Notes under the pieces: model-generated
What the model was told of the DNA's origin: nothing
The model's input: only the letters and a program-made list of their open reading frames with translations
Databases searched by the model: none
Program-made: the position numbers and the translations under genes
Shown: positions 1 to 64,000 of the stretch, piece by piece
Layout of the letters: each line of letters begins with the position of its first letter
How positions within the stretch are numbered: the first letter of the stretch is position 1
NCBI GenBank assembly: GCA_963849885.1
Contig: CAWKIV010000006.1
Span: forward strand, 653,032-717,031
Origin: an uncultured Actinomycetota bacterium
Lineage (GTDB): Bacteria; Actinomycetota; Actinomycetes; Mycobacteriales; CADCTP01
Reading direction: 5' to 3'
Length of the DNA stretch: 64,000 bases

Positions 1-68
1 ACCACCGCGAACCCGAGCAGTCCGTCCGACACGCCCGCAGCGTAGGCCCGCCGGGGCAGGATGGGCCC

Positions 69-947
69 GTGACGACGGTCGGTGCGGTCTTCCTGCCCCA
101 GTTCCCGCCCGAGCGGCTGCGCCCGGTCGCCGCGGCGGCCGACGCGGCCGGCCTGGCCCAGCTGTGGCTGTGGGAGGACTGCTTCTGGGAGAGCGGCATC
201 GCGGCCGCGGCGGCGGCGCTGGCCTGGACCGAGCGGCTGCAGGTCGGCGTCGGGCTGCTGCCGGTGCCGCTGCGCAACGTGGCGATCACCGCGATGGAGC
301 TGGCCACGCTGCACCGGCTCTTCCCGGGTCGGCCCGTCATCGGCGTCGGGCACGGCGTGCAGGACTGGATGGGTCAGGTCGGCGCGCGGGTCGAGTCGCC
401 GCTCACGCTGCTGCGGGAGCAGCTGGACGCGCTGCGGGCGCTGCTGGCCGGCGAGACGGTCAGCACGACCGGCCGGTACGTCCGGCTGGACGGGGTGGCG
501 CTGGACTGGCCGCCGGACCCGGCGCCGCCGGTGCTGGCCGGCGCCGAGGGCCCGCGCACGCTGCACCTGGTCGGCGGGCACGCCGACGGCACGATCCTCA
601 CCGGCGGCACGTCCCCGGCGGAGGTCACCCGGGCCCGGGAGCTGATCGAGGCCGGCCGCGCGGAGGCCGGCCGGACCGACCCGCACCAGGTGATCGTCTA
701 CCTGCTCGCCGCCGGCGGGCCGGACGCGCGGGCCCGGGTCGACGCCCAGCAGGAGCGCTGGGGCCGGTCGCCGAGCCCGGACGGGTCCGCGGCCGGGTCG
801 GTGGCCGACGTCGCCGAGCAGGTGGCCCGCTGGGCCGCGGCCGGCGCCGACACCGTGGTCCTGCAGCCGACCCAGGACGAGCCCGACCCCGCCGGCTTCG
901 TCGCCTTCGCCGCCGAGGTCGGCCGGGCGGTCACCCGCGCCGGCTGA
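69..947 (+). CDS. LLM-class (luciferase-like) F420/flavin-dependent oxidoreductase
   Basis: 292-aa ORF with a GTG start and near-saturated GC3. Sequence stretches (FLPQFPPERL, LWLWEDCFWESG, IGVGHGV, TILTGG) are typical of the luciferase-like monooxygenase family. Confidence 0.8.
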   Translation: MTTVGAVFLPQFPPERLRPVAAAADAAGLAQLWLWEDCFWESGIAAAAAALAWTERLQVGVGLLPVPLRNVAITAMELATLHRLFPGRPVIGVGHGVQDWMGQVGARVESPLTLLREQLDALRALLAGETVSTTGRYVRLDGVALDWPPDPAPPVLAGAEGPRTLHLVGGHADGTILTGGTSPAEVTRARELIEAGRAEAGRTDPHQVIVYLLAAGGPDARARVDAQQERWGRSPSPDGSAAGSVADVAEQVARWAAAGADTVVLQPTQDEPDPAGFVAFAAEVGRAVTRAG

Positions 948-980
948 CCGCGGTCGGGCGGTCACCCGCGCCGGCTGACC
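925..980. repeat. Perfect 25-bp direct repeat x2 (GGGCGGTCACCCGCGCCGGCTGACC), period 31
   Basis: Copies read directly at 925-949 and 956-980. Copy 1 holds the TGA stop (945-947) of the + gene. Copy 2 holds a second TGA (976-978, different frame) and the TCA (962-964) that ends the minus-strand ORF. Confidence 0.9.
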
Positions 981-1363
981 GGCCCGTCCGCGCGGCGGGC
1001 GACCACCACGATCTCCGGGCTGGTGTCGGTGAGCGGGCCGCGCTGCCAGTCGCCGTAGCACTCGACGACGACCAGCCCCGCCCCGGCCAGGAACCGGTCC
1101 AGCTCCGGCCGGCCGAGGAACCGCAGCACGCCCGGATCCACCTGCCGGCGCCAGCGGCCGCCGTCCGTGGTCTCGGTGAAGCTGACCAGGTCCCCCTCGA
1201 CGGCCACCACCTCGTACGACACCCGAACCCGCGCCCCCTCGTAGGTGAGCTCGAAGGCGGTGCCGTGCCAGTCCTCCCAGGCCCGCGCGCCCGGGTTGCG
1301 GGTCTCGAAGGCGACCCGTCCGGCCGGGCGTCCTCGACGTCGGCGTAGCTCACGGGCGCCGGC
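962..1363 (-). pseudogene. C-terminal remnant of a class I SAM-dependent methyltransferase
   Basis: The stop-to-stop frame reads GRVAFETRNPGARAWEDWHGTAFEL...LRFLGRPELDRFLAGAGLVVVECYGDW...EIVVVARR, which resembles only the C-terminal half of actinobacterial class I methyltransferases. There is no N-terminal Rossmann/GxGxG part. The frame opens directly after the stop of the neighbouring DinB gene, and the only start candidate is an internal GTG at 1222. Confidence 0.5.
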
Positions 1364-1870
1364 TCACTCGCCGGTCTGGCCGTCGATCCGCTCCCGGATC
1401 AGGTCGGCGTGGCCGTTGTGCCGGGCGTACTCGCCGACCAGCTTCTGCAGGTTCCAGCGCAGGCTGTAGCCGTTGCCGGCGCCGACGGAGCCCAGCTCGG
1501 CGTGCTCGGCGATCCGCTCGTCGGCGGCCTGCCTCTCCCGCGCCCAGGCGGCCATCGAGTCCGCCGCCATCGACGCGTCCGCGTCGATGTCCCACTCCGG
1601 GCCGTCGTCGGTGTACTCGCCCCAGACCCAGTGCAGCTCCGCCTTCGGCCCCAGCGCCCAGCTGCCGTACGCCCGCTCCATCTCGGTCAGGTGCCGGACC
1701 AGGCCGAGCAGGGACAGCGGCGACGGCGGCGCGGACCGGGTGACCAGCTGCTCGGCGTCGAGCCCGGCGCACTTGGCCTCGAGGGCGTTGCGGTGGAAGG
1801 CGAGCCAGCCGAGCAGGACGCTGCGCTCGTCCCCGTCGGGTGGCTCCGGCACGCGGGTCATGGCGCTCAT
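1364..1870 (-). CDS. DinB/DUF664 family protein
   Basis: The real gene is the last 168 aa of the 1364..2815 track ORF (MSAMTRVPEPPDGDERSVLLGWLAFHRNALEAKCAGL...HNGHADLIRE), a typical DinB-like four-helix-bundle pattern. ATG at 1870. The upstream part of the track ORF is out-of-frame overlap with the dioxygenase gene. Confidence 0.8.
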   Translation of the reverse strand: MSAMTRVPEPPDGDERSVLLGWLAFHRNALEAKCAGLDAEQLVTRSAPPSPLSLLGLVRHLTEMERAYGSWALGPKAELHWVWGEYTDDGPEWDIDADASMAADSMAAWARERQAADERIAEHAELGSVGAGNGYSLRWNLQKLVGEYARHNGHADLIRERIDGQTGE

Positions 1871-1969
1871 GCCGAGGGAGGATGGCACGGCCCGGCCCGT
1901 CCGTCGCCGGGATTCCGCCGGCTCGCCGGCCACGCGCCTTAGGCTGGCCCGGACGGGACAGGTGGTGCC

Positions 1970-2869
1970 ATGACCGAGGCCGGGGTCGCCCGCGAGGTCG
2001 ACCGGACGACGGTGACCGGGGAGGTGCTGCGGAGCTTCGCCGGCACCCGGGACGCCCGGCTGCGGCAGTGTCTCGAGGTGCTGACCCGCCACCTGCACGA
2101 CGCCGTCCGCGAGCTGGAGCCGACGCTGGCCGAGTGGCGGGCGGCGCTCGACTTCCTCACCGCGACCGGCCAGGCCTGCGACGACGTCCGGCAGGAGTTC
2201 GTCCTGCTGTCCGACGTGCTCGGCGTCTCCTCGCTGGTGGAGAGCCTGACCCGGCGGGCGCCGGGCGCCACCGAGCCGACCGTGCTCGGGCCGTTCCACC
2301 AGGTGGCCTCGCCGCCGCGGGCGCTCGGCGACTCGCTGGACGAGCTCGGCCAGGCCGACCGCGGGCTGGTCAGCGGCCGGGTGCTCGGCATCGACGGCCG
2401 GCCGGTCGCCGGCGCCCAGGTCGACGTGTGGCAGGCCGACGAGGCCGGCCGCTACGACGTCCAGGAGCCCGACCGGCAGCCGCCGGGCAACGGCCGCGGC
2501 CTGTTCACCGCGGACGGGGCGGGCCGGTTCCGGTTCACCACCGTCGTGCCCAGCGCCTACCCGATCCCCACCGACGGGCCGGTCGGCCGGCTGCTGCTGG
2601 CCACCGGGCGGCACCCGTACCGGCCGGCGCACATCCACTTCCTGGTCACCGCGGCCGGCTTCGCGCCGCTGACCACCCACCTCTTCGTGGCCGGCAGCCC
2701 GTACCTGGACTCGGACGCGGTCTTCGCGGTGAAGGCGAGCCTGGTCCGCGACTTCGCCCGGGTGGACGACCCGGACACGGCCGCCGCGCACGGGCTGCCC
2801 AACCCGTACCGGCACGCCTCGATCGACCTGGTGCTCGCCCCGGACGAGGCGGGACCGCGGCCGGGGTGA
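1970..2869 (+). CDS. Intradiol ring-cleavage dioxygenase (hydroxyquinol/catechol 1,2-dioxygenase type)
   Basis: 299 aa. Contains GPF...G.V.G.DG.P..GA.VDVWQAD..G.Y, YPIPTDGP and RPAHIHF motifs characteristic of intradiol dioxygenases. Confidence 0.9.
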   Translation: MTEAGVAREVDRTTVTGEVLRSFAGTRDARLRQCLEVLTRHLHDAVRELEPTLAEWRAALDFLTATGQACDDVRQEFVLLSDVLGVSSLVESLTRRAPGATEPTVLGPFHQVASPPRALGDSLDELGQADRGLVSGRVLGIDGRPVAGAQVDVWQADEAGRYDVQEPDRQPPGNGRGLFTADGAGRFRFTTVVPSAYPIPTDGPVGRLLLATGRHPYRPAHIHFLVTAAGFAPLTTHLFVAGSPYLDSDAVFAVKASLVRDFARVDDPDTAAAHGLPNPYRHASIDLVLAPDEAGPRPG

Positions 2870-3924
2870 GCGGCTGGGAGGGCCGGTCCTTCGTCGTGCC
2901 GCCGCTGCCGACCCGGGTGGTCGCCGGCCCTGGCTCCCGGCGGGACGCGGGCGCCGAGCTGGCCCGGGCCGGGATCCGCCGGGTGCTGGTGCTCAGCACC
3001 CCGCGGGGACGGGCGGCGGCCGACGAGATCGCGGCCGGCGCGGTGGCCACCTTCGACGGCGCCCGCCGGCACGTCCCGGTCGAGGCGGTCGCCGCGGCCG
3101 AGGCGGCGGTCCGGCGGGCCCGCCCGGACGGGTGCCTGGCCGTCGGCGGCGGGTCCACCATCGGCCTGGCCAAGGCGCTGGCGCTGCGCGCCGGCCTGCC
3201 GTACGTCGCCGTCCCGACCACGCTGGCCGGCTCGGAGATGACGTCGATCTGGGGGCTGACCGAGGGCGGCCGGAAGGCCACCGGGCGGGACGAGCGGGTC
3301 CGGCCGGTCACCGCGGTCTACGACCCCGAGCTGCTCGCGTCCCTGCCGGTGCCGACCGCGGTGACCAGCGGCCTGAACGCGCTGGCGCACGCGGTCGAGG
3401 CGCTGTACGCCCCGGACGGCTCGCCGCTGGTGGACCTGCTGGCGACCGAGGGCGCGGCGGCGGTGACCGGGGCGCTGCGCGACCTGCTCGACAGTCAGGA
3501 CATCCAGGCCCGCGCCACCGCCCAGTACGGCGCCTGGCTGTGCGGGATCTGCCTGGGCGCGACCACCATGTCGCTGCACCACAAGCTCTGCCACCTGCTC
3601 GGCGGCCGGTACGACCTGCCGCACGCGGAGACCCATGCGACCGTGCTGCCGCACGTCATGGCCCTCCTGCTGCCCGCCGCGGACCGGGCCGACCGGCTGC
3701 TGGCCGGCGCGCTCGGCGACGACCGGCCGGAGCGGGTGGTGTGGGAGCTCGGCCGGTCCGCCGGCGACCTCTCGCTGCGCGCGCTCGGGCTGCCGGAAGG
3801 CGCGCTCGGCGAGGTCCGCGACCTGGTCCGGCGGGAGGTCGCCGACTCGGTGCCGGCGGCGGGGCTGGACGGCCTGCTGCGCGCCGCGTACCAGGGCGCG
3901 CCGCCGCGGCGGACCGTCACCTGA
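2866..3924 (+). CDS. Maleylacetate reductase (iron-containing alcohol dehydrogenase family)
   Basis: The GTG at 2866 overlaps the dioxygenase TGA (GTGA coupling). The sequence GGGSTIGLAKA...VPTTLAGSEMT...HHKLCHLLGG...PHAETHA is typical of maleylacetate reductases. It is in frame with the tail of track ORF 1840..3924. Confidence 0.85.
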   Translation: MSGWEGRSFVVPPLPTRVVAGPGSRRDAGAELARAGIRRVLVLSTPRGRAAADEIAAGAVATFDGARRHVPVEAVAAAEAAVRRARPDGCLAVGGGSTIGLAKALALRAGLPYVAVPTTLAGSEMTSIWGLTEGGRKATGRDERVRPVTAVYDPELLASLPVPTAVTSGLNALAHAVEALYAPDGSPLVDLLATEGAAAVTGALRDLLDSQDIQARATAQYGAWLCGICLGATTMSLHHKLCHLLGGRYDLPHAETHATVLPHVMALLLPAADRADRLLAGALGDDRPERVVWELGRSAGDLSLRALGLPEGALGEVRDLVRREVADSVPAAGLDGLLRAAYQGAPPRRTVT

Positions 3925-3982
3925 CCGGTGGACACTTCGGGCGAGCGGGTAGGGATCGGCACAACGGGGTACCGAGCCGACC

Positions 3983-4183
3983 ATGACCGAGCTCCCCCTG
4001 CACATCCTGACCGACGCCGGCTTCACCGCCGAGGAGGCCGACTCCGTGGTCCGGCACCTCAAGGCCGGGGTCAACCTGCACGACGACCGCCCGCAGACCG
4101 ACCGCATCGACGTCGAGGCGCTGCCCCCGGAGAAGAAGGACGCGGTGGACCGCTTCACCAAGGCGGTCGCCGCGGACGCGTGA
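3983..4183 (+). CDS. Small acidic hypothetical protein (66 aa)
   Basis: ATG start and essentially 100% G/C at third positions, which argues for real coding. No family recognised. Confidence 0.6.
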   Translation: MTELPLHILTDAGFTAEEADSVVRHLKAGVNLHDDRPQTDRIDVEALPPEKKDAVDRFTKAVAADA

Positions 4184-4225
4184 CCGGCCCCCGGCGGCAG
4201 GACGCGTGACCGGCCCCGGCGGCAC
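4175..4225. repeat. Tandem duplication (about 25-26 bp x2) of GACGCGTGACCGGCCCC(C)GGCGGCA
   Basis: Copies read directly at 4175-4200 and 4201-4225. Each contains a TGA (4181 is the stop of the 66-aa ORF; 4207 is in a different frame). Confidence 0.85.
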
Positions 4226-4239
4226 TAGGGTCCGGTGGC

Positions 4240-4968
4240 GTGAAGCTGCGTGAGGACGAGGTCCGGGTGCCGGCGCCGGACGGCGACATCCGGTCCGTGC
4301 TGATCGGGCCGGCCGGCGCCGGCCGGTGGCCCGGGGTGCTGCTCTACACCGACATCTTCCAGGTGACCGAGTCGACGCTGCGGACGGCGCGGCGGCTGGC
4401 CGCGGCCGGCTTCCTGGTCTGCGTGCCGGAGATCTACCCGCACGGCCCGCTGGCCGGGGTGGCGCTGGAGTTCGACGACGCCGGCAAGCAGGCCGGCCTG
4501 GCCGCGGCGAAGGCCACCACCACCGCTCAGTTCGACGCCGACCGGGTCGCGGTCCTGGACTTCCTGGCCGAGCGGGCGGACCCGCTGTTCGCCACCGGCT
4601 TCTGCCTGGGCGGGCACCTGGCCTTCCGGGCGGCGTTCGACCCGCGGGTGGCGGCGACGGTGTGCTTCTACCCGACCGGCCTGCACGACGGCGCGCTCGG
4701 CGCGGACGCCGACGCGGGCTCGCTGGCCCGGGCCGGCGACATCGGGGGCCGGCTGCTGGTCGTCCTCGGCTCCCGCGACCCGCACGTGCCGGCCGGCGCT
4801 CGGGTCGAGATCGTGACCGCGCTCTACGCGGCCGGCCTGGAGGACGTGGAGCTGCACGTCTACGCGGGCGGCGAGCACGCCTTCATGCGCGACGTCGGCG
4901 CCCGCCACGACCCCGTCCTGACCGACCTCGCGCTGGCCGAGGCGGTCTCCTTCCTCACCGGCCGCTGA
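4240..4968 (+). CDS. Dienelactone hydrolase family protein
   Basis: 242 aa. Alpha/beta-hydrolase pattern with a nucleophile motif GFCLGG and a C-terminal GGEHAF, as in dienelactone hydrolases. Adjacent to the dioxygenase and maleylacetate reductase genes. Confidence 0.85.
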   Translation: MKLREDEVRVPAPDGDIRSVLIGPAGAGRWPGVLLYTDIFQVTESTLRTARRLAAAGFLVCVPEIYPHGPLAGVALEFDDAGKQAGLAAAKATTTAQFDADRVAVLDFLAERADPLFATGFCLGGHLAFRAAFDPRVAATVCFYPTGLHDGALGADADAGSLARAGDIGGRLLVVLGSRDPHVPAGARVEIVTALYAAGLEDVELHVYAGGEHAFMRDVGARHDPVLTDLALAEAVSFLTGR

Positions 4969-4980
4969 GGGTCCCGGCGG

Positions 4981-5946
4981 CTACGGCGAGCCGAGGCGGG
5001 GCAGCACGTCGGCGCCGAAGACGTCGATGAACTCGTCGTCCTCGCCGACCGGGTGCAGGTAGAGCTCGGAGAAGCCGAGCTCCTGGTACGAGCGCAGCTC
5101 GTCGGCCAGCCGGCCCGCGTCCGAGGAGACCAGCACGTTGCGGGCCACCTCCTCCGGCGGGACGTGCCGGGTGGCCGCCTCGAACTGCTCCGGCGTCTCC
5201 AGCTCCCAGGCCAGGCTGGTCGGCAGGCAGTTGCTGCGCCACTTCTCGTGCGCCACCGCGAGCGCCTCGTCGTCGTCCCGGGCCCAGGACAGGTGCACCT
5301 GCAGGTGCAGGTCGCCCCGGCCGCCGGCGTCCCGGTACGCGTCCACCACCTTGCGCAGCAGCTCCGGCGGCTGGTTGACGGTGATCAGCCCGTCCGCCCA
5401 CCCGGCCGCCCAGGCCGCGGTCTCCGCGCTGATCGCGCCGGCCACCAGCCGCGGCGGCTCGTCCGGCAGCGTCCACACCCGGGCCCGGTCCACCACCACC
5501 AGCCCCCGGTGGGTGACCTCCTCGCCGCGCCACAGCGCCCGCATCACGTCGACGCACTCCCGCAGCCGCGCCATCCGCACGTCCTTGGTCGGCCAGGGGT
5601 CGCCGGTGACGTGCTCGTTGAGCGCCTCGCCGCTGCCGACCGCGACCCACGGGAAGCGGCCGGGGAACATCGCCGCCAGGGTGGCGAAGGCCTGCGCCGA
5701 GATGACCGGGTGGTAGCGCTGGCCGGGGGCGTGGAAGCAGCCCATCGGCACCCGCTCGGTCGCCTGCAGCGCGGCGCCGAGCCAGGCCCAGGTGAGCGCG
5801 GAGTGGCCCTGGCTGCGGCTCCACGGCGCCAGGTGGTCCGAGCACATCACCGCGTCGAAGCCGGCCTGCTCGGCGTGCACGGCGGAGGCCAACAGCTCCC
5901 GCGGGTGGGCCTGCTCGTGCTGCGCGTGGAATCCGATGAGCGGCAT
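4981..5946 (-). CDS. LLM-class F420-dependent oxidoreductase
   Basis: 321 aa. The sequence MPLIGFHAQHEQ...FDAVMCSDHLAPW...FPGRFPWVAVGSGEALNEHV is typical of the F420-dependent LLM subfamily related to G6P dehydrogenase. Confidence 0.85.
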   Translation of the reverse strand: MPLIGFHAQHEQAHPRELLASAVHAEQAGFDAVMCSDHLAPWSRSQGHSALTWAWLGAALQATERVPMGCFHAPGQRYHPVISAQAFATLAAMFPGRFPWVAVGSGEALNEHVTGDPWPTKDVRMARLRECVDVMRALWRGEEVTHRGLVVVDRARVWTLPDEPPRLVAGAISAETAAWAAGWADGLITVNQPPELLRKVVDAYRDAGGRGDLHLQVHLSWARDDDEALAVAHEKWRSNCLPTSLAWELETPEQFEAATRHVPPEEVARNVLVSSDAGRLADELRSYQELGFSELYLHPVGEDDEFIDVFGADVLPRLGSP

Positions 5947-6036
5947 GGCCCCCTCCTACCCCGGGCACCCCTCCGCCGTACCGCCGTCCGGCTCAGCCGA
6001 GCCAGTAGAAGCGCGCCCGGTGGGTAGGTCTCCACC

Positions 6037-6732
6037 ATGACCGCTTCTCCCGTCCTGGTGGCCCAGTGGGCGGCGTGCGGGATCGCCGCCGCCGCGGCCC
6101 GCTTCGTGCCGGTGCCGATGCTCGACGACGTGATCCGCGAGCGGGCGGCCCAGGTCGCGGTGAGCCGGACGCTGCGCGCGCACGGCCGGACCTACTCCTC
6201 CGAACGGGTGGAGCCGCTGTGGGCGGTCGCGGACGACGGCCGCGGGATCGGCCGGCGGGTCAAGGACATGTCGCTGAAGGTGCTGCTCTTCCCGGTCCGC
6301 CGGTACCACGCCCTCTTCGGCTCGGTCCGCGGCGTGCCGACCGACGTGATGGTGCTGCTGCTGCTGGCCCGCACCGTCGACCGCCGGCTGGACCGGGGCG
6401 ACCTGGCCGCGGACGCCGACCCGGACCGGCTGGCCGCGCAGGCGCGCGACATCCGCCAGGCGGTGGACCGGGCGCTGGACGGCATGGACCTGCGGATGCT
6501 CAGCGCCGGGCTCAGGGACGGCCTGTCCCAGGGCCGCGGCCTCAGCGCGGCCGCGGTGGCGTACGCGCGGCGCTGGTTCGTCAAGCGGGGCACCGAGCCG
6601 GACCTGCAGCCCGGCGGCGAGGTGTCCGCCGGGGCGCGGCGGATCGCCGACGTGCTCCGCCAGCCGGAGGTCGCCCAGCTGCTGGACCGCTTCGACGAGC
6701 AGGTGGACGGCGCCCTGGCCCGCGCGTCCTGA
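6037..6732 (+). CDS. Hypothetical protein
   Basis: 231-aa ORF with ATG start, high GC3 and balanced composition. No family recognised. Confidence 0.6.
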   Translation: MTASPVLVAQWAACGIAAAAARFVPVPMLDDVIRERAAQVAVSRTLRAHGRTYSSERVEPLWAVADDGRGIGRRVKDMSLKVLLFPVRRYHALFGSVRGVPTDVMVLLLLARTVDRRLDRGDLAADADPDRLAAQARDIRQAVDRALDGMDLRMLSAGLRDGLSQGRGLSAAAVAYARRWFVKRGTEPDLQPGGEVSAGARRIADVLRQPEVAQLLDRFDEQVDGALARAS

Positions 6733-6743
6733 CCGCGCGCCGC

Positions 6744-6800
6744 GGCCCGGATCTCGACGGGCCGGATCTCCGCCGACGGCCCGGATCTCGACGGGCCGGA
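6744..6800. repeat. 23-bp perfect direct repeat x2 (GGCCCGGATCTCGACGGGCCGGA), period 34
   Basis: Copies read directly at 6744-6766 and 6778-6800. An additional CCGGATCTC copy lies at 6762-6770. The repeat is intergenic, upstream of the lipoprotein gene start at 6831. Confidence 0.85.
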
Positions 6801-6830
6801 ACCGATCCGCCGGCGCCGCGTCCGAGAGGC

Positions 6831-8741
6831 ATGCGTGCTCCGGTACGGGCGGTGGTGGGACTGGCGGCGGTGGCGGTCGGGCTGGCCGGCTGCACCGGAG
6901 CGGGAGCGGGACCCGGGCCGGACCCCGGGTCGCCGCCCGAGCCGGCGCCGGCGATCCGGCTGGTCGCCTTCGACTCCTGCGGGTCCGCGCTGCGCGAGCT
7001 GACCCGGGCCGCGGACCCGTACGTCGGGCCGTACGGGCTGCCGGCGCCGGGCGTCTGGGATGCCAGGGCGCGGACCGGGGGGCCGGACAGCGTCGCGGCC
7101 GGCGACGCCGCGGCCGCACCGAGCGCACCGCAGCCGCCGCCGGCGCACTCGACGACGACCGCTCACGAGGCCGGCGTGGACGAGCCGGACGTGGTCAAGA
7201 CCGACGGCCGGCGGATCGTCAGCGTGCTCGGCGACCGGCTGCGGGTGGTCGACCTGGCCGACCGGCGGGTGACCACCGTCCCCGGCCTCCCGTCCGGCCC
7301 GATGTCGCAGCTGCTGCTGCACGGGGACCGGGCCCTGGTGGTGGTGCCGTACGGCGGGGGCGACCGGGCCGGCGGCCCGGCCGGGGCCCGCTTCGTGCTG
7401 GTCGACCTCACCGGGGCCGGCCGGGTCCTGGAGACGCTGACCGTGGACGGCGCGTACGTCGACGGCCGGCAGGTCGGCGGGGTGGCCCGGCTGGTGGTGC
7501 GGTCCGGTCCGCGGCTGACGTTCGTCCAGCCGCACGAGCGGCTGTCCCCCGACGCCGCCCAGCGGGAGAACCGCCGGATCGTGGCCCGGTCGGCCATCGA
7601 CGACTGGCTGCCCCGCTACCAGCTCGACGGCGGCGGCAGCCGGCAGCAGGGCCGGCTGGTGGACTGCGCCCGGGTCAGCCGCCCGGCGGCGTACTCCGGG
7701 GCCTCGATGCTCACCGTGCTGACCGTCGACCTGGCCGGCCGGCTCGGCACCGGCGACCCGGTCGGCGTCGTGGCCGACGGCGACGTGGTCTACGGCACCG
7801 CCACCAGCCTGTACGTGGCCGCCCAGGAGTGGCCGGCCACGGCCGACGGCCCGCTCCGCGGGCCGGCGCGGCCCCGGGCCCGGCCGCAGCGCACCGAGGT
7901 GCACAAGTTCGACCTGCCCGGGGCCGGCCGGCCGCGGTACGCCGCGTCCGGGTCGGTGTCCGGCTGGCTGCTCAACCAGTACGCGCTGTCCGAGCACGAC
8001 GGCCGGCTCCGGGTGGCGACCACGCTCGACCTCGGCAACGGCCGGGACACCTGCTGCGACGGGCCGCCGCGGACCGAGAGCGCGGTCACCGTGCTGGAGC
8101 CGCGGGACGACCGGCTGGTCCTGGTCGGCCGGCTCGGCGGCCTGGGCAAGGGCGAGCAGATCTTCGCGGTCCGCTTCGTCGGGCCGGTCGGCTACGTGGT
8201 CACCTTCCGGCGGACCGACCCGCTGTACACAGTGGACCTCAGCGACCCGGCGCGGCCGCGGGCGGTGGGCGAGCTGAAGATCACCGGCTACTCGGCGTAC
8301 CTGCACCCGACCGGGGAGACCACCCTGCTCGGCGTCGGCCAGGAGGCGACCGACCAGGGCCGCACGCTCGGCACCCAGGTCTCCCTCTTCGACGTCGGCG
8401 ACCCGGCCCGGCCGCGGCGGACCGCGCAGCACCAGGTGGCGTACGGGCACTCCGAGGTGGAGTTCGACCCGCACGCCTTCCTCTACTGGCCGGCCGCGCG
8501 GCTCGCGGTGCTGCCGGTGCTGCCGGGGACGGCGGCCGGGCCGCAGCGCGGCGCCGGCGCGCTGGTGCTGCGGGTCGGCGACGGCCGGCTCGACCCGGTC
8601 GGCACCGTCCGGCACCCGCAGGACGTGACGATCCGGCGGTCGCTGGTGGTCGGCGACACCCTGTGGACGGTCTCCGACCTCGGCGCCCGCGCGGTCGCGG
8701 TCGCCGACCTGGCCGACCGGGGCTGGGTGCCGTTCAGCTGA
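6831..8741 (+). CDS. Beta-propeller domain-containing lipoprotein (Beta_propel-like)
   Basis: ATG at 6831, in frame with track ORF 6066..8741. Signal peptide plus lipobox (VGLAGC). Conserved stretches VVKTDGRRIV, YGTATSLYVA, WLLNQYALSEHDGRLRVATT, IFAVRFVG..GYVVTFRRTDPLYTVDLSDP, KITGYSAYLHP and FDPHAFLYW are typical of this family. Confidence 0.85.
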   Translation: MRAPVRAVVGLAAVAVGLAGCTGAGAGPGPDPGSPPEPAPAIRLVAFDSCGSALRELTRAADPYVGPYGLPAPGVWDARARTGGPDSVAAGDAAAAPSAPQPPPAHSTTTAHEAGVDEPDVVKTDGRRIVSVLGDRLRVVDLADRRVTTVPGLPSGPMSQLLLHGDRALVVVPYGGGDRAGGPAGARFVLVDLTGAGRVLETLTVDGAYVDGRQVGGVARLVVRSGPRLTFVQPHERLSPDAAQRENRRIVARSAIDDWLPRYQLDGGGSRQQGRLVDCARVSRPAAYSGASMLTVLTVDLAGRLGTGDPVGVVADGDVVYGTATSLYVAAQEWPATADGPLRGPARPRARPQRTEVHKFDLPGAGRPRYAASGSVSGWLLNQYALSEHDGRLRVATTLDLGNGRDTCCDGPPRTESAVTVLEPRDDRLVLVGRLGGLGKGEQIFAVRFVGPVGYVVTFRRTDPLYTVDLSDPARPRAVGELKITGYSAYLHPTGETTLLGVGQEATDQGRTLGTQVSLFDVGDPARPRRTAQHQVAYGHSEVEFDPHAFLYWPAARLAVLPVLPGTAAGPQRGAGALVLRVGDGRLDPVGTVRHPQDVTIRRSLVVGDTLWTVSDLGARAVAVADLADRGWVPFS

Positions 8742-9480
8742 CCAGCAGGGCCAGCACCGCGGCCGGGTCCTCGACGTGCGCGTTGTGGCCCAGGCCGGGC
8801 AGCGTGACCGCGTCCGGCCGCAGCGCGGCCAGCTGGTCGGCGCCGACCATCGGGTCGGTCTCGCCGCGGGCCAGCACCACCCGGGCCCGGCAGGCGGCCA
8901 GCAGGCCGGGCAGGTCCGGGGCGCCGACCGCGAACGCCTTCGGGTCCAGGGCCAGCCGCCAGCCGCCGGCGTGCTCGCGCAGGCCGGCGGTCACCGCGGC
9001 GCCGCCGGCCGGCAGCAGGCCGGCCAGGCCGGACACCCGCAGGTGCCGGGCCGCGGCCTCGTCCCGGGTGGCGAAGTCCGGCACCGGCCGGTCGGCGAGC
9101 GCCCGGGCCCGGTCCAGCTCCGCGCCGGTCCAGGCCACCTTGATGCCCAGCCCGACCACGGTCTCCACCGGCGCGCCGAACCAGCCGCTGCCCAGCGCCA
9201 GCCCGACCACGCCGCCCAGCGAGTGGCCGAGCACCACGGTGCGGCCGGCCGGCTCGACCAGGTCGGCGAGCGCGGCGGCCAGCCCGCCGAACGAGTACCG
9301 CGGCAGCGGCGCCGACCCGCCGTGCCCGGGCAGGTCCGGCGCCAGCCAGCGGCCCGGCCACCGCTCGGCCAGCAGCGGCCGCCAGCCGTCCCACACGTCC
9401 GCGGTCGCGCCGAGCCCGTGCAGCAGGAGCAGCACCGGCTCGCCGGCGCCGCCCCCGGTCACCCGCAGTCGATCAGCCAC
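8734..9480 (-). CDS. Alpha/beta hydrolase
   Basis: 248 aa. HGLG oxyanion motif, GHSLGG nucleophile elbow and C-terminal GHNAH. Confidence 0.85.
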   Translation of the reverse strand: MADRLRVTGGGAGEPVLLLLHGLGATADVWDGWRPLLAERWPGRWLAPDLPGHGGSAPLPRYSFGGLAAALADLVEPAGRTVVLGHSLGGVVGLALGSGWFGAPVETVVGLGIKVAWTGAELDRARALADRPVPDFATRDEAAARHLRVSGLAGLLPAGGAAVTAGLREHAGGWRLALDPKAFAVGAPDLPGLLAACRARVVLARGETDPMVGADQLAALRPDAVTLPGLGHNAHVEDPAAVLALLVS

Positions 9481-9493
9481 GCCGGGAGCGTAG

Positions 9494-10279
9494 CTACCGG
9501 AGCAGCCGGACGAGCAGCTCCTGCACCGCCGGGCCCGGCGCGACGCCGAGCTCCTCCCGCAGCAGCGCGCGCAGCCGCTCGTACGTGACCAGCGCCGCGG
9601 CCACGTCGCCCTGGTCGGCCTGGGCCCGCATGAGCAGCCGGTGGCCGGTCTCGCTCAGCGGGGCGAGCTCGACCAGCCGGCGGGCCGCCCGCTCGGCGCC
9701 GCCGAGCTCGCTGCCGCCGATGCCGAGGCAGGCCTCGGCGTAGTACGACAGCGCGCGCTGGTGCACCAGGTCGAGCCGGCCCCGCCACTCGTCGATCCAG
9801 TCGCCGTCCGCCTCCGGCAGGAACCGCCGGCGGGTGACCAGCTGCGCCGCGAGCGCCCGGGACCAGGCGCGCGGCCACTGGTGCTGGGCGACCGCGGACT
9901 CCGCCTCGTGCACGGCCGCCAGCGCCAGCTCGACGTCGACCCGGGCCGCCGCCGGCAGCCGCAGGGTCACCGCGGTCCGGCCGGCCAGCACGTCCCGGCC
10001 GAGCACGGCGCGCACCTTGGAGAGCAGCACCACGAGCGAGGCCGCGGCGGCGTCCGGGTCGGCGTCCGGCCAGAGCGCGTCGACCAGGGTGGCCCGGTCG
10101 ACCGGGTGCGGCCGGCGGACGGTGAGGAAGGCGACCAGCAGCCGGGCCCGTCGGCCGGGCAGGGCGGCATCGACCGGGCGGCCGCCGAGCTCGACGGTGA
10201 ACCGGCCGCAGAGCTGGATCCTGGCGCTGGAGTCCGTCACGGCAACTTTCCGGCAAGGTTGTGGTCGGTATTGTGGCAA
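9494..10279 (-). CDS. SARP/AfsR-type transcriptional regulator (winged-helix plus BTAD domain)
   Basis: IQLCGRFTVELGGRPV...LLVAFLTVRRPHPVDRATLVDALWPD is an OmpR-type DNA-binding region. It is followed by a BTAD-like helical domain (...RLLMRAQADQGDVAAALVTYERLRALLREELGVAPGP). The true start may be the GTG at 10240. Confidence 0.8.
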   Translation of the reverse strand: MPQYRPQPCRKVAVTDSSARIQLCGRFTVELGGRPVDAALPGRRARLLVAFLTVRRPHPVDRATLVDALWPDADPDAAAASLVVLLSKVRAVLGRDVLAGRTAVTLRLPAAARVDVELALAAVHEAESAVAQHQWPRAWSRALAAQLVTRRRFLPEADGDWIDEWRGRLDLVHQRALSYYAEACLGIGGSELGGAERAARRLVELAPLSETGHRLLMRAQADQGDVAAALVTYERLRALLREELGVAPGPAVQELLVRLLR

Positions 10280-10317
10280 TGCCCGGCGGCAGCCTCAACG
10301 GCGTAAAGGGGTCGCAG

Positions 10318-10479
10318 GTGAGCAGGCAGGTCCACTGCGAGTGCGGCTACGTGGCCCGGGGCGAGAGCGACGACGAGGTGATCGAGCTCGTCCTGGAGCA
10401 CGTGCGCCGCGACCACCCCGATCTGGCCGGGACCGAGGGACCGGAGGAGATCCGGGGCTGGATCGAAGTGGTCGGCTGA
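10318..10479 (+). CDS. DUF1059-like small metal-binding protein
   Basis: GTG at 10318 gives about 53 aa (VSRQVHCECGYVARGESDDEVIELVLEHVRRDHPDL), which resembles DUF1059 proteins. The longer track ORF from 10261 is probably too long. Confidence 0.65.
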   Translation: MSRQVHCECGYVARGESDDEVIELVLEHVRRDHPDLAGTEGPEEIRGWIEVVG

Positions 10480-10528
10480 CGCCGCGACCCCCGAGCGGAC
10501 CCGAGGGTCCGGACCGAGAGGGGACGTC

Positions 10529-11584
10529 GTGGCGATCGACGAGGACAAGCTGACCGAGCTGATGGGCCGGTTCGTGGCCGACCTGGGGGCGACCGTGACC
10601 GCCGCCAACCTGGTGGTGGGCGACCGGCTCGGGCTCTACCGCGGGCTGGCCGAGATCGGCCCGGCCTCCTCCGCGGACCTGGCCACCCGCACCGCGACGG
10701 CGGAGCGGTACGTCCGGGAGTGGCTGCGCGGCCAGGCGGCCGGCGGCTACGTGACGTACGAGCCGGAGACGGACCGCTACCGGCTGACCGAGGAGCAGGC
10801 GCTGGCCTTCGCCGACCCGGACGGGCTGGCCCTGCCGGGCGCGTTCCAGCTCGCCGCGGCGTGCTTCCGGGAGGCGGCGGTCATCACCGAGGCGTTCCGG
10901 ACCGGCGCCGGCTTCGGCTGGCACCAGCACGACCCGGAGGTCTTCACCGGCACCGAGCGGTTCTTCCGGCCCGGGTACGTGGCCAACATCGTGTCGTCCT
11001 GGATCCCGGCGCTGGACGGGATGGTGGACCGGCTGACCGCCGGCGGCACGGTCGCCGACGTCGGCTGCGGACTCGGCACGTCGAGCCGGCTGATCGCGGA
11101 GGCGTTCCCGGCCAGCACGGTGGCCGGCTCCGACTACCACGCCGAGTCGATCCGGCTGGCGGCCAAGGCGGCCGCGGACGCCGGGCTGGCCGACCGGGTG
11201 CGCTTCGAGGTGGCGGCCGCGGACGCCTTCCCCGGCACCGGCTTCGACCTCGTCGCGACCTTCGACGCCCTGCACGACATGGGCGACCCGGTCGGCGCCG
11301 CCCGGCACATCCGGCAGGCGCTGGCGCCGGACGGCACCTGGATGCTGGTCGAGCCGTACGCCGAGGACGACGTGGCCGGCAACCTCGGCCCGGTGGGCCG
11401 GCTGTACTACGGCTTCTCCACCTTCCTCTGCGTGCCGCACGCCATCTCCGAGCACGCCACCGACGCGCTCGGCAACCAGGCGGGCGAGCCGAGGATGCGG
11501 GAGATCGCCGCGGCGGCCGGCTTCACCCGGTTCCGCCGGGCCGCCGAGACCGCGTTCAACATCGTGTACGAGGTCCGGCCCTGA
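10529..11584 (+). CDS. Class I SAM-dependent methyltransferase with N-terminal winged-helix dimerisation-like domain
   Basis: 351 aa with SAM motif VADVGCGLG and DLVATFDALHDMGDP. Confidence 0.85.
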   Translation: MAIDEDKLTELMGRFVADLGATVTAANLVVGDRLGLYRGLAEIGPASSADLATRTATAERYVREWLRGQAAGGYVTYEPETDRYRLTEEQALAFADPDGLALPGAFQLAAACFREAAVITEAFRTGAGFGWHQHDPEVFTGTERFFRPGYVANIVSSWIPALDGMVDRLTAGGTVADVGCGLGTSSRLIAEAFPASTVAGSDYHAESIRLAAKAAADAGLADRVRFEVAAADAFPGTGFDLVATFDALHDMGDPVGAARHIRQALAPDGTWMLVEPYAEDDVAGNLGPVGRLYYGFSTFLCVPHAISEHATDALGNQAGEPRMREIAAAAGFTRFRRAAETAFNIVYEVRP

Positions 11585-11590
11585 CCCGCG

Positions 11591-12603
11591 CTACGCCCCG
11601 CTGCCCGCGGCGCCGAGCGGCGGGCGGTGCAGCCAGTCCAGCAGGTCCGGCGGGGCCAGCTCGGCGGCGCGGGCCGCGTACCGGGCGGTGCCGGCCGCGC
11701 CGAGCTCCTCCCGGCCGGCGCCGGACCGGCCGCGGCGGAAGAACGCGGCCCGGTCCTTGAGCACGCCCCCTTTGTCCGGGGCGAGCTGGTCGGCGCGCGC
11801 CCGCATCCGCTCGAAGCGGGCCGCGTCGACCAGCTCCGGGGTGGGCGGGGCCAGGTCCAGCCGGGCGGCCAGTCGGCGCATCTCGCCGGCGAGGTCGGTG
11901 GACAGGTCGTGGTAGTGCACCAGCACCACGTTGGGCTCGTCCCGCCGCCGCCAGGCGTCGGCCAGGTGGGCCAGCACGCCGGGCAGCGAGTCCAGCTCCT
12001 CCCGCGGGTCGGCGTCCCGGTCGACCCAGCGGGCGACCGCCTCGGCCACCGACCGCCGCGGCGCCGACGACCCGCCCTCCAGCCCCTGCCCGTCGCCCGG
12101 CGGCGGGCCGGCGCCCGGCGGCGGGTCGGCGCCCAGCGGCGGCCGGCCGGCGGCGGTGCGGCCGGCCCAGCGGCGGCCGGCGGCTGGCCGGCCGGCGGCT
12201 GGCCGGCCAGCTCGCGGACCCGGGCGCGGTCGATGTTGTCGCTCTGGTGGACCAGCGAGACGATCATGTCCAGCGGGTGCCGGCCGACCACGACGTAGGT
12301 CGCCCGCGGGTCGATCGGCACGCCGTCCAGCGGGGTATGGGTCTTGATCACCCGCCGGTGCGGCTGCGCGGCGAGCCGGGCGACGACCTCGTCCCGCGGC
12401 TCGACCAGCCAGTCCAGCCACGGCGACAGCTCGATCAGCGGGCGCGGCAGCTCCGGCGTCCGCAGGATGAGCAGCAGGCAGATCATCTGCACCCAGGTGG
12501 TGCCGCTCTTCGACCGGGTGCTCACCACCACGTCTCCGGCCCGGAACGGGAAGCCCTCCCACCGCGCGCTGTCTTCCTCGGGCGATCGGTAGCGAACCGT
12601 CAC
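11591..12603 (-). pseudogene. Sulfotransferase family protein, reading frame broken in an internal Pro/Ala/Gly-rich repeat
   Basis: The N-terminal half (from 12603) carries the PAPS-binding STRSKSGTTW and RVIKTHTP motifs in one frame. The C-terminal half (LDSLPGVLAHLADAWRRRDEPNVVLVHYHDL...FFRRGRSG, stop at 11591) is in another frame. The switch falls in GC-only short repeats near 12120-12170. Confidence 0.75.
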
Positions 12604-12624
12604 CCGCGTACCGTAACGCCGCGA

Positions 12625-14101
12625 TCAGGCGACCCGTTGTGGCGTGCTGCCGGCCGGCCCCGGTGGCGCGGCGGTCCACCGGCCGGTCGGGTCGCGGCCC
12701 AGCCTCCACCGTCCCTCATGGACGGTGCGGTGGTGACGACGGCACAGCAGCACCAGGTTGTCGAGGCTGGTGGCGCCGCCGTCGGCCCAGTGTCGGACGT
12801 GGTGGGCATCGGTCCAGGGCGGCGGGCGGTCGCAGCCCGGGAAGGCGCAGCCCCGATCCCGGACCACGAGCGCCGTCCGGATCGCGGGTGGGACCACCCG
12901 GCTGCGCCGGCCGACGTCGAGCGGCCGGCTGGCCGGGTCCAGCACGACGCGGGTGACGGAGGCGTCCAGGCGAGCCGGCGAGCGGCCTCCGCGCCGATCA
13001 CCCCCCCCACACCGTGTCGGCACTCCCCGCCGCCAGACCGCCCGTCATCCGGGAGCCCCGCCCGGAGCCATCACCGCCGGCCCTGGCGTCAGCCCGACCG
13101 CCGTCCATGCCGGGGGCGGTGGCCGAGCGCGCTACCGCGGCCGGACTCCCCACCGCAACCGGATCCCCCACCGCAGCCGGATTCCCCGCCGCAGCCGGAT
13201 GCGCAGCGGCGGACAGGAGCGCTGCGGCGGTCGGGGGGCAGCTCGCGGTGTCGCAGGCCGAGCCCGCCCGCCCGGGAACACCGGGCTCGGGACGGGAGGG
13301 CAAGGCGGCGAGTGGGACCAGCACGGTCAGGTGGGGCCGCTCGCCGCCCGCCGCGGGCAGCGCGCCGCCGTCGAGCGCCCGGCGGCACAGCTCGACCAGC
13401 CCGTCGGCCCGACGGTGGCTGGGGCTGCGGTCGTCGTCCGGGCCGGAGCGTCCGCACAGCGGGGCGAGCGCGGTGAGCAGCGCCTCGCCGCCCTCGGCGT
13501 CGAGCACGCCGTTGACCACCACGGTGCCGTCGAACGTGCTCGCCACGTCGAGATGGCGGCGCCGGTGCGCCGCCTCGTCGGCGGCGATCGCCACTTCCGG
13601 GACCAGCGCATGCCTGGCGTGCGCGATCTCCCGCCGCAGTCGGGCGGGGTCGCACCGCCGGCCGGCCTCCAGCAGCGGCACGGTCGCCGCGGCCGCGAGC
13701 GGCGCTCCCGCAGCCTCCTCGAGCTCGGCGAGCGCGGTCGTGACCAGCTGGGCATGGTCCACCGAGATGTCGCCGGCGACGAGGCCGGCATCGACCGCGG
13801 AATTCGCGCTCAGGCGCCGCGCCAGCACGACCCGCCGCCGGGCGACGCCGGGCGACAGCCGGCAGGCGGACCGGAGCCAGGTCGCCGTCCCGGTCTCCGC
13901 CGGGAGGGAACCCGAGCCATCGAGGACGGCGACCAAGCGGGACCAGACCCCCTCGAGGCCGTCGATCAGCCGCCGCAGCTCGACCACGCCCTCGCCGACC
14001 TCCGTCGCGGGCCGGTCCGTCCAGTCCTCGGCGGCCAGCGCCGACACCGCGATCCGGAGCCGGTGAAGACCGGGCTCCGTCGAGTCGCGGGTGTCGAACA
14101 T
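12625..14101 (-). pseudogene. DUF222/HNH endonuclease (13E12-repeat-like), frameshifted at a C8/G8 homopolymer
   Basis: The N-terminal DUF222-like part (ATG 14101 ... stop at 12998) and the HNH part (CAFPGCDRPPPWTDAHHVRHWADGGATSLDNLVLLCRRHH, 12625..13023) are in different frames. They overlap at the C run at 13001-13008. Removing one base joins them into one continuous ORF. Confidence 0.8.
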
Positions 14102-14183
14102 GTGTTCGATCGTACCGTAAAGAACGCCTTTCTGCCGCCCGACCGGAGGGCCGCGATAGCTTTGATGCGATAGGGTTGGAGGT

Positions 14184-14453
14184 ATGACTGCGGAGCGGCC
14201 GCTGCCGGTGTTCCCCGGGCTGCGCGAGCTGGCCGAGCGGCGCCGTCGTGGGGTGATCGACGAGCTGGCGGCCGCCCGGCGCGAGCAGGGCCTGTCCCAG
14301 ACGGTGGTCGCGGCCCGGATGGCGACCTCCCAGTCCGTGGTGGCCCGGCTGGAGTCCGGCGCCATCGACGTGCGACTGTCCACACTGGAGCGGTACGCGG
14401 CCGCGGTGGACCGCGACCTCGAGCTGCGGCTGCGCCCGCCGGACCCGCGATGA
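14184..14453 (+). CDS. XRE-family helix-turn-helix protein
   Basis: 89 aa. The HTH_3-like core is GLSQTVVAARMATSQSVVARLESGAIDVRLSTLERYAAAV. Confidence 0.85.
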   Translation: MTAERPLPVFPGLRELAERRRRGVIDELAAARREQGLSQTVVAARMATSQSVVARLESGAIDVRLSTLERYAAAVDRDLELRLRPPDPR

Positions 14454-15136
14454 GCGCCGCGTACGAGCCGCCGCACGGGCCGCCGGAGTTCCCGCCCGGC
14501 CGGCCGCCGCTGCAGCCGATCGTGCCTCGCTGGACCCCGCCGCAGCCCGGCCGCCCGGAGCCGTCCCGGTCGCCGCTGCCCGGCTTCCCGCTGGTCGCGC
14601 CGCCGTCGCCCGGCTCCGCCGAGGACCGGCTGCGGGAGCGCGGGATCGTGCTGCTGTCCGGCTTCCTCGACGGCGCCGCCGCCCAACGGGCCGCGGCCGC
14701 CCTGATGCTGCTGGACGCCGAGCACGACGGGCCGGTCCGGCTGCACCTCGGCTGCCCGGACGGCGACCTCGACGCCGCGCTGCTGCTGGCCGAGACCGTC
14801 GACCTGCTCACCCTGGACACCACCGCGCTGGTCACCGGCGTGCTCGGCGGGCCGGTGCTCGCCGTGCTGGCCGCGGCCGGCCGCCGGGAGGCGCACCGGC
14901 ACGCGTTGCTCCGGCTGCGGGAGCCGACCGGCACCGCGGCCGGCCGGGCCGACCGGCTGGCCGCGGACGCCGAGCAGCACGCCCGGCAGGTCGCCCAGCT
15001 GCACGAGCGGCTGGCCGCGGCGACCGGGCGGGACGCCGCTGAGATCGCCGACGACCTGCGGGCCGGCCGGCTGCTCACCGCCGAGCAGGCCGTCGACTAC
15101 GGCCTGCTCCACGCCGTGCGGCCCGACCGCCGCTGA
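14450..15136 (+). CDS. ClpP-like protein lacking the catalytic triad, with a proline-rich N-terminal extension
   Basis: The ATG at 14450 overlaps the XRE stop (ATGA). Residues about 60-222 are colinear by eye with the E. coli ClpP core (VLLSG...LHLGCPDGDL...LVTGVLGGPV...LRLREP...LLTAEQAVDYGLL). The Ser/His/Asp positions read Gly133/Arg157/Gly206. The first about 55 aa are strongly Pro-rich. Confidence 0.7.
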   Translation: MSAAYEPPHGPPEFPPGRPPLQPIVPRWTPPQPGRPEPSRSPLPGFPLVAPPSPGSAEDRLRERGIVLLSGFLDGAAAQRAAAALMLLDAEHDGPVRLHLGCPDGDLDAALLLAETVDLLTLDTTALVTGVLGGPVLAVLAAAGRREAHRHALLRLREPTGTAAGRADRLAADAEQHARQVAQLHERLAAATGRDAAEIADDLRAGRLLTAEQAVDYGLLHAVRPDRR

Positions 15137-15267
15137 CAGCTCGGCGGCCGCAGCTGACCGGACCGCCCGACCGCCGCTCGCCAGACGGCGGCTACCGCTG
15201 ACCGGACGGCAGCGGCCGGCAACCGGACGGCCCGACCGCCATCGACGGACCAGTTGGTGTCAACGGG

Positions 15268-16041
15268 TCAGGTCACCCGCGCCACCGTCGAGGTGCCGTA
15301 GCGGGCGGCGACCAGCGACTTGATGCCGGCCGGGAAGGACGCGGCGGCGGCCAGGTGGGCGGCGGTCAGCTGCCGCTGGGCCGCCGGGTCGCCGGTGAAG
15401 GCGGCCGCACAGAGTGCCGGCTCCGCGTTGGCCAGCGCGAGGATCGCACCCGGGCAGCCGAGCGGGCCGGCGAAGGACAGCACCGCGGACGAGCCCGGGT
15501 AGAGGTGACCGTCCCAGACGGACAGCGTGTGCAGCAGCCGCTCCGGGTCGCCGCTGGAGTCCTTCGCGCCGATCACCGGCAGGTCCGGCAGCAGCGCGAC
15601 CGGGATGCCGGGCGGGGACGCGGCCGGGAAGTGGTACGCCAGCAGCGGCAGGTCGCCGGCCGCCGCGGCCACTTCCGCGTAGTACGGCCGGGGGTCCGGC
15701 ACCCGGCGCGGGGACAGCACCAGCGCGGCGTCCGCGCCGGCGTCCCGGGCCGCCGCGGTGCGCCGGGCGGCCTGACCGGCCCAGCCACCGCCGGTGCCGG
15801 CGAGCACGGTCACCCCGTCCAGCCGGCCGCGCACCGCGTCCAGCAGCCGGCGGCGCTCGTCCTCGTCCAGGGTGTCGGCCTCGCCGGTCGAGCCGGCGAC
15901 CACGACCGCGCGCACGCCGTCGTCGACCAGCCGGGCGGCCAGGTCCGCGGTGGCGGCGGCGTCGACCGCGCGGGTGTCGTCGAAGAGCGTGACCAGGGCG
16001 ACGCCGATCCCGGTGAAGGGCGGCGATGCGGCAGCATCCAC
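15268..16041 (-). CDS. Dihydrodipicolinate synthase/N-acetylneuraminate lyase family protein
   Basis: 257 aa with a GTG start. The patterns VALVTLFDD...VVVAGSTGE...L..DER...AG.G and IGAKDSSGD are typical of the DapA family. Confidence 0.8.
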   Translation of the reverse strand: MDAAASPPFTGIGVALVTLFDDTRAVDAAATADLAARLVDDGVRAVVVAGSTGEADTLDEDERRRLLDAVRGRLDGVTVLAGTGGGWAGQAARRTAAARDAGADAALVLSPRRVPDPRPYYAEVAAAAGDLPLLAYHFPAASPPGIPVALLPDLPVIGAKDSSGDPERLLHTLSVWDGHLYPGSSAVLSFAGPLGCPGAILALANAEPALCAAAFTGDPAAQRQLTAAHLAAAASFPAGIKSLVAARYGTSTVARVT

Positions 16042-16191
16042 CCGCCGACCGTAACCCGCCGGCGCGGCCGAGCCCGACCTGCCGCCGGGACCACCGCGGC
16101 CAGGCCGGCCGGAGACCCCCGCGTCGCCGGGTGGGCGCGCGGACCGGCCGGACCAGCCGCCCCGGGGGTCCGGGGCGGCCCCCGGGGTGAC

Positions 16192-18354
16192 TCAGCTGGC
16201 CGGCTGCTCGACCCGCTCGGTGTCCAGCAGCTCGTCCGGCTCCACGTCGCCCTTCTTCGCCAGCGCGCTCGGCCACCAGATGTGCCGGCCGATGTCCAGG
16301 TTGAGCGCGGTGACCAGCACCGAGCGGACCACGATGGTGTCCAGCAGCACGCCCAGCGCGACCGCGAAGCCGAGCTCGGCCAGGAAGACCAGCGGCAGCG
16401 TGCCGAGCACCGCGAACGTGCCGGCCAGCACGCAGCCGGCCGAGGTGATGACCCCGCCGGTGGCGGCCAGCCCGATCAGCGCGCCCCGCCGGGTGCCGTG
16501 CCGCTTGGCCTCCTCGTGCACCCGGGTCATCAGGAAGATGTTGTAGTCGATGCCCAGCGCGACCAGGAACACGAAGACGAACAGCGGGAACGACGAGTCC
16601 GCGCCGCCGAAGCCGAAACCGTACTTGAAGATCAGCGCGCTGGCGCCGAGCGCGGCCGTGAAGGACAGCACCACGGTGCCGATCAGCAGCACCGGCGCGA
16701 GCACCGCGCGCAGCAGCAGCATGAGGATCAGCAGCACGACCACGAGCACGATCGGCACGATCAGGTTGCGGTCGTGCTTGGCCGCGTTCTGCAGGTCGAG
16801 GTTGATCGCGGTGCCGCCGCCGACCAGCGCGTCGGCGTCGGGCACGGCGTGCGCCTCGGCCCGCAGCCGCTCGATCGTCGCGTACGCCTCCGGGCTGTCC
16901 GGCGGGTCGGTGAGGGTGCCCTGGAAGTACGCGTTGTCGCCGCGGACGACCGGCTCGGTGAGCTCGCCGATGCCGTCCACGCCCTCGAGCGCGGACCGCA
17001 CCCGGGCCGCCGCCGGGGCGTCGGAGACGATCGCCACCGGGGTGCCGGCCCCGCCGGCCTCCGGGAAGTGTCGGGTGACGACCTCCTCGCCGACGATCGA
17101 GTCCGGCCGGCCGGTGAACGACTCGGCGTTGGTCAGCCCGTTGGCGTCGAGGTAGACGATGCCGAGGGAGAGCACGCCGAGCACCACCGCGGTGACCACC
17201 CAGACCTTGCGCGGCCCGCGGGCGATCCGGTTGCCCACCCGCGCCCAGAACCCGCGGGTGGTCGGCTCGGCCGAGCCGTAGCGCGGCTTGACCGGCCAGA
17301 ACAGCCACCGCCCGCAGATCACCAGCAGCGCCGGCAGCAGCGAGATCATCACCAGCAGGGCGACGCCGACGCCGATCGCGGCGACCGGGCCGAGGCTGGC
17401 GGTGGAGTTGGTCTCCGCGAAGAGCAGGCAGAGCATGCCGAGGATGACGGTGGCCGCGCTGGCGATGATCGCCGGGCCGGCCCGGCGCACCGCGAAGGCC
17501 ATCGCCTCGTGCCGGTCCTCGTGCCGGCGCAGCTCCTCCCGGTAGCGGGCGACCAGCAGCAGCGCATAGTCGGTGCCGGCGCCGAAGACCAGCACGGTGA
17601 GGATGCCGGCGCTCTGCCCGTTGACCACCAGCCCGGCGTGCTCGGCCAGCAGGTAGATCAGGGCCTGGGACACGGTGAGCGCGACCCCGGCGCTGAGCAC
17701 CGGCAGCAGCCACAGGATCGGGCTGCGGTAGGTCACCAGCAGGATGATGACGACGACGCCGATGGTGGCGAACAGCAGCCGGCCGTCGATCCCCTCGAAC
17801 GCCGACGCCGAGTCCGCGGCCTGCCCGAACGGCCCGGTGATGTGCATGGCGAGGCCGTCGGCCCCCTCCGCGCCGATCTCCCGGATCTGCTCGGCGATGC
17901 CGGGCACCTGGTTCCACCCGTTTTCGCCGAGGTCGTAGGTGACCAGGACCTGCAGCGCCTCCCCGTCCTGGGACGGGATCGGTCCGGTGGGCTGGCCCTG
18001 GGCGCCCTCCAGGCCGGCGAAGCGCTGCGCGTCCGCGGCCGCCTTGGCCTTGTCGGCCGCGGTCAGCCCGCCCTCCCGCTCGTACACGATCACCGCGGGG
18101 ATCGCGTTGGGAGACTGGAAGGACTGCTGGATCTCCAGCACCTTCGTCGACTCGGCACTGCCGGGCAGCCAGGCGGCCGTGTCATTCTGCTGGGCGTCGG
18201 TCAGCTTGCCGGACAGCGGCCCGGCCAGGCCGACCACCACCAGCCAGAAGATCAGCACCAGGAACTTCGACCGACGACCGGTGAACAGGCTGGACAGGCT
18301 GGACACGGAGCTCACCCTCCCCGTAGGACTCGGCCGAACGCTACTCCTGGTCAT
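16192..18354 (-). CDS. MMPL family RND-type transporter
   Basis: About 720 aa with two 6-TM bundles and periplasmic domains, typical of MMPL proteins (GTDYALLLVARYREELR; GIDYNIFLMTRVHEE). ATG at 18354. An alternative start is the GTG at 18306, preceded by GGGGAGGG. Confidence 0.9.
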   Translation of the reverse strand: MTRSSVRPSPTGRVSSVSSLSSLFTGRRSKFLVLIFWLVVVGLAGPLSGKLTDAQQNDTAAWLPGSAESTKVLEIQQSFQSPNAIPAVIVYEREGGLTAADKAKAAADAQRFAGLEGAQGQPTGPIPSQDGEALQVLVTYDLGENGWNQVPGIAEQIREIGAEGADGLAMHITGPFGQAADSASAFEGIDGRLLFATIGVVVIILLVTYRSPILWLLPVLSAGVALTVSQALIYLLAEHAGLVVNGQSAGILTVLVFGAGTDYALLLVARYREELRRHEDRHEAMAFAVRRAGPAIIASAATVILGMLCLLFAETNSTASLGPVAAIGVGVALLVMISLLPALLVICGRWLFWPVKPRYGSAEPTTRGFWARVGNRIARGPRKVWVVTAVVLGVLSLGIVYLDANGLTNAESFTGRPDSIVGEEVVTRHFPEAGGAGTPVAIVSDAPAAARVRSALEGVDGIGELTEPVVRGDNAYFQGTLTDPPDSPEAYATIERLRAEAHAVPDADALVGGGTAINLDLQNAAKHDRNLIVPIVLVVVLLILMLLLRAVLAPVLLIGTVVLSFTAALGASALIFKYGFGFGGADSSFPLFVFVFLVALGIDYNIFLMTRVHEEAKRHGTRRGALIGLAATGGVITSAGCVLAGTFAVLGTLPLVFLAELGFAVALGVLLDTIVVRSVLVTALNLDIGRHIWWPSALAKKGDVEPDELLDTERVEQPAS

Positions 18355-18553
18355 CAGTCGGCGGTCAACCGCATTCCCCACCGGTTCATCCGGCGGACAC
18401 CCGGAGTCGACCGCGCCGGGCACGATGGGTGACCCGATGATCACCATGCGATTTTGATCCGTTCGAGTCAGGGAGCCGATGTCTCAGGAGGTCTACGGTC
18501 CGCCTCAGTCAGGGGACGGTGGGGTTCGTTCGGGGCCGGTGGGGGGATTCGCG

Positions 18554-19849
18554 ATGAGGTCGTACGCGCGCGGGGGGCTGCTCGCCCTGGGCACGGCAAT
18601 GGTGATGCTGGTCGCCGCGAGCCCGTCCTGGGCCGCCGGGCCGGTGCTCACCAACCCGGCCAACTGGACGCCGCAGATGGTGGCGCCGGCCGGTGCCGGC
18701 TACGTCCGCCAGCTCACCCCGTGCGGCCCGAACATGTATGCGGTGGGCACGTTCAGTCAGTTCCGCAGCCCGGCTGACGGCGGCGCGGTCTTCACCCGCA
18801 ACAACGCGATGTCGTTCAACGGGACGACCGGGCGGATGACCGCGTTCAACCCCAACACCGACGGCATCGTCAACAGCATCGCGCTGGACCCGGCCGACTG
18901 CTCCACCGCCTACATCGGCGGCAAGTTCAGCACCGTCGGCGGCCAGCCGGCGACCAACCTCGCCGCGGTCGACACGGCCACCGGCGCGCTCAGGACCGGC
19001 TTCAAGCACACCGCCACCGGACAGGTCAGCGCGCTGGTCTTCACGCACGGCCGGGTGCTGGTCGGCGGCTACTTCAACAAGGTCAACGGGGTCGACCGGG
19101 CCAAGCTGGCCAGCCTCCACCCGGTCACCGGCACGCCGGACGACTACCTGACGCTCGGCCTGACCGGCTTCTACCCGGGCCGGACCAACCCGACCCGGGC
19201 GTACAACTTCACGCTCAGCCACGGTGGCGACCGGATGCTGGTCACCGGCGTCTTCACCGCGGTCGGCGGGGTGCACCGGGAGCAGGTCTTCCAGCTCGAC
19301 CTCGGCCCGACCGCGGCCACGCTCAACCCGTGGACGTCGACCGACTTCTACGTGCACTGCGCCGACTCGCTGCCGTTCTACATCCAGGACGCGACCTACT
19401 CGCCGGACGACACCACCGTCTACATCGCCACCACCGGCTACAAGGCGCGCTTCGACCCGCTGCACACGGTGGTCTGCGACGCCACGGCGGCGTACCCGAG
19501 CACCGGCGGCACGGTCGCCCGCAAGTGGGTCAACTACACCGGCTGCGACTCGCTCTACACCGTCGTCGCGGACGAGAGCACCGTGTACGTCGGCGGCCAC
19601 CAGCGCTGGCTGAACGGCGAGAACATCTGCGACCGGGCCGGCGGCGGGGCGCTCGACCGGCCCGGCATCGGCGGCATCGACCCGGTCACCGGCCGGGCCA
19701 CCAGCTGGAACCCGACCCGCTCCCGCGGCGCCGGCGCGGACGACCTGGTGATCGCGTTCGGCGGGCTGTGGGTCGGCAGCGACGACCAGAACACCGCCAC
19801 CCAGTGCGGCCGGGAGTACCACCCCGGCATCTGCTTCCTGCCGTACTGA
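18554..19849 (+). CDS. Secreted beta-propeller repeat protein (DUF5122/delta-60-like repeats)
   Basis: The ATG at 18554 gives a signal peptide (MRSYARGGLLALGTAMVMLVAASPSWA). Repeated GG.F..V.G...L..L motifs are present (IGGKFSTVGGQPATNLAAVD, VGGYFNKVNGVDRAKLASL, VTGVFTAVGGVHREQVFQL). Confidence 0.75.
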   Translation: MRSYARGGLLALGTAMVMLVAASPSWAAGPVLTNPANWTPQMVAPAGAGYVRQLTPCGPNMYAVGTFSQFRSPADGGAVFTRNNAMSFNGTTGRMTAFNPNTDGIVNSIALDPADCSTAYIGGKFSTVGGQPATNLAAVDTATGALRTGFKHTATGQVSALVFTHGRVLVGGYFNKVNGVDRAKLASLHPVTGTPDDYLTLGLTGFYPGRTNPTRAYNFTLSHGGDRMLVTGVFTAVGGVHREQVFQLDLGPTAATLNPWTSTDFYVHCADSLPFYIQDATYSPDDTTVYIATTGYKARFDPLHTVVCDATAAYPSTGGTVARKWVNYTGCDSLYTVVADESTVYVGGHQRWLNGENICDRAGGGALDRPGIGGIDPVTGRATSWNPTRSRGAGADDLVIAFGGLWVGSDDQNTATQCGREYHPGICFLPY

Positions 19850-19883
19850 CGCCGTACTGACCCCGTACTGACCCCGTACGGAC
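19840..19883. repeat. 11-bp tandem repeat x4 (CCGTACTGAC-type) spanning the stop codon
   Basis: Read directly as gccgtactgac / gccgtactgac / cccgtactgac / cccgtacggac. TGA triplets at 19847 (the gene stop), 19858 and 19869 fall in three different frames. Confidence 0.85.
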
Positions 19884-19940
19884 CCGGGCCGGCGCCCGCG
19901 CCGCGCCGGCCCGCCCCGGCGGACCTGCCAAGATGCCGGG

Positions 19941-20597
19941 ATGGGACTGGGCGACGGGCCGGGCGAGTGGGACGACTACGAGTGGGTCCGGCTCGCCGAC
20001 CTGCCCGCGTCGCCGCCTCCGGCCCCGCCGCCGGTCCGCCGGGCCGGCCCGCCGGCGCTGGCCGACGCGGTGCTGACCCGGCTGGCCCGGCGCAGCCTGT
20101 GGACCACCGGCGCGGGCACCCGGGTGCTGCTGGTCGACCTGGACAACCTGCGCGCCGACCCGGCCCGCTGGCGGGACCGGATGGCCATGGTGATCGCGCT
20201 GGCCCGGCAGGCCGACGTGGTCGCGCTGGCCGGCCAGGACGGCCCGGTACGGCGGGCGCGGCCGCACCTGGCCGAGTTCGCGTCGCGGGCCCGGGCGGTC
20301 GCCGACGGCAGCGACCTGGCCGACCACGTGCTGCTGGACGCGGCGGCCGAGGTGCCCGGCGCGGCCCAGTTCGTGGTGCTCAGCAACGACTGGATCTTCG
20401 CCGGGCTGGCCGCCCGCGGCCCGCTCACCGTGCTCAGCCCGGGCGGCAACGCGCTCAGCGACCGGCTGCGGGACGCCGCCACCCGGGTGGTCGACCTGGC
20501 CGCGGTGGAGGCGGCCACGGTGGAGGGAGCCGGCCGGGCGCCGCGGCGGGCCGCGTTCCGGGCGTCCCGGCGGCGGCCGGCCGCGACGGCGAGCTGA
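19941..20597 (+). CDS. NYN/LabA-like (PIN-fold) domain protein
   Basis: 218 aa. The layout VLLVDLDNL ... DGSDLADHVLLDAA ... FVVLSNDWIFAGLAARG..TVLSPGGNALSDRL matches the NYN domain motif pattern as I remember it. No HMM was run. Confidence 0.55.
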   Translation: MGLGDGPGEWDDYEWVRLADLPASPPPAPPPVRRAGPPALADAVLTRLARRSLWTTGAGTRVLLVDLDNLRADPARWRDRMAMVIALARQADVVALAGQDGPVRRARPHLAEFASRARAVADGSDLADHVLLDAAAEVPGAAQFVVLSNDWIFAGLAARGPLTVLSPGGNALSDRLRDAATRVVDLAAVEAATVEGAGRAPRRAAFRASRRRPAATAS

Positions 20598-20702
20598 GCG
20601 CGTCGCCGCCGAGCACCTGGGTGACCCGCCGACCCGGTGATCCGCGAGGCTGGCCGGGCGGCCGGCGCCTGAGCACTACCGCTGGCCGGCGGATCTGGGA
20701 GC

Positions 20703-21005
20703 ATGCGCGGCGTGGGCGACGACAGCGGCGTCGAGGTCACCGCGCTGGCGGTCAACGTGGCCGTCCCGGAGGCCCTGCAGTGGACCGACAGCCGGCGCGG
20801 GGAGACGTTCCGGCTCACCGCGCTCAACGTCCGGCTGCGCCCGGACGGCCACCTCGCGGCCCGGGCGTACGGACGCCCGGTCGGCGGCGGTCGGGGCACC
20901 TACGTCTCGTTCGCCGTCCCGGACCGGCCGGAGCTGGCCGCCCTCGTCGCCGCGGCCGCCGACCGGGCCGGCGGCCTGTGGGCCGCCCACCGCGGCCTCC
21001 CCTGA
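20703..21005 (+). CDS. Hypothetical protein (100 aa)
   Basis: ATG start and very high GC3. No family recognised. Confidence 0.55.
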   Translation: MRGVGDDSGVEVTALAVNVAVPEALQWTDSRRGETFRLTALNVRLRPDGHLAARAYGRPVGGGRGTYVSFAVPDRPELAALVAAAADRAGGLWAAHRGLP

Positions 21006-21171
21006 CCGCCGCCCCACCGCCGGTGCGGCCGGGGTGTCACATCCCCCGGCCCGGCGGTGCTGTAGAGACGTGCACCTGAGCCGAGACACAGGAGCGGCGG
21101 CCACGGCCGTCCTGACCAGCCGTGGAGCGGTCGCCGTAGGCACGGAGCGGCGGATCGGCAGGAAGGAGCGC

Positions 21172-21696
21172 ATGGCGGTGTCGGGTTCGCCCCACGGGAC
21201 CGTGCGCGCCGACCTGGAGGAGGTCTTCCGCCGCGACTACCAGCGGGTGGTCGGTGTGGCCAGCCGGGTGCTGGGCTCGCGCGACCAGGCCGAGGACGTC
21301 GCCCAGGAGGTCTTCCTCTCCTTCGGGCGCTCGTCGGTGCCGGCCGGGGAGGCCCGCGGCTGGCTGTCCGTCGCCGCCGCCCACACCGCCCTCAACCTGC
21401 TCCGCTCGGGGCGCCGCCGCGCGTCCCGGGAGGAGACCGCCGCCACCGCGGACGACGCGGTCGTCTCCGACGTGGCCGAGACCGTGGTCACGCGGGAGGA
21501 GCGCCGGCGCGTGCGCGCCGCGCTCGGCCGGCTGCCGCGCAAGCACGCCGTGGCGCTCGTGCTGCGGCACAGCGGCCTCAGCTACGCCGACGTCGCGGCG
21601 GCCCTCGACTTGTCCCCCGGCAGCGTCGGCACCACGGTGCGGCGCGCCGAATCCGCCCTGCGGAAGGAGTTGAACCGGCATGCGGCATCCGACTGA
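21172..21696 (+). CDS. ECF-type RNA polymerase sigma factor
   Basis: ATG at 21172, preceded by GGAAGGAG. Contains sigma-70 region 2 (DAEDVAQEVFL-like: DQAEDVAQEVFLSF) and region 4 (LSYADVAAALDLSPGSVGTTVRRA). Confidence 0.85.
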   Translation: MAVSGSPHGTVRADLEEVFRRDYQRVVGVASRVLGSRDQAEDVAQEVFLSFGRSSVPAGEARGWLSVAAAHTALNLLRSGRRRASREETAATADDAVVSDVAETVVTREERRRVRAALGRLPRKHAVALVLRHSGLSYADVAAALDLSPGSVGTTVRRAESALRKELNRHAASD

Positions 21697-22762
21697 AGGC
21701 ATCCTGCGCCGGCTGATCGACGAGCCGGCCGGCGTGTCCGGGCCCGACCGCGACCACGTCACCGGCTGCCCGCGCTGCCTCGGCCAGCTGGCCACCATGC
21801 GCGCCGACGCCGACCTGGTGGGCGCCGCGTTGGCCACCGAGGAGGTGGCCGACGTCGACGTCGCCGCCGGCTGGCGGCGCCTGTCGGCGGCCGCCCCGGG
21901 CCGGGGGCGGGCGGCTGCCCCGCCGCGCTCCGGCCGGGCCCGCGCGCTGCTGCGCCGCCCGGCCGTCGCCGGCCTCGCGGTCGCCGTCGTCCTGGCCGGC
22001 GCGGGGACCGCGGCCGCCAACGACTGGCTGCAGATCTTCCGGACCGAGCAGATCGCCCCGGTCAGCCTGACCGCGGCCGACGTGCTCGCCCTGCCCGACC
22101 TGAGCGGCTACGGCGAGGTCGCGGTGGCCAAGGGCCCCGACCTGCACGAGGTGCCGGACGCGGCCGCCGCGGCGGAGCAGACCGGGCTGGCCGTGCCCGA
22201 GGTGACCACCCTGCCCGCCGGCGTCAGCGGCGAGCCGGACTACCAGGTCGGCCGCCAGGTCAGCGGCACCTTCACCTTCTCGGCCGCGCGTGCCGCCCGG
22301 ACCGCGGCCGAGTCCGGGGAGACGCTGCCGGCCGTCCCGCCGGGCCTGGACGGCAGCCGGGTGAAGCTCGTCGCCGGCCCGGGGGTGGCGCAGGTGTGGT
22401 CGCAGCAGTCGGCCGGCGTGCCCTCCCTGCTCGTCGGGCGGGCCGTCGCGCCGAAGGCCTTCTCCACCGGCGTCCCGTTCACGACGGTCCGCGACTACCT
22501 GCTCTCGCTGCCCGGCCTGCCGGAGAGCGTCGCGGCCCAGCTGCGCACGTTCACCGCGGACGGCTCCACCCTGCCGCTGCCGGTGAACTCCGACGAGATC
22601 GCCGTCTCGTCGGCCGACGTGAACGGGGTGCCGGCCACGGTGCTGGCCGCCCGCGACCGGACCCTGGCCGCCGCCGTCTGGGTGGACGACGGGGTGGTGA
22701 CCGCGGTGGCCGGCGCGCTGACCGCCGAGGAGGTCCTGTCGGTGGCGCGGGGACTGCGGTGA
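21680..22762 (+). CDS. Anti-sigma factor (zinc-finger N-terminus, one TM, extracytoplasmic domain)
   Basis: Overlaps the sigma gene by 17 nt. Has an HxxxCxxC-like motif (DHVTGCPRCL), one TM helix (AVAGLAVAVVLAGAGTAAA) and a C-terminal extracytoplasmic domain of about 240 aa. Confidence 0.75.
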   Translation: MRHPTEGILRRLIDEPAGVSGPDRDHVTGCPRCLGQLATMRADADLVGAALATEEVADVDVAAGWRRLSAAAPGRGRAAAPPRSGRARALLRRPAVAGLAVAVVLAGAGTAAANDWLQIFRTEQIAPVSLTAADVLALPDLSGYGEVAVAKGPDLHEVPDAAAAAEQTGLAVPEVTTLPAGVSGEPDYQVGRQVSGTFTFSAARAARTAAESGETLPAVPPGLDGSRVKLVAGPGVAQVWSQQSAGVPSLLVGRAVAPKAFSTGVPFTTVRDYLLSLPGLPESVAAQLRTFTADGSTLPLPVNSDEIAVSSADVNGVPATVLAARDRTLAAAVWVDDGVVTAVAGALTAEEVLSVARGLR

Positions 22763-23730
22763 CCGCCGACGCGGCGCTGCGCGAGGCGGCCGAGCTGGTC
22801 GCCGGGCTGCCGCCGGCGCCGGCCGTCTGGTGCTCGGGCCTGCGCCGCCGGTACGGCCGGCGGCTGGCCGTGGACGACGTGTCCTTCGAGGTGGGCCGCG
22901 GCCAGGTGGTCGGGCTGCTCGGCCCGAACGGGGCCGGCAAGACCACGGTGATCAAGATGCTGCTCGGCCTGGTCCGGCCGGACGCGGGCGAGGCGATGCT
23001 GCTCGGTCGGCCCGCGGCCGAGCCGGCCGCCCGGGCCAGGGTCGGTTACCTGCCGGAGCTCTTCCGCTACCAGCCCTGGCTCACCGCGGCCGAGCTGCTG
23101 ACGCTGCACGTCCGGCTGGCCGGGGTCGACGTCCCGGTGCCGGAGCGGCGCGAGGCCCTGGCCCTGGTCGGGCTGGCCGCCCGGGTCGACGACCGGCTGG
23201 GCGGCTTCTCCAAGGGCATGCAGCAGCGCCTCGGGCTGGCGGTCGCCCTGGTCGCCCGGCCGGAGCTGGTGATCCTGGACGAGCCGACCAGCGCGCTGGA
23301 CCCGCTCGGCCGGGCCGACGTCCGCGACATCGTGCTCTCGCTCAAGGCCCGCGGCGTCGCGGTGCTGCTCAACTCGCACCTGATCGGCGAGGTCGAGCGG
23401 GTCTGCGACCGGGTGGTGATCCTGGACAAGGGCCGGGTGGCCGCCGCCGGGACCCTGGCCGAGCTGCTGGGCCGGCACGAGCTGCGGCTGCAGCTGACCG
23501 ACGTCTCCGCCGCGGCCGAGTCGCGGCTGGCCGCGACCGGGACGGTCGAGCGCGCCGACGGCTGGTACGTGGTCGCCCTGCCGGCCGACGACGACGGCAC
23601 GGCCGTCCCCGACCTGGTGCAGGACCTGGTCGCGCTGGGCGTACGGCTGCACGCGGTGGAGCCGGCGCGGATCAGCCTGGAGGAGCGCCTGCTCGGCATC
23701 CTGCGGGCCAACTCCGGAGGTGACCGGTGA
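22759..23730 (+). CDS. ABC transporter ATP-binding protein
   Basis: The GTG at 22759 overlaps the anti-sigma stop. Walker A GPNGAGKTT, signature FSKGMQQRL, Walker B LVILDEPTSALD. Confidence 0.9.
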   Translation: MTADAALREAAELVAGLPPAPAVWCSGLRRRYGRRLAVDDVSFEVGRGQVVGLLGPNGAGKTTVIKMLLGLVRPDAGEAMLLGRPAAEPAARARVGYLPELFRYQPWLTAAELLTLHVRLAGVDVPVPERREALALVGLAARVDDRLGGFSKGMQQRLGLAVALVARPELVILDEPTSALDPLGRADVRDIVLSLKARGVAVLLNSHLIGEVERVCDRVVILDKGRVAAAGTLAELLGRHELRLQLTDVSAAAESRLAATGTVERADGWYVVALPADDDGTAVPDLVQDLVALGVRLHAVEPARISLEERLLGILRANSGGDR

Positions 23731-24581
23731 CCACGACCCGGACGGTGCTGACCGTCGCCGCGCTCACCCTGCGCGAGGCGTCCCGGCGGCGGGTGCTGTC
23801 GGCGCTCGCCGTGCTCACCGTCGTGCTGCTCGGGCTGAGCGCGTGGGGCTTCTCCAAGGTGACCGGCGGCTCCGAGTTCGGCCTGACCAGCGGCCAGGCC
23901 CGGCTGGCCGCCTCGCTGCTGCTCAACCTGACCATGTTCGGGCTCAGCCTGATCGCGGCGCTGGGCACCGCCTTCCTGGCCGGCCCCACGCTGGCCGGGG
24001 AGACCGAGTCCGGCATCGCGCTGGCCATGCTGGCCCGCCCGGTCCGCCGTTCCGCGGTGCTGCTGGGCAAGTGGCTGGGGCTGGTGGCCTTCGGCAGCGG
24101 CTTCGTCGTGGTGGCCGGGCTGGCCCAGTGCCTGATCGTGAAGGTGACGGTGGACTACTGGCCGCCGGATCCGGCGGTCGCCCTGGCCCTGCTCGCCGCC
24201 CAGACCAGCGTGCTGCTCACCCTCGGACTGCTGCTGTCCACGGTCGTCTCGCCGATGGCCTCGGGCGTGGTCGCGGTCGGCCTCTTCGGCGCCACCTGGA
24301 TCGCCGGGGTGGTCGGCGGCATCGGGGAGTCGCTGGCCAACGAGGGCGTGGCCCGGGTCGGCACCGTGTCCCGGATGATCCTGCCCACCGACGGCCTGTG
24401 GCGCGGGGCCATGCACGCGCTGCAGGACCCGGGTGCGCTGATCGAGTTCGGCCCCGCGCTCAACGGCTTCCCGTTCCTCAGCGAGGCGCCGCTCACCGTC
24501 ACCTACCTCGCCTGGGCCGCGCTCTGGACGGCGATGGTCTGGGGGCTGGCGGCGGCGTCCTTCGCCCGCAGGGACCTCTGA
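23727..24581 (+). CDS. ABC transporter permease (ABC-2 type)
   Basis: 284 aa and multi-TM. The start overlaps the ATPase stop (GTGA). Confidence 0.85.
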   Translation: MTTTRTVLTVAALTLREASRRRVLSALAVLTVVLLGLSAWGFSKVTGGSEFGLTSGQARLAASLLLNLTMFGLSLIAALGTAFLAGPTLAGETESGIALAMLARPVRRSAVLLGKWLGLVAFGSGFVVVAGLAQCLIVKVTVDYWPPDPAVALALLAAQTSVLLTLGLLLSTVVSPMASGVVAVGLFGATWIAGVVGGIGESLANEGVARVGTVSRMILPTDGLWRGAMHALQDPGALIEFGPALNGFPFLSEAPLTVTYLAWAALWTAMVWGLAAASFARRDL

Positions 24582-24585
24582 GCGG

Positions 24586-25140
24586 TCAGCCGGGGCGGCG
24601 GGTCCGCCACTCGTCCGCGGTGATCGCGTGGACCAGCACGTCGAAGGTCTCGCCGTTGTCGGTGATCCGGTCGTGCTCCAGGAAGGTCAGGCCGAGCCGG
24701 CGCATCACCGCGAGGCTGCGGACGTTCGGCTCGTCGGTCACCGAGATGATCCGGGGCAGCCCGAGCACGTCGAAGCCGTAGTCCAGCCAGGCCGCGCCGG
24801 CCTCGGTGGCGTAGCCGTGACCCCAGTGCTGGTGGGCCAGCCGCCAACCGACCTCGGTGTCGGCGGGCCGGTCGCGCAGGTGGTGCAGGCCGCACATGCC
24901 GAGGAACTGCCCGTCCGCGAGCCGCTCGACGGCGAGCAGGCCGAGCCGCTCCTTCTCCCACCGCTCCTGCGCCCACTCCGCGATGTCGTCGGACTGCGCG
25001 CGGGTGAGCGGACCGCCGAGCATCTCGGCCACTTCGGGCTGGGCGTTGAGCTCCGCGTAGAGCGGGAGGTCGGCCTCCCGGAACGTGCGCAGCAGCAGCC
25101 GCGGCGTGCGCATGATCTCGGTGCCGTCCCACTTCACCAT
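24586..25140 (-). CDS. GNAT family N-acetyltransferase (RimJ/RimL-like)
   Basis: Only the last 184 aa of track ORF 24586..26736 are real (TPRLLLRTFREADLP...VGWRLAHQHWGHGYATEAA...). ATG at 25140, with an alternative ATG at 25113. Confidence 0.85.
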   Translation of the reverse strand: MVKWDGTEIMRTPRLLLRTFREADLPLYAELNAQPEVAEMLGGPLTRAQSDDIAEWAQERWEKERLGLLAVERLADGQFLGMCGLHHLRDRPADTEVGWRLAHQHWGHGYATEAGAAWLDYGFDVLGLPRIISVTDEPNVRSLAVMRRLGLTFLEHDRITDNGETFDVLVHAITADEWRTRRPG

Positions 25141-25181
25141 GCCGGCAGGGTCGGGCCCGCCGGCCCCGGGGGTCAACCGAG

Positions 25182-26648
25182 TTACGCGAGCACCACCGCG
25201 CCGCCGCGCCGCGGGTCGCCGCCGCCGGCCAGCCCGCCGTCCCGCCGCTCGACCGCCTGCACGCCGCCGAAGAACGTGTGCCGGCCCCGGAAGCGGCTGA
25301 CCACGTGCCCGGCCGCGGCCAGCGCGGCGCCGTCCACGCCCGGCTCGATGTGCACCACCGCGTCCTCGGCGTGCAGCCGGGGCGCGTCCACGGCGGCCTG
25401 CACCGGCAGCCCGAGGTCGACCGAGTTGACGATCACCTGGAGCAGCGCGCTGCGGATCCGGCTCGACCCGGCGGAGCCGAGCACCAGCTCGACCTGCCCG
25501 TCCCGGCGGACCACGGTCGGCGCCATCGTCGAGGGCAGCCGGCTGCCCGGCGGGTGGGTGAAGAAGCCGAGCGGGGACAGGTCCTGCTCGCCCAGCATGT
25601 TGTTCAGGTGCAGCCCGGTGCCCGCCACCAGGACCCCCGAGCCCTCGCCGTTCGTGCAGGTGACGGTGGCCGCCCAGCCGGCGCCGTCCAGCACCGAGAT
25701 GTGCGTGGTCGAGCCGACCTTGCTGGACAGGAACGCCGGCCCGAAGCCCTCGGTGGGCAGCCCGGCGAAGAACGCCGCGTCCCGGGCGTCCTGCGCGGTC
25801 TCCATCGCCCGGACCAGGCCCAGCGCGTCCGGCGGCCCGGGGTGGCGGTCCAGCAGCGCCAGCGCGTACGCCAGCAGCACCCCGCCGGCGCTCGGCGGCG
25901 GGTTGGTCACCACCTCGCGGTCCCGGTACGGCATCGTCATCGGCTCCCGCTCGACCACCCGGTACGCGGCCAGGTCGGCCCGGGTGATCAGGCCGCCGGC
26001 GGCCCGTACCGCGTCGGCCACCGCGTGCCCGACCTCGCCGGTGTAGAACGGCGCCGGCCCCTCCGTGCCGAGCCGCTCCAGCGCGTCGCCGAGAGCCAGG
26101 TCGCGCACCACCGAGCCGGCCACCGGCGGCAGGCCGTCGACCAGGTGGGTCGCCGCGGCCACCGGGTCGGAGCGCAGGATCGGGGCCAGCAGCGTGTACA
26201 TCCCGGCCTGCTGCTCGGTCAGCCGCACGCCGTCCCGGGCCAGCCGGGCCGCCGGCGCGGCCAGCTCGGCCAGCGGCACCGTGCCGAAGCGGTCCACCGC
26301 GACGGCCACCCCGGCCGGCACCCCGTACACCGCGCAGGACGCCGCGCCGACCCCGAAGACCTGGAGCACCTCGCCGAAGAACACGTCCGCGGTGCGCAGC
26401 GGGGCCCGGTCGGCCGGGTCGGCGCCGCGCCCCGGCGCCTCGACGAAGAAGTCGAGCAGCACCGGGTCCGCGTCCGGCGGCGAGACCATCAGGTAGCCCC
26501 CGCCGCCCAGCCCGGTCATCATCGGCTCGACCACCACCGAGGTCAGCATCGCGGCCACCGCCGCGTCCACCGCGTTGCCGCCGGCGCGCAGCACCTCGGC
26601 GCCCGCCGCCGCGGTCAGCGGGTGCCCCGCCGCCACCACCCCACCCAC
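25182..26648 (-). CDS. Gamma-glutamyltransferase family protein
   Basis: 488 aa. Contains GGNAVDAAVA and TGLGGGG motifs and the autoprocessing/nucleophile region GSTTHISVLD. Confidence 0.9.
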   Translation of the reverse strand: MGGVVAAGHPLTAAAGAEVLRAGGNAVDAAVAAMLTSVVVEPMMTGLGGGGYLMVSPPDADPVLLDFFVEAPGRGADPADRAPLRTADVFFGEVLQVFGVGAASCAVYGVPAGVAVAVDRFGTVPLAELAAPAARLARDGVRLTEQQAGMYTLLAPILRSDPVAAATHLVDGLPPVAGSVVRDLALGDALERLGTEGPAPFYTGEVGHAVADAVRAAGGLITRADLAAYRVVEREPMTMPYRDREVVTNPPPSAGGVLLAYALALLDRHPGPPDALGLVRAMETAQDARDAAFFAGLPTEGFGPAFLSSKVGSTTHISVLDGAGWAATVTCTNGEGSGVLVAGTGLHLNNMLGEQDLSPLGFFTHPPGSRLPSTMAPTVVRRDGQVELVLGSAGSSRIRSALLQVIVNSVDLGLPVQAAVDAPRLHAEDAVVHIEPGVDGAALAAAGHVVSRFRGRHTFFGGVQAVERRDGGLAGGGDPRRGGAVVLA

Positions 26649-26789
26649 GCCGGGCTCCCTCGCTCGAAAGCCAGGACTCTAACGCGCGCGGCCGACCGGT
26701 CCGGCCCCGGCGGCCCCGGGGCCCCGGCTTGCCCACCGGACGGTTCCCGGGGGACGCTTTGACCAGGTGACGGCGGCGGGACTTCTCTC

Positions 26790-27515
26790 ATGGCGACAGC
26801 GCGGGCGGCGCGACCTCTGTCGACGGCCGAGGCCGTCCTCGTCGCCACGCTCGGATACCTGGTGCTGCTCATCTCGCTCACCGGGGCCCGGATCGCCCGC
26901 GAGAGCGACGCGGAGCCCGTCACCGAGGTGCTCGCGGTGCGACCGGTCGCCCAGGTGCAGCCGGCCGCGGCCGCCCGGGCCGCGCCGGCGCCGACCTGCG
27001 TCGGCCCGACCACGGTGCCGTACTCGTACGCGGCCGCGCCGGGCGTGGTGGAGCCGCTCGCCTTCGGCCCGCCGGTGGAGCCGACCGGGCCGCGCTCGGC
27101 CGCGGCGGTCAACGGCGTGCTGATCCAGCGGCTCTGCGGCGGCCCGACCACGCCGGGCGGGCCGGTGCGCGGGCCGGACCGGCGGCTGTTCGCGGCGATC
27201 GACGCGGCGGTCAACGACCGGGACCCCAACCGGCCGCTCACCCAGGCCCAGTGGGCCGCCGGGGTGGACCAGTTCATCATCCGGGACGGGCTCTTCACCG
27301 ACGCGCAGGTGGTGACCCGGACCGTCCCGGCCGGCGCCCCGACGTTCGGCATGAAGGTGGTGTCCCGGACCCCCGGCGTCGACCCGGTGGTGGTCCGGAC
27401 CCGGATGGCCCGCGCGGACACCAGCCGCTACCTGCTGCTGCCGGTCCGCAGCGCCAGCGGCCGCGTGGTCACCCTCACCCTGCGGCTGCGCTGCGGCTTC
27501 CAGCCGGTCCTCTGA
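26790..27515 (+). CDS. Membrane-anchored hypothetical protein
   Basis: 241 aa with one N-terminal TM helix (AVLVATLGYLVLLISL) and high GC3. No family recognised. Confidence 0.6.
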   Translation: MATARAARPLSTAEAVLVATLGYLVLLISLTGARIARESDAEPVTEVLAVRPVAQVQPAAAARAAPAPTCVGPTTVPYSYAAAPGVVEPLAFGPPVEPTGPRSAAAVNGVLIQRLCGGPTTPGGPVRGPDRRLFAAIDAAVNDRDPNRPLTQAQWAAGVDQFIIRDGLFTDAQVVTRTVPAGAPTFGMKVVSRTPGVDPVVVRTRMARADTSRYLLLPVRSASGRVVTLTLRLRCGFQPVL

Positions 27516-27527
27516 TCCCCGGGCCCC

Positions 27528-27650
27528 GCCGCGAGTGACGGCGGCCCCCCGCGAGTGACGGCGGCCCCCGCGAGTGACGGCGGCTACTGCACGATCACTC
27601 GCGGAAGCCGGACGTCACTCGCGGAAGCCGGACGTCACTCGCGGAGGTGG
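27528..27650. repeat. Inverted tandem-repeat array: 3 x (GCGAGTGACGGCGGCCCC) followed by 3 x (TCACTCGCGGAAGCCGGACG)
   Basis: Left-arm copies read directly at 27531-27550, 27551-27569 and 27570-27584. Right-arm copies are at 27596-27615, 27616-27635 and 27636-27648. CCGCGAGTGACG and CGTCACTCGCGG are reverse complements (12 bp). The array fills the gap between convergent genes ending at 27515 and 27654. Confidence 0.9.
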
Positions 27651-27653
27651 GCG

Positions 27654-28421
27654 CTAGCTCAGCCGGGTCTCGGCGTAGACGGCCATCGCGTCCCGCAGGT
27701 AGGCGACCAGCTCGTCGTTGCCGCCGCCGATGGTGCGGCGGAACCGCTCGTCGTCGACGTACATCCGGCCCAGGCCGTTGTACGCCGCCGCGTCCGGCGT
27801 CCAGAACAGGCTGACCACCTCGTAGTGCAGCTGGACCAGCTCCTGCACCCGCGGGTCGTCCACCGGCACGCCCGCCGCGAGCAGCGGCGCGAGTCCACTG
27901 TGGACGCGCTCGTACCCGGACCTCGCCTTCTCCGCGTCGGCCGGCGACCAGCCCCGGATCCGCTCGTACGACGCGTCGACCGCCTCGTCGCCCCAGCGCT
28001 CCCGCGCCTCCGCCTCGTACGGGTTGTGCTCGAAGCCCTCGAACATCCTCTCCGCGGCCATGTCCCCTCCTTCCTCGATGCTGTCGATGGTGTGTTGCAC
28101 GGTGCGGGCGAGCCGGGCCAGCCGGCCGCGCTCGGCCAGCAGCCACTCGCGGTGCTTGCGCAGCACCGCGACCGTGCTGTCGCGGTCGGACCGGCGCAGC
28201 ACCTCGCCGATCGCGTCGAGGCCCAGCCCGAGCTCGCGCAGCAGCAGGATCCGCTGCAGCCGCAGCAGCTCCGCCCGGCCGTAGTGCCGCCGACCGTCGT
28301 CGGCGACCCGGGCCGGCGGCAGCAGCCCGATCGCGTCGTAGTGGCGCAGCGTCCGCGATGTCACCTTGGACATCCGCGCCACCTCGGCGATCGACCAGCT
28401 CCCGTCCCGCACGACAGCCAC
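27654..28421 (-). CDS. MerR family transcriptional regulator with TipAS-like antibiotic-recognition domain
   Basis: 255 aa. MerR HTH (WSIAEVARMSKVTSRTLRHYDAIGLL) and a C-terminal TipAS-like domain (FEHNPYEAEARERWGD...LHYEVVSLFWTPD...YVDDERF). Confidence 0.9.
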   Translation of the reverse strand: MAVVRDGSWSIAEVARMSKVTSRTLRHYDAIGLLPPARVADDGRRHYGRAELLRLQRILLLRELGLGLDAIGEVLRRSDRDSTVAVLRKHREWLLAERGRLARLARTVQHTIDSIEEGGDMAAERMFEGFEHNPYEAEARERWGDEAVDASYERIRGWSPADAEKARSGYERVHSGLAPLLAAGVPVDDPRVQELVQLHYEVVSLFWTPDAAAYNGLGRMYVDDERFRRTIGGGNDELVAYLRDAMAVYAETRLS

Positions 28422-28454
28422 GGTACGAGTTGACGCTGCGTCAACTACAAGCGT

Positions 28455-29366
28455 TCAGTCGCCGGCGGAGTCCGCGGCCGGGGCCGCGCCCACCGTGACC
28501 CGGCCCTGGTCGGGGCCGAGCCGGAAGAGCACCGGAGTGCAGGTCGCCGTCTGCACGGCCACGATCTCGTAGACCTCGCCCACCGCTGCGACGGCCACCG
28601 CGTCGAGGTCCGACAGGTCGCAGTCCGCACCGAGGCGCTGCTGCAGCTCGGGCCGGTCCTCCTCGTCCACGACGACCGTGACCGGCGTCGGCGTGCGGAC
28701 GGCGACCGGGGCCGTCGGCTGGTCGGGCGGGTTCGCCGCCCAGGCGAAGGCGGCGATCCCGGCGGCGGTGAGGACGGCCGCGGCGAGGATGGCGCGCCGC
28801 GCGGTGCGGTAGGCGTGGCGCAGCAGCGAGAAGCTGGCCCGCTCCAGCACGTGGCGCTGCGTCCCGCTCAGCAGCAGCGCCCAGTGCTGCGCCGCGTCGG
28901 CGGCCTGCTTCTTCGCCGGGTCCGTCGGGTCCTCGGCGTGCGCCCTGTACGTGTCCCGGCGCCCCTCGACGGCGTCCCGGTACGCCTCGTACAGCGCGCC
29001 CACCGACCCGTAGCCGCCGAGGACGACCTTGTCCCCGGCGATCCGGTCCAGCGCGGGGTCACCGTCCGGGCGCTGGGCGAGCCACTTGAGGGTCACGAAG
29101 GTCTTGGTGACCACCGCCCCGGCCGCCCCGATCGCGATCACGACGCCGACGACCGCGACGGCGAGGCCACCGAGGGCCCAGCGCAGCCGCCCGTCCTCGA
29201 GCTCGCCCAGCCCGGTGAGCTGGAGGCCGGCCACCAGGATGGCACCGACCGCGGCGAAGCTCCCGAGAAGCCACTTCGCGGAGTCGCGGATCCGCTCCGC
29301 CGCGGCGGCCAGCGGGGAGGCCGGTGCCGCCGGCTCCTCCTCGGCATTCCCCGGCGCCGAGGCCAC
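28455..29366 (-). CDS. Hypothetical membrane protein (3 predicted TM helices)
   Basis: 303 aa with high GC3. TM helices near WLLGSFAAVGAILVAGL, LGGLAVAVVGVVIAIGAAGAVV and AILAAAVLTAAGIAAFAWAA. No family recognised. Confidence 0.65.
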   Translation of the reverse strand: MASAPGNAEEEPAAPASPLAAAAERIRDSAKWLLGSFAAVGAILVAGLQLTGLGELEDGRLRWALGGLAVAVVGVVIAIGAAGAVVTKTFVTLKWLAQRPDGDPALDRIAGDKVVLGGYGSVGALYEAYRDAVEGRRDTYRAHAEDPTDPAKKQAADAAQHWALLLSGTQRHVLERASFSLLRHAYRTARRAILAAAVLTAAGIAAFAWAANPPDQPTAPVAVRTPTPVTVVVDEEDRPELQQRLGADCDLSDLDAVAVAAVGEVYEIVAVQTATCTPVLFRLGPDQGRVTVGAAPAADSAGD

Positions 29367-29372
29367 CGGGAG

Positions 29373-29801
29373 CTACCGGCCCTCGAGGCGGTCGGTGACC
29401 GCCTCCACCTGGAAGCGCACCGGGCGGCGCTCGGCCCGGGCCGCCTGCAGGCGGTCGACCACCTCCGCCATGTCCAGCGCCACCCCGGTCGGGATGGTGA
29501 TGACCACCGGCCTCGCCCCGGCCACCACCTCGTCCGGCTGTGTGAACAGCTCCCGGTGCAGCACCCGCGGGTTGATCGTGACGGTGTCGACCGTCGCGTA
29601 GGCGACGCCACCGGGATCGAGCTCGATCGGGCCCAGCAGCACCGGGTCGACCGGCGAGGCCTCCGGGTCCGGCGGGACCGCGCCCTCCGGATCATCCGGC
29701 GTCGCCGGCTCGGTGGGCACGCAGGTGAAGCTGACCAGCACCCCGTTCACCGGGATCTTGATCGTCTGACCGCAGGTGCCGAATATCTGCATGCTCGGCA
29801 T
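29373..29801 (-). CDS. Hypothetical protein (about 142 aa)
   Basis: ATG at 29801, with an alternative at 29792. High GC3. The stop lies 6 nt before the start of the membrane protein. No family recognised. Confidence 0.6.
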   Translation of the reverse strand: MPSMQIFGTCGQTIKIPVNGVLVSFTCVPTEPATPDDPEGAVPPDPEASPVDPVLLGPIELDPGGVAYATVDTVTINPRVLHRELFTQPDEVVAGARPVVITIPTGVALDMAEVVDRLQAARAERRPVRFQVEAVTDRLEGR

Positions 29802-29883
29802 TCCGCCCGCCACCGCCGCCCCCCTCGCGTCACGATTGGGGCGCACCGTAGCGCGCCGCCGGCCGGTGGGGGCGGGAACGGGA

Positions 29884-30972
29884 TTAGTCGAGCAGCGGCG
29901 CGTACCCCGGCTTGATCACGTCCACGATCATCGCCAGCCGCTCGTCGAACGGCAGGAACGAGGACTTCATCGCGTTGACCGTGAGCCACTGCAGGTCGGC
30001 CCAGCCGTAGCCGAACGCCTCCACCAGCGCGGCCATCTCCGAGGACATCGAGCAGCCGCTCATCAGCCGGTTGTCGGTGTTGACCGTGACCCGGAAGCTC
30101 AGCCGGCGGAGCAGGCCGATCGGGTGCTCGGCGATCGACTTGGCCGCGCCGGTCTGCACGTTGGACGACGGGCACAGCTCCAGCGGGATCCGCTTGTCCC
30201 GCACGTACGCGGCGAGCCGGCCGAGGTCGACCCGCCCGTCCTCGTGCGCGGTGATGTCGTCGATGATCCGCACGCCGTGGCCGAGCCGGTCGGCCCCGCA
30301 CCACTGGATCGCCTGCCAGATCGACGGCAGCCCGAACGCCTCGCCGGCGTGGATGGTGAAGTGCGCGTTTTCCCGCTGCAGGTATTCGAACGCGTCCAGG
30401 TGCCGGGTCGGCGGGTGCCCGGCCTCCGCGCCGGCGATGTCGAAGCCGACCACCCCGCGATCCCGGAACCGGATGGCCAGCTCGGCGATCTCCATCGACC
30501 GGGCGTTGTGCCGCATCGCGGTGAGCAGCGCGCCGACCCGGATCCGGTGCCCGGCCGCGGCCGCGGTCGCCGAGCCCGCGGCGAAGCCGGCCAGCACCGC
30601 CTCCACCACCGAGTCCAGGTCGAGGCCCTCCTCGACGTGCAGCTCGGGGGCGAACCGGACCTCCGCGTAGACCACGCCGTCCGCGGCCAGGTCCTCGGCG
30701 CACTCGGCCGCCACCCGGTGCAGCGCGGTCGAGCTCTGCATCACCCCGACCGTGTGCGCGAAGGTCTCCAGGTAGCGCTCCAGCGAGCCGGAGTCGGCGG
30801 CGTCCCGGAACCAGGCGCCCAGCCCGGCCGGGTCGGTGCTGGGGAGGTCCGCATAGCCGGACTCGCGGGCCAGGTCGACCACCGTCGCCGGCCGCAACCC
30901 GCCGTCGAGGTGGTCGTGGAGCAGCACCTTGGGCGCGCGGAGCAGGGACTCGGCAGTGATCGGGGTCGGCAT
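29884..30972 (-). CDS. add: Adenosine deaminase
   Basis: 362 aa. Contains the [31 protein letters not shown] and NTDNRLMS metal/catalytic motifs. Confidence 0.95.
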
Positions 30973-31089
30973 GACGAGACTTTACCGGGCGCGGGCGTCT
31001 TACGGGGGGTGGTGGCGTGGACGCCCGGGGTGGCCTAGGCTACCGCCGCGAAACGTACTATTCGGTCTTATGCGGCAGGGGGCGGGCCG

Positions 31090-31422
31090 GTGGCAGGGTC
31101 GGGCTTCGACGTCGTGCCGGAGCAGGTCCGGGAGGTCGGGCAGGCCGCGGTCCGGCTGTCCCAGGACCTCGGCTCGATCGTGTCCGCGGGCGCGGCGACC
31201 ATCAAGCTGGCCGGCTCCGGCAACGCCGGCTTCCTCACCACCCCGGCGATGGCGGCGCTGACCGCCGCCCACCTCGCCGCGCTCACCACGCTCGGCGACC
31301 AGCTGGACCGGCACGGGCAGGACCTCGCCGGCGCCGCCCAGACCTACCAGGCGGTCGACCGCGACCAGCAGAACGCGGCGATCACCTCGGTGGTGCCGAC
31401 CGACACGTCCTGGCGGTCCTGA
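31090..31422 (+). CDS. EspC/DUF2580-like type VII secretion-associated small protein
   Basis: 110 aa. A helical small protein with the typical ending ...LAGAAQTYQAVDRD and N-terminal FDVVPEQVREVG. The assignment is by pattern memory only. Confidence 0.55.
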   Translation: MAGSGFDVVPEQVREVGQAAVRLSQDLGSIVSAGAATIKLAGSGNAGFLTTPAMAALTAAHLAALTTLGDQLDRHGQDLAGAAQTYQAVDRDQQNAAITSVVPTDTSWRS

Positions 31423-32174
31423 TGCCGTCGTACGCGCAGCTGGTCGCCTGCGACCCGCAGGCGTTCGTGTCCGCCGGGCAGGCCTACCAGCGGATGGCGC
31501 AGGGCTTCGGCCGGGTGCGGGCCGCGTTCCAGCAGGGGATGGCGGTGCTGGACGCCAACTGGGTGGGCGTGGCCAAGGACACCGTGCTCGGCCGCAGCCG
31601 GCACCTCGACGGCGGGCTGGCGGCCGGCGGGCAGGAGGCCGACCAGACCGGGCAGACGCTGGTCACCCTCGGCCAGGCGCTGGCGGCCGCGCAGGCGTCG
31701 CTGCGGACCGCGGTGGCGACCGCGCACGGCGTCGGCCTGGTGGTCACCCCGAGCGGCGACGTCTTCAACCCCAACCCGGTCCACAACCAGGCCGGCAACG
31801 CGATGCTCGGGCCGGTGCGGGCGATGATCGCGGCCGCGGTGGCCGCCGGCACCGCGGCGGACTCGGCCGCGGCCGGCCGGATCGGGGTGCTCGCCGCCGG
31901 CAAGCTGGTCAGCACCTTCGGCTCCGGCGGCTCCGGGTCGGCCGCGGTGGTGCAGCAGGTCGCCGCCGTGGCCACCGGACAGTCGCCTGTGGACGGTCCG
32001 CGGACCGCGGCGGTGATCGCCGCGCGGGTGGCCGCCCAGGCCGACTTCGGCGCGCTCGGGCCGGTGGACCGGCGGGAGATCGACGAGGTGGTCGGCCCGG
32101 TCGGCGTGATCGGCGCCGCCGGCCTCGCCGACTGGCTGGCCCGCCGCCCCCCACCCACCCCCTCCCCCGACTGA
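31422..32174 (+). CDS. WXG100-like N-terminal domain protein (N-terminal module of DUF1023-type T7SS-associated proteins)
   Basis: The ATG overlaps the upstream TGA by 1 nt. Contains WxG (DANWVGVAKD) in a helical hairpin context, then a Gly/Ala-rich region. No recognisable C-terminal enzymatic domain. Confidence 0.55.
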   Translation: MPSYAQLVACDPQAFVSAGQAYQRMAQGFGRVRAAFQQGMAVLDANWVGVAKDTVLGRSRHLDGGLAAGGQEADQTGQTLVTLGQALAAAQASLRTAVATAHGVGLVVTPSGDVFNPNPVHNQAGNAMLGPVRAMIAAAVAAGTAADSAAAGRIGVLAAGKLVSTFGSGGSGSAAVVQQVAAVATGQSPVDGPRTAAVIAARVAAQADFGALGPVDRREIDEVVGPVGVIGAAGLADWLARRPPPTPSPD

Positions 32175-32182
32175 CCCGCCCT

Positions 32183-32400
32183 CCCGAGTGGGCACCCTCC
32201 GCCGAGTCGACGGACGCGCTGGCGCGCGAGTGACGGCGCCGGCGCGCGAATGACGGCGGTGGCGCGCGAGTGACGGCGGTGGCGCGCGAGTGACGGCGCG
32301 CTGGCGCGCGAGTGACGGCGGTGGTGGCGTCACTCGGGCGGTCGGGACGTCACTCGGGCGGTCGGGACGTCACTCGGGCGGTGGCGGCGTCGGGGAGTCA
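32183..32400. repeat. Inverted tandem-repeat array: 5 x (GGCGCGCGAGTGACGGCGGT, 20-23 bp) followed by 3 x (CGTCACTCGGGCGGTCGGGA, 20 bp)
   Basis: Left-arm copies start at 32221, 32241, 32261, 32281 and 32303, with degenerate copies at 32183-32220. Right-arm copies are at 32328-32347, 32348-32367 and 32368-32387. The core CGAGTGACG / CGTCACTCG is self-complementary between arms. The array lies between convergent genes ending at 32174 and 32398. Confidence 0.9.
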
Positions 32401-33021
32401 GTCGGGGCGGAGGATGCCGCGGGCCATGGCGGTGGTGACCGCCGCGGTCCGGTCGCCGACCCCGAGCTTCTCGAAGGTGCGCAGCAGGTGCGTCTTCACC
32501 GTCGCCTCGCTGATCAGCAGCACCCGGCCGATCTCCGCGTTGGACAGCCCGCGCGCGACCTGAGCCAGCACCTCCACCTCGCGCCGGGTCAGCGGGTCGG
32601 CGCCGGCCGACCGCACCCGGGTGACCAGCTTCGCCGCCACCGGCGGCGCCAGCACGGTCTCGCCGCGCGCGGCGGCCCGGACCGCGTCGGCCAGGTCCCG
32701 GCGCGGCGTGTCCTTGAGCAGGTAGCCGGTCGCGCCCGCCTCGACCGCGCGGAGGATGTCCGCGTCGGTGTCGTACGTGGTCACCACCAGCACCCGGGCC
32801 GACCCGGCCGCGGTGATCTGCCCGGTCGCGGCGACGCCGTCCACCCCGGGCATGCGCAGGTCCATCAGCACCACGTCCGGACCCAGCTCGGCGGCCAGCC
32901 GGACCGCGTCCTGCCCGGAGCCGGCCTCGCCCACCACGTCGAGGTCGGGCTCCGCGTCGAGCATGGCCCGCAGGCCCTCCCGTACGACCGGGTGGTCGTC
33001 CACCACCAGCACCCTGATCAC
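32398..33021 (-). CDS. NarL/LuxR-family response regulator
   Basis: The GTG at 33021 overlaps the kinase stop. Receiver domain (VLVVDDHPVVREGL...DVVLMDLRMPGVDG) and LuxR HTH (LTRREVEVLAQVARGLSNAEIGRVLLISEATVKTH). Confidence 0.9.
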   Translation of the reverse strand: MIRVLVVDDHPVVREGLRAMLDAEPDLDVVGEAGSGQDAVRLAAELGPDVVLMDLRMPGVDGVAATGQITAAGSARVLVVTTYDTDADILRAVEAGATGYLLKDTPRRDLADAVRAAARGETVLAPPVAAKLVTRVRSAGADPLTRREVEVLAQVARGLSNAEIGRVLLISEATVKTHLLRTFEKLGVGDRTAAVTTAMARGILRPD

Positions 33022-34184
33022 GGCAGTGTCACCCGGACGGTGGTGCCGGCGGCCGGCGCGCTGCGGACCAGCAGGGTGCCGCCGACCTCCTCGACCCGCC
33101 GCCGCATGCCGGCCAGCCCGTAGCCGCGGGCGGGCGCGCCGTCCGGCATGAAGCCGGCCCCGTCGTCGGCGACCGTCAGCTCGGTGCCGGCGGCGCCGTA
33201 CCGCAGGCAGACGGTGACCGCGCACCGCCCGGCGTGCCGCCGCACGTTGGCCAGCGCCTCCTGGGCCGCGCGCAACAGCACCACCTCCTGGTTCGCCGGG
33301 AGCGGCCGCGGCTCGCCGGCCACCTCCACCGCCGCCGGCAGCCCGGTCTCCCCGCCGAAGCGGTCCACCAGCCGGCCGACCGCCTGCGGCAGCGGCGCCG
33401 CCTGCAGGTCCACCGGGGTGAGCGCGGCGACCAGGGAGCGGGCCTCGGCCAGATTCTGCCGGGCGGTCTCCCGGGCCACCGCCAGCCGCCGCCGGGCCGC
33501 GGCCGGATCGGCGTCCACATCGGACTCCGCCAGGTCGACCAGCATGAGCACCGAGGTGAAGCCCTGGGTCAGCGTGTCGTGGATCTCCCGGGCCAGCCGC
33601 TCCCGCTCGGCCAGCACGCCGGCCTGGTGGCTGACCGCGGCCAGCTCGGCCCGGGTGCGCTCCAGCTCGGCGATGACGTCGGCCCGCTGGCCGCTCTGCA
33701 CGATGATCCGGCGGATCCAGGTGCCGAACAGCACCGACGCGCCCAGCGCGAGCACGGTCTGCAGCACCGCCACCACCACCGGCACGTCCAGCACGAGGAC
33801 GCCGACCACGCCGATCCCGACGGTCAGCACGGCCGCCGCAGCCACCGCCTCGCGATACTCCAGCAAGGCCCAGATCTGGGCGTAGGCGACGAAGAAGAGC
33901 AGCGAGAAGAACGGGTAGACGGCGAAGCCGGTGACCGCGACGGCCGTCGCGATCGCGATGTGGGCCCGGCCGCCGCCGGTCGGCCCCGCACAGGAGAAGG
34001 CGCGCACGCCGAGCAGGACGTAGCTGGCCGCGCCGGCGGCGAGCAGCCCCAGCACGACCAGCCGGCGCCCGGTGGACAAGTCGTCGACCGCGGTGGCGAG
34101 CACCGCGACCAGCACGACCAGCACCGCGTACCCCGCGTGCCAGACGGCGCGGCCGCTCTCCCAGGCGTGCCCCTGCTCGGTCAC
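33018..34184 (-). CDS. Sensor histidine kinase (HisKA_3 type)
   Basis: 388 aa with an N-terminal multi-TM region, an H-box (LAREIHDTLTQGF) and an HATPase region (...VADDGAGF...GYGLAGMRRRVEEVGG). Confidence 0.9.
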   Translation of the reverse strand: MTEQGHAWESGRAVWHAGYAVLVVLVAVLATAVDDLSTGRRLVVLGLLAAGAASYVLLGVRAFSCAGPTGGGRAHIAIATAVAVTGFAVYPFFSLLFFVAYAQIWALLEYREAVAAAAVLTVGIGVVGVLVLDVPVVVAVLQTVLALGASVLFGTWIRRIIVQSGQRADVIAELERTRAELAAVSHQAGVLAERERLAREIHDTLTQGFTSVLMLVDLAESDVDADPAAARRRLAVARETARQNLAEARSLVAALTPVDLQAAPLPQAVGRLVDRFGGETGLPAAVEVAGEPRPLPANQEVVLLRAAQEALANVRRHAGRCAVTVCLRYGAAGTELTVADDGAGFMPDGAPARGYGLAGMRRRVEEVGGTLLVRSAPAAGTTVRVTLP

Positions 34185-34187
34185 GGC

Positions 34188-35036
34188 TCAGCCGTCCGCC
34201 TTGTTGCGCCAGCGGAACGTGCGCACCGCCACGAGGAGGCCGATCACGCACCAGGCCACCAGCACCAGCGCGATCCGGCCGTGCTCCCAGCTGCCCGCCG
34301 CCTCGACCGTCTGGTAGTCCTCGGGCAGGAAGACCGACCGCATGCCCTGGGTCATCCACTTCAGCGGGAAGATCGCGGCGATCTCCTGCATCCACGACGG
34401 CAGCTCGGAGAAGACGAAGAAGACGCCGGAGATGAACTGCAGCACGATCGAGATCGGGGAGATGATCGCCGGCGCGGTCCGCCCGTTCTTGACGAAGCCG
34501 GTCACCGCGATGCCGAGCAGCGTGCAGGCGGTCAGCCCGAGCACGGTGACCCACGCATACGTCAGCCAGAGCTGTCCCGTGCTGGGCAGGTCGAGGTCGT
34601 AGAAGAGGACGCCGATGGCCAGCAGCAGCACATTCTGCACCGCGGCCACGACCGCGACCACGGCGATCTTGCCGGCGAAGTACGCCGAGCGCGGCATCGG
34701 CGTGCCGGCCAGCCGCTTCAGCGCCCCGCTGTCCCGCTCGATCGGGATGGCGATGCCGAGATTCTGGAAGCTGGAGCCGAACAGGCCGGCCGCGATCATG
34801 CCGGCGACGAAGTATTGCGCGAAGCTGATCCCGCCCTCCAGCTCCTGATCGCCGAACACCGCGCCGAAGATCACCAGCAGCAGGATCGGGAAGGCGAAGG
34901 TGAAGACCATCGCCTCCCGCTCCCGGACGAAGCTCAGCAGCTCGACCTTGGCGCGGACGGCGTACACCGACCTCAGCGGCGGGGGGCGGAACTCCCGCGC
35001 GGCGGTGGAGCTGGTCGTGGTGGTCTCGGTGGTCAC
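34188..35036 (-). CDS. ABC-2 type transporter permease
   Basis: The GTG at 35036 overlaps the ATPase stop (GTGA). About 282 aa and multi-TM (tail of track ORF 34188..35951). Confidence 0.9.
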   Translation of the reverse strand: MTTETTTTSSTAAREFRPPPLRSVYAVRAKVELLSFVREREAMVFTFAFPILLLVIFGAVFGDQELEGGISFAQYFVAGMIAAGLFGSSFQNLGIAIPIERDSGALKRLAGTPMPRSAYFAGKIAVVAVVAAVQNVLLLAIGVLFYDLDLPSTGQLWLTYAWVTVLGLTACTLLGIAVTGFVKNGRTAPAIISPISIVLQFISGVFFVFSELPSWMQEIAAIFPLKWMTQGMRSVFLPEDYQTVEAAGSWEHGRIALVLVAWCVIGLLVAVRTFRWRNKADG

Positions 35037-35887
35037 GTGCCCGCTCCGATCATCCGCAGGTAGACGTCCTCCAGGCTGGGCCGCTCCACCACCAGCTCCG
35101 GCACCTCCCCGCCGAACCGGGCGGCCAGCTCCGTCACCACCTGCGTCGGGGTGTCGGTGGTGGCCTCGCGCGGGCCGTCCGGGCCGACCCAGCGGACGGT
35201 CGCCGCGGCCTGCGCCCGGCCGCCGAGCGACTGCGGGGTGCCGACCTCGACGATCCGCCCGGCGTTGATCACCGCGACCCGGTCGGCCAGGTGCTCGGCC
35301 TCGTCCAGGTAGTGGGTGGTGAGCAGGATCGTGGTGCCCTGGGCGGTCAGGTCCTCGAGCACCCCCCAGAACTGGCGGCGCGCCTCCGGGTCGAAGCCGG
35401 TGGTCGGCTCGTCCAGGAAGAGCAGCTCGGGCCGGCCGACGATGCCGAGCGCGACGTCCAGCCGGCGGCGCTGGCCGCCGGACAGCGAGCTCGCCCGGGC
35501 GTGCCGCTTGTCGCCGAGGCCGACCAGCTCGATCGTCTCGTCCACCGGCCGCGGGTCCGGGAAGTACGCGGCCGTCGCGCCCACCCACTCCCGGACGGTC
35601 AGCTCGCTGGACTGGGCGAGGTCGTCGACCCGCTGCAGCACGATGCCGATGCGGGACTTCCAGGCGGCCGAGCCGTTGGCCGGGTCGTCGCCGAGCACCC
35701 GCACCTCGCCGCCGTCCCGGCGGCGGTAGCCCTCGAGGATCTCCACCGTCGTGGTCTTGCCGGCGCCGTTCGGGCCGAGCAGGGAGAACACCTCGCCGCG
35801 CCGGACGTCCAGGTCGATGCCGTCGACGGCGGCCCGGCCCTGGTACGACTTGCGCAGGCCCTTCACCTGGATGGCGTAGTCGGTCAC
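35033..35887 (-). CDS. ABC transporter ATP-binding protein (DrrA-like)
   Basis: Walker A GPNGAGKTT, signature LSGGQRRRL, Walker B LLFLDEPTTGFD. Confidence 0.9.
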   Translation of the reverse strand: MTDYAIQVKGLRKSYQGRAAVDGIDLDVRRGEVFSLLGPNGAGKTTTVEILEGYRRRDGGEVRVLGDDPANGSAAWKSRIGIVLQRVDDLAQSSELTVREWVGATAAYFPDPRPVDETIELVGLGDKRHARASSLSGGQRRRLDVALGIVGRPELLFLDEPTTGFDPEARRQFWGVLEDLTAQGTTILLTTHYLDEAEHLADRVAVINAGRIVEVGTPQSLGGRAQAAATVRWVGPDGPREATTDTPTQVVTELAARFGGEVPELVVERPSLEDVYLRMIGAGT

Positions 35888-35964
35888 GGAGTTCAGCTTG
35901 CCGAATGCGGGCAGCCGCCGCTACGACCGGTCGACCGGTCCTCCCGTCCACCGGTCGACGGACC

Positions 35965-36369
35965 CTAGGCCGCGATCACGTCCAGACCCGGCAGCCCGGC
36001 GAAGTGCCGGACGTTGCCGGTCAGCACCGGCGCGCCGTAGTGCACCGCGCAGGCCGCGATCCACAGATCGTTCGCGTGCACCGCCTGGGCGAGCGGGTGT
36101 CCGCGCCGGAGCGCCTCTGCCCGCAGGCCGGCGCAGGCGCGGGGCAGGTCCTCGTCGTAGGGCAGCACCAGCATCCGGCCGAGCCGGGTCTCCAGCTCCC
36201 GCATCTTGGCGTCGCCCCACTGCGCGCTGTACGCCCCGAAGTAGACCTCGGCCACCGAGACGAAGGTGAGCGCCGGCACCACGCCGCGGACGTAGCGCGG
36301 GTAACGAGCGCTCTCCGGGGACTTGAAGACGTCGGAGAAGACGTCGCTGTCGAGGATCGTGTATTTCAC
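35965..36369 (-). CDS. vapC: PIN-domain toxin (VapC family)
   Basis: 134 aa. ILDSDVF at the N-terminus, an acidic residue in NDLWIAA, and a C-terminal VLTGNVRHF, which fits the PIN layout. The GTG overlaps the upstream ORF stop (GTGA). Confidence 0.8.
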   Translation of the reverse strand: MKYTILDSDVFSDVFKSPESARYPRYVRGVVPALTFVSVAEVYFGAYSAQWGDAKMRELETRLGRMLVLPYDEDLPRACAGLRAEALRRGHPLAQAVHANDLWIAACAVHYGAPVLTGNVRHFAGLPGLDVIAA

Positions 36370-36830
36370 AGCGTCCTCGAGGACATGACCGCCGCGTAGA
36401 AGCCGGCGAAGTCGGCCTCGTCGAGGATCTCGCCCTGCAGCTCAGCGGGGTCCTCGACCGGCTCGATGCCCTGCTCCCAGCGCAGCTCGTCGAGCGTCCG
36501 GCGCCGCGCGCGCTCCGGCTCCACGGGATCGATCGACTCGGCGACGTCGGCCGGCACCACCCCGGCCACGCGCTCGCCGTCGAGTGTGAGGTAGACCCGC
36601 CCGCCGAGCCGCACCCGATCCAGGACATGCCGCAGCAGCGCCGAGCTGCGGGGCACCTCGATCTCCTGCCCGTCCGGGCCGAGCAGGATGGGCACCTCGC
36701 CGCCGACGAACACCGGCCCGGAGAGGTGGCTGAAGTTGAGGTAGCCGTCCACACGGTCGGCCTCGGATCGATAGCTGATCCGCGAGGACTGGGGCTCGCC
36801 GGCTCCTACCGCCGGTGCGGGGGTTGTCAC
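36366..36830 (-). CDS. Putative antitoxin (Phd/YefM-like core inside a 154-aa protein)
   Basis: Translationally coupled to vapC. The central LLRHVLDRVRLGGRVYLTLDGERVAGVVP resembles the Phd/YefM fold signature. It is longer than usual for an antitoxin. Confidence 0.6.
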   Translation of the reverse strand: MTTPAPAVGAGEPQSSRISYRSEADRVDGYLNFSHLSGPVFVGGEVPILLGPDGQEIEVPRSSALLRHVLDRVRLGGRVYLTLDGERVAGVVPADVAESIDPVEPERARRRTLDELRWEQGIEPVEDPAELQGEILDEADFAGFYAAVMSSRTL

Positions 36831-36873
36831 ACGATCATGATGTCATCCAGCACCATGAAGATGCAAGATTAGT

Positions 36874-37230
36874 TCACTCGTCGCGGTGGGCGGTGTCCGG
36901 GGCGAAGGCGGGGACGCAGACCGCGACGTAGTCGGCGCCGTCCGGGTCGGGCGTGGTGTAGCGGACCCGCTCACCGGCCCGGGTCAGCACCGCCTCGCCG
37001 GCGCGGACGTCCAGCGCGCCGCCGTCGTGCTCCACCCGGACGGTCCCCCGCAGGACCAGCGTGACCTCGTCGAAGTCGGGCGCCTGCGCCGGCTCCTCCC
37101 ACCCGCCGGGCGCGGTCATCCGGGCCACCGACACCGTCGCGGTGCCGGAGTTGACCCGGCCGACGTACTCGTCGATCTGCTTGCCGCCGGGCACCGGGAT
37201 GGTGGTCGGTGCCGCGATGTGCTGGGGCAC
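36874..37230 (-). CDS. Cupin domain protein
   Basis: GTG at 37230 preceded by GGAGGA, giving about 118 aa. The cupin-like beta-barrel pattern is (...DEVTLVLRGTVRVEHDG...VRAGEAVLTRAGERVRY). The track ORF extends too far upstream. Confidence 0.7.
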   Translation of the reverse strand: MPQHIAAPTTIPVPGGKQIDEYVGRVNSGTATVSVARMTAPGGWEEPAQAPDFDEVTLVLRGTVRVEHDGGALDVRAGEAVLTRAGERVRYTTPDPDGADYVAVCVPAFAPDTAHRDE

Positions 37231-37282
37231 GCTCGGTCCTCCGCTCAGGTCGCTCGGGTGCTCGGGTGGCTGGGGTGGGCGC

Positions 37283-38602
37283 TCAGTCGGAGGCGATCCG
37301 GTCGAGCACCAGGGTGCCGGCGGCCGGCGCGCTGTCGCCGACCTCGACCGCGCCGTCCAGCGCGGCCAGCGCACGCTCGATGCGCGCGGGCTCGTCGGTG
37401 TGCAGCCGCAGCAGCGGGGCGCCGGCGGTCACCCGGTCACCGGGCTTGGCCAGCATCTCCACCCCGGCCGCCGCGGACACCGGGTCCTCCTTGCGGGCCC
37501 GGCCGGCGCCGAGACGCCAGGCGGCGACGCCCACCCCGTACGCGTCCAGCCGGGTGAGCACGCCGGTCGCCGGCGCCGGGACCTCGTGCACCTCGCGGGC
37601 GGTGGGCAGCGGCGCGTCCGGGTCGCCGTCCTGGGCCGCGATCATGCGCCGCCACACGTCCATCGCCCGGCCGTCCCGCAGCGCGTCGGCCGGGTCGGTG
37701 TCCGGCTGTCCGGCGGCGGCGAGCATCTCCCGGGCCAGCGCCAGCGTCAGCTCGACCACGTCGGCCGGGCCGCCCCCGGCCAGCACCTCGACCGACTCGG
37801 CGACCTCCAGCCCGTTGCCCGCGGTGCGGCCGAGCGGGGTGTCCATCCCGGTGAGCAGGGCGATCGTGCGGACCCCGTGCGCGCCGCCCAGCTCGACCAT
37901 CGCGGCGGCCAGCTCGCGGGCGTCGGCGAGCTCCTTCATGAACGCGCCGGAGCCGACCTTCACGTCCAGCACCAGCGCGGACGCGCCCTCGGCGATCTTC
38001 TTCGACATGATCGAGGAGGCGATCAGCGGCACCGACTCGACGGTGCCGGTGACGTCGCGCAGCGCGTAGAGCTTGCGGTCGGCCGGCGCCAGCGACTCCC
38101 CCGCGGCGCAGATCACCGCGCCCACGTCGCGCAGCTGGGCCCGGAACTCGGCGGCGTCCAGCCGGGCCCGCCAGCCCGGGATCGCCTCCAGCTTGTCCAG
38201 CGTGCCGCCGGTGTGCCCGAGCCCGCGGCCGGACAGCTGCGGCACGGCCACCCCGTGCGCGGCCACCAGCGGGGCGAGCGGCAGGGTGATCTTGTCGCCG
38301 ACGCCACCGGTGGAGTGCTTGTCCACGGTGGGACGGTCCACTCCGGACAGGTCGAGCCGCTCGCCGGACTCGATCATGGCCCGGGTCCAGCGGGCCAGCT
38401 CGGCCGGCTCCAGCCCGCGCAGCAGGACCGCCATCAGCAGCGCGGACATCTGCTCGTCGGCGACCACCCCCCGGGTGTACGCGTCCACCACCCAGTCGAC
38501 CTGCTCGTCGCCGAGCCGGCCGCCGTCCCGCTTGACCCGGATCACCTCGACCGCGTCGAAGGGCTCGGGCCGGGCCTGCTCGGTCTGCGGCCCCCCGGTC
38601 AC
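37283..38602 (-). CDS. deoA: Thymidine (pyrimidine-nucleoside) phosphorylase
   Basis: About 439 aa. Contains the motifs VDKHSTGGVGDK, GRGLGHTGGTLDKLE and SIMSKK. The GTG at 38602 overlaps the cdd stop. Confidence 0.9.
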   Translation of the reverse strand: MTGGPQTEQARPEPFDAVEVIRVKRDGGRLGDEQVDWVVDAYTRGVVADEQMSALLMAVLLRGLEPAELARWTRAMIESGERLDLSGVDRPTVDKHSTGGVGDKITLPLAPLVAAHGVAVPQLSGRGLGHTGGTLDKLEAIPGWRARLDAAEFRAQLRDVGAVICAAGESLAPADRKLYALRDVTGTVESVPLIASSIMSKKIAEGASALVLDVKVGSGAFMKELADARELAAAMVELGGAHGVRTIALLTGMDTPLGRTAGNGLEVAESVEVLAGGGPADVVELTLALAREMLAAAGQPDTDPADALRDGRAMDVWRRMIAAQDGDPDAPLPTAREVHEVPAPATGVLTRLDAYGVGVAAWRLGAGRARKEDPVSAAAGVEMLAKPGDRVTAGAPLLRLHTDEPARIERALAALDGAVEVGDSAPAAGTLVLDRIASD

Positions 38603-39009
38603 GGCCCGGCGCCCCCGACCCGGTCCAGGTCCTCCCGGCCGAAGGCCCGCGGCAGCAGCTCGGTCATCGGCACCGGACCGGTCGCGGTGTCCACCAGCAG
38701 GCCGGGCCCGCCGTGCTCCCAGAGCAGCTGCCGGCACCGTCCACACGGGAGCAGAGCCGTGCCGTCGGCGTCCACGCAGGCCAGCGCGGCGAGCCGGCCG
38801 CCGCCGGTGGCGTGCAGGGTGGACACCAGGCCGCACTCCGCGCACAGGCCCAGCCCGTACGACGCGTTCTCCACGTTGCAGCCGACGATCGTCCGGCCGT
38901 CGTCCACCAGCGCGGCCACGCCGACCGGAAATCGCGAGTACGGCGCGTACGCGTGGGTCATCGCCTCCCGGGCGGCCGCCCGCAGCGCGGCCCAGTCCGG
39001 CTCGGTCAT
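38599..39009 (-). CDS. cdd: Cytidine deaminase
   Basis: 136 aa. Zinc motifs CAECG and PCGRCRQ, plus the APYSRFPVGAA-like N-terminus. Confidence 0.9.
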   Translation of the reverse strand: MTEPDWAALRAAAREAMTHAYAPYSRFPVGVAALVDDGRTIVGCNVENASYGLGLCAECGLVSTLHATGGGRLAALACVDADGTALLPCGRCRQLLWEHGGPGLLVDTATGPVPMTELLPRAFGREDLDRVGGAGP

Positions 39010-40268
39010 CGAGCCTCGCCGCGGCGGTATGGCCGGCCGTCGGCCGCGGGTGGTCGTAGTCGTTGGGCGGCCAGCGACAGCACCAGCAGCGTGGTCAGGT
39101 GCGGCGCGAAGCCGACGAACTCGTCCGGCACGGTGTCGGACGCCAAATACCACACCAGCACCATCGCGGCGACCCCCAGCGCGATCAGGCCGCCCAGCCG
39201 GCGGCCGCGCACCAGGTTCCACACGCCGAGGCCGGCCAGCACGATGGCGAGCAGGAGCAGCAGCGCATGCACGGACTCGCCGCCGCTGCGCAGCTGCAGG
39301 GAGTCGGTGTAGCCGAAGATCCCGGCGCCCATCGCCAGCCCACCCGGCCGCCAGTTGCCGAAGATCATCGCGGCCAGACCGATGTAGCCGCGGCCGTTGG
39401 TCTGGCCCTCCCGGTAGATGCTCGTCGCCACCTGGGCGAGGAACGCCCCGCCCAGCCCGGCGAACCCACCGGAGATGACGACCGCGGCGTACTTCATCCG
39501 GTAGACGTTCACGCCCAGCGACTCGGCCGCGGACGGCGCCTCCCCGCAGGAGCGCAGCCGCAGGCCGAACTTCGTCCGCCAGAGCAGCACGTACGAGATC
39601 GGCACCAGCGCGATCGCCAGCACGGTGAGCAGCGACACCTGGGTCACCAGCCCGCCGAGCAGGCCGGAGACGTCGGAGAGCAGGAACCAGCCCTTGGCCT
39701 CCACGTCCCGCAGCGCGCCGGAGCCGGGCACGGTGATCGTGTCGATCGGCGGCAACGTCGGCGACTGGGTGACGCCGCCGCCCGGCGTGTCGACGAAGAT
39801 CAGCGCGGACAGGAAGCGGGTGATCCCGGCGCCGAGGATGTTGATCGCGACGCCGGACACGATGTGGTCGACGCCGAAGGTGACGGTGGCCAGCGCGTGC
39901 AGCAGTCCGCCGAGGGCGCCGCCGACGATGCCGGCGAGGACACCCCACCAGGCGCCGAACTCGAACGCCCCCCAGGCGCCGAACCAGGTGCCGAGGATGA
40001 GCTGGCCCTCCAGGCCGATGTTGACCACGCCGGCCCGCTCCGACCACAGGCCGCCGAGGCCGGCCAGCCCGATGGGCACGGCCAGCCGCAGCGCGGCGCC
40101 GGTGGTGCCGCTGGAGGTGATGTCGTCGGCGCCGGTGACCAGCCGGACGATCGAGACCAGCGCCAGCAGCCCGGCGATGCTGAGCAGGACCACCGGCAGC
40201 GTCATCCGCGGCCGGCGCCGGCCGGGCGCCTGCGGCACGATCTCCTGGTCGATGAGGCCGGTGCTCAT
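39006..40268 (-). CDS. ABC transporter permease (BMP/nucleoside uptake family)
   Basis: 420 aa and multi-TM. The ATG at 40268 overlaps the upstream stop (ATGA). Confidence 0.9.
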   Translation of the reverse strand: MSTGLIDQEIVPQAPGRRRPRMTLPVVLLSIAGLLALVSIVRLVTGADDITSSGTTGAALRLAVPIGLAGLGGLWSERAGVVNIGLEGQLILGTWFGAWGAFEFGAWWGVLAGIVGGALGGLLHALATVTFGVDHIVSGVAINILGAGITRFLSALIFVDTPGGGVTQSPTLPPIDTITVPGSGALRDVEAKGWFLLSDVSGLLGGLVTQVSLLTVLAIALVPISYVLLWRTKFGLRLRSCGEAPSAAESLGVNVYRMKYAAVVISGGFAGLGGAFLAQVATSIYREGQTNGRGYIGLAAMIFGNWRPGGLAMGAGIFGYTDSLQLRSGGESVHALLLLLAIVLAGLGVWNLVRGRRLGGLIALGVAAMVLVWYLASDTVPDEFVGFAPHLTTLLVLSLAAQRLRPPAADGRPYRRGEAR

Positions 40269-41374
40269 GCCGGGGTCCCCTCGCCGGTGCGGGCGGCGGC
40301 CGCGGCTCGGAGCTCGGCACCGACCTGGCGCTGCTGCTGGGCCAGCGAGAAGCGGCGGACCAGCTCGTACGCGATCACGACCGAGAGCACCGCGACGCCC
40401 TGCATGATCGTCACGATCTCCTTCGGGACGCCTTCGAGGTCGAGGATCTGGGACGACTGCTCGAGGAACGACCAGAGCAGGGCGCCGATCGCGATCCCGA
40501 CCGGGTGGTTGCGGCCGAGCAGCGCGATGGCGATGCCGGCGAAGCCGAAGCCGGCCGGGAAGTCCTGCCCGTACGCGTGGCTCTCGCCGAGCAGCAGCGC
40601 CATGCCGACCAGGCCGGCGACCGCACCGGAGAGCAGCATCGTGCGCAGGACCATCCCCTTGACGTCCACCCCGCTGGCGACGGCGGCGGTCTCGGACAGG
40701 CCGGTCGCCTTGAGGTCGAAGCCGAACCGGGTCCGGCCGAGCAGCAGCCAGTAGCCCACGCCGCAGGCGACCGCGACGACGGAGAACCCGAAGATCTCCC
40801 CTTCGCCGAAGGGGATGCCCGGCAGCCACGCGCTCTCCGGTATCGGCTCGGTGCTGACCTGCTGACTGCCGATCAGCACGCCGAGCCGGCTCGGGTCGAT
40901 GAGGTAGGCCACGAGGCCGGCACCGATGACGTTCAGCATGATCGTCGAGATGACCTCGCTGACGCCCCGGGTCACCTTGAGCAGTCCGGCGATGCCGGCC
41001 CACAGGGCGCCGACGACGACCGCGACCACGACCATCACCACGATCAGCAGCGGCCCCGGCAGCGTGAGCCAGCCGCCGACGAGGGCGGCGAAGAACGCGG
41101 CGATGCGGTATTGCCCGTCGACCCCGATGTTGAACAGGTTCATCCGGAAGCCGATGGCGACGGCCAGCGCGGAGAGATAGTAGGTCGAGGTCTTGTTGAG
41201 GATCTGGATGATGCTGTCCGGGTCGACCCCGAACTCGATCATGCTCTCGAACGTCGTCAGCGGCGAGTTGCCGGAGATGAGGAGCACCACCGAGGAGATC
41301 AGGACCGCGACGATGATCGCGAGCGTCGGCGCGGCGAGCACCAGCGCGGTGCGCTGCCAGTCGAAGCGCTTCAC
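40265..41374 (-). CDS. ABC transporter permease (BMP/nucleoside uptake family)
   Basis: GTG at 41374 (VKRFDWQRTALVLAAP...), preceded by GGGGAGGAGGGGG. About 369 aa and multi-TM. It lies in the same frame as the upstream ATPase with no intervening stop. Confidence 0.85.
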   Translation of the reverse strand: MKRFDWQRTALVLAAPTLAIIVAVLISSVVLLISGNSPLTTFESMIEFGVDPDSIIQILNKTSTYYLSALAVAIGFRMNLFNIGVDGQYRIAAFFAALVGGWLTLPGPLLIVVMVVVAVVVGALWAGIAGLLKVTRGVSEVISTIMLNVIGAGLVAYLIDPSRLGVLIGSQQVSTEPIPESAWLPGIPFGEGEIFGFSVVAVACGVGYWLLLGRTRFGFDLKATGLSETAAVASGVDVKGMVLRTMLLSGAVAGLVGMALLLGESHAYGQDFPAGFGFAGIAIALLGRNHPVGIAIGALLWSFLEQSSQILDLEGVPKEIVTIMQGVAVLSVVIAYELVRRFSLAQQQRQVGAELRAAAAARTGEGTPA

Positions 41375-43087
41375 GCCCCCTCCTCCCCGGGCCGGGGGCC
41401 GGTCGGGTCGGAGGTCGCCGAGCCGGTCCCGGTGGTGCCCGTGCCGGTCAGCCCGGGACCCCGGGAGCCGGGCCGGTCGGCCTCGGTGGGCCCGGTCCGT
41501 GGCCTCGGTGGCCTCGGTGGCCTCGGTCTGGTCGGTGTGCTCGGTGGCGCCGGTCATTGCCGAGCCCAGCTCCTCGGGGGTGACCGACCGCGGGTCCGCA
41601 CCGGCGACCAGTCGGCCGCGGAGGATGACCTGGATCGTGTCGGACAGGCCGATCAGCTCGTCGAGGTCGGCCGAGATGAGCAGCACGGCCAGCCCCGCGG
41701 CCCGTGCGGTCCGCAGCGCGTCCCAGATGGCCGCCTGCGCGCCGACGTCCACTCCGCGGGTGGGGTGGGCGGCGAGCAGCAGCACCGGATCGCCGCTCAT
41801 CTCCCGGCCCACGATCAGCTTCTGCTGGTTGCCACCGGACAGCGCGGACGCGAGGACGTCGATGCCCGGCGTACGGACGTCGTAGTCGCGGACGATCCGC
41901 TCGGTGTCCGCGCGCGCACCCGCCCGGTTGATCCACGGACCCGACACGTTCGGCGGGCGGGTCTGGTGGCCGAGGACCCGGTTTTCCCAGAGCGACGCCT
42001 CGAGCAGCAGTCCCTGCCGATGCCGGTCCTCCGGGATGAAGCCGATGCCGGCCTCCCGCCGCTTCCGGGTGTCCAGCTCGGTCAGGTCGGCATCGGCGAG
42101 CACGACCCGGCCGGCGCTGGCCGGCCGCAGGCCCATGATCGCCTCCACCAGCTCGGCCTGACCGTTGCCCTCGACGCCGGCGACGCCGAGCACCTCGCCC
42201 GAGCGGATGCTGAGCGACACGTCGTCCAGCACGGCCCGGCCGTCCGGCGAGCGGACCGTGAGCCCCTCGACGGCCAGCACCACCTGGTCGCGGACGGTCG
42301 ACTCCCGGGTCTCCGGCGACGGCAGCTCCCCGCCGACCATCAGCTCGGCCAGCCGCCGGGCGGTGACCTCACCAGGATCGACCGTGGCCACGGTCGTGCC
42401 GCGCCGGATCACGGTGATCTCGTCGGCCACGGCGAGCACCTCGTCGAGTTTGTGCGAGATGAACAGCACCGTGATGCCCTCGGACTTGAGCTCGCGGAGG
42501 TTGGCGAACAGCTCGTCGACCTCCTGCGGCACCAGCACGGCCGTCGGCTCGTCGAGGATGAGGATGCGGGCGCCGCGGTAGAGCACCTTGAGGATCTCGA
42601 TGCGCTGCCGGTCGCCGACGCCGAGCTCCTCCACCAGGCGATCGGGTTGGACGCCGAGCCCGTACGCGTCGGAGATCTCCCGGATGCGGCGCTGGGCGGC
42701 GCGGGTGTCGAGGCGGCCGAAGGTCCCGGGCTCCGCGCCGAGCACGACGTTTTCCAGGACGGTCAGGTTGTCGGCCAGCATGAAGTGCTGGTGGACCATG
42801 CCGATGCCGGCGGCGATCGCCTCCGCCGGTGAGTGGAAGGCGACCGGTCGACCGTCGACGGCGATGGTGCCCTCGTCCGGGCGCTGCATCCCGTACAGGA
42901 TCTTCATCAGGGTCGACTTGCCGGCGCCGTTTTCCCCGACGATGGCGTGCACGGTGCCGGCCTGGACGACGATATCGACGTCGGAGTTGGCCACCACGCC
43001 GGGGAAGCGCTTGGTGATCCCGCGCAGCTCGACCGCGGGGGCTCGCGCCGGTGCGGCCGGTTGCCCGGCGGTCGCTGCGGAGGACAC
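41375..43087 (-). CDS. ABC transporter ATP-binding protein with two nucleotide-binding domains (nucleoside/BMP type); 3' end undefined
   Basis: GTG at 43087, preceded by AAGGGAG. Walker A GENGAGKST, signature/Walker B ILILDEPTAVL, second NBD GVEGNGQ...LSGGNQQK. There is no in-frame stop until 40265, so as written it reads through into the permease. Confidence 0.85.
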
Positions 43088-43166
43088 GCTCGCTCCCTTC
43101 GACGGCCGAACCCGGGGTGACGCTACCGCGCGCACCCCGGGTCCGGTCCGATCCGTCGAGACGACG

Positions 43167-44234
43167 TCAGACGGTCGTCGGCACCTTGATCGTGCCGTCG
43201 ATGATCTGCTTCTTCAGCTCGTCCAGCTGGCCCTTGATGTCGTCGATCTTCCCGCCCGACGTCGAGTAGCCGACGCCGTCGGCGGCGAGGTCGAAGCGCT
43301 CCTCGCCGGCCTTGAGGCCACCCTCCTGGGCATCGGTGAGGAAGGCGCCGACCGCGACGTCCACCCGCTTGATCATCGAGGTGATGATGACGTCCCGCAC
43401 CGCCGCGTCCGCGCTCTGATACTGGTCGGAGTCCACGCCGATGGCCAGCTTGTTGGCCGCCTTCGCCGCCTGGAAGACGCCCGTGCCGGACCCGCCGGCC
43501 GCCGCGAAGATCACGTCGACGCCGCTGTCGTACATGCCCTTGGCCGCCTCGGTGCCCGCGGCCGGGTCGTTGAACCCGGTGCAGCCCTGCTGCGGGGTCG
43601 ACAGGTACTTCGAGGTGACCTTGGTGCCGGGCTTGGCCTTCTCCGCGCCGGCCTTGAAGCCGGCCTCGAACTTGGCGATGAGCGGCACCGAGCAGCCGCC
43701 GATGAAGCCGACGCTGCCGGTCGTGCTCTTCAGTGCGGCAGCCGCGCCGACCAGGTAGGAACCCTGCTCCTCGGCGAAGACCAGGTTGGTGATGTTGGCG
43801 CCCTTCACGTCGAACGTGGTCGCGTCGACGATGCCGAACTTGACGTCCGGGTATTTCGGGGCGACCTGTCCGAGCGCCTTGGCGTAGGCGAACCCGACCG
43901 CGATGATCGGGTTGAACCCGCCCTTGGCCAGCAGGTCCAGCCGGGTCGCCCGGTCGGCGTCGGTCTCGTTGGCCCGGGCGGACAGCTCCCGGACGTTGTC
44001 GGGCTGGATGCCCAGGTCGGTCTTCGCCTTGTCGAGCCCGACCGCGGCCGAGTCGTTGAAGGACTTGTCGCCGCGCCCGCCGATGTCGTACGCCAGGCCG
44101 ACCTTCATGTCACTGCTCGGACCGGCGGAGCCACCGCCACCGCCGCCGTCGTCGCTGTCATCGCCGCAGGCCGTCAGCGACATCGCGCCGATCAGCGCGG
44201 CCGCCACCAGCCCCATCCCACGCGCTCGGCGCAA
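43167..44234 (-). CDS. BMP family ABC transporter substrate-binding lipoprotein
   Basis: TTG at 44234, preceded by GGAGAGGAG (an alternative ATG lies at 44216). Lipobox LTAC. Contains the motifs DIGGRGDKSFND and GVDSDQ. Confidence 0.9.
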   Translation of the reverse strand: MRRARGMGLVAAALIGAMSLTACGDDSDDGGGGGGSAGPSSDMKVGLAYDIGGRGDKSFNDSAAVGLDKAKTDLGIQPDNVRELSARANETDADRATRLDLLAKGGFNPIIAVGFAYAKALGQVAPKYPDVKFGIVDATTFDVKGANITNLVFAEEQGSYLVGAAAALKSTTGSVGFIGGCSVPLIAKFEAGFKAGAEKAKPGTKVTSKYLSTPQQGCTGFNDPAAGTEAAKGMYDSGVDVIFAAAGGSGTGVFQAAKAANKLAIGVDSDQYQSADAAVRDVIITSMIKRVDVAVGAFLTDAQEGGLKAGEERFDLAADGVGYSTSGGKIDDIKGQLDELKKQIIDGTIKVPTTV

Positions 44235-44419
44235 AGGGATCTCCTCTCCTGCTCCGGATCCGCCGCCCGGTGTCGGCCGACACGGTAAACCGCCAGTGAC
44301 CATGACCGTCGGGGAGGTCGCCTTCTCGTCACCGCATCGTTGTACGCGGGACCCACGGTGGTGGCTGATCGCTACCGGGGTCAACGGACCCGACACATCT
44401 GTGGACGACGGGCGGGCCT

Positions 44420-45124
44420 GTGGACAGCCGCCGGCACGCGGTGGCCGGATGGGTCAGGGTTGGACCCGTTCCCCCCGTCCTGGAGGTGGTTGCCGTGGTC
44501 GCCCGTCCCGCTGACCGGACCGATGCCGCGCCGGTCCCGCCGATCCTGCTGCGGCCGCCCGGCTGGTCGGCCGGTGGCCCGCCCGGTGGCCCGCCGGGTG
44601 AGCCGCCCGGCCGGCCGCCGGAGGTGCTGCCGCCGCCCGCCCGGGCCGGCGGCCGGCTGGTGGAGCTGGTCGACGGCGTGCTGCTGGCCACGCCGGCCGG
44701 GTCGGCGCCGCACGCGCGGGCCGCGCGCCGGCTCGGCCGGGCCCTGGAGGCGGCGTGCGAGCCGCCGCTGGAGGTCTTCGCCCCGTTCACGCTGCGGCTG
44801 GAGGGCGAGACCGAGCTGCTGCCCGACGTCGCCGTGGTCGCCGTCGACGACCCGCTCCCCCGCTACCCGCGGGACGTGCGGCTGGTCGCGGAGGTGCTGT
44901 CGCCGCGCAGCCGGCGGACCGACGTGGCGCTGAAGGCGCGGGTCTACGCGGACGCCCGGGTGCCACTCTTCCTCGTGGTCGACCCGGACGCCGTCACGCT
45001 GGCGGTCCACGAGCTGCGCGGCGACGGCTACGTGGAGGTCGCCCGCGCCGGGCGGAGCAGCGCGGCCGCCGTGCCCGAGCCGGTGCCGGTGCTGCTCAGC
45101 CCGGCCGACCTGATCCGCCCCTGA
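44420..45124 (+). CDS. Uma2 (DUF820) family endonuclease-like protein
   Basis: The C-terminal about 170 aa (RLVELVDGVLLATPAGSAPHA...LLPDVAVV...LVAEVLSPRSRRTDVALKARVYADARVPLFLVVDP) fit the Uma2 pattern. The Pro/Gly-rich N-terminus leaves the true start uncertain. Confidence 0.65.
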   Translation: MDSRRHAVAGWVRVGPVPPVLEVVAVVARPADRTDAAPVPPILLRPPGWSAGGPPGGPPGEPPGRPPEVLPPPARAGGRLVELVDGVLLATPAGSAPHARAARRLGRALEAACEPPLEVFAPFTLRLEGETELLPDVAVVAVDDPLPRYPRDVRLVAEVLSPRSRRTDVALKARVYADARVPLFLVVDPDAVTLAVHELRGDGYVEVARAGRSSAAAVPEPVPVLLSPADLIRP

Positions 45125-45201
45125 CCGGCGGCGCAGCGGTGTGGCAGAGCGAGGGGGCGGCGGTGCACGGCGGCGCGGCGGCAGGACGTAACCTGCCCGG
45201 A

Positions 45202-46392
45202 GTGAGGGCAGTGCGGGCGGTCGCGGTCGCCGCGGCGGTGACGGTCGGCGTGGTGGCGGTGGGCGCGGCGGGCCCGGCCTGGGCGGCGCCGGCGGTGGCG
45301 CCGCAGCCGAGGCCGACGGCCACCCCGACGCCGGAGCCGCCGCTGCCCGGGCAGGGCGCCGACGGCCAGACGGTGGGCGGCCCGCGGCTGGCCAGCCGGG
45401 GGCTGGTGCTGGCGCCGGGCGCGCCGAAGCCACCCAAGGACCTGACCGCGCACGGCTGGCTGGTGGCCGACCTCGACACCGGCGAGGTGCTCGGCGCGCG
45501 GGACGCGCACGGGCGCTACCCGCCGGCCAGCACGCTGAAGATGCTGACCGCGCTGACGCTGCTGCCGAAGATCAAGGACCGGCGGGTGCTGCTGACCGCG
45601 ACCGGCTCGGACGTCAACGTCGACGGCACCCGGGTCGGCCTGGTCGTCAACGGGCGCTACACGCTGGACGTGCTGTTCCAGGCGATGCTGATGGCCTCCG
45701 CCAACGACGCGGCCAACGCGCTGGCCCGGGCGGCGGGCGGCACCGCCCGCACGCTGACCGAGATGGACGAGGTGGCGCACCGGCTGCAGGCCTTCGACAC
45801 GCACGCGGCGACGCCGTCCGGGTTGGACGGTCCGGGTCAGCTGACCTCGGCGTACGACCTGGCGCTGATCGCGCGGGCGGCGCTGGCCCGGTCCGACTTC
45901 CGGAAGTACACCGCCCAGCTGCGGGGGTGGATCCCGGCGCAGAAGCCGAAGTACAAGCGGTTCGAGTTCGCCAACGGCAACAGGCTGCTGTACGAGTACC
46001 AAGGGGCGATCGGCGGGAAGAACGGGTTCACCGACGCGGCCCGGCACACCTTCGTCGGGGCCGCCAAGCGCGGGACCCGGCGGCTGGTGGTCACGCTGAT
46101 GTTCGGCGAGCAGACGCCGGTGCGGATGTCGGTGCAGGCGGCGCGCCTGCTCGACTGGGGCTTCGCGCAGCGGTCGGCGGTGCCGGTCGGCGCGCTGGTC
46201 GATCCGGTGGACCCCGCCGCGATGCCGACGCCCACGTCCAGCCCGGTGCCCGAGTTGCGGCCCGCCTCGGCCGGCCCGTCCGACTCCGGCGGGGACGGCC
46301 CGCCGCTGCTCCCGGTCGCCGCCGCCCTCGGCGCCGGGCTCCTGGTCCTCGCCACCGGCTACGCCGTCACCACCCGCCGCCGCCGCACCTGA
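45202..46392 (+). CDS. D-alanyl-D-alanine carboxypeptidase (serine-type PBP) with C-terminal membrane anchor
   Basis: GTG at 45202 and a signal peptide. SxxK (ASTLK), SxN (SAND) and KxG (GKNGFTD) motifs, plus a C-terminal TM helix and RRRR tail. Confidence 0.85.
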   Translation: MRAVRAVAVAAAVTVGVVAVGAAGPAWAAPAVAPQPRPTATPTPEPPLPGQGADGQTVGGPRLASRGLVLAPGAPKPPKDLTAHGWLVADLDTGEVLGARDAHGRYPPASTLKMLTALTLLPKIKDRRVLLTATGSDVNVDGTRVGLVVNGRYTLDVLFQAMLMASANDAANALARAAGGTARTLTEMDEVAHRLQAFDTHAATPSGLDGPGQLTSAYDLALIARAALARSDFRKYTAQLRGWIPAQKPKYKRFEFANGNRLLYEYQGAIGGKNGFTDAARHTFVGAAKRGTRRLVVTLMFGEQTPVRMSVQAARLLDWGFAQRSAVPVGALVDPVDPAAMPTPTSSPVPELRPASAGPSDSGGDGPPLLPVAAALGAGLLVLATGYAVTTRRRRT

Positions 46393-46443
46393 CCGGCAGC
46401 AGACCGGCAGCGCGCCCGCCGCCGCGCAGCCACCGCCCCGCCG

Positions 46444-46541
46444 CAAGCCGGACCCGTGCAGCCGACCCGCGCAGCCGGACCCGCGCAGCCGGACCCGCGC
46501 AGCCGGAAACCGCCGACCCGGCGGGTCAGCGGCGGGTCAGC
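46444..46541. repeat. 14-bp tandem repeat x5 (GCAGCCGGACCCGC-type) plus 11-bp x2 (GGCGGGTCAGC)
   Basis: Read directly as caagccggacccgt / gcagccgacccgc / gcagccggacccgc / gcagccggacccgc / gcagccggaaaccgc (46444-46513), then ggcgggtcagc x2 (46520-46541). Confidence 0.85.
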
Positions 46542-47729
46542 GGCGGCGGCGGAGGTAGCGGGATCCGGCCGCGGCGGCGCCGGCGCCGAGGGCGGCTCCG
46601 GTGCCCACCAGCACGCCGGCCACCGCGGCGGGGTTCGGCGAGCCGTTGCGCCGGTCGGCGGCTCCGGCACCGGCACCGGCGCCGCATCGCCGGCGGCTCC
46701 CGCGCCAGCGGCGGCGCCCGCGCCGGCCGCGGCGGTCCGGCCGATCGTGGGGGCGGGGCCGACCAGGCCGCGCCCGCCCGGCGGGCGGTCGTCGACGCCC
46801 ACGGCGATGCCCTCTTCCGGCGTGTCCGTGCACTCGTCCGCCGCCGCCGGCTGCCGGCCGGTCGCCGTCCAGGCCGCGGCCAGCAGCATGAAGCGGGAGA
46901 CCAGGTCGATCCAGATCAGCAGCCCGACCGCGCTGGCGAAGACCCCGTACGTCGGGTTGCCGGTCACCCGGGTCAGGTAGAAGGTGCCGACCACCTTGAG
47001 CACCTCGTAGCCGACCGCGGCCAGCAGCGCTCCGCTGAGCACCGTCCGGTAACGCACCGGCCGCCGCGGCAGCCGGACGAACAACCAGGCGAAGATCAGC
47101 GTGTCCGCGGCCAGCGCCAGCGCGAGGCCGACCGCCGTGACCAGCGTCCCCATCCCCCACACGCCGTCCAGCCCGACCGCCTTCACCAGCTGGTCGGCCG
47201 CGGCGGTGCCGCCCGCGGTGAGGCCGATCGACAGCAGGATCCCCAGCCCGAGCCCGGCCAGCACGAGCAGGTCACCCAGCTTGGCCTTGAGGAACTTCTC
47301 CTCGGTCCGCTCGCAGCTCCACACCACCTGCAGCGCGGTGCGCAGGTTGCCGATCCAGCCGAGCCCGACGAAGGCCACACCGGCGAGACCGATCAGGCCG
47401 ATGGCCCCCCGGTTGGCGATGATCGAGGTGACCGAGTCGGACAGCTGGGTGCCCAGGTCGCCGGGGACGTTGTCGCGGATCAGCTCCTGCAGGTCCTGCT
47501 GCAGCGCGTCGTTGTTGGCCAGCACGAAGCCGGCGACCGAGATGGCGAGCAGGATCAGCGGGAAGAGCGCGAGGAAGCTGAAGTAGGTGATCGCCGCGGC
47601 GAGGTGGTCGCCGTTGGTGGACCTGTAGCGCTGGTAGGCCCGGACCAGGTGGTCCAGCCAGGGGAGGCGCTGCCGCAGCCGGCGCAGAGTGCCGGTGGCG
47701 CGGTCCTTGAGGCCGCCGGAGCCGGCCAC
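46537..47729 (-). CDS. YihY/BrkB family membrane protein; C-terminal frame ambiguous
   Basis: The N-terminal about 300 aa are clear (DHLAAAITYFSFLALFPLILL...). The start frame runs on to 46359 but becomes W/C/R-rich with falling GC3. A second frame gives a plausible TM plus basic tail (NPAAVAGVLVGTGAALGAGAAAAGSRYLRRRR, stop at 46537). A frame switch near 46655-46690 is therefore inferred. Confidence 0.7.
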
Positions 47730-47732
47730 GCG

Positions 47733-48254
47733 TCACCTCCCCCGCAGCGAGAAGTCTCTCCGCGGGAGCCATACCCCGCCGTCCACCTGCTCGAACGCGG
47801 TGAACCCGGTGACCGGGAAGCGTGCGTCGAAGGCCGCGAGCCCCTCGTACGCCGCGTCGAGGCCGGCCGCCGGGATGTCGTGCGCCACCGTCACGTGCGG
47901 GTGGTAGGGAAACCTCGTCTCCCGGTCCAGCGGCCCGGACCGGACCCGCCGCTCCAGCTGCTCGCAGTGCGCGATCCCGCTGGCCACGACGACGAAGACG
48001 ACGTCGGACACCGGCCGGAAGGTGCCGGTCCCGGACAGGTGCATCTCGAACGGCGCGCACTCGTCCGCGGTGGCGGCGAGGTGCGCGTCGATCTCCTCCA
48101 GCCGGGCGGCGGCGACCTGCGTCGGCGGCAGCAGCGTGACGTGCGGCGGCACCCTGCTGCCCTCGGGGTCGCCGACCCGCAGCCGCCACGCCGACAGCTC
48201 CTCGCGCCATGGCGACGGGACGGAGATGGCGACGCCCAGGTTGACCCGGGGCAC
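47733..48254 (-). CDS. 2H phosphoesterase / 2'-5' RNA ligase family protein
   Basis: 173 aa with two HxT motifs (PHVTLL and PHVTVA). Confidence 0.8.
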   Translation of the reverse strand: MPRVNLGVAISVPSPWREELSAWRLRVGDPEGSRVPPHVTLLPPTQVAAARLEEIDAHLAATADECAPFEMHLSGTGTFRPVSDVVFVVVASGIAHCEQLERRVRSGPLDRETRFPYHPHVTVAHDIPAAGLDAAYEGLAAFDARFPVTGFTAFEQVDGGVWLPRRDFSLRGR

Positions 48255-48261
48255 GCCGGGG

Positions 48262-49350
<1,089 letters not shown>

Positions 49351-50754
49351 TCAGCCGCGGGCGGCCGGGGTGCGGGTCGCGCCGCCGGCCGGCCGGCGCT
49401 CCGGCGGCAGGTCGCCCACCTGGTCGGACGTGGTCAGCCCGGACCCGGCCGCGGTCGCCGCCGGGGGCTCCGCGTCCGGCTCCGGCGGCACCACCCGCAG
49501 CCGGGACGCCCGCCGGCCGTCCAGGTCGAGCACCTCGACGCTCCAGCCGTCCACCCGGATCACGTCGCCGCGCGCCGGCAGCCGGCCCAGCCGCCACATC
49601 ACCCAGCCGGCCGCGGTCTCGTACGGCCCCTCGGGCAGCCGCAGCCCGGTCTGCTCGGCCAGGTCGTCCAGGTTGAGCAGCCCGTCCACCTCGGCCGGCC
49701 CGCCCGGCCGGGCCGGCGCCGCGCCGGCCTCGTCGTACTCGTCCCGGATCTCGCCGATGACCTCCTCGATGAGGTCCTCCAGCGTGACGATCCCGTCGGT
49801 CCCGCCGTACTCGTCCTCGACGATGGCCAGGTGGTGGCCCTCCCGGCGCATCTCGGACAGCGCGGCGAGCACCTTCTTCGTGCCGGGCAGCCGCTTCACC
49901 TCGCGGGTCAGGTCGCCGACGCTGGCCGCCCGGCCGCCGGGCAGGTCCGGCGCGAGCAGGTCGCGGATGTGCACGAAGCCGACCACGTCGTCGGAGTCGC
50001 GGCGCACCACCGGGTAGCGCGAGTGCGGCGCCTCCATGGCCAGCCGGGCGGCCCGGCTCACCGTGGTGCCGACGTCGAGGAAGTCGACCTCGGTGCGCGG
50101 CAGCATCACCTCACGCACCTGCCGCTCGCCGGCGGCGAACACGTCGTCGATGAGCTTGCGCTCCTCGCCGGTGAGCGACTCGTGCGCGGCCACCAGCCCG
50201 CGCAGCTCCTCCTCGGTGATGGCCTCCCGGTTGGCCCGCGGGTCGCCGCCGAGCAGCCGCACCACCAGGTCGGTGGTGCGGGACAGCAGCCAGATCAGCG
50301 GCCGGACGATGGTGGCGATCCGGTCCAGCGGGCCGGCCGCGACCAGCGCCACCGCCTCGGCCCGCTGCAGGCCCAGCCGCTTGGGCGCGAGCTCGCCCAG
50401 GACGAGCGAGAAGTACGAGATCAGGATCGTGACGCCGACGAACGCGAGGGTGTCGGCCAGCCCGTCCGGCACCCCCCAGGCGAGCAGCCGGTCGGCCAGC
50501 GGCCCGGCCAGGGTGGCCGCGCCGAACGCCGCGGAGAAGAACCCGGCCAGCGTGACGCCGACCTGCACGGCGGCCAGGAACCGGTTGGGGTCGGCGGTCA
50601 GCCGGGCCAGCCGCTCCCCGCTCCGGCCCCGCTCGCGCAGCACCCGGACCTGCCCCTCGCGCAGCGAGACCAGCGCGATCTCGGCGGCCGCGAAGGCCCC
50701 GCCGAGCAGCACGAAGGCCAGCACCAGCAGGGCGTCGACCAGCGTGCCGCTCAT
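49351..50754 (-). CDS. Hemolysin-family/CNNM protein (DUF21 TM domain + CBS pair + CorC_HlyC)
   Basis: ATG at 50754. DUF21 region (FAAAEIALVSL), CBS pair (VMLPRTEVDFL...) and a CorC C-terminal domain. Confidence 0.9.
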   Translation of the reverse strand: MSGTLVDALLVLAFVLLGGAFAAAEIALVSLREGQVRVLRERGRSGERLARLTADPNRFLAAVQVGVTLAGFFSAAFGAATLAGPLADRLLAWGVPDGLADTLAFVGVTILISYFSLVLGELAPKRLGLQRAEAVALVAAGPLDRIATIVRPLIWLLSRTTDLVVRLLGGDPRANREAITEEELRGLVAAHESLTGEERKLIDDVFAAGERQVREVMLPRTEVDFLDVGTTVSRAARLAMEAPHSRYPVVRRDSDDVVGFVHIRDLLAPDLPGGRAASVGDLTREVKRLPGTKKVLAALSEMRREGHHLAIVEDEYGGTDGIVTLEDLIEEVIGEIRDEYDEAGAAPARPGGPAEVDGLLNLDDLAEQTGLRLPEGPYETAAGWVMWRLGRLPARGDVIRVDGWSVEVLDLDGRRASRLRVVPPEPDAEPPAATAAGSGLTTSDQVGDLPPERRPAGGATRTPAARG

Positions 50755-50873
50755 CCGGGTCAGTGTACGGTCGCAGCCGGCCTCCCCTTCCGCGCCGATC
50801 TTGGCCGTGTGAACGCCCGGGGACGGCTCGACACGTTGACTCAACCAAGATCGACGGGCGGGGAGGGGGCAGC

Positions 50874-51836
50874 GTGCGGCTGCTGGTCACCGGAGGCGCC
50901 GGCTACATCGGCAGCGTCGTCACCGCGCACCTGGTGCGGGCCGGGCACGACGTGACGGTGCTGGACGACCTGTCCACCGGGCACGCGGACGCGGTGGTGG
51001 ACGGCGCCCGGCTGGTCGACGGCACCCTGGCCGACGACGCGGCCGCGGTGCTGGCCGACGGCCCGGCGTACGACGGGGTGCTGCACTTCGCGGCGAAGGC
51101 GCTGGTCGGCGAGTCGACCGAGCACCCGGAGCGCTACTGGCACACCAACGTCGGCGGCACCCTGGCCCTGCTGGACGCGATGCGGGCCACCGCCGTGCCC
51201 CGGCTGGTCTTCTCCTCCACCGCGGCCACCTACGGCGAGCCGGAGGAGGTGCCGATCCCGGAGACGGCGCCGACCCGGCCGACGAACCCGTACGGCGCCT
51301 CGAAGCTCGCCGTGGACCTGATGATCACGTCCGAGGCCCGGGCGCACGGGCTGGGCGCGATCAGCCTGCGCTACTTCAACGTGGCCGGCGCGTCCGGCGG
51401 GCAGGGCGAGCGGCACGTCCAGGAGACCCACATCATCCCGATCGCGCTGCAGGTGGTGACCGGGCAGCGGGAGACCTTCGCGGTGTACGGCGACGACTAC
51501 CCGACCCCGGACGGCACCTGCATCCGGGACTACGTGCACGTCGACGACCTGGCCGAGGCGCACCTGCTGGCGCTGGCCGGGGCCGTGCCGGGCGAGCACC
51601 GGATCTACAACCTGGGCAACGGCGCCGGCTTCTCGGTGCGGGACGTGGTGGACGCGGTCCGCCGGGTCACCGGGCACCCGCTGCCGACCACGGTCGGGCC
51701 GCGCCGGGCCGGCGACCCGGCGGTGCTGGTCGCCGGCAGCGCCCGGATCCGGGAGGACCTCGGCTGGGTGCCGCGCAAGCCCACGGTGGACGAGATGGTC
51801 GCCGACGCCTGGGCCTTCGTGCAGAGCCGGTCATGA
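50874..51836 (+). CDS. galE: UDP-glucose 4-epimerase
   Basis: GTG at 50874, preceded by GGGAGGGGG. Contains VTGGAGYIGS, YGASK (YxxxK) and DYVHVDDLA. Confidence 0.9.
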   Translation: MRLLVTGGAGYIGSVVTAHLVRAGHDVTVLDDLSTGHADAVVDGARLVDGTLADDAAAVLADGPAYDGVLHFAAKALVGESTEHPERYWHTNVGGTLALLDAMRATAVPRLVFSSTAATYGEPEEVPIPETAPTRPTNPYGASKLAVDLMITSEARAHGLGAISLRYFNVAGASGGQGERHVQETHIIPIALQVVTGQRETFAVYGDDYPTPDGTCIRDYVHVDDLAEAHLLALAGAVPGEHRIYNLGNGAGFSVRDVVDAVRRVTGHPLPTTVGPRRAGDPAVLVAGSARIREDLGWVPRKPTVDEMVADAWAFVQSRS

Positions 51837-51870
51837 GCGGGCGCGGCGGCTCGCAGCGCGAGCGGACACC

Positions 51871-52971
<1,101 letters not shown>

Positions 52972-52989
52972 CCTGCGCCGGAATTGGGT

Positions 52990-53027
52990 GACGGGGGCGG
53001 GCCCGGCACTGGGAAGCCGCCCCCGTC
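52990..53027 (+). terminator. Stem-loop downstream of galK (11-bp perfect stem, 16-nt loop)
   Basis: GACGGGGGCGG (52990-53000) pairs with CCGCCCCCGTC (53017-53027), 19 nt after the galK stop. There is no U-tract, so it is not a canonical intrinsic terminator. Confidence 0.45.
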
Positions 53028-53187
53028 TCGCGGGGAAGTCAGATTCAGATGTATGTCCGACGCCCATTGCGCTGGTGGTCGCCGTACCCCCGTGCGGAGG
53101 AGAGCCTGCCCGCCTTACGTCGGAAAGTAAAGTCTTGACTACACGCTGTTCCCGGGGGTACAAACCCCGGTCACTGTCCCGTCACCC

Positions 53188-54429
53188 TCAGTCGGGCAGC
53201 CGCGGCCGGGGCATGGTCGACGTCGGCTCGGAGATCTCGTCCAGGATCGCCGCGGAATACTGCACGAAGCGCTCCCCGGCCGACCGCAGCAGCGACGCCG
53301 GCGCGCCGTCCGCGGCCTCGAAGGCGGACAGCTCCTCCCGGGTCCGGCGGATCGCGTCGGCGCCGGCGTCCGGCGCCGCGCCGCTGTCCAGCATCGCGTG
53401 CTCGACCGCGCGGACCACCTCGATCGCGGTCTGCACCGCCTGCGCCTTGACCATCTTCGACCACGAGCTGTCGATGCCCCCGGGCCGGGCCGCGCCGGTG
53501 AACAGCCCGCCCAGCGCGACCAGCACCCGGCCGCGCAGGTCGCCGAGCCGCTCCACGGTGCCGTCGGGGAGCCGGCCGGCGGCTGTGGGCACGGTCCCGG
53601 ACAGCACCCGCTCCACCCAGCCGTCCACGGCCGCCGCCGCGGCGCCCAGGCAGGTGGCCGCGACCAGCGGCCGGTACTCGGCGAAGTGCCGGCGGAAGAC
53701 GGCCACCCCGCCGACCGCGGCGCCGAGCACCGCGGAGGCCGGCACCGGCACCCGCTGCAGGCTCAGCTCCCCCCAGGACCAGCCGTCCCCGTCGCCCGGC
53801 CGGGCGGCCGGCGTGGTGGACAGCCCGGGCGAGCCGGCCGGCACGTAGAACGCGCTGAGGTGCTCCGGGCTGCGCGCGAACACCACGAACGCGTCCGCCT
53901 CCAGCACCCGGGACACCCACGCCTTGCGGCCGGTGATCTCCCAGCCGGCGGCCGTACGCACCGCCCGGGTCGCCACCGCGGCCAGGTCCGACCCGGTCGG
54001 CTCCCCGGCCGGCCGCACCGGCTCCTCGGTCGCGGCCAGCCCGACCAGCGCGCCGCGGATCACCGCGGCCAGCTCGCGCCGGCCGTGCCACTCCGGGTCG
54101 TGGCAGAGCACCGCCCCGTGCCCGACGTGGGCGGCGTCGCGCAGGTTGAGGTCGCGGTAGCCGGCCAGGAACTGGATCGCCACCTGCACCACGAACCGGT
54201 GCCCGCCGCCGCCGACCGCCGCCGGCGCGGTCGCCGCGCCCACCCCGGCCGCGTGCAGCCGGCGCTTGGCCTCCAGCAGCGCCGCCCCACCGGCCCGGGC
54301 GGCCGGCGCCGCGTCCGCGAGCAGCTCGTCGGCCTGGCCGAGCAGGTCCAGCTCGCGGGCCCGGTAGACCCAGAGGCCCGGCTCCAGCCAGGACCACGGT
54401 CCGGTCCCCGGCAGCGTGCTGTGCGACAT
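53188..54429 (-). CDS. Acyl-CoA dehydrogenase-like family protein
   Basis: ATG at 54429, preceded by AGAGGGGA. The middle (GWEITGRKAWVSRVLEADAFVVFARS) and the C-terminal helical domain resemble the ACAD fold. The assignment is weak. Confidence 0.6.
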   Translation of the reverse strand: MSHSTLPGTGPWSWLEPGLWVYRARELDLLGQADELLADAAPAARAGGAALLEAKRRLHAAGVGAATAPAAVGGGGHRFVVQVAIQFLAGYRDLNLRDAAHVGHGAVLCHDPEWHGRRELAAVIRGALVGLAATEEPVRPAGEPTGSDLAAVATRAVRTAAGWEITGRKAWVSRVLEADAFVVFARSPEHLSAFYVPAGSPGLSTTPAARPGDGDGWSWGELSLQRVPVPASAVLGAAVGGVAVFRRHFAEYRPLVAATCLGAAAAAVDGWVERVLSGTVPTAAGRLPDGTVERLGDLRGRVLVALGGLFTGAARPGGIDSSWSKMVKAQAVQTAIEVVRAVEHAMLDSGAAPDAGADAIRRTREELSAFEAADGAPASLLRSAGERFVQYSAAILDEISEPTSTMPRPRLPD

Positions 54430-54686
54430 CGGTCCCCTCTGGCTCGCACTGATCCCGGTCGTCGAGCGTTCCCCCCGTGTCGTGGCCCGCGTCCCGAGCC
54501 CCGCAGGAGGGTAGTGGGCTCCCGCCTCCCGGGAGCAACCCCGGGGGCCGGGTAGGCTCCGGCGCGGCGGCAACCCGGGCGACCGTCCCGGCGTCATCAC
54601 CGGAGGGCGGGAACATCACGTCAGGGGACGAGGTTGGCGGACACGGTGCCGGCACCCCCCGGATCGGAAACGGAGCACGCACCTCG

Positions 54687-56009
54687 ATGACCGTCGACGA
54701 CACGCTGCACATCACCGGTGGATCCCCGCTGTACGGGACGGTCCCGGTGCGCGGCTCGAAGAACGCGGTCCCCAAGCTCATGGTCGCCGCGCTGCTGACC
54801 GAGCGGGCGGTGACGATCCGCAACGTCTCGTTCGTCCGGGACATCGGCATCGTGGCCGACCTGCTCGAGGCCCTCGGCTCCACCACCACGTCCGACCCGG
54901 CCGGCGGCGTGGTCACCATCACCGCCCGGGACGTGCACGTCGCCGGCCAGGGCGAGCTGGCCGAGTTCCACGAGCGCAGCCGCATCCCGGTGCTCACCTG
55001 CGCGCCGCTGCTGCACCGGACCGGCCAGGCGGAGATCTGGCGGCCCGGTGGCTGCTCGATCGGCGAGCGGCCGGTCGGCTTCCACCTGGAGGTGCTGCGC
55101 GCGTTCGGCGCGGCGACCGAGCGGACCGACACCGGCTACAAGCTGACCGCGCCGGGCGGGCTGCGCGGCGCGGTCATCGACCTGCCCTTCCCCAGCGTCG
55201 GCGCCACCGAGCAGTTCCTGCTCGGCGCGGTCGTCGCGGCCGGCGACTCGGTGCTGCACAACGCGGCCGTCGAGCCGGAGATCATGGACCTGATCGGGAT
55301 GCTGCAGCGGATGGGCGCGCTGATCACGGTCAAGCCCAACCGGTCGATCCAGGTCACCGGTGTGCACACGCTGCGCGGCGTCGACTACACCGCGGTGCCG
55401 GACCGGCTGGAGGCCGCGTCCTGGGCCGGGCTGGCGCTGGCCACCGACGGCCGGATCACGGTCAACGGGGTCCGCCAGGGCGACCTGTCCACCTACCTCA
55501 ACGTCTACCGCCGGGCCGGCGGCGACTTCGAGTTCTCCTCCGACGGCGGCGAGGTCACCTTCTGGCGGGAGCGGCCGATGCCGCGGCCGCTGGTCATCGA
55601 GACCGACGTGCACCCCGGCTTCATGACCGACTGGCAGCCGCCGCTGGTCACCGCGCTCACCCAGGCCGACGGGGTCACCGTCCTGCACGAGACGGTGTAC
55701 GAGGACCGCCTCGGCTACACCGAGGCGCTGCGCGCGCTGGGCGCGCAGATCCAGGTCTTCACCGAGTGCCTCGGCTCGACGCCGTGCCGCTTCGGCTCGC
55801 GCAACCACCGGCACTCCGCGGTCATCGTCGGCCCGGCCAAGCTGCAGGGCACCGACCTGCACGTGCCCGACCTGCGCGCCGGCTTCTCGTACGTGCTGGC
55901 GGCGCTGTCCGCCCAGGGCACGTCGACGATCAGCGGCGCCTCGCTGCTCGACCGCGGCTACGAGAACTTCCGGGCCAAGCTGCTCGCCGTCGGCGCCAAG
56001 CTGCACTGA
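54687..56009 (+). CDS. murA: UDP-N-acetylglucosamine 1-carboxyvinyltransferase
   Basis: ATG at 54687. G.V.V.GSKNA at the N-terminus and an active-site loop RPGGCSIGERP with Cys retained. About 440 aa. Confidence 0.9.
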   Translation: MTVDDTLHITGGSPLYGTVPVRGSKNAVPKLMVAALLTERAVTIRNVSFVRDIGIVADLLEALGSTTTSDPAGGVVTITARDVHVAGQGELAEFHERSRIPVLTCAPLLHRTGQAEIWRPGGCSIGERPVGFHLEVLRAFGAATERTDTGYKLTAPGGLRGAVIDLPFPSVGATEQFLLGAVVAAGDSVLHNAAVEPEIMDLIGMLQRMGALITVKPNRSIQVTGVHTLRGVDYTAVPDRLEAASWAGLALATDGRITVNGVRQGDLSTYLNVYRRAGGDFEFSSDGGEVTFWRERPMPRPLVIETDVHPGFMTDWQPPLVTALTQADGVTVLHETVYEDRLGYTEALRALGAQIQVFTECLGSTPCRFGSRNHRHSAVIVGPAKLQGTDLHVPDLRAGFSYVLAALSAQGTSTISGASLLDRGYENFRAKLLAVGAKLH

Positions 56010-56026
56010 GCGGTCCGGCCGTCCAG

Positions 56027-56710
56027 TCAGGCGAGGCCGAAGGCCGACTGGACGGCGGTGACCTCCCAGCCGAAGGCGGCGTCGGCCGCGGCCGGGTCGA
56101 CCACGCCGACCAGGTGGCCGTGCAGCTCGAAGCCGATCCGGCCGATGAGCCAGGTCCAGGCCATCATCCCGAGCACCGCGCGGTCGGCCGGCACCTCCGG
56201 GCCCATGCTGGCCAGCAGCTCCGCGTACGCCGCCGGCGGGCCGGTCACCGGCGGGGCCGGCGGCTCCCGCCCGGCGGCCAGCACGTCCCGGATCAGCGCG
56301 ATCAGCAGGACGGGCACCCGGGTGGCGGCGGCGACGGTGCGCTCCGGGGCCGCGTAGCCCGGCACCGGCGTGCCGTAGACCAGCGCGAACTCGTGCGGAC
56401 GGGCCCGCGCCCAGTCCCGGGCGGCCCGGCAGACGGTCTGCCAGCGCTCGGCGGGCTCGGCCCGCGGCACGGCCGCCTCGGCCCGCTCGACGGTCTCGCC
56501 GAGGTCGTCGTACGCCTCCACGATCAGCGCGGTGAGCAGCTCGTCGCGGCTCGGGAAGTAGCGGTAGACCGCCGACGAGGCCAGGCCGACGTCCCGCGCC
56601 ACCGCGCGCAGGGACAGCGCGACGGGGCCGACGGTGGCCAGCTGCCGCCGCGCCGCTGCGAGGATCTCCTGGGTCAGCTCCTGCCGGACCCGCTCCCGCA
56701 CGGACGCCAT
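56027..56710 (-). CDS. TetR/AcrR family transcriptional regulator
   Basis: 227 aa with an N-terminal HTH (LSLRAVARDVGLASSAVYRYFPSRDELL). Confidence 0.9.
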   Translation of the reverse strand: MASVRERVRQELTQEILAAARRQLATVGPVALSLRAVARDVGLASSAVYRYFPSRDELLTALIVEAYDDLGETVERAEAAVPRAEPAERWQTVCRAARDWARARPHEFALVYGTPVPGYAAPERTVAAATRVPVLLIALIRDVLAAGREPPAPPVTGPPAAYAELLASMGPEVPADRAVLGMMAWTWLIGRIGFELHGHLVGVVDPAAADAAFGWEVTAVQSAFGLA

Positions 56711-56734
56711 GGCGCCGACCGTACGCCGCTTTGG

Positions 56735-56821
56735 AGAGCACTGGCAAGAAACGAGAGCAGTGCTCTTGACAGCTGCGCACCGGACAGCGAGACTGGTGCT
56801 CGCAAACGAGAGCAGTGCTCT
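56735..56821. promoter_or_regulatory. Candidate TetR operators in a divergent promoter region
   Basis: Inverted repeat AGAGCACTG (56735-56743) / CAGTGCTCT (56758-56766). An 18-bp direct repeat AAACGAGAGCAGTGCTCT occurs at 56749-56766 and 56804-56821. TTGACA lies at 56766-56771. The local GC dip sits between the divergent TetR and oxidoreductase genes. Confidence 0.55.
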
Positions 56822-56844
56822 CGTATCGAGCGGAGGAGGACGTG

Positions 56845-57786
56845 ATGACCGAGCACGTCGTGGTCGGAGCCGGTCCGGTCGGCACCGCGGTCGCCCGCCG
56901 GCTGGCCGGCGAGGGGGCCGCGGTGAGCCTGTTGAGCCGGTCCGGCCGCGGGCCCGAGCTGCCCGGGGTGCGGCGCGGCACCGTGGACGCCCGGGACGGC
57001 GCCGCGCTCACCGCGGCGGCGCGCGGGGCGGAGGTGCTCTACCTGTGCGTCAACCCGCCCCGGTACGACCAGTGGGCCGAGCAGTGGCCGCCGATGACCG
57101 CCGGCTTCCTCGCCGCGGCCGAGGCGACCGGCGCGGTGCTGGCCATGGTCGGCAACCTCTACCCGTACGGGCCGGTGGACGGGCCGATCCGGGAGGGGAT
57201 GCCGGACCGCGCCCCGGGCGCGAAGGCGAAGCTGCGCGCCGCCCTCACCGCCGAGGCGCTGGACCGGCACGCGGCCGGCCGGATCCGCACGGTCGAGGTG
57301 CGCGCGTCGGACTTCGTCGGCGCGGCCGCCGACAGCCACCTGGACCGGGTGCTGCCCCGGGCGCTGTCCGGCCGGTCGGTGCGGATGATCGGCGCGGTCG
57401 ACCAGCCGCACTCCTGGACCTACGTCGAGGACGTCGCCCGCACGATCGTCGCCGCGGCCGGCTCGCCGGCGGCCTGGGGCCGGGTCTGGCACGTGCCGAC
57501 CAACCCGCCGCGCAGCCAGCGCGACGCCGTGCACGACCACTGCCGGGCCGCGGGCGTGGACCCGGTGCCGGTCCGCACGGTGCCGCACCTGGCGCTGCGG
57601 GCCGCCGGCCTGGTCCAGCCGCACCTGGCCGGGCTGGAGGAGACCCGCTACCAGTTCGTCCGGCCGTACGTGCTCGACTCCGCGGCCAGCGAGGCCGCGC
57701 TCGGGCTGCGGCCGACCCCGTGGGACGAGATCTGCCGGGCCAACGTCGCCGGCGTACGGGCCCGGCAGACCGCCGACCGGAGTTGA
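56845..57786 (+). CDS. NAD(P)-binding (SDR/NmrA-like epimerase-dehydratase family) protein
   Basis: ATG at 56845, preceded by GGAGGAGGA. N-terminal Rossmann motif VVVGAGPVGTAVA. About 313 aa. Confidence 0.8.
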   Translation: MTEHVVVGAGPVGTAVARRLAGEGAAVSLLSRSGRGPELPGVRRGTVDARDGAALTAAARGAEVLYLCVNPPRYDQWAEQWPPMTAGFLAAAEATGAVLAMVGNLYPYGPVDGPIREGMPDRAPGAKAKLRAALTAEALDRHAAGRIRTVEVRASDFVGAAADSHLDRVLPRALSGRSVRMIGAVDQPHSWTYVEDVARTIVAAAGSPAAWGRVWHVPTNPPRSQRDAVHDHCRAAGVDPVPVRTVPHLALRAAGLVQPHLAGLEETRYQFVRPYVLDSAASEAALGLRPTPWDEICRANVAGVRARQTADRS

Positions 57787-57821
57787 CTCTCGAGGAGGTC
57801 GAGGCGGAAGGGTCCGGTGAC

Positions 57822-58508
57822 GTGGAGAGCGACCTGCTGGGCATCGGTGAGCTGGCCCGCGCGAGCGGGCTGCCGGTCAGCGCCTCTATCGACCCGGCCC
57901 ACCCGCGGCTGCACGGCGTGCTCCTGGACGCGGCCGAGCCGACGCTGCACGCGGTCGCCACCGACCGCTACCGGCTGGCCGTGGCCGCGGCGGCGGTCAC
58001 CGGCAGCGGGCGCGCGGTGCTGCCGGTCGCGCTGGTGGACGAGGTCCGGGGCCTGCTCGCCGGCGCGGCCGGGGACGCGGTGGTGGCCGTGGCCGGCGGC
58101 TCGGTCGAGGTGACCGCCGGCGGGCGGACCGTGCGCGGGCCGGCCGGCGACGACTTCCCGGACTGGCGGGCGCTGGAGCCGGCGCCCGGCCGGCACCGGG
58201 TCGAGCTGACCGCGGCCGACCTCCGGGCCGCGGTGGCGGCCGGCCCGGCGATCCGCCAGGAGCGCGACGGGGTCCCGTACGACGCCGTGGTGCTGACGCT
58301 GGGCACCGACGGCGAGCTCACCGTCGCCGGCGCCGGCGACGCGCTGGAGGTCGCGGTGAACCGGGACTTCCTGCTCGACGCGGTCGGCCACACCGGCCAG
58401 CTCGTGCTGGAGCTGGACGGGCCGGTCACCCCGCTGGCCCTGCGGGTGCCCGGCCGGCCCGACTGGTCCCTGCTGATGCCGGTGCGGCTGCCGGTGGCGG
58501 CGTCCTAG
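57822..58508 (+). CDS. DnaN (beta-clamp) domain II-III-like protein with a remnant MerR-type HTH at the N-terminus
   Basis: GTG at 57822. The N-terminal LLGIGELARASGLPVSA looks like the first helix-turn of a MerR HTH only. The remainder aligns by eye to DnaN central and C-terminal domains (VLLDAAEPTLHAVATDRYRLAV; DDFPDWRALEP vs GRFPDYRRVLP; NRDFLLDAV; LLMPVRL). Confidence 0.6.
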   Translation: MESDLLGIGELARASGLPVSASIDPAHPRLHGVLLDAAEPTLHAVATDRYRLAVAAAAVTGSGRAVLPVALVDEVRGLLAGAAGDAVVAVAGGSVEVTAGGRTVRGPAGDDFPDWRALEPAPGRHRVELTAADLRAAVAAGPAIRQERDGVPYDAVVLTLGTDGELTVAGAGDALEVAVNRDFLLDAVGHTGQLVLELDGPVTPLALRVPGRPDWSLLMPVRLPVAAS

Positions 58509-59467
58509 GAGCCGCCGTAGTAGCGCTCGGCGCCGGGGTGCAGCTGGACCGGCTCGGTGCGGGGCGCCAGGTCGCGCTTGATGTTGGCCGCCTCCGGGTG
58601 CACCTTGACCAGGTCGGCCTGCCGGGTGAAGAGCAGCTCGGCGAGCTTGAAGGCCAGGTCGTCGCTCATCGTGTCCTTGACCACGAGCAGGTTGGGCACG
58701 CCGATGGTGGCCACCGGCGCGGGCTGCTTGTAGACGTCGGGCGCGATGGTCGCCGGCTGGTAGACCTCGCCGTACTCGGCCTGGAGCTTGGGCAGGTAGG
58801 CGGACAGGTCGAGGAAGCGCACCTTGCCGCCGAGCGAGCTGACCAGGTCGCTGATGCCGGCGGTGGGCAGCCCGCCGGACCAGAACATCGCCTCGATGGC
58901 GCCGTCCTTCATGCCCTGCACGGTCTCCGGCAGCGACAGCTTCTGCCGCTTGATCCCGGCCTCCGGGTCGACGCCGGCGGCGGTGAGCAGCCGCTCGGCG
59001 ATCACCTCGGTGCCGGAGTTGGCCGAGCCGGTCGACACCGTCTTGCCCTTCATGCCCTCGATCGAGGTGATGCCGGCGTCGGTGCGGACCAGCACGTGCG
59101 TGTAGTTGGAGTAGATGCGGGCCAGCGCCCGGATCGGCTGCGGGCCGTCGAAGGCGCCCTTCCCGTTGGTGGCGTCGGCGGCGGTGTCGGCGAGGGTGAA
59201 GGCGATGTCGCTGTCGCCCTTCACCACCCGCTGGACGTTCTCCACCGAGGCGCCGGTGACCTCGGCGGTGGCCGAGTAGCCGGGCAGCCCGTCGCCGATG
59301 AGCCGGGCCAGCCCGCCGCCCATGACGTAGTAGACCCCCGTGGTGTTGCCGGTGGCGATGGACAGCCGGCCGCCCTCCCCGGTGGCGGCGTCCTCCCGCT
59401 CACCGCCGCACGCGGTCAGCGCCAGCGCCGCGACGAGAACGGCCACAGTGGTCCGGGATCTGCGCAT
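58505..59467 (-). CDS. TAXI-family TRAP transporter solute-binding lipoprotein
   Basis: ATG at 59467, lipobox LTAC, and TGNTTGVYYVMGGGLA typical of the TAXI family. Confidence 0.85.
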   Translation of the reverse strand: MRRSRTTVAVLVAALALTACGGEREDAATGEGGRLSIATGNTTGVYYVMGGGLARLIGDGLPGYSATAEVTGASVENVQRVVKGDSDIAFTLADTAADATNGKGAFDGPQPIRALARIYSNYTHVLVRTDAGITSIEGMKGKTVSTGSANSGTEVIAERLLTAAGVDPEAGIKRQKLSLPETVQGMKDGAIEAMFWSGGLPTAGISDLVSSLGGKVRFLDLSAYLPKLQAEYGEVYQPATIAPDVYKQPAPVATIGVPNLLVVKDTMSDDLAFKLAELLFTRQADLVKVHPEAANIKRDLAPRTEPVQLHPGAERYYGGS

Positions 59468-59554
59468 CAGGGGTCCCTTCCGACTCGGGGGCACTGTGCA
59501 GCCTGCCACCGCACGCCCCGGGCGTCACTGCCCCATTCCTGCCCCGTACGGAGG

Positions 59555-61750
59555 TCAGCGCCACCAGGGGGCGGTCGCCTGCCGGGCGATCTCCGCCGCC
59601 GGCCCGGCCAGCCGGTCCTGCAGCCGGCGCAGCTCCTCGACGTACTCGCTGGCCCAGACCAGCAGCAGCCCGGACAGCACGGTGGCGTCGTCCCCGGTGG
59701 TGGACACGCCGACCACGCAGGCCCGCAGCCGGGCGGAGCGCTCCGGGCCGGCCCGGTCCGGCGGCGGCACCGGGCCGCGGCCGGCCAGCGCCGCGCTGGC
59801 CTCCTGATACCAGCCGTGCACCTCGGCCAGGTCGCCGGCGAGCAGCTCGGCGCAGCCGGCCGGCCGCACCTGCCCGTCGGCGACCAGCCGGACCCGGTCC
59901 AGGGACCGCGCGGTCAGCCGCAGCCGGCTCACCGCACTGGCCGCCCGGGACACCGTGGTCACCTCCACCGGGTGGCCGCCGCCCTCGGCCACGTACTGCC
60001 GCAGCGCGTCGTCGACCCGCCGGGCGGCGGTCAGCGACGCCCGCTCCGCCTGCTCGGCGGCCGCGGCCGCGCCGGGCTCGTCCAGCAGCCGGCGCCCGGC
60101 GGCCCGGACCAGGTCGGCGCCGGCCTCGTACGCCACCGCGAGGCTGCCCCAGAGCACCCGGGCCGCCCCGCGCGGCCAGAAGAGCACGCCGACCAGCACG
60201 CTGACGCCGACGCCGACGGCGACGTCCTCGATCCGGATCAGGCCGACCCGCCAGCCGGCCGGCTGGATGAGGTTGAAGAGCACGACCACGGTCACCGTGA
60301 AGGCGGCCTGGCCGGCCGCGAAGGACACCGCCGGGCCGTAGCCGGCCAGCAGCACCACCACCGGCAGCACGACCCACAGCAGCGCCTCGTCGGACCCGAC
60401 CGCGAGCATCAGGGCGCTGCCGACGACCAGGCCGACCAGCGTCCCGGCCAGCGCCCGCAGCGCCGTGGTGCCGGTGCCCACCGCGCTGGACCGCAGCACC
60501 GACAGCGTGCCGAGCACCACCCAGAAGGCGTGCTGCAGCTCCACCACCTGGGCCACGCCCACCGCGAGGCCCAGCCCGATCGCGCCGCGCACGGCGTTGC
60601 GGAACCACACGGTCCGCGGGCTGGCCAGGTCCGCGGCGAGGCTGCCGGTGGTGCGCAGCGCCGCCGCGGTGTCGCGCAGCGCCGAGGCGGCCACCCGGAC
60701 CGGCGGCGGCAGCCCGGTGACGGTCTCGTCCGGCGCCCGGCCGCCGGTCGCGGTGGCGGCGTGCTCGGCGACCGACCGGACCAGGTAGGTGACCACCCGC
60801 AGCCGGAAGGCGATGTCCAGCTCCGGCACCGCGCTGCCGTCCGCCCGGAGCATCTCCGGCGCGTGCCGGGCGACGGTGCCCATCAGCGTGTCCCGGGCGG
60901 CCCGCAGCCGGTCCAGGTCTGGGCCGGCCGGCTCCCCCGGTGAGCTGGTCCGCGGTCGCCTCCAGCGCGGCCGCGCCGGCCGCGGCGACCTCCCGGTAGG
61001 CGGCCTCCCGCTCCGGGCCCCAGCGCGGCGGCTCGGCGGACAGCCGCTCGACGAACGGGTGCAGCCACCGGATCTCGTCCAGCAGGCTGACCAGCGCGAG
61101 GTCGCGGCCGGTCGGCCCGGTCGACCGGTACGGGGTGGCGACCGCCCGCCGGGCCAGGGCCGAGATCGCCGCCGCCGTCTCCGACCGGGCCGCCGCGGCG
61201 TCCGTGCCGGCCGCGACGGCGGTCAGCTCGGCGGCGAGCGCGCGGCAGGCCCGGGCGGCCGCGGCCCGCAGCGCGTCGCCGGGATGCGGCGGCCACAGCA
61301 GCAGCACCGCCGGGATCGAGACCACGCAGGCGATCAGCCAGCCGAGCAGCCGGTCGCCCACCGGCGCGCCCGGCACCGGGACCATCACCGCGAGCACGAA
61401 GGCGAGCAGCGTCGCGGTGGTGCCGGCGGCGAAGTAGCCGTTCACCGCGCCGGCGAACAGCACGGCGAAGCCGACCACCACCATCCCGGCCACCGCGGTG
61501 CCGACCCGGGCCGCGCAGAGCGTGCCGATCACGATCAGGCCGGCGCCGACCGCGCCCAGGGTCAGGTACGCCAGCGTGCGGGCCCGCCACGGCCCGGTGA
61601 ACTCGGCCAGGTAGAGCAGGGCGAACGCACCGAACACCGCGAAGGTCGCGGTGTGCGGCCCGTACCGGCTGTCGGCCAGGCCGAAGACGGCCGGGATGAC
61701 CAGCGCCCCCCGGACCCCGCGCAGCAGCGCGGGCCGGTCGAGCCGGGGGC
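59555..61750 (-). pseudogene. FUSC-family (aromatic acid exporter-like) membrane protein, frameshifted; start not identifiable
   Basis: The N-terminal TM half is in the frame of track ORF 59400..61940. The second TM half and cytoplasmic part form ORF 59555..60883. The frames meet at the C5 run at 60934-60938, and deleting one base gives a continuous ...ADQLTGEPAGPDLDRLRAARDTLMGTV.... There is no ATG, GTG or TTG between the mdh stop and the first TM helix. Confidence 0.7.
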
Positions 61751-61759
61751 GCGCACCGG

Positions 61760-62692
61760 TTACATGCCCGCGACGTCCGCCTGCTTGGCCCGGACCGCCT
61801 CGGCCGCCTCGGCCAGCGCGGCCCGCTCGGAGTCGGTGAGGTCGCGCTCGACCACGCGCTTGACCCCGCCGGCCCCGATCTCCGCCTCGACGCCCAGGTA
61901 GACCCCGGCGATGCCGTACTCCCCGTCGACCCACGCGCACACCGGCAGCACCGCGCCGGAGTCCTCCTTGACCGCGCGGGCCATCCGGGCCGCCGCCGCG
62001 GACGGCGCGTAGTAGGCCGAGCCGGTCTTGAGCAGCGCCACCACCTCGGCGCCGCCGTTGCGGGTGCGGGCGACCAGCTCCTCGATCTTGTCCGCGGGCA
62101 GCAGGTCGGACAGCGGCTTGCCGTCCACCGTGCAGGCCGACGGCACCGGCACCATCGTGTCGCCGTGCGAGCCGAGGGTCAGGGTCCGCACGGACGCCAC
62201 CGGCACCGCGAGCTCCTCGGCCACGAAGTGGCTGAACCGGGCCGTGTCCAGCATCCCGGCCTGCCCCATGACCCGCGCCTTCGGCAGCCCGGAGACGGCG
62301 GAGGCGAGCGCGGTCATCTCGTCCAGCGGGTTGGACACCACGATGATCACCGCGTCCGGCGAGCCGGCCACGATCCTCTCGGTGACCTCGCGGACGATCT
62401 TCGCGTTGGTCTCCAGCAGGTCCATCCGGCTCATGCCCGGCTTGCGCGGCAGCCCGGCGGTGATCACGACGATGTCCGAGCCCTCGGTCACGTCGTAGTC
62501 GTTGGAACCGAGCAGCTTGGTCTCGAAGCCCTCGATCGGGCGGGACTGGTTGATGTCCAGCGCGATGCCCTGCGGCTTGCCCTCGATGATGTCGACCAGC
62601 GCGACCGAGTCGAAGATGTCGTACTCGGCCAGCCGCTGGGCCGTGGTGGAGCCGTAGAAGCCGGCCCCGACCACCGAGACCTTGCCGCTCAC
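61760..62692 (-). CDS. mdh: Malate dehydrogenase (LDH-like type)
   Basis: The GTG at 62692 overlaps the upstream stop (GTGA). Contains VVGAGFYGSTTA, ITAGLPRKPGMSR and GSHGDTMVP. Confidence 0.95.
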   Translation of the reverse strand: MSGKVSVVGAGFYGSTTAQRLAEYDIFDSVALVDIIEGKPQGIALDINQSRPIEGFETKLLGSNDYDVTEGSDIVVITAGLPRKPGMSRMDLLETNAKIVREVTERIVAGSPDAVIIVVSNPLDEMTALASAVSGLPKARVMGQAGMLDTARFSHFVAEELAVPVASVRTLTLGSHGDTMVPVPSACTVDGKPLSDLLPADKIEELVARTRNGGAEVVALLKTGSAYYAPSAAAARMARAVKEDSGAVLPVCAWVDGEYGIAGVYLGVEAEIGAGGVKRVVERDLTDSERAALAEAAEAVRAKQADVAGM

Positions 62693-63792
62693 TTCGACGC
62701 CTCCAGCTTCTCGATGATGGCGTCCGCGTACTGGCTCGTGCCGACCGCGGACGGGTCGGTCCGGGTGGGCTTCATGTCGTACGTCACCGACTTGCCCTCG
62801 GCGATCACGGCCGCCACCGCGTCCTCGAGCCGCTGGGCGGCCTCCGCCTCGCCGAGGTGGTCGAGCATGAGCTTGCCGGACAGGATCATCGCGGTCGGGT
62901 TGACCTTGTTCTGGCCCTTGTACTTCGGGGCCGAGCCGTGGGTGGCCTCGAAGACCGCGGTGTCGGTGCCGATGTTGGCGCCCGGGGCGACGCCGAGGCC
63001 GCCGACCATGCCGGCGGTGAGGTCGGACAGGATGTCGCCGTAGAGGTTGGGCAGGACCAGCACGTCCCACTCCTCCGGCCGCTGCACCAGGCCCATGCAG
63101 GTGGCGTCGACCAGGTTTTCCCACGGCTCGATGTCCGGGAACTCCTTGGCCACCTCGCGGAACGTCGACAGGAACAGCCCGTCGGTGAACTTCATGATGT
63201 TGGACTTCTGGATGCAGTGCACCCGCTGGCGGCCGTTGTCCTTCGCGTACTGGAAGGCGTACCGGATGATCCGGGCCGAGCCCTCCTCGCTGATCGGCTT
63301 GATCGAGATGCCGGAGTGCGGGCGGATCTGCTTCTTCTGCAGCCCGTTGAGGAACTCGATGGTCCGGTTGGCCTCGTCGGTGTCGTGCTCGTACTCGATG
63401 CCGGCGTAGAGGTCCTCGGTGTTTTCCCGGACGATCACCACGTCGACCTTGTCGAAGCGGGTGCGGACCCCGGGGTAGGTCTTGCACGGGCGCAGGCAGG
63501 CGTAGAGCTCGAGCTCGCCCCGCAGCGCCACGTTGACCGAGCGGAACCCGGTGCCGATCGGGGTGGTGATCGGCCCCTTGATCGCGACCTTGGTCTGCTT
63601 GATCGACTCGAGGGTCTCCGGCGGCAGCGGGGTCCCCGCCGACTCCATGACGTCGACCCCGGCCTGCTGGACGTCCCAGTCGAACGTCGAGCCGCTGGTC
63701 GCGGCCGCTGCCTCCAGCACCCGGCGGGTCGCCTCGGTCAGCTCCGGTCCGGTGCCGTCGCCGGGGATGAGGGTTACGCGGTGGGTGGTCAT
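62689..63792 (-). CDS. Isocitrate/isopropylmalate dehydrogenase family protein (NAD-IDH-like)
   Basis: 367 aa. Contains IPGDGTGPE, RENTEDLYAGIE and NLYGDILSDL motifs. Confidence 0.85.
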   Translation of the reverse strand: MTTHRVTLIPGDGTGPELTEATRRVLEAAAATSGSTFDWDVQQAGVDVMESAGTPLPPETLESIKQTKVAIKGPITTPIGTGFRSVNVALRGELELYACLRPCKTYPGVRTRFDKVDVVIVRENTEDLYAGIEYEHDTDEANRTIEFLNGLQKKQIRPHSGISIKPISEEGSARIIRYAFQYAKDNGRQRVHCIQKSNIMKFTDGLFLSTFREVAKEFPDIEPWENLVDATCMGLVQRPEEWDVLVLPNLYGDILSDLTAGMVGGLGVAPGANIGTDTAVFEATHGSAPKYKGQNKVNPTAMILSGKLMLDHLGEAEAAQRLEDAVAAVIAEGKSVTYDMKPTRTDPSAVGTSQYADAIIEKLEASK

Positions 63793-63826
63793 GGCCGGAG
63801 GTTACCCGGCCGTTTCCGCCGCCTGA

Positions 63827-64000
63827 TCAGGCGGGCAGGGCCAGTCCGAGCACCACGATGGCGACCGCCAGGCCCCCGTAGCAGAGCACGTCCACGAGCC
63901 GGCCGCGGACCGCGAGCAGGCCGGCCTGGCGGGCCGGCAGCAGCAGCCGGAAGACCCCGGCCAGCCCGCAGGCGACGGCGAGCAGCAGCACCCCGCGCAG
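63827..64000 (-). CDS. Small membrane protein, 3' part only (gene continues beyond the window)
   Basis: The minus-strand frame ends ...LVDVLCYGGLAVAIVVLGLALPA with a stop at 63827-63829. It is hydrophobic. A DUF3017-like identity is a guess based on common actinobacterial synteny. Confidence 0.4.
   Translation of the reverse strand: MRGVLLLAVACGLAGVFRLLLPARQAGLLAVRGRLVDVLCYGGLAVAIVVLGLALPA

Follow-up and report, generated by a model that had tools for sequence, protein, structure and literature searches.

The window, i.e., the whole 64-kb stretch of DNA analyzed here, contains two adjoining genes on the plus strand: an XRE-family HTH gene (14184–14453), whose 89-aa product matches the HTH_3 and HTH_31 profiles and is predicted to be a DNA-binding subunit, and a gene for a 228-aa ClpP-like protein (14450–15136). 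As the preliminary description had stated, the two ORFs share an ATGA stop/start overlap (14450–14453, +), read from the sequence as an arrangement for translational coupling. The coupling of the two genes is conserved: the same 4-nt overlap was found in 28 of the 44 unique metagenomic XRE/ClpP-like junctions, and the spacing lies between −20 and +10 nt in 39 of them. GC3 is 0.93 in the XRE gene and 0.99 in the ClpP-like gene at a window GC content of 75.5%, and both genes are coding-like. A programmed frameshift fusing the two window ORFs was considered, as the ClpP-like reading frame is open from 14174, and rejected: no slippery site was seen before the XRE stop codon, and long open frames of this kind are usual at 75% GC.

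Across the loci, the neighbors of the pair are ordinary metabolic and housekeeping genes, with no integrase, transposase or defense genes among them; in the window, the module lies ~220 bp from a strain-variable segment. The pair had been described as divergent from a DUF222-HNH gene. A DUF222 ORF (12998–14101, −) is indeed divergent from it; however, the HNH domain (12625–13023, −) is encoded in another reading frame, and the DUF222-HNH gene is therefore frameshifted or split. The statement that no ClpX, ClpC or second ClpP lies nearby was borne out, as the family profile matched no second ClpP homologue anywhere in the window and neither ClpX nor ClpC was found among the large window ORFs scanned.

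The ClpP-like protein has a ClpP-fold core at residues 60–223 (14627–15118, +). Its colinearity with ClpP over residues ~60–222, previously aligned by eye, is confirmed by a significant match to PF00574 (CLP_protease; E = 3.2e-18, 66.7 bits against a cut-off of 20.2), in which residues 60–223 cover profile positions 12–178 of 182, and the best phmmer match among solved ClpPs was 2e-17. The AlphaFold model (mean pLDDT 87.6) retains the head and handle of the ClpP fold and, according to Foldseek, superposes on the ClpPs of Thermus, M. tuberculosis and E. coli at ~1.5 Å rmsd over ~175 residues. In the alignments made here, Ser97 of the catalytic triad corresponds to Gly134 (14849–14851, +), and His122 and Asp171 are aligned with Arg157 (14918–14920, +) and Gly206 (15065–15067, +), respectively. 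The replacement by Gly/Arg/Gly given in the preliminary description thus holds in proper alignments, with the first position, given as Gly133, off by one residue (Gly occupies both 133 and 134). The loss is family-wide: among 151 family sequences, the Ser97 site is Gly in 146 and the Asp171 site is Gly in 114, while the His122 site is variable. With no triad in the window protein and Gly at the nucleophile site of nearly all its relatives, the earlier claim that it cannot be a serine protease stands, although the protein is a real member of the ClpP family. Annotation pipelines name such genes “ATP-dependent Clp protease proteolytic subunit”, a label that is misleading because the proteins so named cannot be proteases.

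The protein also stays below the cut-offs of the models for functional ClpP peptidases, scoring 55.7 bits with the clpP equivalog TIGR00493 (cut-off 308.6) and 68.2 with its best NCBIfam subfamily model, NF009205 (cut-off 228). The IGF/LGF-loop pocket, to which the Clp ATPases dock, is taken here to be formed by Y60, Y62, F82, I90, M92, F112, L114 and L189 (E. coli numbering), following the ClpP–ADEP structures. In the window protein, Y60 is replaced by R, Y62 by H, M92 by T, F112 by E and L114 by H; across the family, the pocket positions are polar and variable, and neither the ATPase-docking residues Y60, Y62 and F112 nor the ring–ring sensor E169/R170 are conserved. The first 55 residues (14450–14614, +) form a Pro-rich arm with a PPEFPP motif, in agreement with the N-terminal extension noted before: they contain 21 prolines (~38%) and are modeled as disordered, with a pLDDT of about 60–67 and no secondary structure. 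This arm stands in place of the N-terminal axial-loop region of ClpP, and the N-termini of the family are likewise Pro-rich (30% Pro) with a recurrent WPPE[VFI]PP motif. The ClpP-like protein thus probably does not work as a Clp core, since its triad, axial loop and pocket residues are all absent or unconserved. Two other identities were rejected. The coding-like GC3, 15 invariant columns among 28 diverse sequences and hundreds of relatives speak against a pseudogene or decaying paralogue; the NCBIfam models for prophage head-maturation proteases gave much lower scores than those for ClpP, and nothing in the surroundings points to a phage.

The XRE protein exceeds the Pfam cut-offs of both HTH_3 (1.1e-8) and HTH_31 (4.1e-8) and has 2591 homologues at E ≤ 1e-3. 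A PDB profile search led to HigA, HipB and phage repressors, its nearest solved relatives being HigA antitoxins (6af3 at 7.9e-9, and HigA3 and HigA2 of M. tuberculosis); there was also a weak match to TIGR03070 (Y4mF antitoxin), and the PADLOC models gave only generic HTH matches, including a weak one to capH (0.008). No chain named ClgR, which we take to be an XRE family member with entries in the PDB, was among the 31 PDB matches at E ≤ 1. ClgR and PopR are recognized via a C-terminal Ala-Ala, whereas the window protein ends in ...RPPDPR. Outside the HTH, residues P11, G12, R20 and R21 are invariant in a 15-sequence alignment. The XRE protein is better conserved than its partner (85 versus 71% and 74 versus 59% identity), and a crude omega was 0.07 for the XRE gene versus 0.31 for the ClpP-like gene in the closest pair of loci (L017/L019), the sole usable one, since dN/dS is unreliable at a GC3 of ~99% and such divergences, where dS is compressed. 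The stronger conservation of the XRE protein suggests a fixed DNA target combined with a more plastic partner module.

Clustered by 50% identity, the ClpP-like family falls into at least 245 groups, and the XRE/ClpP-like unit was found across soil actinobacteria. The pair recurs in ~100 independent loci, far beyond chance; its co-conservation as a unit, which the preliminary description had asked to be surveyed, is supported. The pairing is near-obligate: in 80 metagenomic loci recovered with the XRE profile, a triad-less ClpP-like gene came next wherever the downstream sequence sufficed, and in the two apparent exceptions the Pro-rich start is present and then the sequence ends. The pair was also found in loci L001–L003, L005–L007 and L010–L020. 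As to a location in variable regions, the genes on either side of the pair are unrelated from one locus to another, a strain-variable segment adjoins the module in the window, and the plasmid, phage and IMG/VR viral collections contained no copy of the module. In a single locus of the ~100 (L005, Acidimicrobiaceae), a canonical clpP adjoins the pair divergently. A narrow-alignment genome scan yielded 5 loci in 185,579 species genomes, a figure that is a poor guide to the distribution given its clade-specific peptide patterns.

A conserved palindrome lies on the promoter side of the pair. Of 83 unique loci, 39 have the 18-bp TATCTC-N6-GAGATA ahead of their XRE gene (≤2 mismatches of 12, with a 6-nt spacer in every match), against a background of one match in 336 kb of flanking DNA. 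In the window, a degenerate form of it, GATAGC-N6-GCGATA, makes up a putative operator (14155–14172, +), an imperfect palindrome that differs from the consensus at 4 of 12 positions, yet holds the same position as in other loci; apart from this site, a candidate binding sequence for the XRE protein is TATCTCAAATATGAGATA. The palindrome occurs only once in the window, and no regulon reaching past the promoter of the pair itself was detected there. In this GC-rich DNA, a generic inverted-repeat search of the upstream regions could not be distinguished from shuffled controls, whereas the specific AT-rich palindrome separated them from background. A candidate −10 hexamer of the TAnnnT type, TAGGGT (14171–14176, +), overlaps the right operator arm and ends 7 nt before the ATG, so the mRNA would be leaderless or nearly so. 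Upstream regions from other loci, once aligned, also show a TAnnnT hexamer after the right arm, 7–10 nt before the start codon, and several have a TTGnnn −35 placed 16–18 nt upstream; a scan of 13900–15400 for sigma-70 promoters and terminators gave no match. We infer that the XRE protein binds this palindrome, and an operator on its own −10 element suggests repression.

In other genomes, the two proteins are naturally fused. At least 30 clusters (90% identity; 294–454 aa) have PF01381 and PF00574 in one chain, e.g., in Trebonia sp. MAGs, with the architecture XRE::Pro-rich linker::ClpP-like, and one of the fusion sequences is present on 6 contigs. The linker is a Pro-rich, PEFP-containing segment equivalent to the Pro-rich arm of the separate protein. 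At loci L102 and L103 the fusion is a single ORF, and TATCTC-N6-GAGATA precedes these fused genes too. The Ser97 position is Gly in all 31 aligned fusion sequences, and in the AF2 model of a fusion (pTM 0.61), residues 75–110 form a disordered linker between two confidently modeled domains. Judged by this architecture, the fusions look more like a regulator with two domains than like a toxin with its antidote; they do not formally exclude a toxin–antitoxin-like mechanism, because fused toxin–antitoxin proteins exist in nature.

Most likely, the XRE protein and the dead ClpP work together as a transcription regulator, and not as a protease or a poison. To the more specific reading, in which they form one functional unit, a split autoregulated transcription regulator with the dead-ClpP module as scaffold or sensor, we assign a probability of roughly 0.6. 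The XRE protein would be the DNA-binding subunit, most likely acting as a dimer on the 18-bp palindrome, and from this site, which extends into the −10 element of a promoter that is probably leaderless, it would repress its own operon. The ClpP-like module, which is non-catalytic and whose synthesis would be coupled to that of the XRE protein by the ATGA overlap, would most likely bind the XRE protein; it probably supplies oligomerization and/or signal sensing, and the Pro-rich arm could serve as a flexible tether. Set against the regulator reading are the degeneracy of the window operator (4/12 off consensus), the strict motif test being passed by 39/83 loci only, the heptameric ClpP-type ring, which would suit a dimer-type HTH poorly as a scaffold, the ClpP-like members without an upstream XRE gene in L004 (Micromonosporaceae) and L008/L009 (Kribbella), and the lack of a wider regulon in the window. 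Clp proteolysis, a drug target in M. tuberculosis, is essential to actinobacteria, and a widespread, conserved dead ClpP paralogue wired or fused to a DNA-binding domain is an uncharacterized part of actinobacterial Clp biology. If the pair is a regulator, it would represent a new type of XRE-family effector domain, an S14-fold pseudo-protease, and a clean case of pseudoenzyme repurposing with gene fission/fusion. With its simple two-gene layout, natural fused variants and conserved operator, it lends itself directly to testing.

It is also conceivable, though rather unlikely, that the dead ClpP directly senses the Clp machinery, by transient co-assembly with ClpP1P2, by being captured by ClpX/ClpC1 or by peptide binding in its vestigial cleft, and that sensing releases or strengthens DNA binding by the tethered XRE protein; if true, this would be a pseudo-protease transcription switch reading proteolytic capacity, a principle undescribed for any Clp system. 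The preliminary description had thought of a toxin–antitoxin-like or defense module in which a dead ClpP caps or poisons host ClpP rings. In its type II form, the toxin would intercalate into or cap the essential ClpP1P2, and the HigA-like XRE protein would neutralize it and autoregulate the operon. The layout resembles that of such modules, with a HigA-like XRE protein that also weakly matches an antitoxin model, two small overlapping genes, a palindromic operator on the promoter, flanks that vary between loci and, in the window, a strain-variable segment close by. However, many natural fusions hold both parts in a single chain, the plasmid, phage and viral collections yielded no copy, the neighbors are metabolic and include no integrase, transposase or defense genes, the module is single-copy in the window, the putative antitoxin is far better conserved than the putative toxin, and no PADLOC model matched the ClpP-like protein. 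The capping or poisoning of ClpP rings is further weakened by the unconserved docking-pocket and ring–ring sensor residues. The toxin or defense reading is thus lowered, not refuted, and we regard it as unlikely.

It is less probable still that the protein is a ClpR-like, non-catalytic subunit with a structural or regulatory role in the ClpP1/ClpP2 rings, with the XRE protein as its dedicated transcription factor, like PopR for clpP3clpP4. The intact head and handle would allow it, triad-less ClpR subunits are known in cyanobacteria and plastids (PMC7966870), ClgR/PopR regulate the clpP operons of Streptomyces (PMC9765437), and L005 offers a canonical clpP divergently beside the pair; yet a clpP neighbor is absent from the window and from the remaining ~100 loci, it is difficult to see how a core subunit fused to an HTH would fit into a closed proteolytic barrel, the arm replaces the axial-loop region, and the pocket and sensor residues are variable. 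The XRE protein, moreover, resembles HigA, has no chain named ClgR among its 31 PDB matches at E ≤ 1 and lacks the Ala-Ala end. A repressor/protease switch of the ImmR-ImmA, CapH-CapP or LexA type, in which a protease-fold partner cleaves the XRE protein on a signal, shares the layout of an XRE protein with a protease-family partner and could draw on the weak capH match. It is nevertheless highly improbable and close to refuted, as no nucleophile or general base is found near the active-site positions in 146/151 members; the partner has an S14 serine-protease fold and is neither a metallopeptidase nor an S24 peptidase, and the module lies outside defense neighborhoods.

No published description of an XRE/dead-ClpP pair was found in the searchable literature, in keeping with the earlier statement that no characterized system has this composition. 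In LexA and lambda CI, an HTH is linked to an S24 serine-peptidase-family domain that serves regulation and not bulk proteolysis. Our family likewise combines a DNA-binding domain, a linker and a serine-peptidase-family domain; however, the fold is that of S14 ClpP, the window version consists of two separate polypeptides, and a self-cleavage switch of the LexA/CI type is impossible with the catalytic residues missing. ClpR (PMC7966870, PMC6508832), a non-catalytic paralogue of ClpP known from cyanobacteria, plastids and apicoplasts, similarly has a ClpP-family fold that lost the Ser-His-Asp triad and is conserved under selection. Whereas ClpR is encoded and assembled with catalytic ClpP in a protease core, the present family is paired with or fused to an HTH protein, almost never adjoins clpP, has the Pro-rich arm for axial loops, and does not conserve the docking pocket. 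The ClgR/PopR–clpP circuits of Actinobacteria (PMC9765437) also connect a ClpP-family gene with a small regulator of the XRE type, but these regulators switch on operons of catalytic clpP genes and are themselves substrates of Clp, while the window XRE protein is HigA-like and not detectably ClgR-like, has no C-terminal Ala-Ala, has its palindrome on its own −10 element and is accompanied by a catalytically dead partner. A toxin–antitoxin-like look is shared by the HigA antitoxins and the XRE-DUF397 pairs of Streptomyces (PMC10364602, PMC6262351), in which a small XRE gene likewise has an overlapping downstream partner; the latter pairs proved to be regulators, not toxins. Unlike in those systems, the partner here consists of a pseudo-protease domain of 170 residues and a Pro-rich arm, and fused forms are common. 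The gene order differs as well, the XRE gene coming first here and second in higBA.

The XRE gene (14184-14453, + strand) and the ClpP-like gene (14450-15136, + strand) are ORFs of 89 and 228 aa, and the ATGA common to the stop of the former and the start of the latter bears out the overlap described previously. Their GC3 values (0.93 and 0.99) are usual for real genes in the window, which has a GC content of 75.5%. The upstream protein is an XRE-type helix-turn-helix (HTH) protein (HTH_3, 1.1e-8; HTH_31, 4.1e-8). The downstream protein matched Pfam CLP_protease above threshold (66.7 bits, E = 3.2e-18), with residues 60-223 spanning profile positions 12-178 of 182, which substantiates the ClpP core of the preliminary description; it scored far under every NCBIfam ClpP cut-off (e.g., 55.7 vs. 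308.6 bits). Its AlphaFold model (mean pLDDT 87.6, core >95) superposes on the ClpPs of Thermus, M. tuberculosis, S. aureus and E. coli at ~1.5 Å over ~175 residues, handle included. In alignments with solved ClpPs and by MAFFT with E. coli ClpP, Gly134, Arg157 and Gly206 occupy the positions of Ser97, His122 and Asp171 (E. coli numbering, used throughout); the loss of the triad stands, while the residue initially given as Gly133 was off by one. Residues 1-55 include 21 prolines and have no predicted structure in the model, in agreement with the Pro-rich extension already recognized. The observation of the pair is thus confirmed. Ahead of its own ATG, the ClpP-like frame stays open over 92 codons, spanning the whole XRE gene (14174-14449, +), which is probably a high-GC effect; a frameshift fusion of the two ORFs was rejected, as a slippery site was not seen.

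An indexed search retrieved 56 relatives of the ClpP-like protein (43-99% identity, nearly all 220-250 aa), and in an exhaustive profile search the clusters at 50% identity numbered 245 for E < 1e-30 and 3320 for E < 1e-10, the weaker end of the list grading into true ClpPs. Where relatives are named, they derive from Actinomycetota MAGs, under the labels Mycobacteriales, Actinomycetes, Micromonosporaceae, Kribbella, Trebonia and Acidimicrobiaceae. Among the window protein and the best 150 cluster representatives (n = 151), Gly occupies the nucleophile position in 146 and the Asp position in 114, the residue at the His position varies (S, R, A, T and others), and the Pro following the His-Gln of ClpP is retained in 140. 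These counts indicate that the active site was lost once and that the rest of the scaffold has been maintained since. The aromatic and hydrophobic residues of the ATPase/ADEP docking pocket (Y60, Y62, F112, L114 and M92) are replaced by polar and variable ones in the family, and the E169/R170 ring-ring sensor pair reads R/A and is not conserved. Where the N-terminus has at least 25 residues, it is 30% Pro and Trp-enriched, frequently with WPPE[VFI]PP ~12 residues from the start (GPPEFPP in the window protein).

An XRE homolog was found by tblastn immediately upstream in four of five genome loci and was better conserved than its partner (85 vs. 71%, 74 vs. 59% and 72 vs. 57% identity). According to the gene tables, XRE and CLP_protease genes overlap or lie a few nucleotides apart in L006, L007, L010-L013 and L017-L020, with flanks unrelated between these loci (dehydrogenases, methyltransferases, GntR, PNPOx, transporters and others). 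The downstream gene of L014 (4372-5088) and L015 (2262-3080) encodes the same triad-less protein despite having no Pfam match on record, probably because of a ~45-residue low-complexity insertion directly after LLDAD, rich in Thr/Gly/Ser and Asp (GTGTRTGTGSGSGTG...DTGDTDLDLDRD). When metagenomes were scanned with the XRE profile, 548 matches were confirmed and 80 of them retained; the ClpP-like gene was present at every XRE locus with enough downstream sequence, and in two apparent exceptions the Pro-rich N-terminus begins before the sequence breaks off. Of 44 unique junctions, 28 have a 4-nt ATGA/GTGA overlap of stop and start codons, and 39 fall between -20 and +10 nt. The question of co-conservation, raised in the preliminary description, is therefore answered positively wherever the metagenomic sequence reached. 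Family members lacking the XRE gene were seen in Micromonosporaceae (L004) and Kribbella (L008/L009), the latter having a divergent FtsH paralog (AAA + Peptidase_M41; 3838-6708 in L008) upstream instead. In an Acidimicrobiaceae MAG (L005), a canonical clpP (4839-5779, -) divergently adjoins the pair; it reads ...FDIYSLLLRERIVFLGQEVDD..., is interrupted by frameshifts and represents the sole such adjacency seen.

The two proteins also occur as one chain. The 294-aa cluster representative P0250, found on six contigs, consists of an XRE domain, a Pro-rich linker and a ClpP-like domain, and a search with it returned at least 30 further clusters (294-454 aa, PF01381 + PF00574, 46-91% identical), some annotated from Trebonia sp. 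MAGs. In two independent assemblies, each fusion is encoded by a single ORF. All fusions have Gly in place of Ser97, share the N-terminal signature LPGFRE...GLSQTEVAARMGTSQSAVARLE with the window XRE protein, and carry a (W)PxEFPRP motif within the linker. The AF2 model of P0250 (pTM 0.61) has two confident domains and a disordered linker (residues 75-110). The match list places the fusions amid close relatives of the split type (PF00574 only, 60-70% identical), indicating that fusion or fission occurred within the family. As Rosetta-stone evidence, the fusions suggest that the window proteins act in one complex, with the Pro-rich N-terminus of the ClpP-like protein corresponding to the inter-domain tether. 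At the two loci with fused genes, L102 (4174-4683) and L103 (3419-4096), HATPase_c_2 (anti-sigma-factor-kinase-like) and Amidohydro_2 genes lie upstream and a ~880-aa unannotated protein is encoded downstream, which may be a conserved neighborhood of the fused clade.

Aligned upstream regions have in common an AT-rich palindrome in otherwise GC-rich DNA. TATCTC-N6-GAGATA, with a spacer of always 6 nt, was detected in 39 of 83 unique loci (≤2 mismatches of 12, no more than 120 nt ahead of the conserved FPG codon), against a single match in the other 336 kb of these loci, and it also precedes both fused genes. Its right arm runs into a TAnnnT hexamer ending 7-10 nt before the start codon, and TTGnnn lies 16-18 nt upstream in several loci; from this we infer a housekeeping-type promoter, a leaderless mRNA and a putative operator over the -10 element. 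In the window, the putative operator (14155-14172) reads GATAGC-TTTGAT-GCGATA, followed by TAGGGT, 7 nt and ATG; the site has drifted in this clade, and no further palindrome site was found in the window. The GGAGG at 14179-14183, only 1 nt before the XRE ATG, is too close for a normal Shine-Dalgarno sequence and absent at other loci, which fits a leaderless transcript.

The best PDB profile matches of the XRE protein were HigA antitoxins (S. pneumoniae 6af3, 7.9e-9; M. tuberculosis HigA3, 6lty, and HigA2, 7ewc), followed by HipB and phage repressors. Outside the HTH, P11, G12, R20 and R21 are invariant in a 15-sequence alignment, which would fit a protein-protein contact surface. By crude NG86 estimates for L017/L019, the closest pair suited to the calculation, omega was 0.07 in the XRE gene and 0.31 in the ClpP-like gene; at larger distances the estimates become inflated, since a GC3 near 99% compresses dS. 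Constraint acts on both genes and is much tighter on the XRE gene. No matches were obtained at 1e-8 among 72,556 plasmids and 50,697 phages, IMG/VR contained no ClpP-like locus and one distant XRE locus, and the ClpP-like protein matched no PADLOC model.

The best-supported reading, to which we assign a probability of roughly 0.6, is a split, autoregulated transcription factor. The XRE subunit would bind the promoter palindrome, and the dead-ClpP subunit, made stoichiometrically via translational coupling, would associate with it through the Pro-rich arm as a tether and supply oligomerization and/or sensing. The HigA-like XRE protein, the gene overlap and the operator on the promoter would also suit a dead ClpP acting as a toxin or ring poison, as proposed originally; however, the natural fusions, the non-mobile context, the stronger conservation of the putative antitoxin than of its partner and the loss of docking and sensor residues make this unlikely. 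Among triad-less ClpP paralogs, only ClpR of cyanobacteria and plastids is well studied; it is a core subunit encoded with clpP (PMC7966870, PMC6508832). A ClpR-like core subunit is improbable here, since the family includes fusions, lacks the axial loops and has no clpP neighbors apart from the one in L005. The missing triad effectively rules out a partner that works as a cleaving protease in the manner of ImmA, CapP or LexA.

A split regulator of this kind would have a precedent in the XRE-DUF397 pairs of Streptomyces, which look like toxin-antitoxin pairs and work as regulators (PMC10364602, PMC6262351). ClgR and PopR, two activators of clpP operons, undergo degradation by ClpP1P2 in Streptomyces (PMC9765437), whereas the window XRE protein is not detectably ClgR-like (no ClgR chain at E ≤ 1 in the PDB profile search) and its partner is no protease. 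The module combines known kinds of component, a partnered XRE regulator and a catalytically inactive ClpP paralog. The searchable full texts, which exclude most subscription journals, yielded no description of the pair or the fusion, consistent with the earlier statement that no characterized system of this composition was known; the module is real, widespread and conserved, and apparently uncharacterized.

The family profile found no second ClpP homolog in the 64 kb, and the large ORFs of the window, which are transporters and metabolic enzymes, include no ClpX or ClpC, as the first reading had it. The neighboring DUF222 ORF (12998-14101, -) is divergent from the pair as described, but its HNH domain (12625-13023, -) is in a different frame; the gene (12625-14101, -) is therefore frameshifted or split, being either a pseudogene or an assembly indel. 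Synteny with a 99%-identical strain (L013) extends from 13962 rightwards, resuming 220 bp upstream of the XRE start, and the 1.16-kb DUF222/HNH body (12805-13961) is swapped there for 8.6 kb of unrelated, mostly unannotated genes (893-9512). The segment 12805-13961 is a strain-variable hotspot beside the module; as to the earlier question of a location in variable regions, the pair adjoins this segment but itself lies outside. A sulfotransferase-like gene (11407-12709, -) appears disrupted by a change of frame around a stretch rich in Pro, Ala and Gly (GQPPAGQPPAAAGPAAPPPAG), its N- and C-terminal halves lying in separate ORFs.

Follow-up and report, generated by a model that had tools for sequence, protein, structure and literature searches.

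A palindromic minisatellite fills the space between two convergent genes of the 64-kb window (the whole stretch of DNA that we analyzed), and a second element with the same core lies 4.7 kb away; these two are the only elements of the C-GAGTGAC-GG family in the window. We consider it reasonably probable that both belong to a dispersed, sequence-conserved family of stop-codon-adjacent repeats of high-GC Actinomycetota, whose arms expand by slippage and which form a 3'-end hairpin on both convergent mRNAs. Membership of such a family, to which the sequence comparisons below point, is what a preliminary description of the first array had missed.

In the first array (locus 1, 27525-27647), a short spacer separates three direct units of 19-20 bp from three inverted ones. 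As originally proposed, the array occupies the whole gap between the convergent 3' ends, 138 nt from the stop at 27513-15 to the minus-strand TAG at 27654-56. The upstream gene (26790..27515, + strand, stop TGA 27513-27515) encodes a conserved hypothetical protein of 241 aa with 149 homologues at E<=1e-30 and no Pfam match. Its convergent neighbor (27654..28421, - strand, stop TAG 27654-27656) encodes a MerR-family regulator with a TipAS domain (Pfam PF13411, PF00376 and PF07739), and a 100%-identical protein (P0001) is present in public assemblies. The left arm (27525..27583, + strand) was delimited by sequence, a repeat finder and TRF, and its three direct 19-20-bp units CCCSCCGCGAGTGACGGCGG lie at 27525-27544, 27545-27564 and 27564-27583. 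Each contains the 12-mer CCGCGAGTGACG (27529-40, 27549-60 and 27568-79), as described before, and the core CGAGTGACG starts at positions 27532, 27552 and 27571. The right arm (27595..27647, - strand), delimited in the same way, has three inverted 20-bp units TCACTCGCGGAAGCCGGACG at 27595-27614, 27615-27634 and 27635-27645+, which read CGAGTGA(C/T) on the minus strand. The exact reverse complement CGTCACTCGCGG, previously attributed to all the right units, is present in two of them (27613-24 and 27633-44); the innermost unit is degenerate (GATCACTCG) and reads GATCACTCGCGG at this place. The spacer had been given as 10-11 nt, but the innermost 12-mers are 13 nt apart. Sequence, folding and strain comparison place the central spacer or hairpin loop region, CTACTGCACGA, at 27584..27594, and it is kept in related strains as CTACTGCCA or CTGCTGCCA. 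TRF scores for the arrays were 110 and 102. Since the units run head to tail within two facing arms (→→→ ←←←), the GAGTGAC-bearing strand is always the 5' arm, whichever strand is read. The TGA of the left-arm core is in sense for the + gene and that of the right-arm core in sense for the minus-strand gene. Checked by hand, the TGA triplets at 27536, 27556 and 27575 together with the gene stop at 27513 cover all three + frames, and the TCA triplets at 27595, 27615 and 27635 cover all three minus-strand frames, as had been claimed.

The recurrence of the unit family at 32183-32400 was equally borne out by the sequence and the repeat finder. The left arm of this second array (locus 2; 32183..32326, + strand), traced by sequence, TRF, repeat finder and strain comparison, has five 20-22-bp units GCGCGARTGACGGCG, preceded by two degenerate outer units (CGAGTGGGC at 32186 and CGAGTCGACGG at 32205). 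The right arm (32328..32396, - strand; sequence and repeat finder) has three 20-bp units CGTCACTCGGGCGGTCGGGA and a degenerate outer unit that directly adjoins the stop codon (32398-32400) of a histidine-kinase/response-regulator/LuxR gene, identified from Pfam and the L002 gene table. The end of the + gene at this locus (32156..32180, + strand; …CCC GAC TGA), recognized as an inverted repeat in the sequence, is inverted-complementary to the minus-strand gene end at 32392-32416, and both proteins therefore end in Pro-Asp-stop. All 12 exact copies of the 9-mer CGAGTGACG in the 64 kb fall within the two loci, against a chance expectation of 1.91 +/- 1.42 copies (maximum 6 in 100 shuffles); a chance origin of this clustering is excluded. 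No simple 1+1 progenitor hairpin with the C-GAGTGAC-GG core was seen in the sequences examined. Further tandem duplications extend across stop codons elsewhere in the window, at 920-981, 15121-15207 and 19841-19885.

The number of units differs between close relatives. The counts at locus 1 are 3+3 for the window, 3+4 for L002, 5+6 for L001 and 2+4 for L328, and those at locus 2 vary likewise among these four related assemblies; L002 and the window share 98.8% identity across 20.7 kb. Variation lies in the inner units, with the loop and the outermost units conserved across strains. An assembly artefact was discarded because the same arrays occur in four independent assemblies (the window, L001, L002 and L328). 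The head-to-tail units, whose counts differ among the four assemblies, make each arm behave as a VNTR, or minisatellite. The arms grow and shrink independently between close relatives, for which replication slippage or unequal exchange between units is the simplest explanation, and the per-arm differences bear out the earlier suggestion of an origin by unit amplification. More distant relatives (TipAS 82-90% identical), which have a different downstream neighbor, carry ordinary single GC hairpins at the corresponding site, and no array was found at their orthologous site; in L329 neither array nor hairpin is present there. Intergenic mosaic repeats with variable tandem internal modules that differ between strains, as in these arrays, are known as BOX elements in Streptococcus pneumoniae and as MIRU-VNTRs in Mycobacterium. 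BOX elements form long stem-loops; MIRUs follow the direction of transcription and extend over the stop and start codons of the adjacent genes. However, both have units of 45-100 bp and unrelated sequences, and MIRUs form direct arrays inside operons whereas the arms described here stand head to head between convergent genes.

Beyond this genome, a genome scan and a metagenome scan each yielded at least 120 loci. Both demanded two exact cores in one arm, so that only the opposite arm and any extra units are unbiased and the conservation of the core is partly due to ascertainment. Among the matches listed, the same architecture occurs in Actinobacteria in Flexivirga endophytica L045 (2+2), L132 (3+3) and L158 (7+2), with further actinobacterial examples in L058, L062 and L219. 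Nine of the carriers listed are contigs from one sample, single MAGs hold 2-3 loci, and no Mycobacterium appears among the listed carrier records. The units, of 19-22 bp, combine an invariant core C-GAGTGAC-G(G) with a freely drifting linker. In a logo of 142 units from the matches listed, C at -1 reaches 97% and G at +7 reaches 99%, with flanks below 0.6 bit; in alignment A1 the cores are invariant at a mean column identity of 75%. The inner pair has the polarity GAGTGAC-loop-GTCACTC in 43 of 46 cases among the matches listed and the reverse in 3. In soil metagenome contigs, 15 elements of a "2+2" subfamily lie in at least 13 distinct, non-homologous flank contexts. The elements of L147 and L221 are 93% identical with non-homologous flanks; in the orthologous pair L167/L223 the flanks are 92% identical and the elements only 83%. 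Two loci in the window, several genera, at least 13 unrelated loci and identities up to 93% argue for an interspersed family and not for a one-off duplication. Mobility of the elements is suggested by near-identical copies in unrelated flanks; in the contig fragments examined, neither a target-site duplication nor an empty site was found for the 2+2 elements. The family in high-GC Actinomycetota is apparently undescribed; a literature search for the repeat strings gave no match. A CRISPR array was rejected: the 8-13-nt linkers also recur as repeats, one arm is the inverse of the other, and no cas domains were found in the neighboring genes.

Elements of the family are found close to stop codons, at distances from a few nucleotides to a few tens of them; they often lie between convergent genes and sometimes provide the stop codon themselves. 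The position at gene 3' ends noted at locus 1 holds family-wide: the hairpin-type elements have ORF ends on both sides in 16/41 cases and on one side in 21/41, and in about 8 the first core's TGA terminates an ORF, counts that are indicative only, since the gene-end calls come from a crude ORF and GC3 heuristic that mis-called locus 2 of the window. TGA-bearing arrays just after stops are far more often in sense than in antisense, 49 vs 10 for heptamer arrays and 37 vs 21 for arrays of 17-24 bp. The preliminary description took the all-frame stops to be a selected function, and an avoidance of 3n periods was considered as a test of this idea. Dominant periods are 19-20 bp in a range of 18-22 bp, yet 37/119 non-coding arrays have a period of 18 or 21 vs 40% expected from the allowed range, a comparison confounded by heptamer-derived 21-mers; avoidance is not convincing and the proposed function gains no support.

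The CGAGTGA heptamer at the core of the units is also packed at 7-bp and 14-bp periods in many phyla. It is not uniquely favored: viral contigs hold (GGACTGA)3 in 34 loci vs 17 for (CGAGTGA)3, twice as many, and (GCGATGA)3 and (CGAGAGT)3 are rarer. Because TGA-bearing heptamer arrays of different sequence share the same sense orientation, the gene-end and sense pattern is partly generic and not specific to the family. Mirrored TGA-in-sense arrays after stops, as represented by the CGAGTGA and GGACTGA heptamers in many phyla, may even be a general, unrecognized way in which bacteria and phages build 3'-end hairpins. Long SSRs of the heptanucleotide TAACTGA carry forward stops in all three frames, and arrays of it consequently overlap only the very end of an ORF (MacGregor 2015, PMC4679880). 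Like the CGAGTGA arrays, they are sporadic across phyla and made of tandem short stop-bearing units, but they lie mostly just upstream of start codons and have no inverted partner arrays (PMC4679880), whereas the units described here are 19-22 bp long, include a linker and are arranged as a palindrome.

These generic features could be read as the sign of a neutral by-product, an ordinary hairpin with slipped arms that survives only in the selection-free zone past stops and has neither family function nor mobility. Such a reading starts from the premise that high-GC actinobacterial genomes readily form short tandem duplications. It fits the VNTR behavior of the arrays, the other tandem duplications that span stops in the window, and the equal or greater frequency of other heptamer arrays in viral contigs, with the same sense bias; long SSRs of 5-11-nt units are known in some Actinobacteria (Mrazek 2007, as summarized in PMC4679880). 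However, it does not account for a 9-11-nt core that both arms share and that recurs at two loci, across several genera and in 13 unrelated metagenome loci, for invariant cores beside diverging linkers, or for the 43:3 polarity, and we consider it very unlikely.

Either transcript of locus 1 is predicted to fold into a hairpin, as anticipated in the preliminary description, of -103.7 and -104.8 kcal/mol in the two orientations (z -7.7 and -7.2; 0/200 shuffles equally stable). The predicted stem is interrupted, spans about 55 bp and starts 10-12 nt past each stop codon, and its tandem, frequently unequal arms would allow the alternative hairpin registers envisaged earlier. The array thus shares with a canonical intrinsic terminator a GC-rich stem-loop just downstream of a gene, but it lacks a U-tract on either strand, its stem is long and interrupted against the usual 5-15 bp, and the stem sequence is conserved where that of a terminator is free to covary. 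A consensus scan found no terminator-like site with a U-rich tract at 27500-27660 or 32170-32400; past the stem of locus 1, the + strand continues with GGTGGGCGCTAG and the - strand with GGGGCCCGGGGA. The absence of a U-tract speaks against terminator function, and the locus 1 array is unlikely to be a canonical intrinsic terminator. Rfam 15 gave no match in the whole window at gathering thresholds, and in E-value mode only generic hairpin (miRNA precursor) matches far below threshold.

The preliminary description went further and saw in locus 1 a purpose-built bidirectional intrinsic terminator with all-frame TGAs selected as a translational fail-safe. The very stable hairpin on both strands, its location exactly between convergent stop codons, the stops in all frames of both strands and the excess of sense TGA arrays after stops all speak for this, and long, very stable, U-poor hairpins are the usual mark of Streptomyces transcript 3' ends (PMC12207403). 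Yet in vitro, hairpins without a U-tract fail to stop mycobacterial RNA polymerase, even when NusA and NusG are present (PMC3993855). Base pairing would suffice for a terminator, yet here the core does not vary, and complementarity between the linkers is lost uncompensated: linker complementarity scores 5.6 within an element vs 5.5 between different elements, so that the compensatory evolution sought as a test for RNA-structure selection was not found. The 18- and 21-bp periods are not clearly avoided, and the title of PMC6764699 reports no evidence in eubacteria for selection favoring fail-safe 3' additional stop codons. The sense bias can also be explained by survivorship, because only stop-carrying arrays can abut or invade a gene end. 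On this balance a purpose-built terminator seems unlikely to us. An array with TGA in every frame would do no harm where it adjoins or runs into a gene end, which would explain the survival and orientation of such arrays; the property probably explains tolerance at gene ends and not the purpose of the array.

An invariant core between drifting spacers could also mark an array of double-stranded DNA binding sites, with a protein seated on boxes about two helical turns apart (→→→ ←←←) that manages supercoiling or forms a boundary between convergent units; a nucleoid-associated protein, a gyrase or topoisomerase partner, a regulator or an FtsK/TraB-like translocase would be candidates. The 9-11-bp invariant core, the absence of compensatory change in the spacers and the dominant 19-20-bp periods are in line with this, and the E. 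coli BIMEs, its classical analogue, are reported to bind several proteins (PMC2817692). However, periods of 18-22 bp and the 7- and 14-bp packing of the heptamer in other phyla misfit a phased array, copy number varies freely between strains, and no candidate protein emerged. Both the strict 5'-arm polarity and the anchoring at stop codons point to a strand-specific logic, of RNA or single-stranded DNA, and an array read as duplex DNA appears improbable.

The family resembles REP, BIME and REPIN sequences, including the GTAG- and CGTC-tagged superfamilies. As described in PMC3733652, PMC2817692 and PMC3116915, these are short repeats dispersed outside genes, for the most part downstream of them and in the gaps between convergent or co-directional neighbors; head-to-head dimers fold into larger hairpins, copies cluster in arrays, and the proposed roles include mRNA stabilization, termination and supercoiling. 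A CGTC-tagged REP was considered because the units begin with CGTC on the inverted strand. However, a REP unit is an imperfect 20-40-bp palindrome with an 8-9-bp stem, a 4-5-nt loop and an unpaired tetranucleotide tag (PMC3733652), whereas the units here (e.g. CGTCACTCGCGGAAGCCGGA) have no internal stem-loop and their CGTC pairs with GACG of the opposite arm, and this assignment was rejected. BIME units alternate in orientation, according to PMC2817692, whereas these are direct within an arm with one central inversion. The survey of CGTC and GTAG REPs included no Actinobacteria, and CGTC REPs are without a RAYT / TnpA(REP) transposase (PMC3733652).

Another close counterpart is the Tuberculosis Rho-independent terminator motif (TRIT) of Mycobacterium (Gardner et al. 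2011, PMC3152330), a palindromic, sequence-conserved motif of 147 copies centred about -8 nt from stop codons and partly inside coding sequence, for which the authors suggested that some unknown factor binds the conserved motif as a double strand. Like TRIT, the C-GAGTGAC-GG family is actinobacterial, multi-copy, conserved in sequence and structure and tied to stop codons, forms hairpins at or over them without a canonical U-tract, and is bidirectional because it is palindromic. TRIT differs, in a comparison made by description and not by consensus sequence, in being described as a single hairpin restricted to Mycobacterium, without tandem arm units or reported copy-number variation.

The reading that we favor, a dispersed palindromic minisatellite, places the function at the RNA level. 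The hairpin would define or protect the 3' ends of both convergent mRNAs, and could stand in the way of 3' exonucleases and of convergent read-through, perhaps aided by Rho or a further factor. The contrast of invariant core and drifting linkers would imply a sequence-specific reader, which could be an enzyme that mobilizes the element, such as a nuclease or transposase, or a protein bound to the double-stranded stem. We propose tentatively, as a speculation more likely wrong than right, that C-GAGTGAC-GG is the recognition site of a factor conserved across Actinomycetota, which would mobilize the elements or bind the stem and so make U-less hairpins termination or 3'-end-processing signals. 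If so, this would be a new stop-codon-anchored 3'-end system, a counterpart of REP/RAYT or of the factor postulated for TRIT, in which the arms are free to expand as VNTRs.

The definition of mRNA 3' ends without U-tracts in high-GC actinobacteria is an open problem. To our knowledge no partner of the TRIT hairpins has become known since 2011, and a second, more widespread family of stop-codon-adjacent hairpins offers a concrete handle on U-less 3' ends. Because the core is invariant and the linkers drift, it supplies a defined bait sequence for the postulated factor. The family is present in the cultured carriers Flexivirga endophytica and Nocardioides albus, where Term-seq and deletions are feasible. 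In short-read assemblies of such genomes the arrays will be points of collapse or breakage; being hypervariable between strains that are about 99% identical, they could be used as strain-typing markers.

Locus 1, a head-to-head repeat array, occupies the 138-nt gap between two convergent stop codons, the TGA (27513-15) of a conserved hypothetical gene of 241 aa (+ strand, 149 homologues) and the TAG (27654-56) of a MerR/TipAS regulator gene on the opposite (-) strand. Its left arm (27525-27583) consists of three direct 19-20-bp units (CCCSCCGCGAGTGACGGCGG) and its right arm (27595-27647) of three inverted 20-bp units (TCACTCGCGGAAGCCGGACG), parted by a short central spacer. Sequence inspection and repeat finding confirmed the coordinates, the TGA/TCA positions and the frame coverage given in the preliminary description, and its unit details stood overall, except that the innermost right-arm unit is GATCACTCGCGG and not CGTCACTCGCGG and that 13 nt separate the innermost 12-mers. 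An array of the same family, locus 2 (32183-32400), lies between a convergent hypothetical gene and a kinase/response-regulator/LuxR gene. Left-arm units in both loci are GAGTGACGGCG and right-arm units are GAGTGACGTCC as reverse complement. The linkers of locus 1 are unrelated between arms (left, GCGGCCCCC; right, TCCGGCTTC as reverse complement), and the core, GAGTGAC, is the sole part common to both arms and both loci. In this window of 76% G+C, the 9-mer CGAGTGACG has 12 exact copies in 64 kb, all within the two loci, against 1.9 +/- 1.4 copies (maximum 6) in shuffled sequence; the locus 1 array is a real, statistically unambiguous feature. At locus 2 the last codons of the convergent genes are inverted-complementary (32156-32180 and 32392-32416; CCCCGACTGAC / GTCAGTCGGGG), which gives the two proteins the same Pro-Asp-stop end; both coding ends have apparently taken in the outermost degenerate units.

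A 100% identical copy of the TipAS protein of the window is found in public assemblies, and both loci are present in three related metagenome-assembled contigs: L002 (98.8% identity to the window over 20.7 kb), L001 (91-96%) and L328, which is further diverged than the other two. Counted as left-arm plus right-arm units, locus 1 is 3+3 in the window (138 nt), 3+4 in L002 (157 nt), 5+6 in L001 (235 nt) and 2+4 in L328 (135 nt), and locus 2 is 5+3, 4+5, 3(+2 variant)+4 and 4+4, respectively. The outermost units and the loop are constant in all four assemblies, gain and loss being confined to inner units, and the right-arm linker, AAGCC in the window, is homogenised to ATGCC in L001. Each arm behaves independently as a VNTR; variable tandem modules are also common to BOX elements and MIRU-VNTRs. 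An assembly artefact, which the preliminary description had named as a refuting outcome, is ruled out by the recurrence of the same arrays, with varying unit number, in these related assemblies.

In the more distant relatives L268-L270 (TipAS 82-90% identical) the downstream neighbour differs from that of the window, an ordinary single GC-rich hairpin lies between the convergent stops, and no GAGTGAC units were found at the TipAS 3' site. Nothing like the array was found in L329, where the 241-aa gene has an orthologue of 86% identity with a co-directional neighbour. Since these four contigs have different neighbours and no array, the locus 1 array is lineage-specific and located at a synteny break. 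The breakpoint is the 3' side of the TipAS gene (window 27654-31000 compared with L268, L269, L270 and L329), where relatives variously have a glyoxalase, peptidase S8 or hemerythrin-like gene or the 241-aa gene as neighbour; two extra ORFs between the adenosine deaminase and TipAS genes occur in the window's lineage only. A different intergenic minisatellite in L268 (2860-3080), with ~21-bp units (GACCGCCCGGCGGCACGGG) that are each a small palindrome, indicates that gene-end tandem arrays of varied unit sequence are common in the lineage.

Two cores 18-22 bp apart were sought in 185,579 species genomes and, under stricter criteria, in the JGI metagenomes; each scan gave at least 120 loci. The matches fall into two classes. 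In high-GC Actinomycetota, 19-22-bp units show the same head-to-head architecture between gene ends, as in Flexivirga endophytica (2+2), Flexivirga caeni (1+2), Nocardioides albus, a Jatrophihabitantaceae MAG (listed as 3+3; 2+3 by exact-core count), several long-read Actinomycetota MAGs and metagenome contigs (3+3, 4+2, 7+2). The other class, seen in many further phyla and in phage contigs, consists of bare (CGAGTGA)n arrays, often mirrored shortly downstream by (TCACTCG)m ahead of the next convergent gene. Pure (CGAGTGA)n was seen in Chloroflexota, Bacteroidota, Verrucomicrobiota, Acidobacteriota, Proteobacteria and phage contigs (L003-L122, L243-L284; for example L031 3596-3630 / 4180-4207, L083 4663-4764, L095 2143-2272, L044 3672-3734 and L246 6782-6844). 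The usual start is on a stop codon or a few nt away from it, with the array in sense orientation; variant units GGGTGAC, GAGTAAC and GAGTAGC are scattered among the arrays. In the archaeon Halorubrum tibetense (L081 2130-2273), an ORF end is followed by eight tandem 19-20-bp units that share the CGTCACTCG core and have no inverted partner. The repeat strings did not occur in the papers of the literature library searched.

Among the matches listed, the motif C-GAGTGAC-G-G is near-invariant in 142 units of hairpin-type elements from GC-rich loci (C at -1 97%, G at +7 99%, G at +8 78%; flanks <0.6 bit), two cores per locus being imposed by the search and the opposite arm not. The alignment of a 2+2 soil subfamily (A1) gave the consensus ccGCC-GAGTGAC-GGATttcgcgyC-GAGTGAC-GGCC-loop-GGCC-GTCACTC-GrcgcgaaATCC-GTCACTC-GGCgg, with invariant cores and linkers only ~50-60% conserved. 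Linkers score 5.6 for complementarity with their own partner and 5.5 with that of another element; judging from the alignment, their pairing is being lost and not kept up by compensatory change. The 15 elements examined lie in 13 unrelated flank contexts; those of L147 and L221 are 93% identical with different flanks, and the orthologous pair L167/L223 shares 92% identity in the flanks and only 83% in the elements. This combination of invariant cores, decaying linker pairing and near-identical elements in unrelated flanks marks a dispersed repeat family, with a core that is apparently kept constant by something reading sequence, not merely structure. The 2+2 element is a compact 65-nt palindrome with GGAT…ATCC outer linkers, carried by soil metagenome contigs L135, L147, L152, L162, L167, L168, L183, L196, L215, L221, L222, L223, L230 and L241, nine of the contigs coming from sample Ga0193707. 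Such a distribution points to one or a few uncultured soil actinobacteria in which the repeat is interspersed and abundant.

Among the matches listed, 43 elements have an innermost pair of the form GAGTGAC-loop-GTCACTC and only 3 the reverse, so the TGA-containing version lies in the 5' arm on either strand. Among the hairpin-type elements listed, long ORFs end on both sides in 16/41 and on one side in 21/41, and in ~8/41 the first core supplies the TGA at which the ORF stops. For isolated arrays among the matches listed, sense genes ending at the 5' edge were compared with antisense genes ending at the 3' edge or reading through: heptamer arrays gave 49 sense and 10 antisense (p = 3e-7) and 17-24-bp arrays 37 and 21 (p = 0.05). 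A composition-matched control, the TGA heptamer (GGACTGA)n, showed the same bias in viral contigs (31 sense, 4 antisense) and was twice as common there as (CGAGTGA)n (34 loci versus 17); the heptamer controls (GCGATGA)3 and (CGAGAGT)3 had 4 and 5 loci. Given this agreement, sense orientation and stop anchoring are general to TGA-bearing short tandem arrays and not core-specific. Their simplest explanation is survivorship: an array with stops in all frames may abut or invade a gene end at the cost of a few residues, and one without stops would give frameshifted read-through, a point already made for TAACTGA repeats by MacGregor (PMC4679880). Inverted copies often follow (GGACTGA)n in viral contigs L285-L318 (e.g. 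L290, L291, L287), and stop-less (CGAGAGT)n has inverted copies as well in L324; heptamer arrays with a mirrored partner at gene ends may be a general architecture that has been little described.

Three other tandem duplications in the window, at 920-981, 15121-15207 and 19841-19885 (31-bp, 44-bp and 11-bp units), begin within the final codons of a + strand ORF and take in its TGA (945-947, 15134-15136 and 19847-19849), the first copy terminating the protein and later copies being spare. A possible further stop-spanning duplication lies at 4174-4224, where the TGA did not terminate any listed ORF of 100 aa or more. Survival of duplications just across stop codons looks like a general habit of this genome. 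At 46446-46546, where a + ORF (end 46392) and - ORFs overlap, ~4.5 copies of a 14-bp unit (AGCCGGACCCGCGC) precede 2.5 copies of an 11-bp unit (CGGCGGGTCAG) whose reverse complement includes CTGACCC.

The locus 1 RNA is predicted to fold at -103.7 kcal/mol (z -7.7) from the + strand and -104.8 kcal/mol (z -7.2) from the - strand, with cores as helices and linkers as small internal loops; the predicted locus 2 fold reaches -147 kcal/mol, yet its z is only -2.8. No Rfam family matched the array, and the terminator scan found no T-tract on either side of it. The preliminary description had proposed a bidirectional terminator built by unit amplification, combined with an all-frame stop. Its description of the array is confirmed, and this mechanism is only partly supported: amplification is supported by unit counts that differ per arm in the four assemblies, but we do not accept an intrinsic terminator as established, because a U-tract is lacking and in vitro mycobacterial RNA polymerase fails to terminate at U-less hairpins, even with NusA and NusG (PMC3993855). 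We favour a role as 3'-end hairpin for both convergent mRNAs, which would hold back 3' exonucleases as well as convergent read-through and might act together with Rho or another partner, since long, very stable, U-poor hairpins are the usual signature of Streptomyces transcript 3' ends (PMC12207403) and relatives have plain hairpins at the same position.

The closest analogue of the array is TRIT of Mycobacterium, a set of 147 hairpins that are palindromic, bidirectional and conserved in sequence and have their centres ~8 nt ahead of stop codons; its discoverers likewise postulated a factor binding the conserved stem (PMC3152330). Compared by description, TRIT differs in that no tandem arms or copy-number variation have been described for it. 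REP, BIME and REPIN elements are, like the array, extragenic, clustered, head-to-head and at gene ends. However, a REP is palindromic in itself and bears an unpaired GTAG or CGTC tag (PMC3733652), and BIMEs are described as alternating in orientation (PMC2817692); we looked for a palindromic tagged unit and alternating orientation in the array and found neither. Independent slippage in each arm would produce the unrelated linkers of the window's two arms. In the 2+2 subfamily the entire arm is mirrored, and quasipalindrome template switching, presented in PMC7202029 as a known replication error that perfects inverted repeats, could plausibly copy one arm into the other. With anatomy and VNTR dynamics established, as is membership of a dispersed conserved-core family associated with gene ends, the array is of a kind already known, that of interspersed palindromic repeats and VNTRs, and unusual in its tandem units mirrored once and its invariant core. 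Such a core would call for a reader; if it is indeed the handle of a factor for U-less termination or for mobilisation of the element, the family would be of greater interest.

Follow-up and report, generated by a model that had tools for sequence, protein, structure and literature searches.

At locus 2 of the window, the whole 64,000-nucleotide stretch of DNA analysed here, the 220 bases that separate two facing genes represent an expanded copy of a small repeat that forms a hairpin and is built on the invariant word CGAGTGACGG. On the sequence evidence, this word is the invariant 10-bp core that defines a repeat family, and the family is small, non-coding, palindromic and dispersed in soil Actinobacteria. 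On balance, we favour the reading of the element as a REP/TRIT-like dispersed palindrome of gene 3′ ends, whose arms would have been expanded by slippage and whose transcript would fold to a long hairpin. As judged from the predicted folds and the position at gene ends, the repeat probably marks or protects transcript ends.

The features of both window loci and of the genes beside locus 2 are collected in Table 1. On direct reading, the left units of locus 2 start at 32221, 32241, 32261, 32281 (the 22-bp unit) and 32303. The core CGAGTGACG is found at 32227, 32267, 32287 and 32309, and the variant CGAATGACG at 32247, where GAATGAC replaces GAGTGAC in the second unit. The right units occupy 32328-32347, 32348-32367 and 32368-32387, and the third one departs in its final 5 nt. 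The loop of the predicted hairpin is the 10 nt separating the innermost cores, 32309-32317 and 32328-32336. All of the unit and core coordinates in an earlier note on this DNA agreed with the sequence when it was read again. The array also lies, as the earlier note had it, between convergent gene ends, and both stop positions (32174 and 32398) are correct. The degenerate copies that it had mentioned upstream of the left arm could be located as three units. They follow each other at 17-24 bp spacing, which is the same register as the array, and the counterpart of the third one in L001, another assembly of the same species, has a perfect core.

The degenerate units reach the stop codons of both flanking genes. 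The stop TGA of the hypothetical gene (32172-32174) sits in the outermost degenerate unit CGACTGACC (32168-32176), and the stop of the response regulator is the TCA at 32398-32400. The inverted symmetry extends into the last codons of both genes (32156-32180 against 32392-32416, 76% complementary), and the last six codons of the response regulator join the extended palindrome. Tandem Repeats Finder scores were 165/191 for the left arm and 111 for the right arm. For the 9-mer CGAGTGACG, 1.9 copies would be expected in the window and 12 are present; 0 of 100 shuffles reach this number, and all 12 copies fall within the arrays of locus 1 and locus 2. Outside the arrays, GAGTGAC was seen 0 times against 1.3-4.5 expected from higher-order Markov models, which is not a meaningful avoidance. 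The hypothetical gene has a weak WXG100-like N-terminus (Pfam E = 0.0019, under the curated cut-off), and the response regulator gene comes after its histidine kinase gene. At locus 1, the left cores are at 27532, 27552 and 27571 and the right units at 27592 (degenerate), 27613 and 27633. This sister array is flanked by the stop of a hypothetical gene (27515, +) and that of a MerR/TipAS gene (27654, -).

Table 1. Positions of the repeat arrays and of the genes flanking locus 2, in coordinates of the window
Feature	Position	Strand	Description
Left arm, locus 2	32221-32322	+	Five tandem units GGCGCGCGAGTGACGGCGGT of 20, 20, 20, 22 and 20 bp
Palindrome centre, locus 2	32323-32327	.	5 nt between the arms
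Right arm, locus 2	32328-32387	+	Three tandem 20-bp units CGTCACTCGGGCGGTCGGGA, inverted; core CGTCACTCG, the reverse complement of the left core
Three degenerate left-arm units	32168-32220	+	Cores CGACTGACC at 32168, CGAGTGGGC at 32185 and CGAGTCGACGG at 32203
Degenerate outermost right unit	32388-32405	+	AGTCAGTCG, the reverse complement of CGACTGACT; holds the response-regulator stop
Hypothetical gene, upstream convergent	31437-32174	+	From the ORF list; 3′ part by GC3-based call; start approximate
NarL/LuxR-type response regulator, downstream convergent	32398-33060	-	Pfam Response_reg 2.3e-27, GerE 3.8e-18
Sister locus 1	27522-27645	+	3 left + 3 right units; hairpin; R1 match

The basic member of the family is a palindrome of ~70-85 bp with two direct cores 19-20 bp apart and two inverted cores in the other arm. 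A single strand of it folds to a hairpin of roughly 40 bp. A recurrent form with a 19-bp period reads GCC-GAGTGACG-GAT(T/C)nnnnG(C/T)C-GAGTGACG-GCnnnnnnGGC-CGTCACTC-Gnnnnn(A/G)ATC-CGTCACTC-GGC. An array was assigned to the family when it had at least two exact or near-exact direct cores at a 19-23-bp period and inverted copies in a second arm. Both window loci have this composition, with 5(+3)+3(+1) units at locus 2 and 3+3 at locus 1. In an alignment of eleven 2+2 copies, each core position is invariant and the spacers are variable. The RNAalifold consensus consists of two invariant helices (14 and 11 bp), a variable 7+7 internal loop and an 8-nt loop, and its compensatory changes are few and confined to the helix edges. 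A covariance model, R1, was built from 11 foreign copies (10 from metagenome contigs and one from Flexivirga endophytica, L046), the window loci being left out. R1 matched locus 1 (27538-27635) with 35.9 bits and E = 9e-6 and locus 2 (32287-32356) with 28.8 bits and E = 4.5e-4, and it found nothing else in the 64-kb window. It also matched L001, L002, L123, L060, L064, L090, L041 and L237. The proposal that the two loci belong to a dispersed family rather than to a one-off slippage event is therefore borne out, because the same core and architecture stand at many unrelated soil-actinobacterial loci and R1 recognises both window loci.

Among the matches listed, exact-core arrays with periods of 19-23 bp were found in F. 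endophytica, F. caeni, Nocardioides albus and N. jiangsuensis, as well as in a Jatrophihabitantaceae MAG and several Actinomycetota MAGs, one of which has three loci. Cultured carriers of related arrays are F. endophytica CGMCC 1.15085 and N. albus JCM 3185. The YchF gene beside one 2+2 copy places the contigs with this recurrent form among uncultured Pseudonocardiales/Jatrophihabitantaceae-like bacteria. A sharper metagenome scan for core arrays returned 120 loci. Of the 91 high-GC arrays that were classified, 41 are one-armed; among the others, both arms are exact in 37 and the second arm is degenerate in 13. Both arm orders are found. A populous subfamily is made of 22-bp units, CCGGCAC-GAGTGACGG-CTCGACC, in head-to-tail sets of 2-10, and each of these units could, by eye, form a small stem-loop. 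In an Actinomycetota MAG (L072:80-290), ten 22-bp units GGCACG(GT/AA)TGACGGCTCGACCA stand in a row; TGACGG is kept in all of them and the GAG of the core is variable. The scan of one genome per species with CGAGTGACG-N9-14-CGAGTGACG was only weakly specific, and most of its at least 120 matches are (CGAGTGA)n 7-nt microsatellites of other phyla. With up to more than 20 copies, these occur, among the matches listed, in Chloroflexota, Bacteroidota, Verrucomicrobiota, Acidobacteriota, Chlorobiota and others (for example L005, L007, L043, L045, L076 and L119), and inverted sets are present in L032, L086, L098 and L043.

Rfam 15 gave 0 matches in the window at the gathering threshold, and E-value scans of the two loci and of ten family members gave nothing real; at E <= 1, spurious sub-threshold matches to miRNA hairpins were all that the family members drew. 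Spurious miRNA-model matches also flagged two more strong hairpins 3′ of the element in L231 (1512-1561 and 1651-1722). A literature search for the core sequence returned unrelated primers only, and no curated description of the CGAGTGACGG-core family was found.

The family is concentrated at gene ends. Of the 37 two-armed arrays, ~31 are faced by a gene 3′ end no more than ~62 nt away, and 10-15 stand in the spacer of a convergent gene pair; these counts are approximate because the crude GC3-based gene calls misassigned L176. The copy in L176 is a full element in the divergent rmuC-ychF spacer, a promoter region. One-armed arrays share this 3′-end bias, whichever way they point with respect to the gene. 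The core TGA is itself the stop of the adjacent ORF in ~8 of the 37 two-armed arrays (the outermost core) and in 7 of the 16 one-armed arrays having a sense-side gene. This TGA may explain the tolerance of insertions that clip gene ends.

The TGA codons were also considered as the purpose of the array. Their positions and frames at locus 2, together with those of TCA, are as the earlier note reported, and they cover three frames on both strands. Such coverage, the ORF stops counted above and the variants that retain TGACGG while GAG varies would suit a fail-safe cassette, in which the core TGA, recurring at a period not divisible by three, would halt ribosomes in all frames of both strands. 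The cassette assumes a genome where out-of-frame stops are rare. However, the coverage of all frames did not hold for the family as a whole. In the basic element each arm has just two TGAs, and one array, that of N. albus, has a 21-bp period. Besides, the one-armed arrays occur in either orientation, one copy lies in a promoter region, and normal stop codons stand upstream of most copies. We regard the cassette as very improbable. The TGA phasing is real at locus 2 but incidental for the family.

Two more assemblies of the same species, L001 and L002, were found via the adenosine deaminase gene between the two loci, and their flanks are 99.0-100% identical to the window. The unit counts, as read from these metagenome assemblies, are 5+3 in the window, 4+5 in L001 and 6+6 in L002 for locus 2, and 3+3, 3+4 and 5+7, in the same order, for locus 1. 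The question of copy number among close relatives, raised before, is thus answered for both loci: it differs between assemblies with 99-100% identical flanks. The spacers differ as well. The right-arm spacer of locus 1 is GGAAGCC in the window and GGATGCC, six times, in L002, and both are present in L001. The left-arm spacers of locus 2 across the three assemblies are GCGGTGGCG, GCGCCCTCC and GA(C/G)GTGGTG, and the dominant spacer variant differs among the three near-identical assemblies. This comparison of strains shows that the direct units of each arm are gained and lost between near-identical strains and that spacers are homogenised within an arm, as in a VNTR. Tandem repeats are error-prone in assembly and unit numbers vary among assemblies, and an artefact, a repeat collapsed or expanded by the assembler, could be suspected for this reason. 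However, an array at the same site is present in four independent assemblies (the window, L001, L002 and L123), related arrays exist in cultured-isolate genomes, and the arrays differ not just in unit number but also by substitutions within the units. An artefact can practically be discounted.

In mycobacteria, MIRU-VNTR loci are intergenic tandem repeats whose unit number varies among close strains, and they can therefore be used as typing markers. Located inside operons, MIRUs have direct units of 40-100 bp and neither an inverted partner arm nor a hairpin. The CGAGTGACGG arrays are similar to them in the variation of unit number among close strains but differ by their inverted arm and hairpin. 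They are VNTR-like markers that tell apart strains of uncultured soil lineages with >99% identical flanks. They also call for care in assembly and gene calling because stop codons and last codons lie inside the repeat.

Going by the names of its homologues, the window comes from an uncultured soil 'Mycobacteriales bacterium' lineage. The age of the two arrays was estimated from more distant relatives, first of all L123, whose adenosine deaminase is 94% identical in amino acids and whose flanks are 87-94% identical in nucleotides to the window. At the locus 2 site it has an array of two CGCGAGTGACGGCACCG and six CCGTCAGTCGGGCGGGG units, the last CCGTCAGTCGGGCGGGG unit including the stop of the hypothetical gene. 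As an array already stands there in L123, the one at locus 2 predates the species. At the locus 1 site, L123, L124 and L125 have just a plain GC hairpin (core CCACCGG / CCGGTGG), which is unrelated in sequence to the locus 1 array. Therefore, the locus 1 array is young and stands in place of a terminator-like hairpin. When L123:8600-8660 was compared with positions 32392-32420 of the window, the histidine kinase/response regulator pair was found to be missing from L123. It retains ~20 nt matching the 3′ end of the regulator gene (GCATCCTCCGCCCCGAC) beside the array, and this remnant reflects either a deletion ending at the array or a segment belonging to the element. In L124 (12960-13060), a tandem repeat GGCACGGC(G/C)C(C/G)GGGC lies directly 3′ of the orthologue of the window gene 26790-27515.

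Copies at different loci can be almost identical. L154 and L230 have the 84-bp element alone in common, at 95% identity including the spacers, and L154 and L196 have the element alone in common at 90% identity. In orthologous pairs, the cores are identical while the spacers drift: L159/L230 are 92% identical overall, and L175/L232 are 89.5% identical overall with spacers ~70% identical by our own count. In the rmuC-ychF spacer, the element is complete in L176, absent from L246 (YchF 94% identical) and L250, and decayed in L249. A target-site duplication was not visible between the filled L176 and the empty L246, nor around L154 and L230. Compared with a MITE, the element has the inverted arms without a visible target-site duplication at these sites. 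An all-against-all BLAST of 381 ORFs within 4 kb of ~90 arrays revealed no recurring protein family. Repeated families among these ORFs were common ABC ATPase paralogues and the syntenic genes of L001, L002 and L123 only, and no transposase was found among them. A BLAST search for a parent element in 72,556 plasmids and 50,697 phages gave no match. Among viral contigs, the single match inspected is unrelated to the family. It is a 12-nt tandem repeat GCGCGAGTGATG with a partial core match at L251:7640-7750 (IMGVR_UViG_3300031772_001620), directly upstream of an ORF beginning like a serine recombinase. A core copy 4 kb off in L116 was considered as the far end of a larger element and rejected as a single chance occurrence in a coding region.

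Fast turnover and presence/absence polymorphism are also expected of selfish or neutral DNA without host function, which would survive where it is least harmful (3′ of stops and in convergent spacers), the array being then no more than a mutational hotspot. The decayed copy in L249 and the young copy at locus 1, which replaced an existing hairpin, are consistent with this account, as are other tandem duplications at gene 3′ ends in the window and the existence of arrays with other cores. On the other hand, a core kept so strictly constant in distant lineages calls for continued selection, or at least for a core-specific enzyme that is still active, and the locus 2 array has been retained since the split from L123. 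We consider an element without host function to be somewhat unlikely.

The folding of the arrays was evaluated against shuffled sequences. Locus 1 forms an almost perfect 3+3 hairpin (-103.7 kcal/mol, z = -8.65). Locus 2 as a whole (z = -2.7 and -3.8) is less exceptional because of its surplus left units, and its central 80 nt (32281-32360) are a 2+2 hairpin with z = -8.3. One 2+2 copy folds at z = -16.4. For isolated 20-bp units, the folds are no more stable than those of shuffles (z = -0.31, +1.06, -0.50 and +1.04). Therefore, the pairing is between arms and not within units. A U-tract or T-run after the hairpin was absent at locus 1 and locus 2, and a terminator consensus scan found no site there. 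Thus, of the two parts of a canonical intrinsic terminator, the GC-rich hairpin is present and the U-tract is absent. Mycobacterial RNA polymerase requires a U-tract at intrinsic terminators in vitro (PMC3993855). In M. tuberculosis, predicted hairpin-type terminators including TRIT have been published to overlap just 2-4% of mapped 3′ ends. Considering the absent U-tract and these mycobacterial data, simple intrinsic termination is doubtful. Strand-specific selection on the RNA was not apparent from sense and antisense folding energies, the difference being not significant (n = 9, p = 0.30). Like the bidirectional or 'I-shaped' terminators known from high-GC bacteria, the arrays have a GC-rich hairpin that lacks a U-tract and sits exactly between converging stops. 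Ordinary terminator hairpins, however, are locus-specific in sequence, and they have neither an invariant 10-bp word across genomes nor modular arrays. As a palindrome of conserved sequence at stop codons beyond Mycobacterium, the element offers a defined test sequence for termination without U-tracts in high-GC Actinobacteria.

By description only, the nearest analogue of the CGAGTGACGG family is TRIT ('Tuberculosis Rho-independent terminator'), which has 147 copies in M. tuberculosis and was reported to be confined to Mycobacterium (Gardner et al. 2011, PMC3152330). TRIT is also a scattered palindromic hairpin conserved in sequence and structure, found at gene termini, often overlapping the stop and mostly bidirectional, and its authors proposed a factor reading the conserved duplex (PMC3152330). 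The overlap with stops at gene termini is also seen at locus 2, where the outermost units contain the stop codons of both genes. In contrast to the Mycobacterium-restricted TRIT, the CGAGTGACGG family is found in other actinobacterial lineages, and direct-repeat arms and unit-number variation are not described for TRIT. R1 had no match in the 20-kb regions around hspX of M. tuberculosis and M. kansasii (~40 kb of unique DNA), a weak negative, and no recognisable TRIT was present in the same samples.

The GTAG- and CGTC-tagged REP/BIME/REPIN elements (Di Nocera et al. 2013, PMC3733652) are likewise short dispersed extragenic palindromes, mainly at gene 3′ ends. They lie between convergent or co-directional genes, form clusters of variable composition and are transcribed by read-through, and those of the CGTC type have no dedicated transposase nearby (PMC3733652). 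The differences concern the unit. A REP unit is the hairpin itself, an imperfect palindrome with a stem of 5-13 bp, a loop, an unpaired GTAG/CGTC tag at one end and a short tail (PMC3733652), whereas a single 20-bp unit of the present arrays does not fold (z about 0), and the CGTC opening the right-arm core is paired with the GACG of the left arm in every predicted structure. Moreover, the arms here are head-to-tail, an arrangement that is negligible for CGTC repeats, and REPs were not reported in Actinobacteria (PMC3733652). REP/REPIN elements typically flank a cognate RAYT (Y1 transposase) gene, and no protein family recurs within 4 kb of the ~90 arrays examined here. If the family is mobile, it would represent REP-like dispersed palindromes in Actinobacteria, unreported in that survey (PMC3733652). 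The TAACTGA heptamers of Beggiatoaceae and cyanobacteria (PMC4679880) are similar in being TGA-containing direct repeats with stops in all frames, sometimes overlapping the stop of the upstream gene, and patchy in their phylogenetic distribution (PMC4679880). However, they consist of 7-nt units without spacers, are mostly upstream of genes and do not form palindromic arrays (PMC4679880). The (CGAGTGA)n microsatellites of other phyla resemble them more than the CGAGTGACGG element does. A CRISPR array was rejected, because the units are contiguous at a 20-bp period and the 10-11-nt 'spacers' are repeated and homogenised, in contrast to repeats of 24-48 bp with unique spacers of similar length.

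The core, and not the hairpin, is common to all arrays. The case for a core-reading factor depends mainly on this point, and for the same reason we give moderate confidence at most to a terminator acting through structure only. That the 10-bp core is the recognition site of a dedicated actinobacterial protein, either a duplex-binding 3′-end factor or an HUH/RAYT-like single-strand copying enzyme, is an unlikely proposal. In the first version, the protein would bind the conserved duplex at gene ends and lead to 3′-end formation in a phylum largely without U-tract terminators. In the second, a new HUH/RAYT-like single-strand enzyme would copy the palindromes. In either version, the multi-unit arrays would be multi-site landing pads whose size tunes the effect. 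The interest of the family would rise if such a factor exists, and the element could be used as bait for finding whatever reads the core.

A related reading makes the hairpin secondary. A sequence-specific protein would bind the cores as an array of sites, either in duplex DNA or in a dsRNA stem, and the number of sites would tune occupancy. Candidate readers are a roadblock or termination factor, a nucleoid or topology protein at convergent ends, and a recombinase. This reading is suggested by the 10-bp core, which does not vary from genus to genus, in contrast to the spacers, which differ and often lack complementarity between arms; at locus 2, the arm spacers match at just ~12 of 20 positions. 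One-armed arrays of 3-6 units are common, both arm orders occur, the 19-23 bp periods are near two helical turns, and the TRIT authors came to a similar idea for their motif. However, neither a candidate protein nor a conserved neighbouring gene was found within 4 kb of ~90 arrays, the sites are not strictly phased at a spacing of 19-23 bp, and just two sites are present in 64 kb. The identity of whole elements at unrelated loci is also explained more simply by copying. We therefore consider an array of protein sites with a secondary hairpin to be quite unlikely.

The REP/TRIT-like palindrome with slippage-expanded arms, which we prefer, has three parts. First, the number of units would change by slipped-strand mispairing, aided by the many different registers in which a multi-unit palindrome can pair. 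Second, for the mode of spread, we infer that new copies are made by a trans-acting enzyme recognising the core. The core would then be invariant while the spacers drift because of this core-recognising copying enzyme. Third, for the effect on transcripts, we infer that read-through transcripts of both flanking genes fold into a long GC-rich hairpin. The hairpin would define or protect 3′ ends and limit transcription into the antisense strand of the neighbouring gene, and it would take the place held in relatives by a plain terminator-like hairpin. Besides the absent U-tract, the non-significant strand difference and the failure to find a transposase, a recurrent neighbouring gene or a target-site duplication at the places inspected, further observations count against this explanation: 41 of the 91 arrays are one-armed and incapable of a long hairpin, the layout of the 22-bp-period subfamily differs, and one full copy stands in a divergent promoter region.

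Other repeats were noticed during the analysis. Gene ends in the source genome seem generally prone to short tandem duplication. In the window, tandem duplications at gene 3′ ends with a unit that includes the TGA stop are found at 920-981, 15121-15207 and 19841-19885, the last one being CCGTACTGAC in four copies. A third inverted tandem array with a different core lies at 46433-46546 and consists of (AGCCGGACCCGCGC) x4.5 followed by (CGGCGGGTCAG) x2.5, where GGACCCGC is complementary to GCGGGTC. It adjoins the stop of the ORF 44755-46392 (+) and is possibly inside the low-complexity 3′ tail of the ORF 46359-47729 (-). Flexivirga endophytica has a 1+2 palindromic repeat with another core, GAGAGGACACCCG, at L046:315-381, ~5 kb from its CGAGTGACGG element. 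Finally, at 56735-56824 of the window, the palindrome AGAGCACTG ... CAGTGCTCT occurs twice in the spacer upstream of a gene starting near 56844, and these paired palindromes resemble a pair of operator sites.
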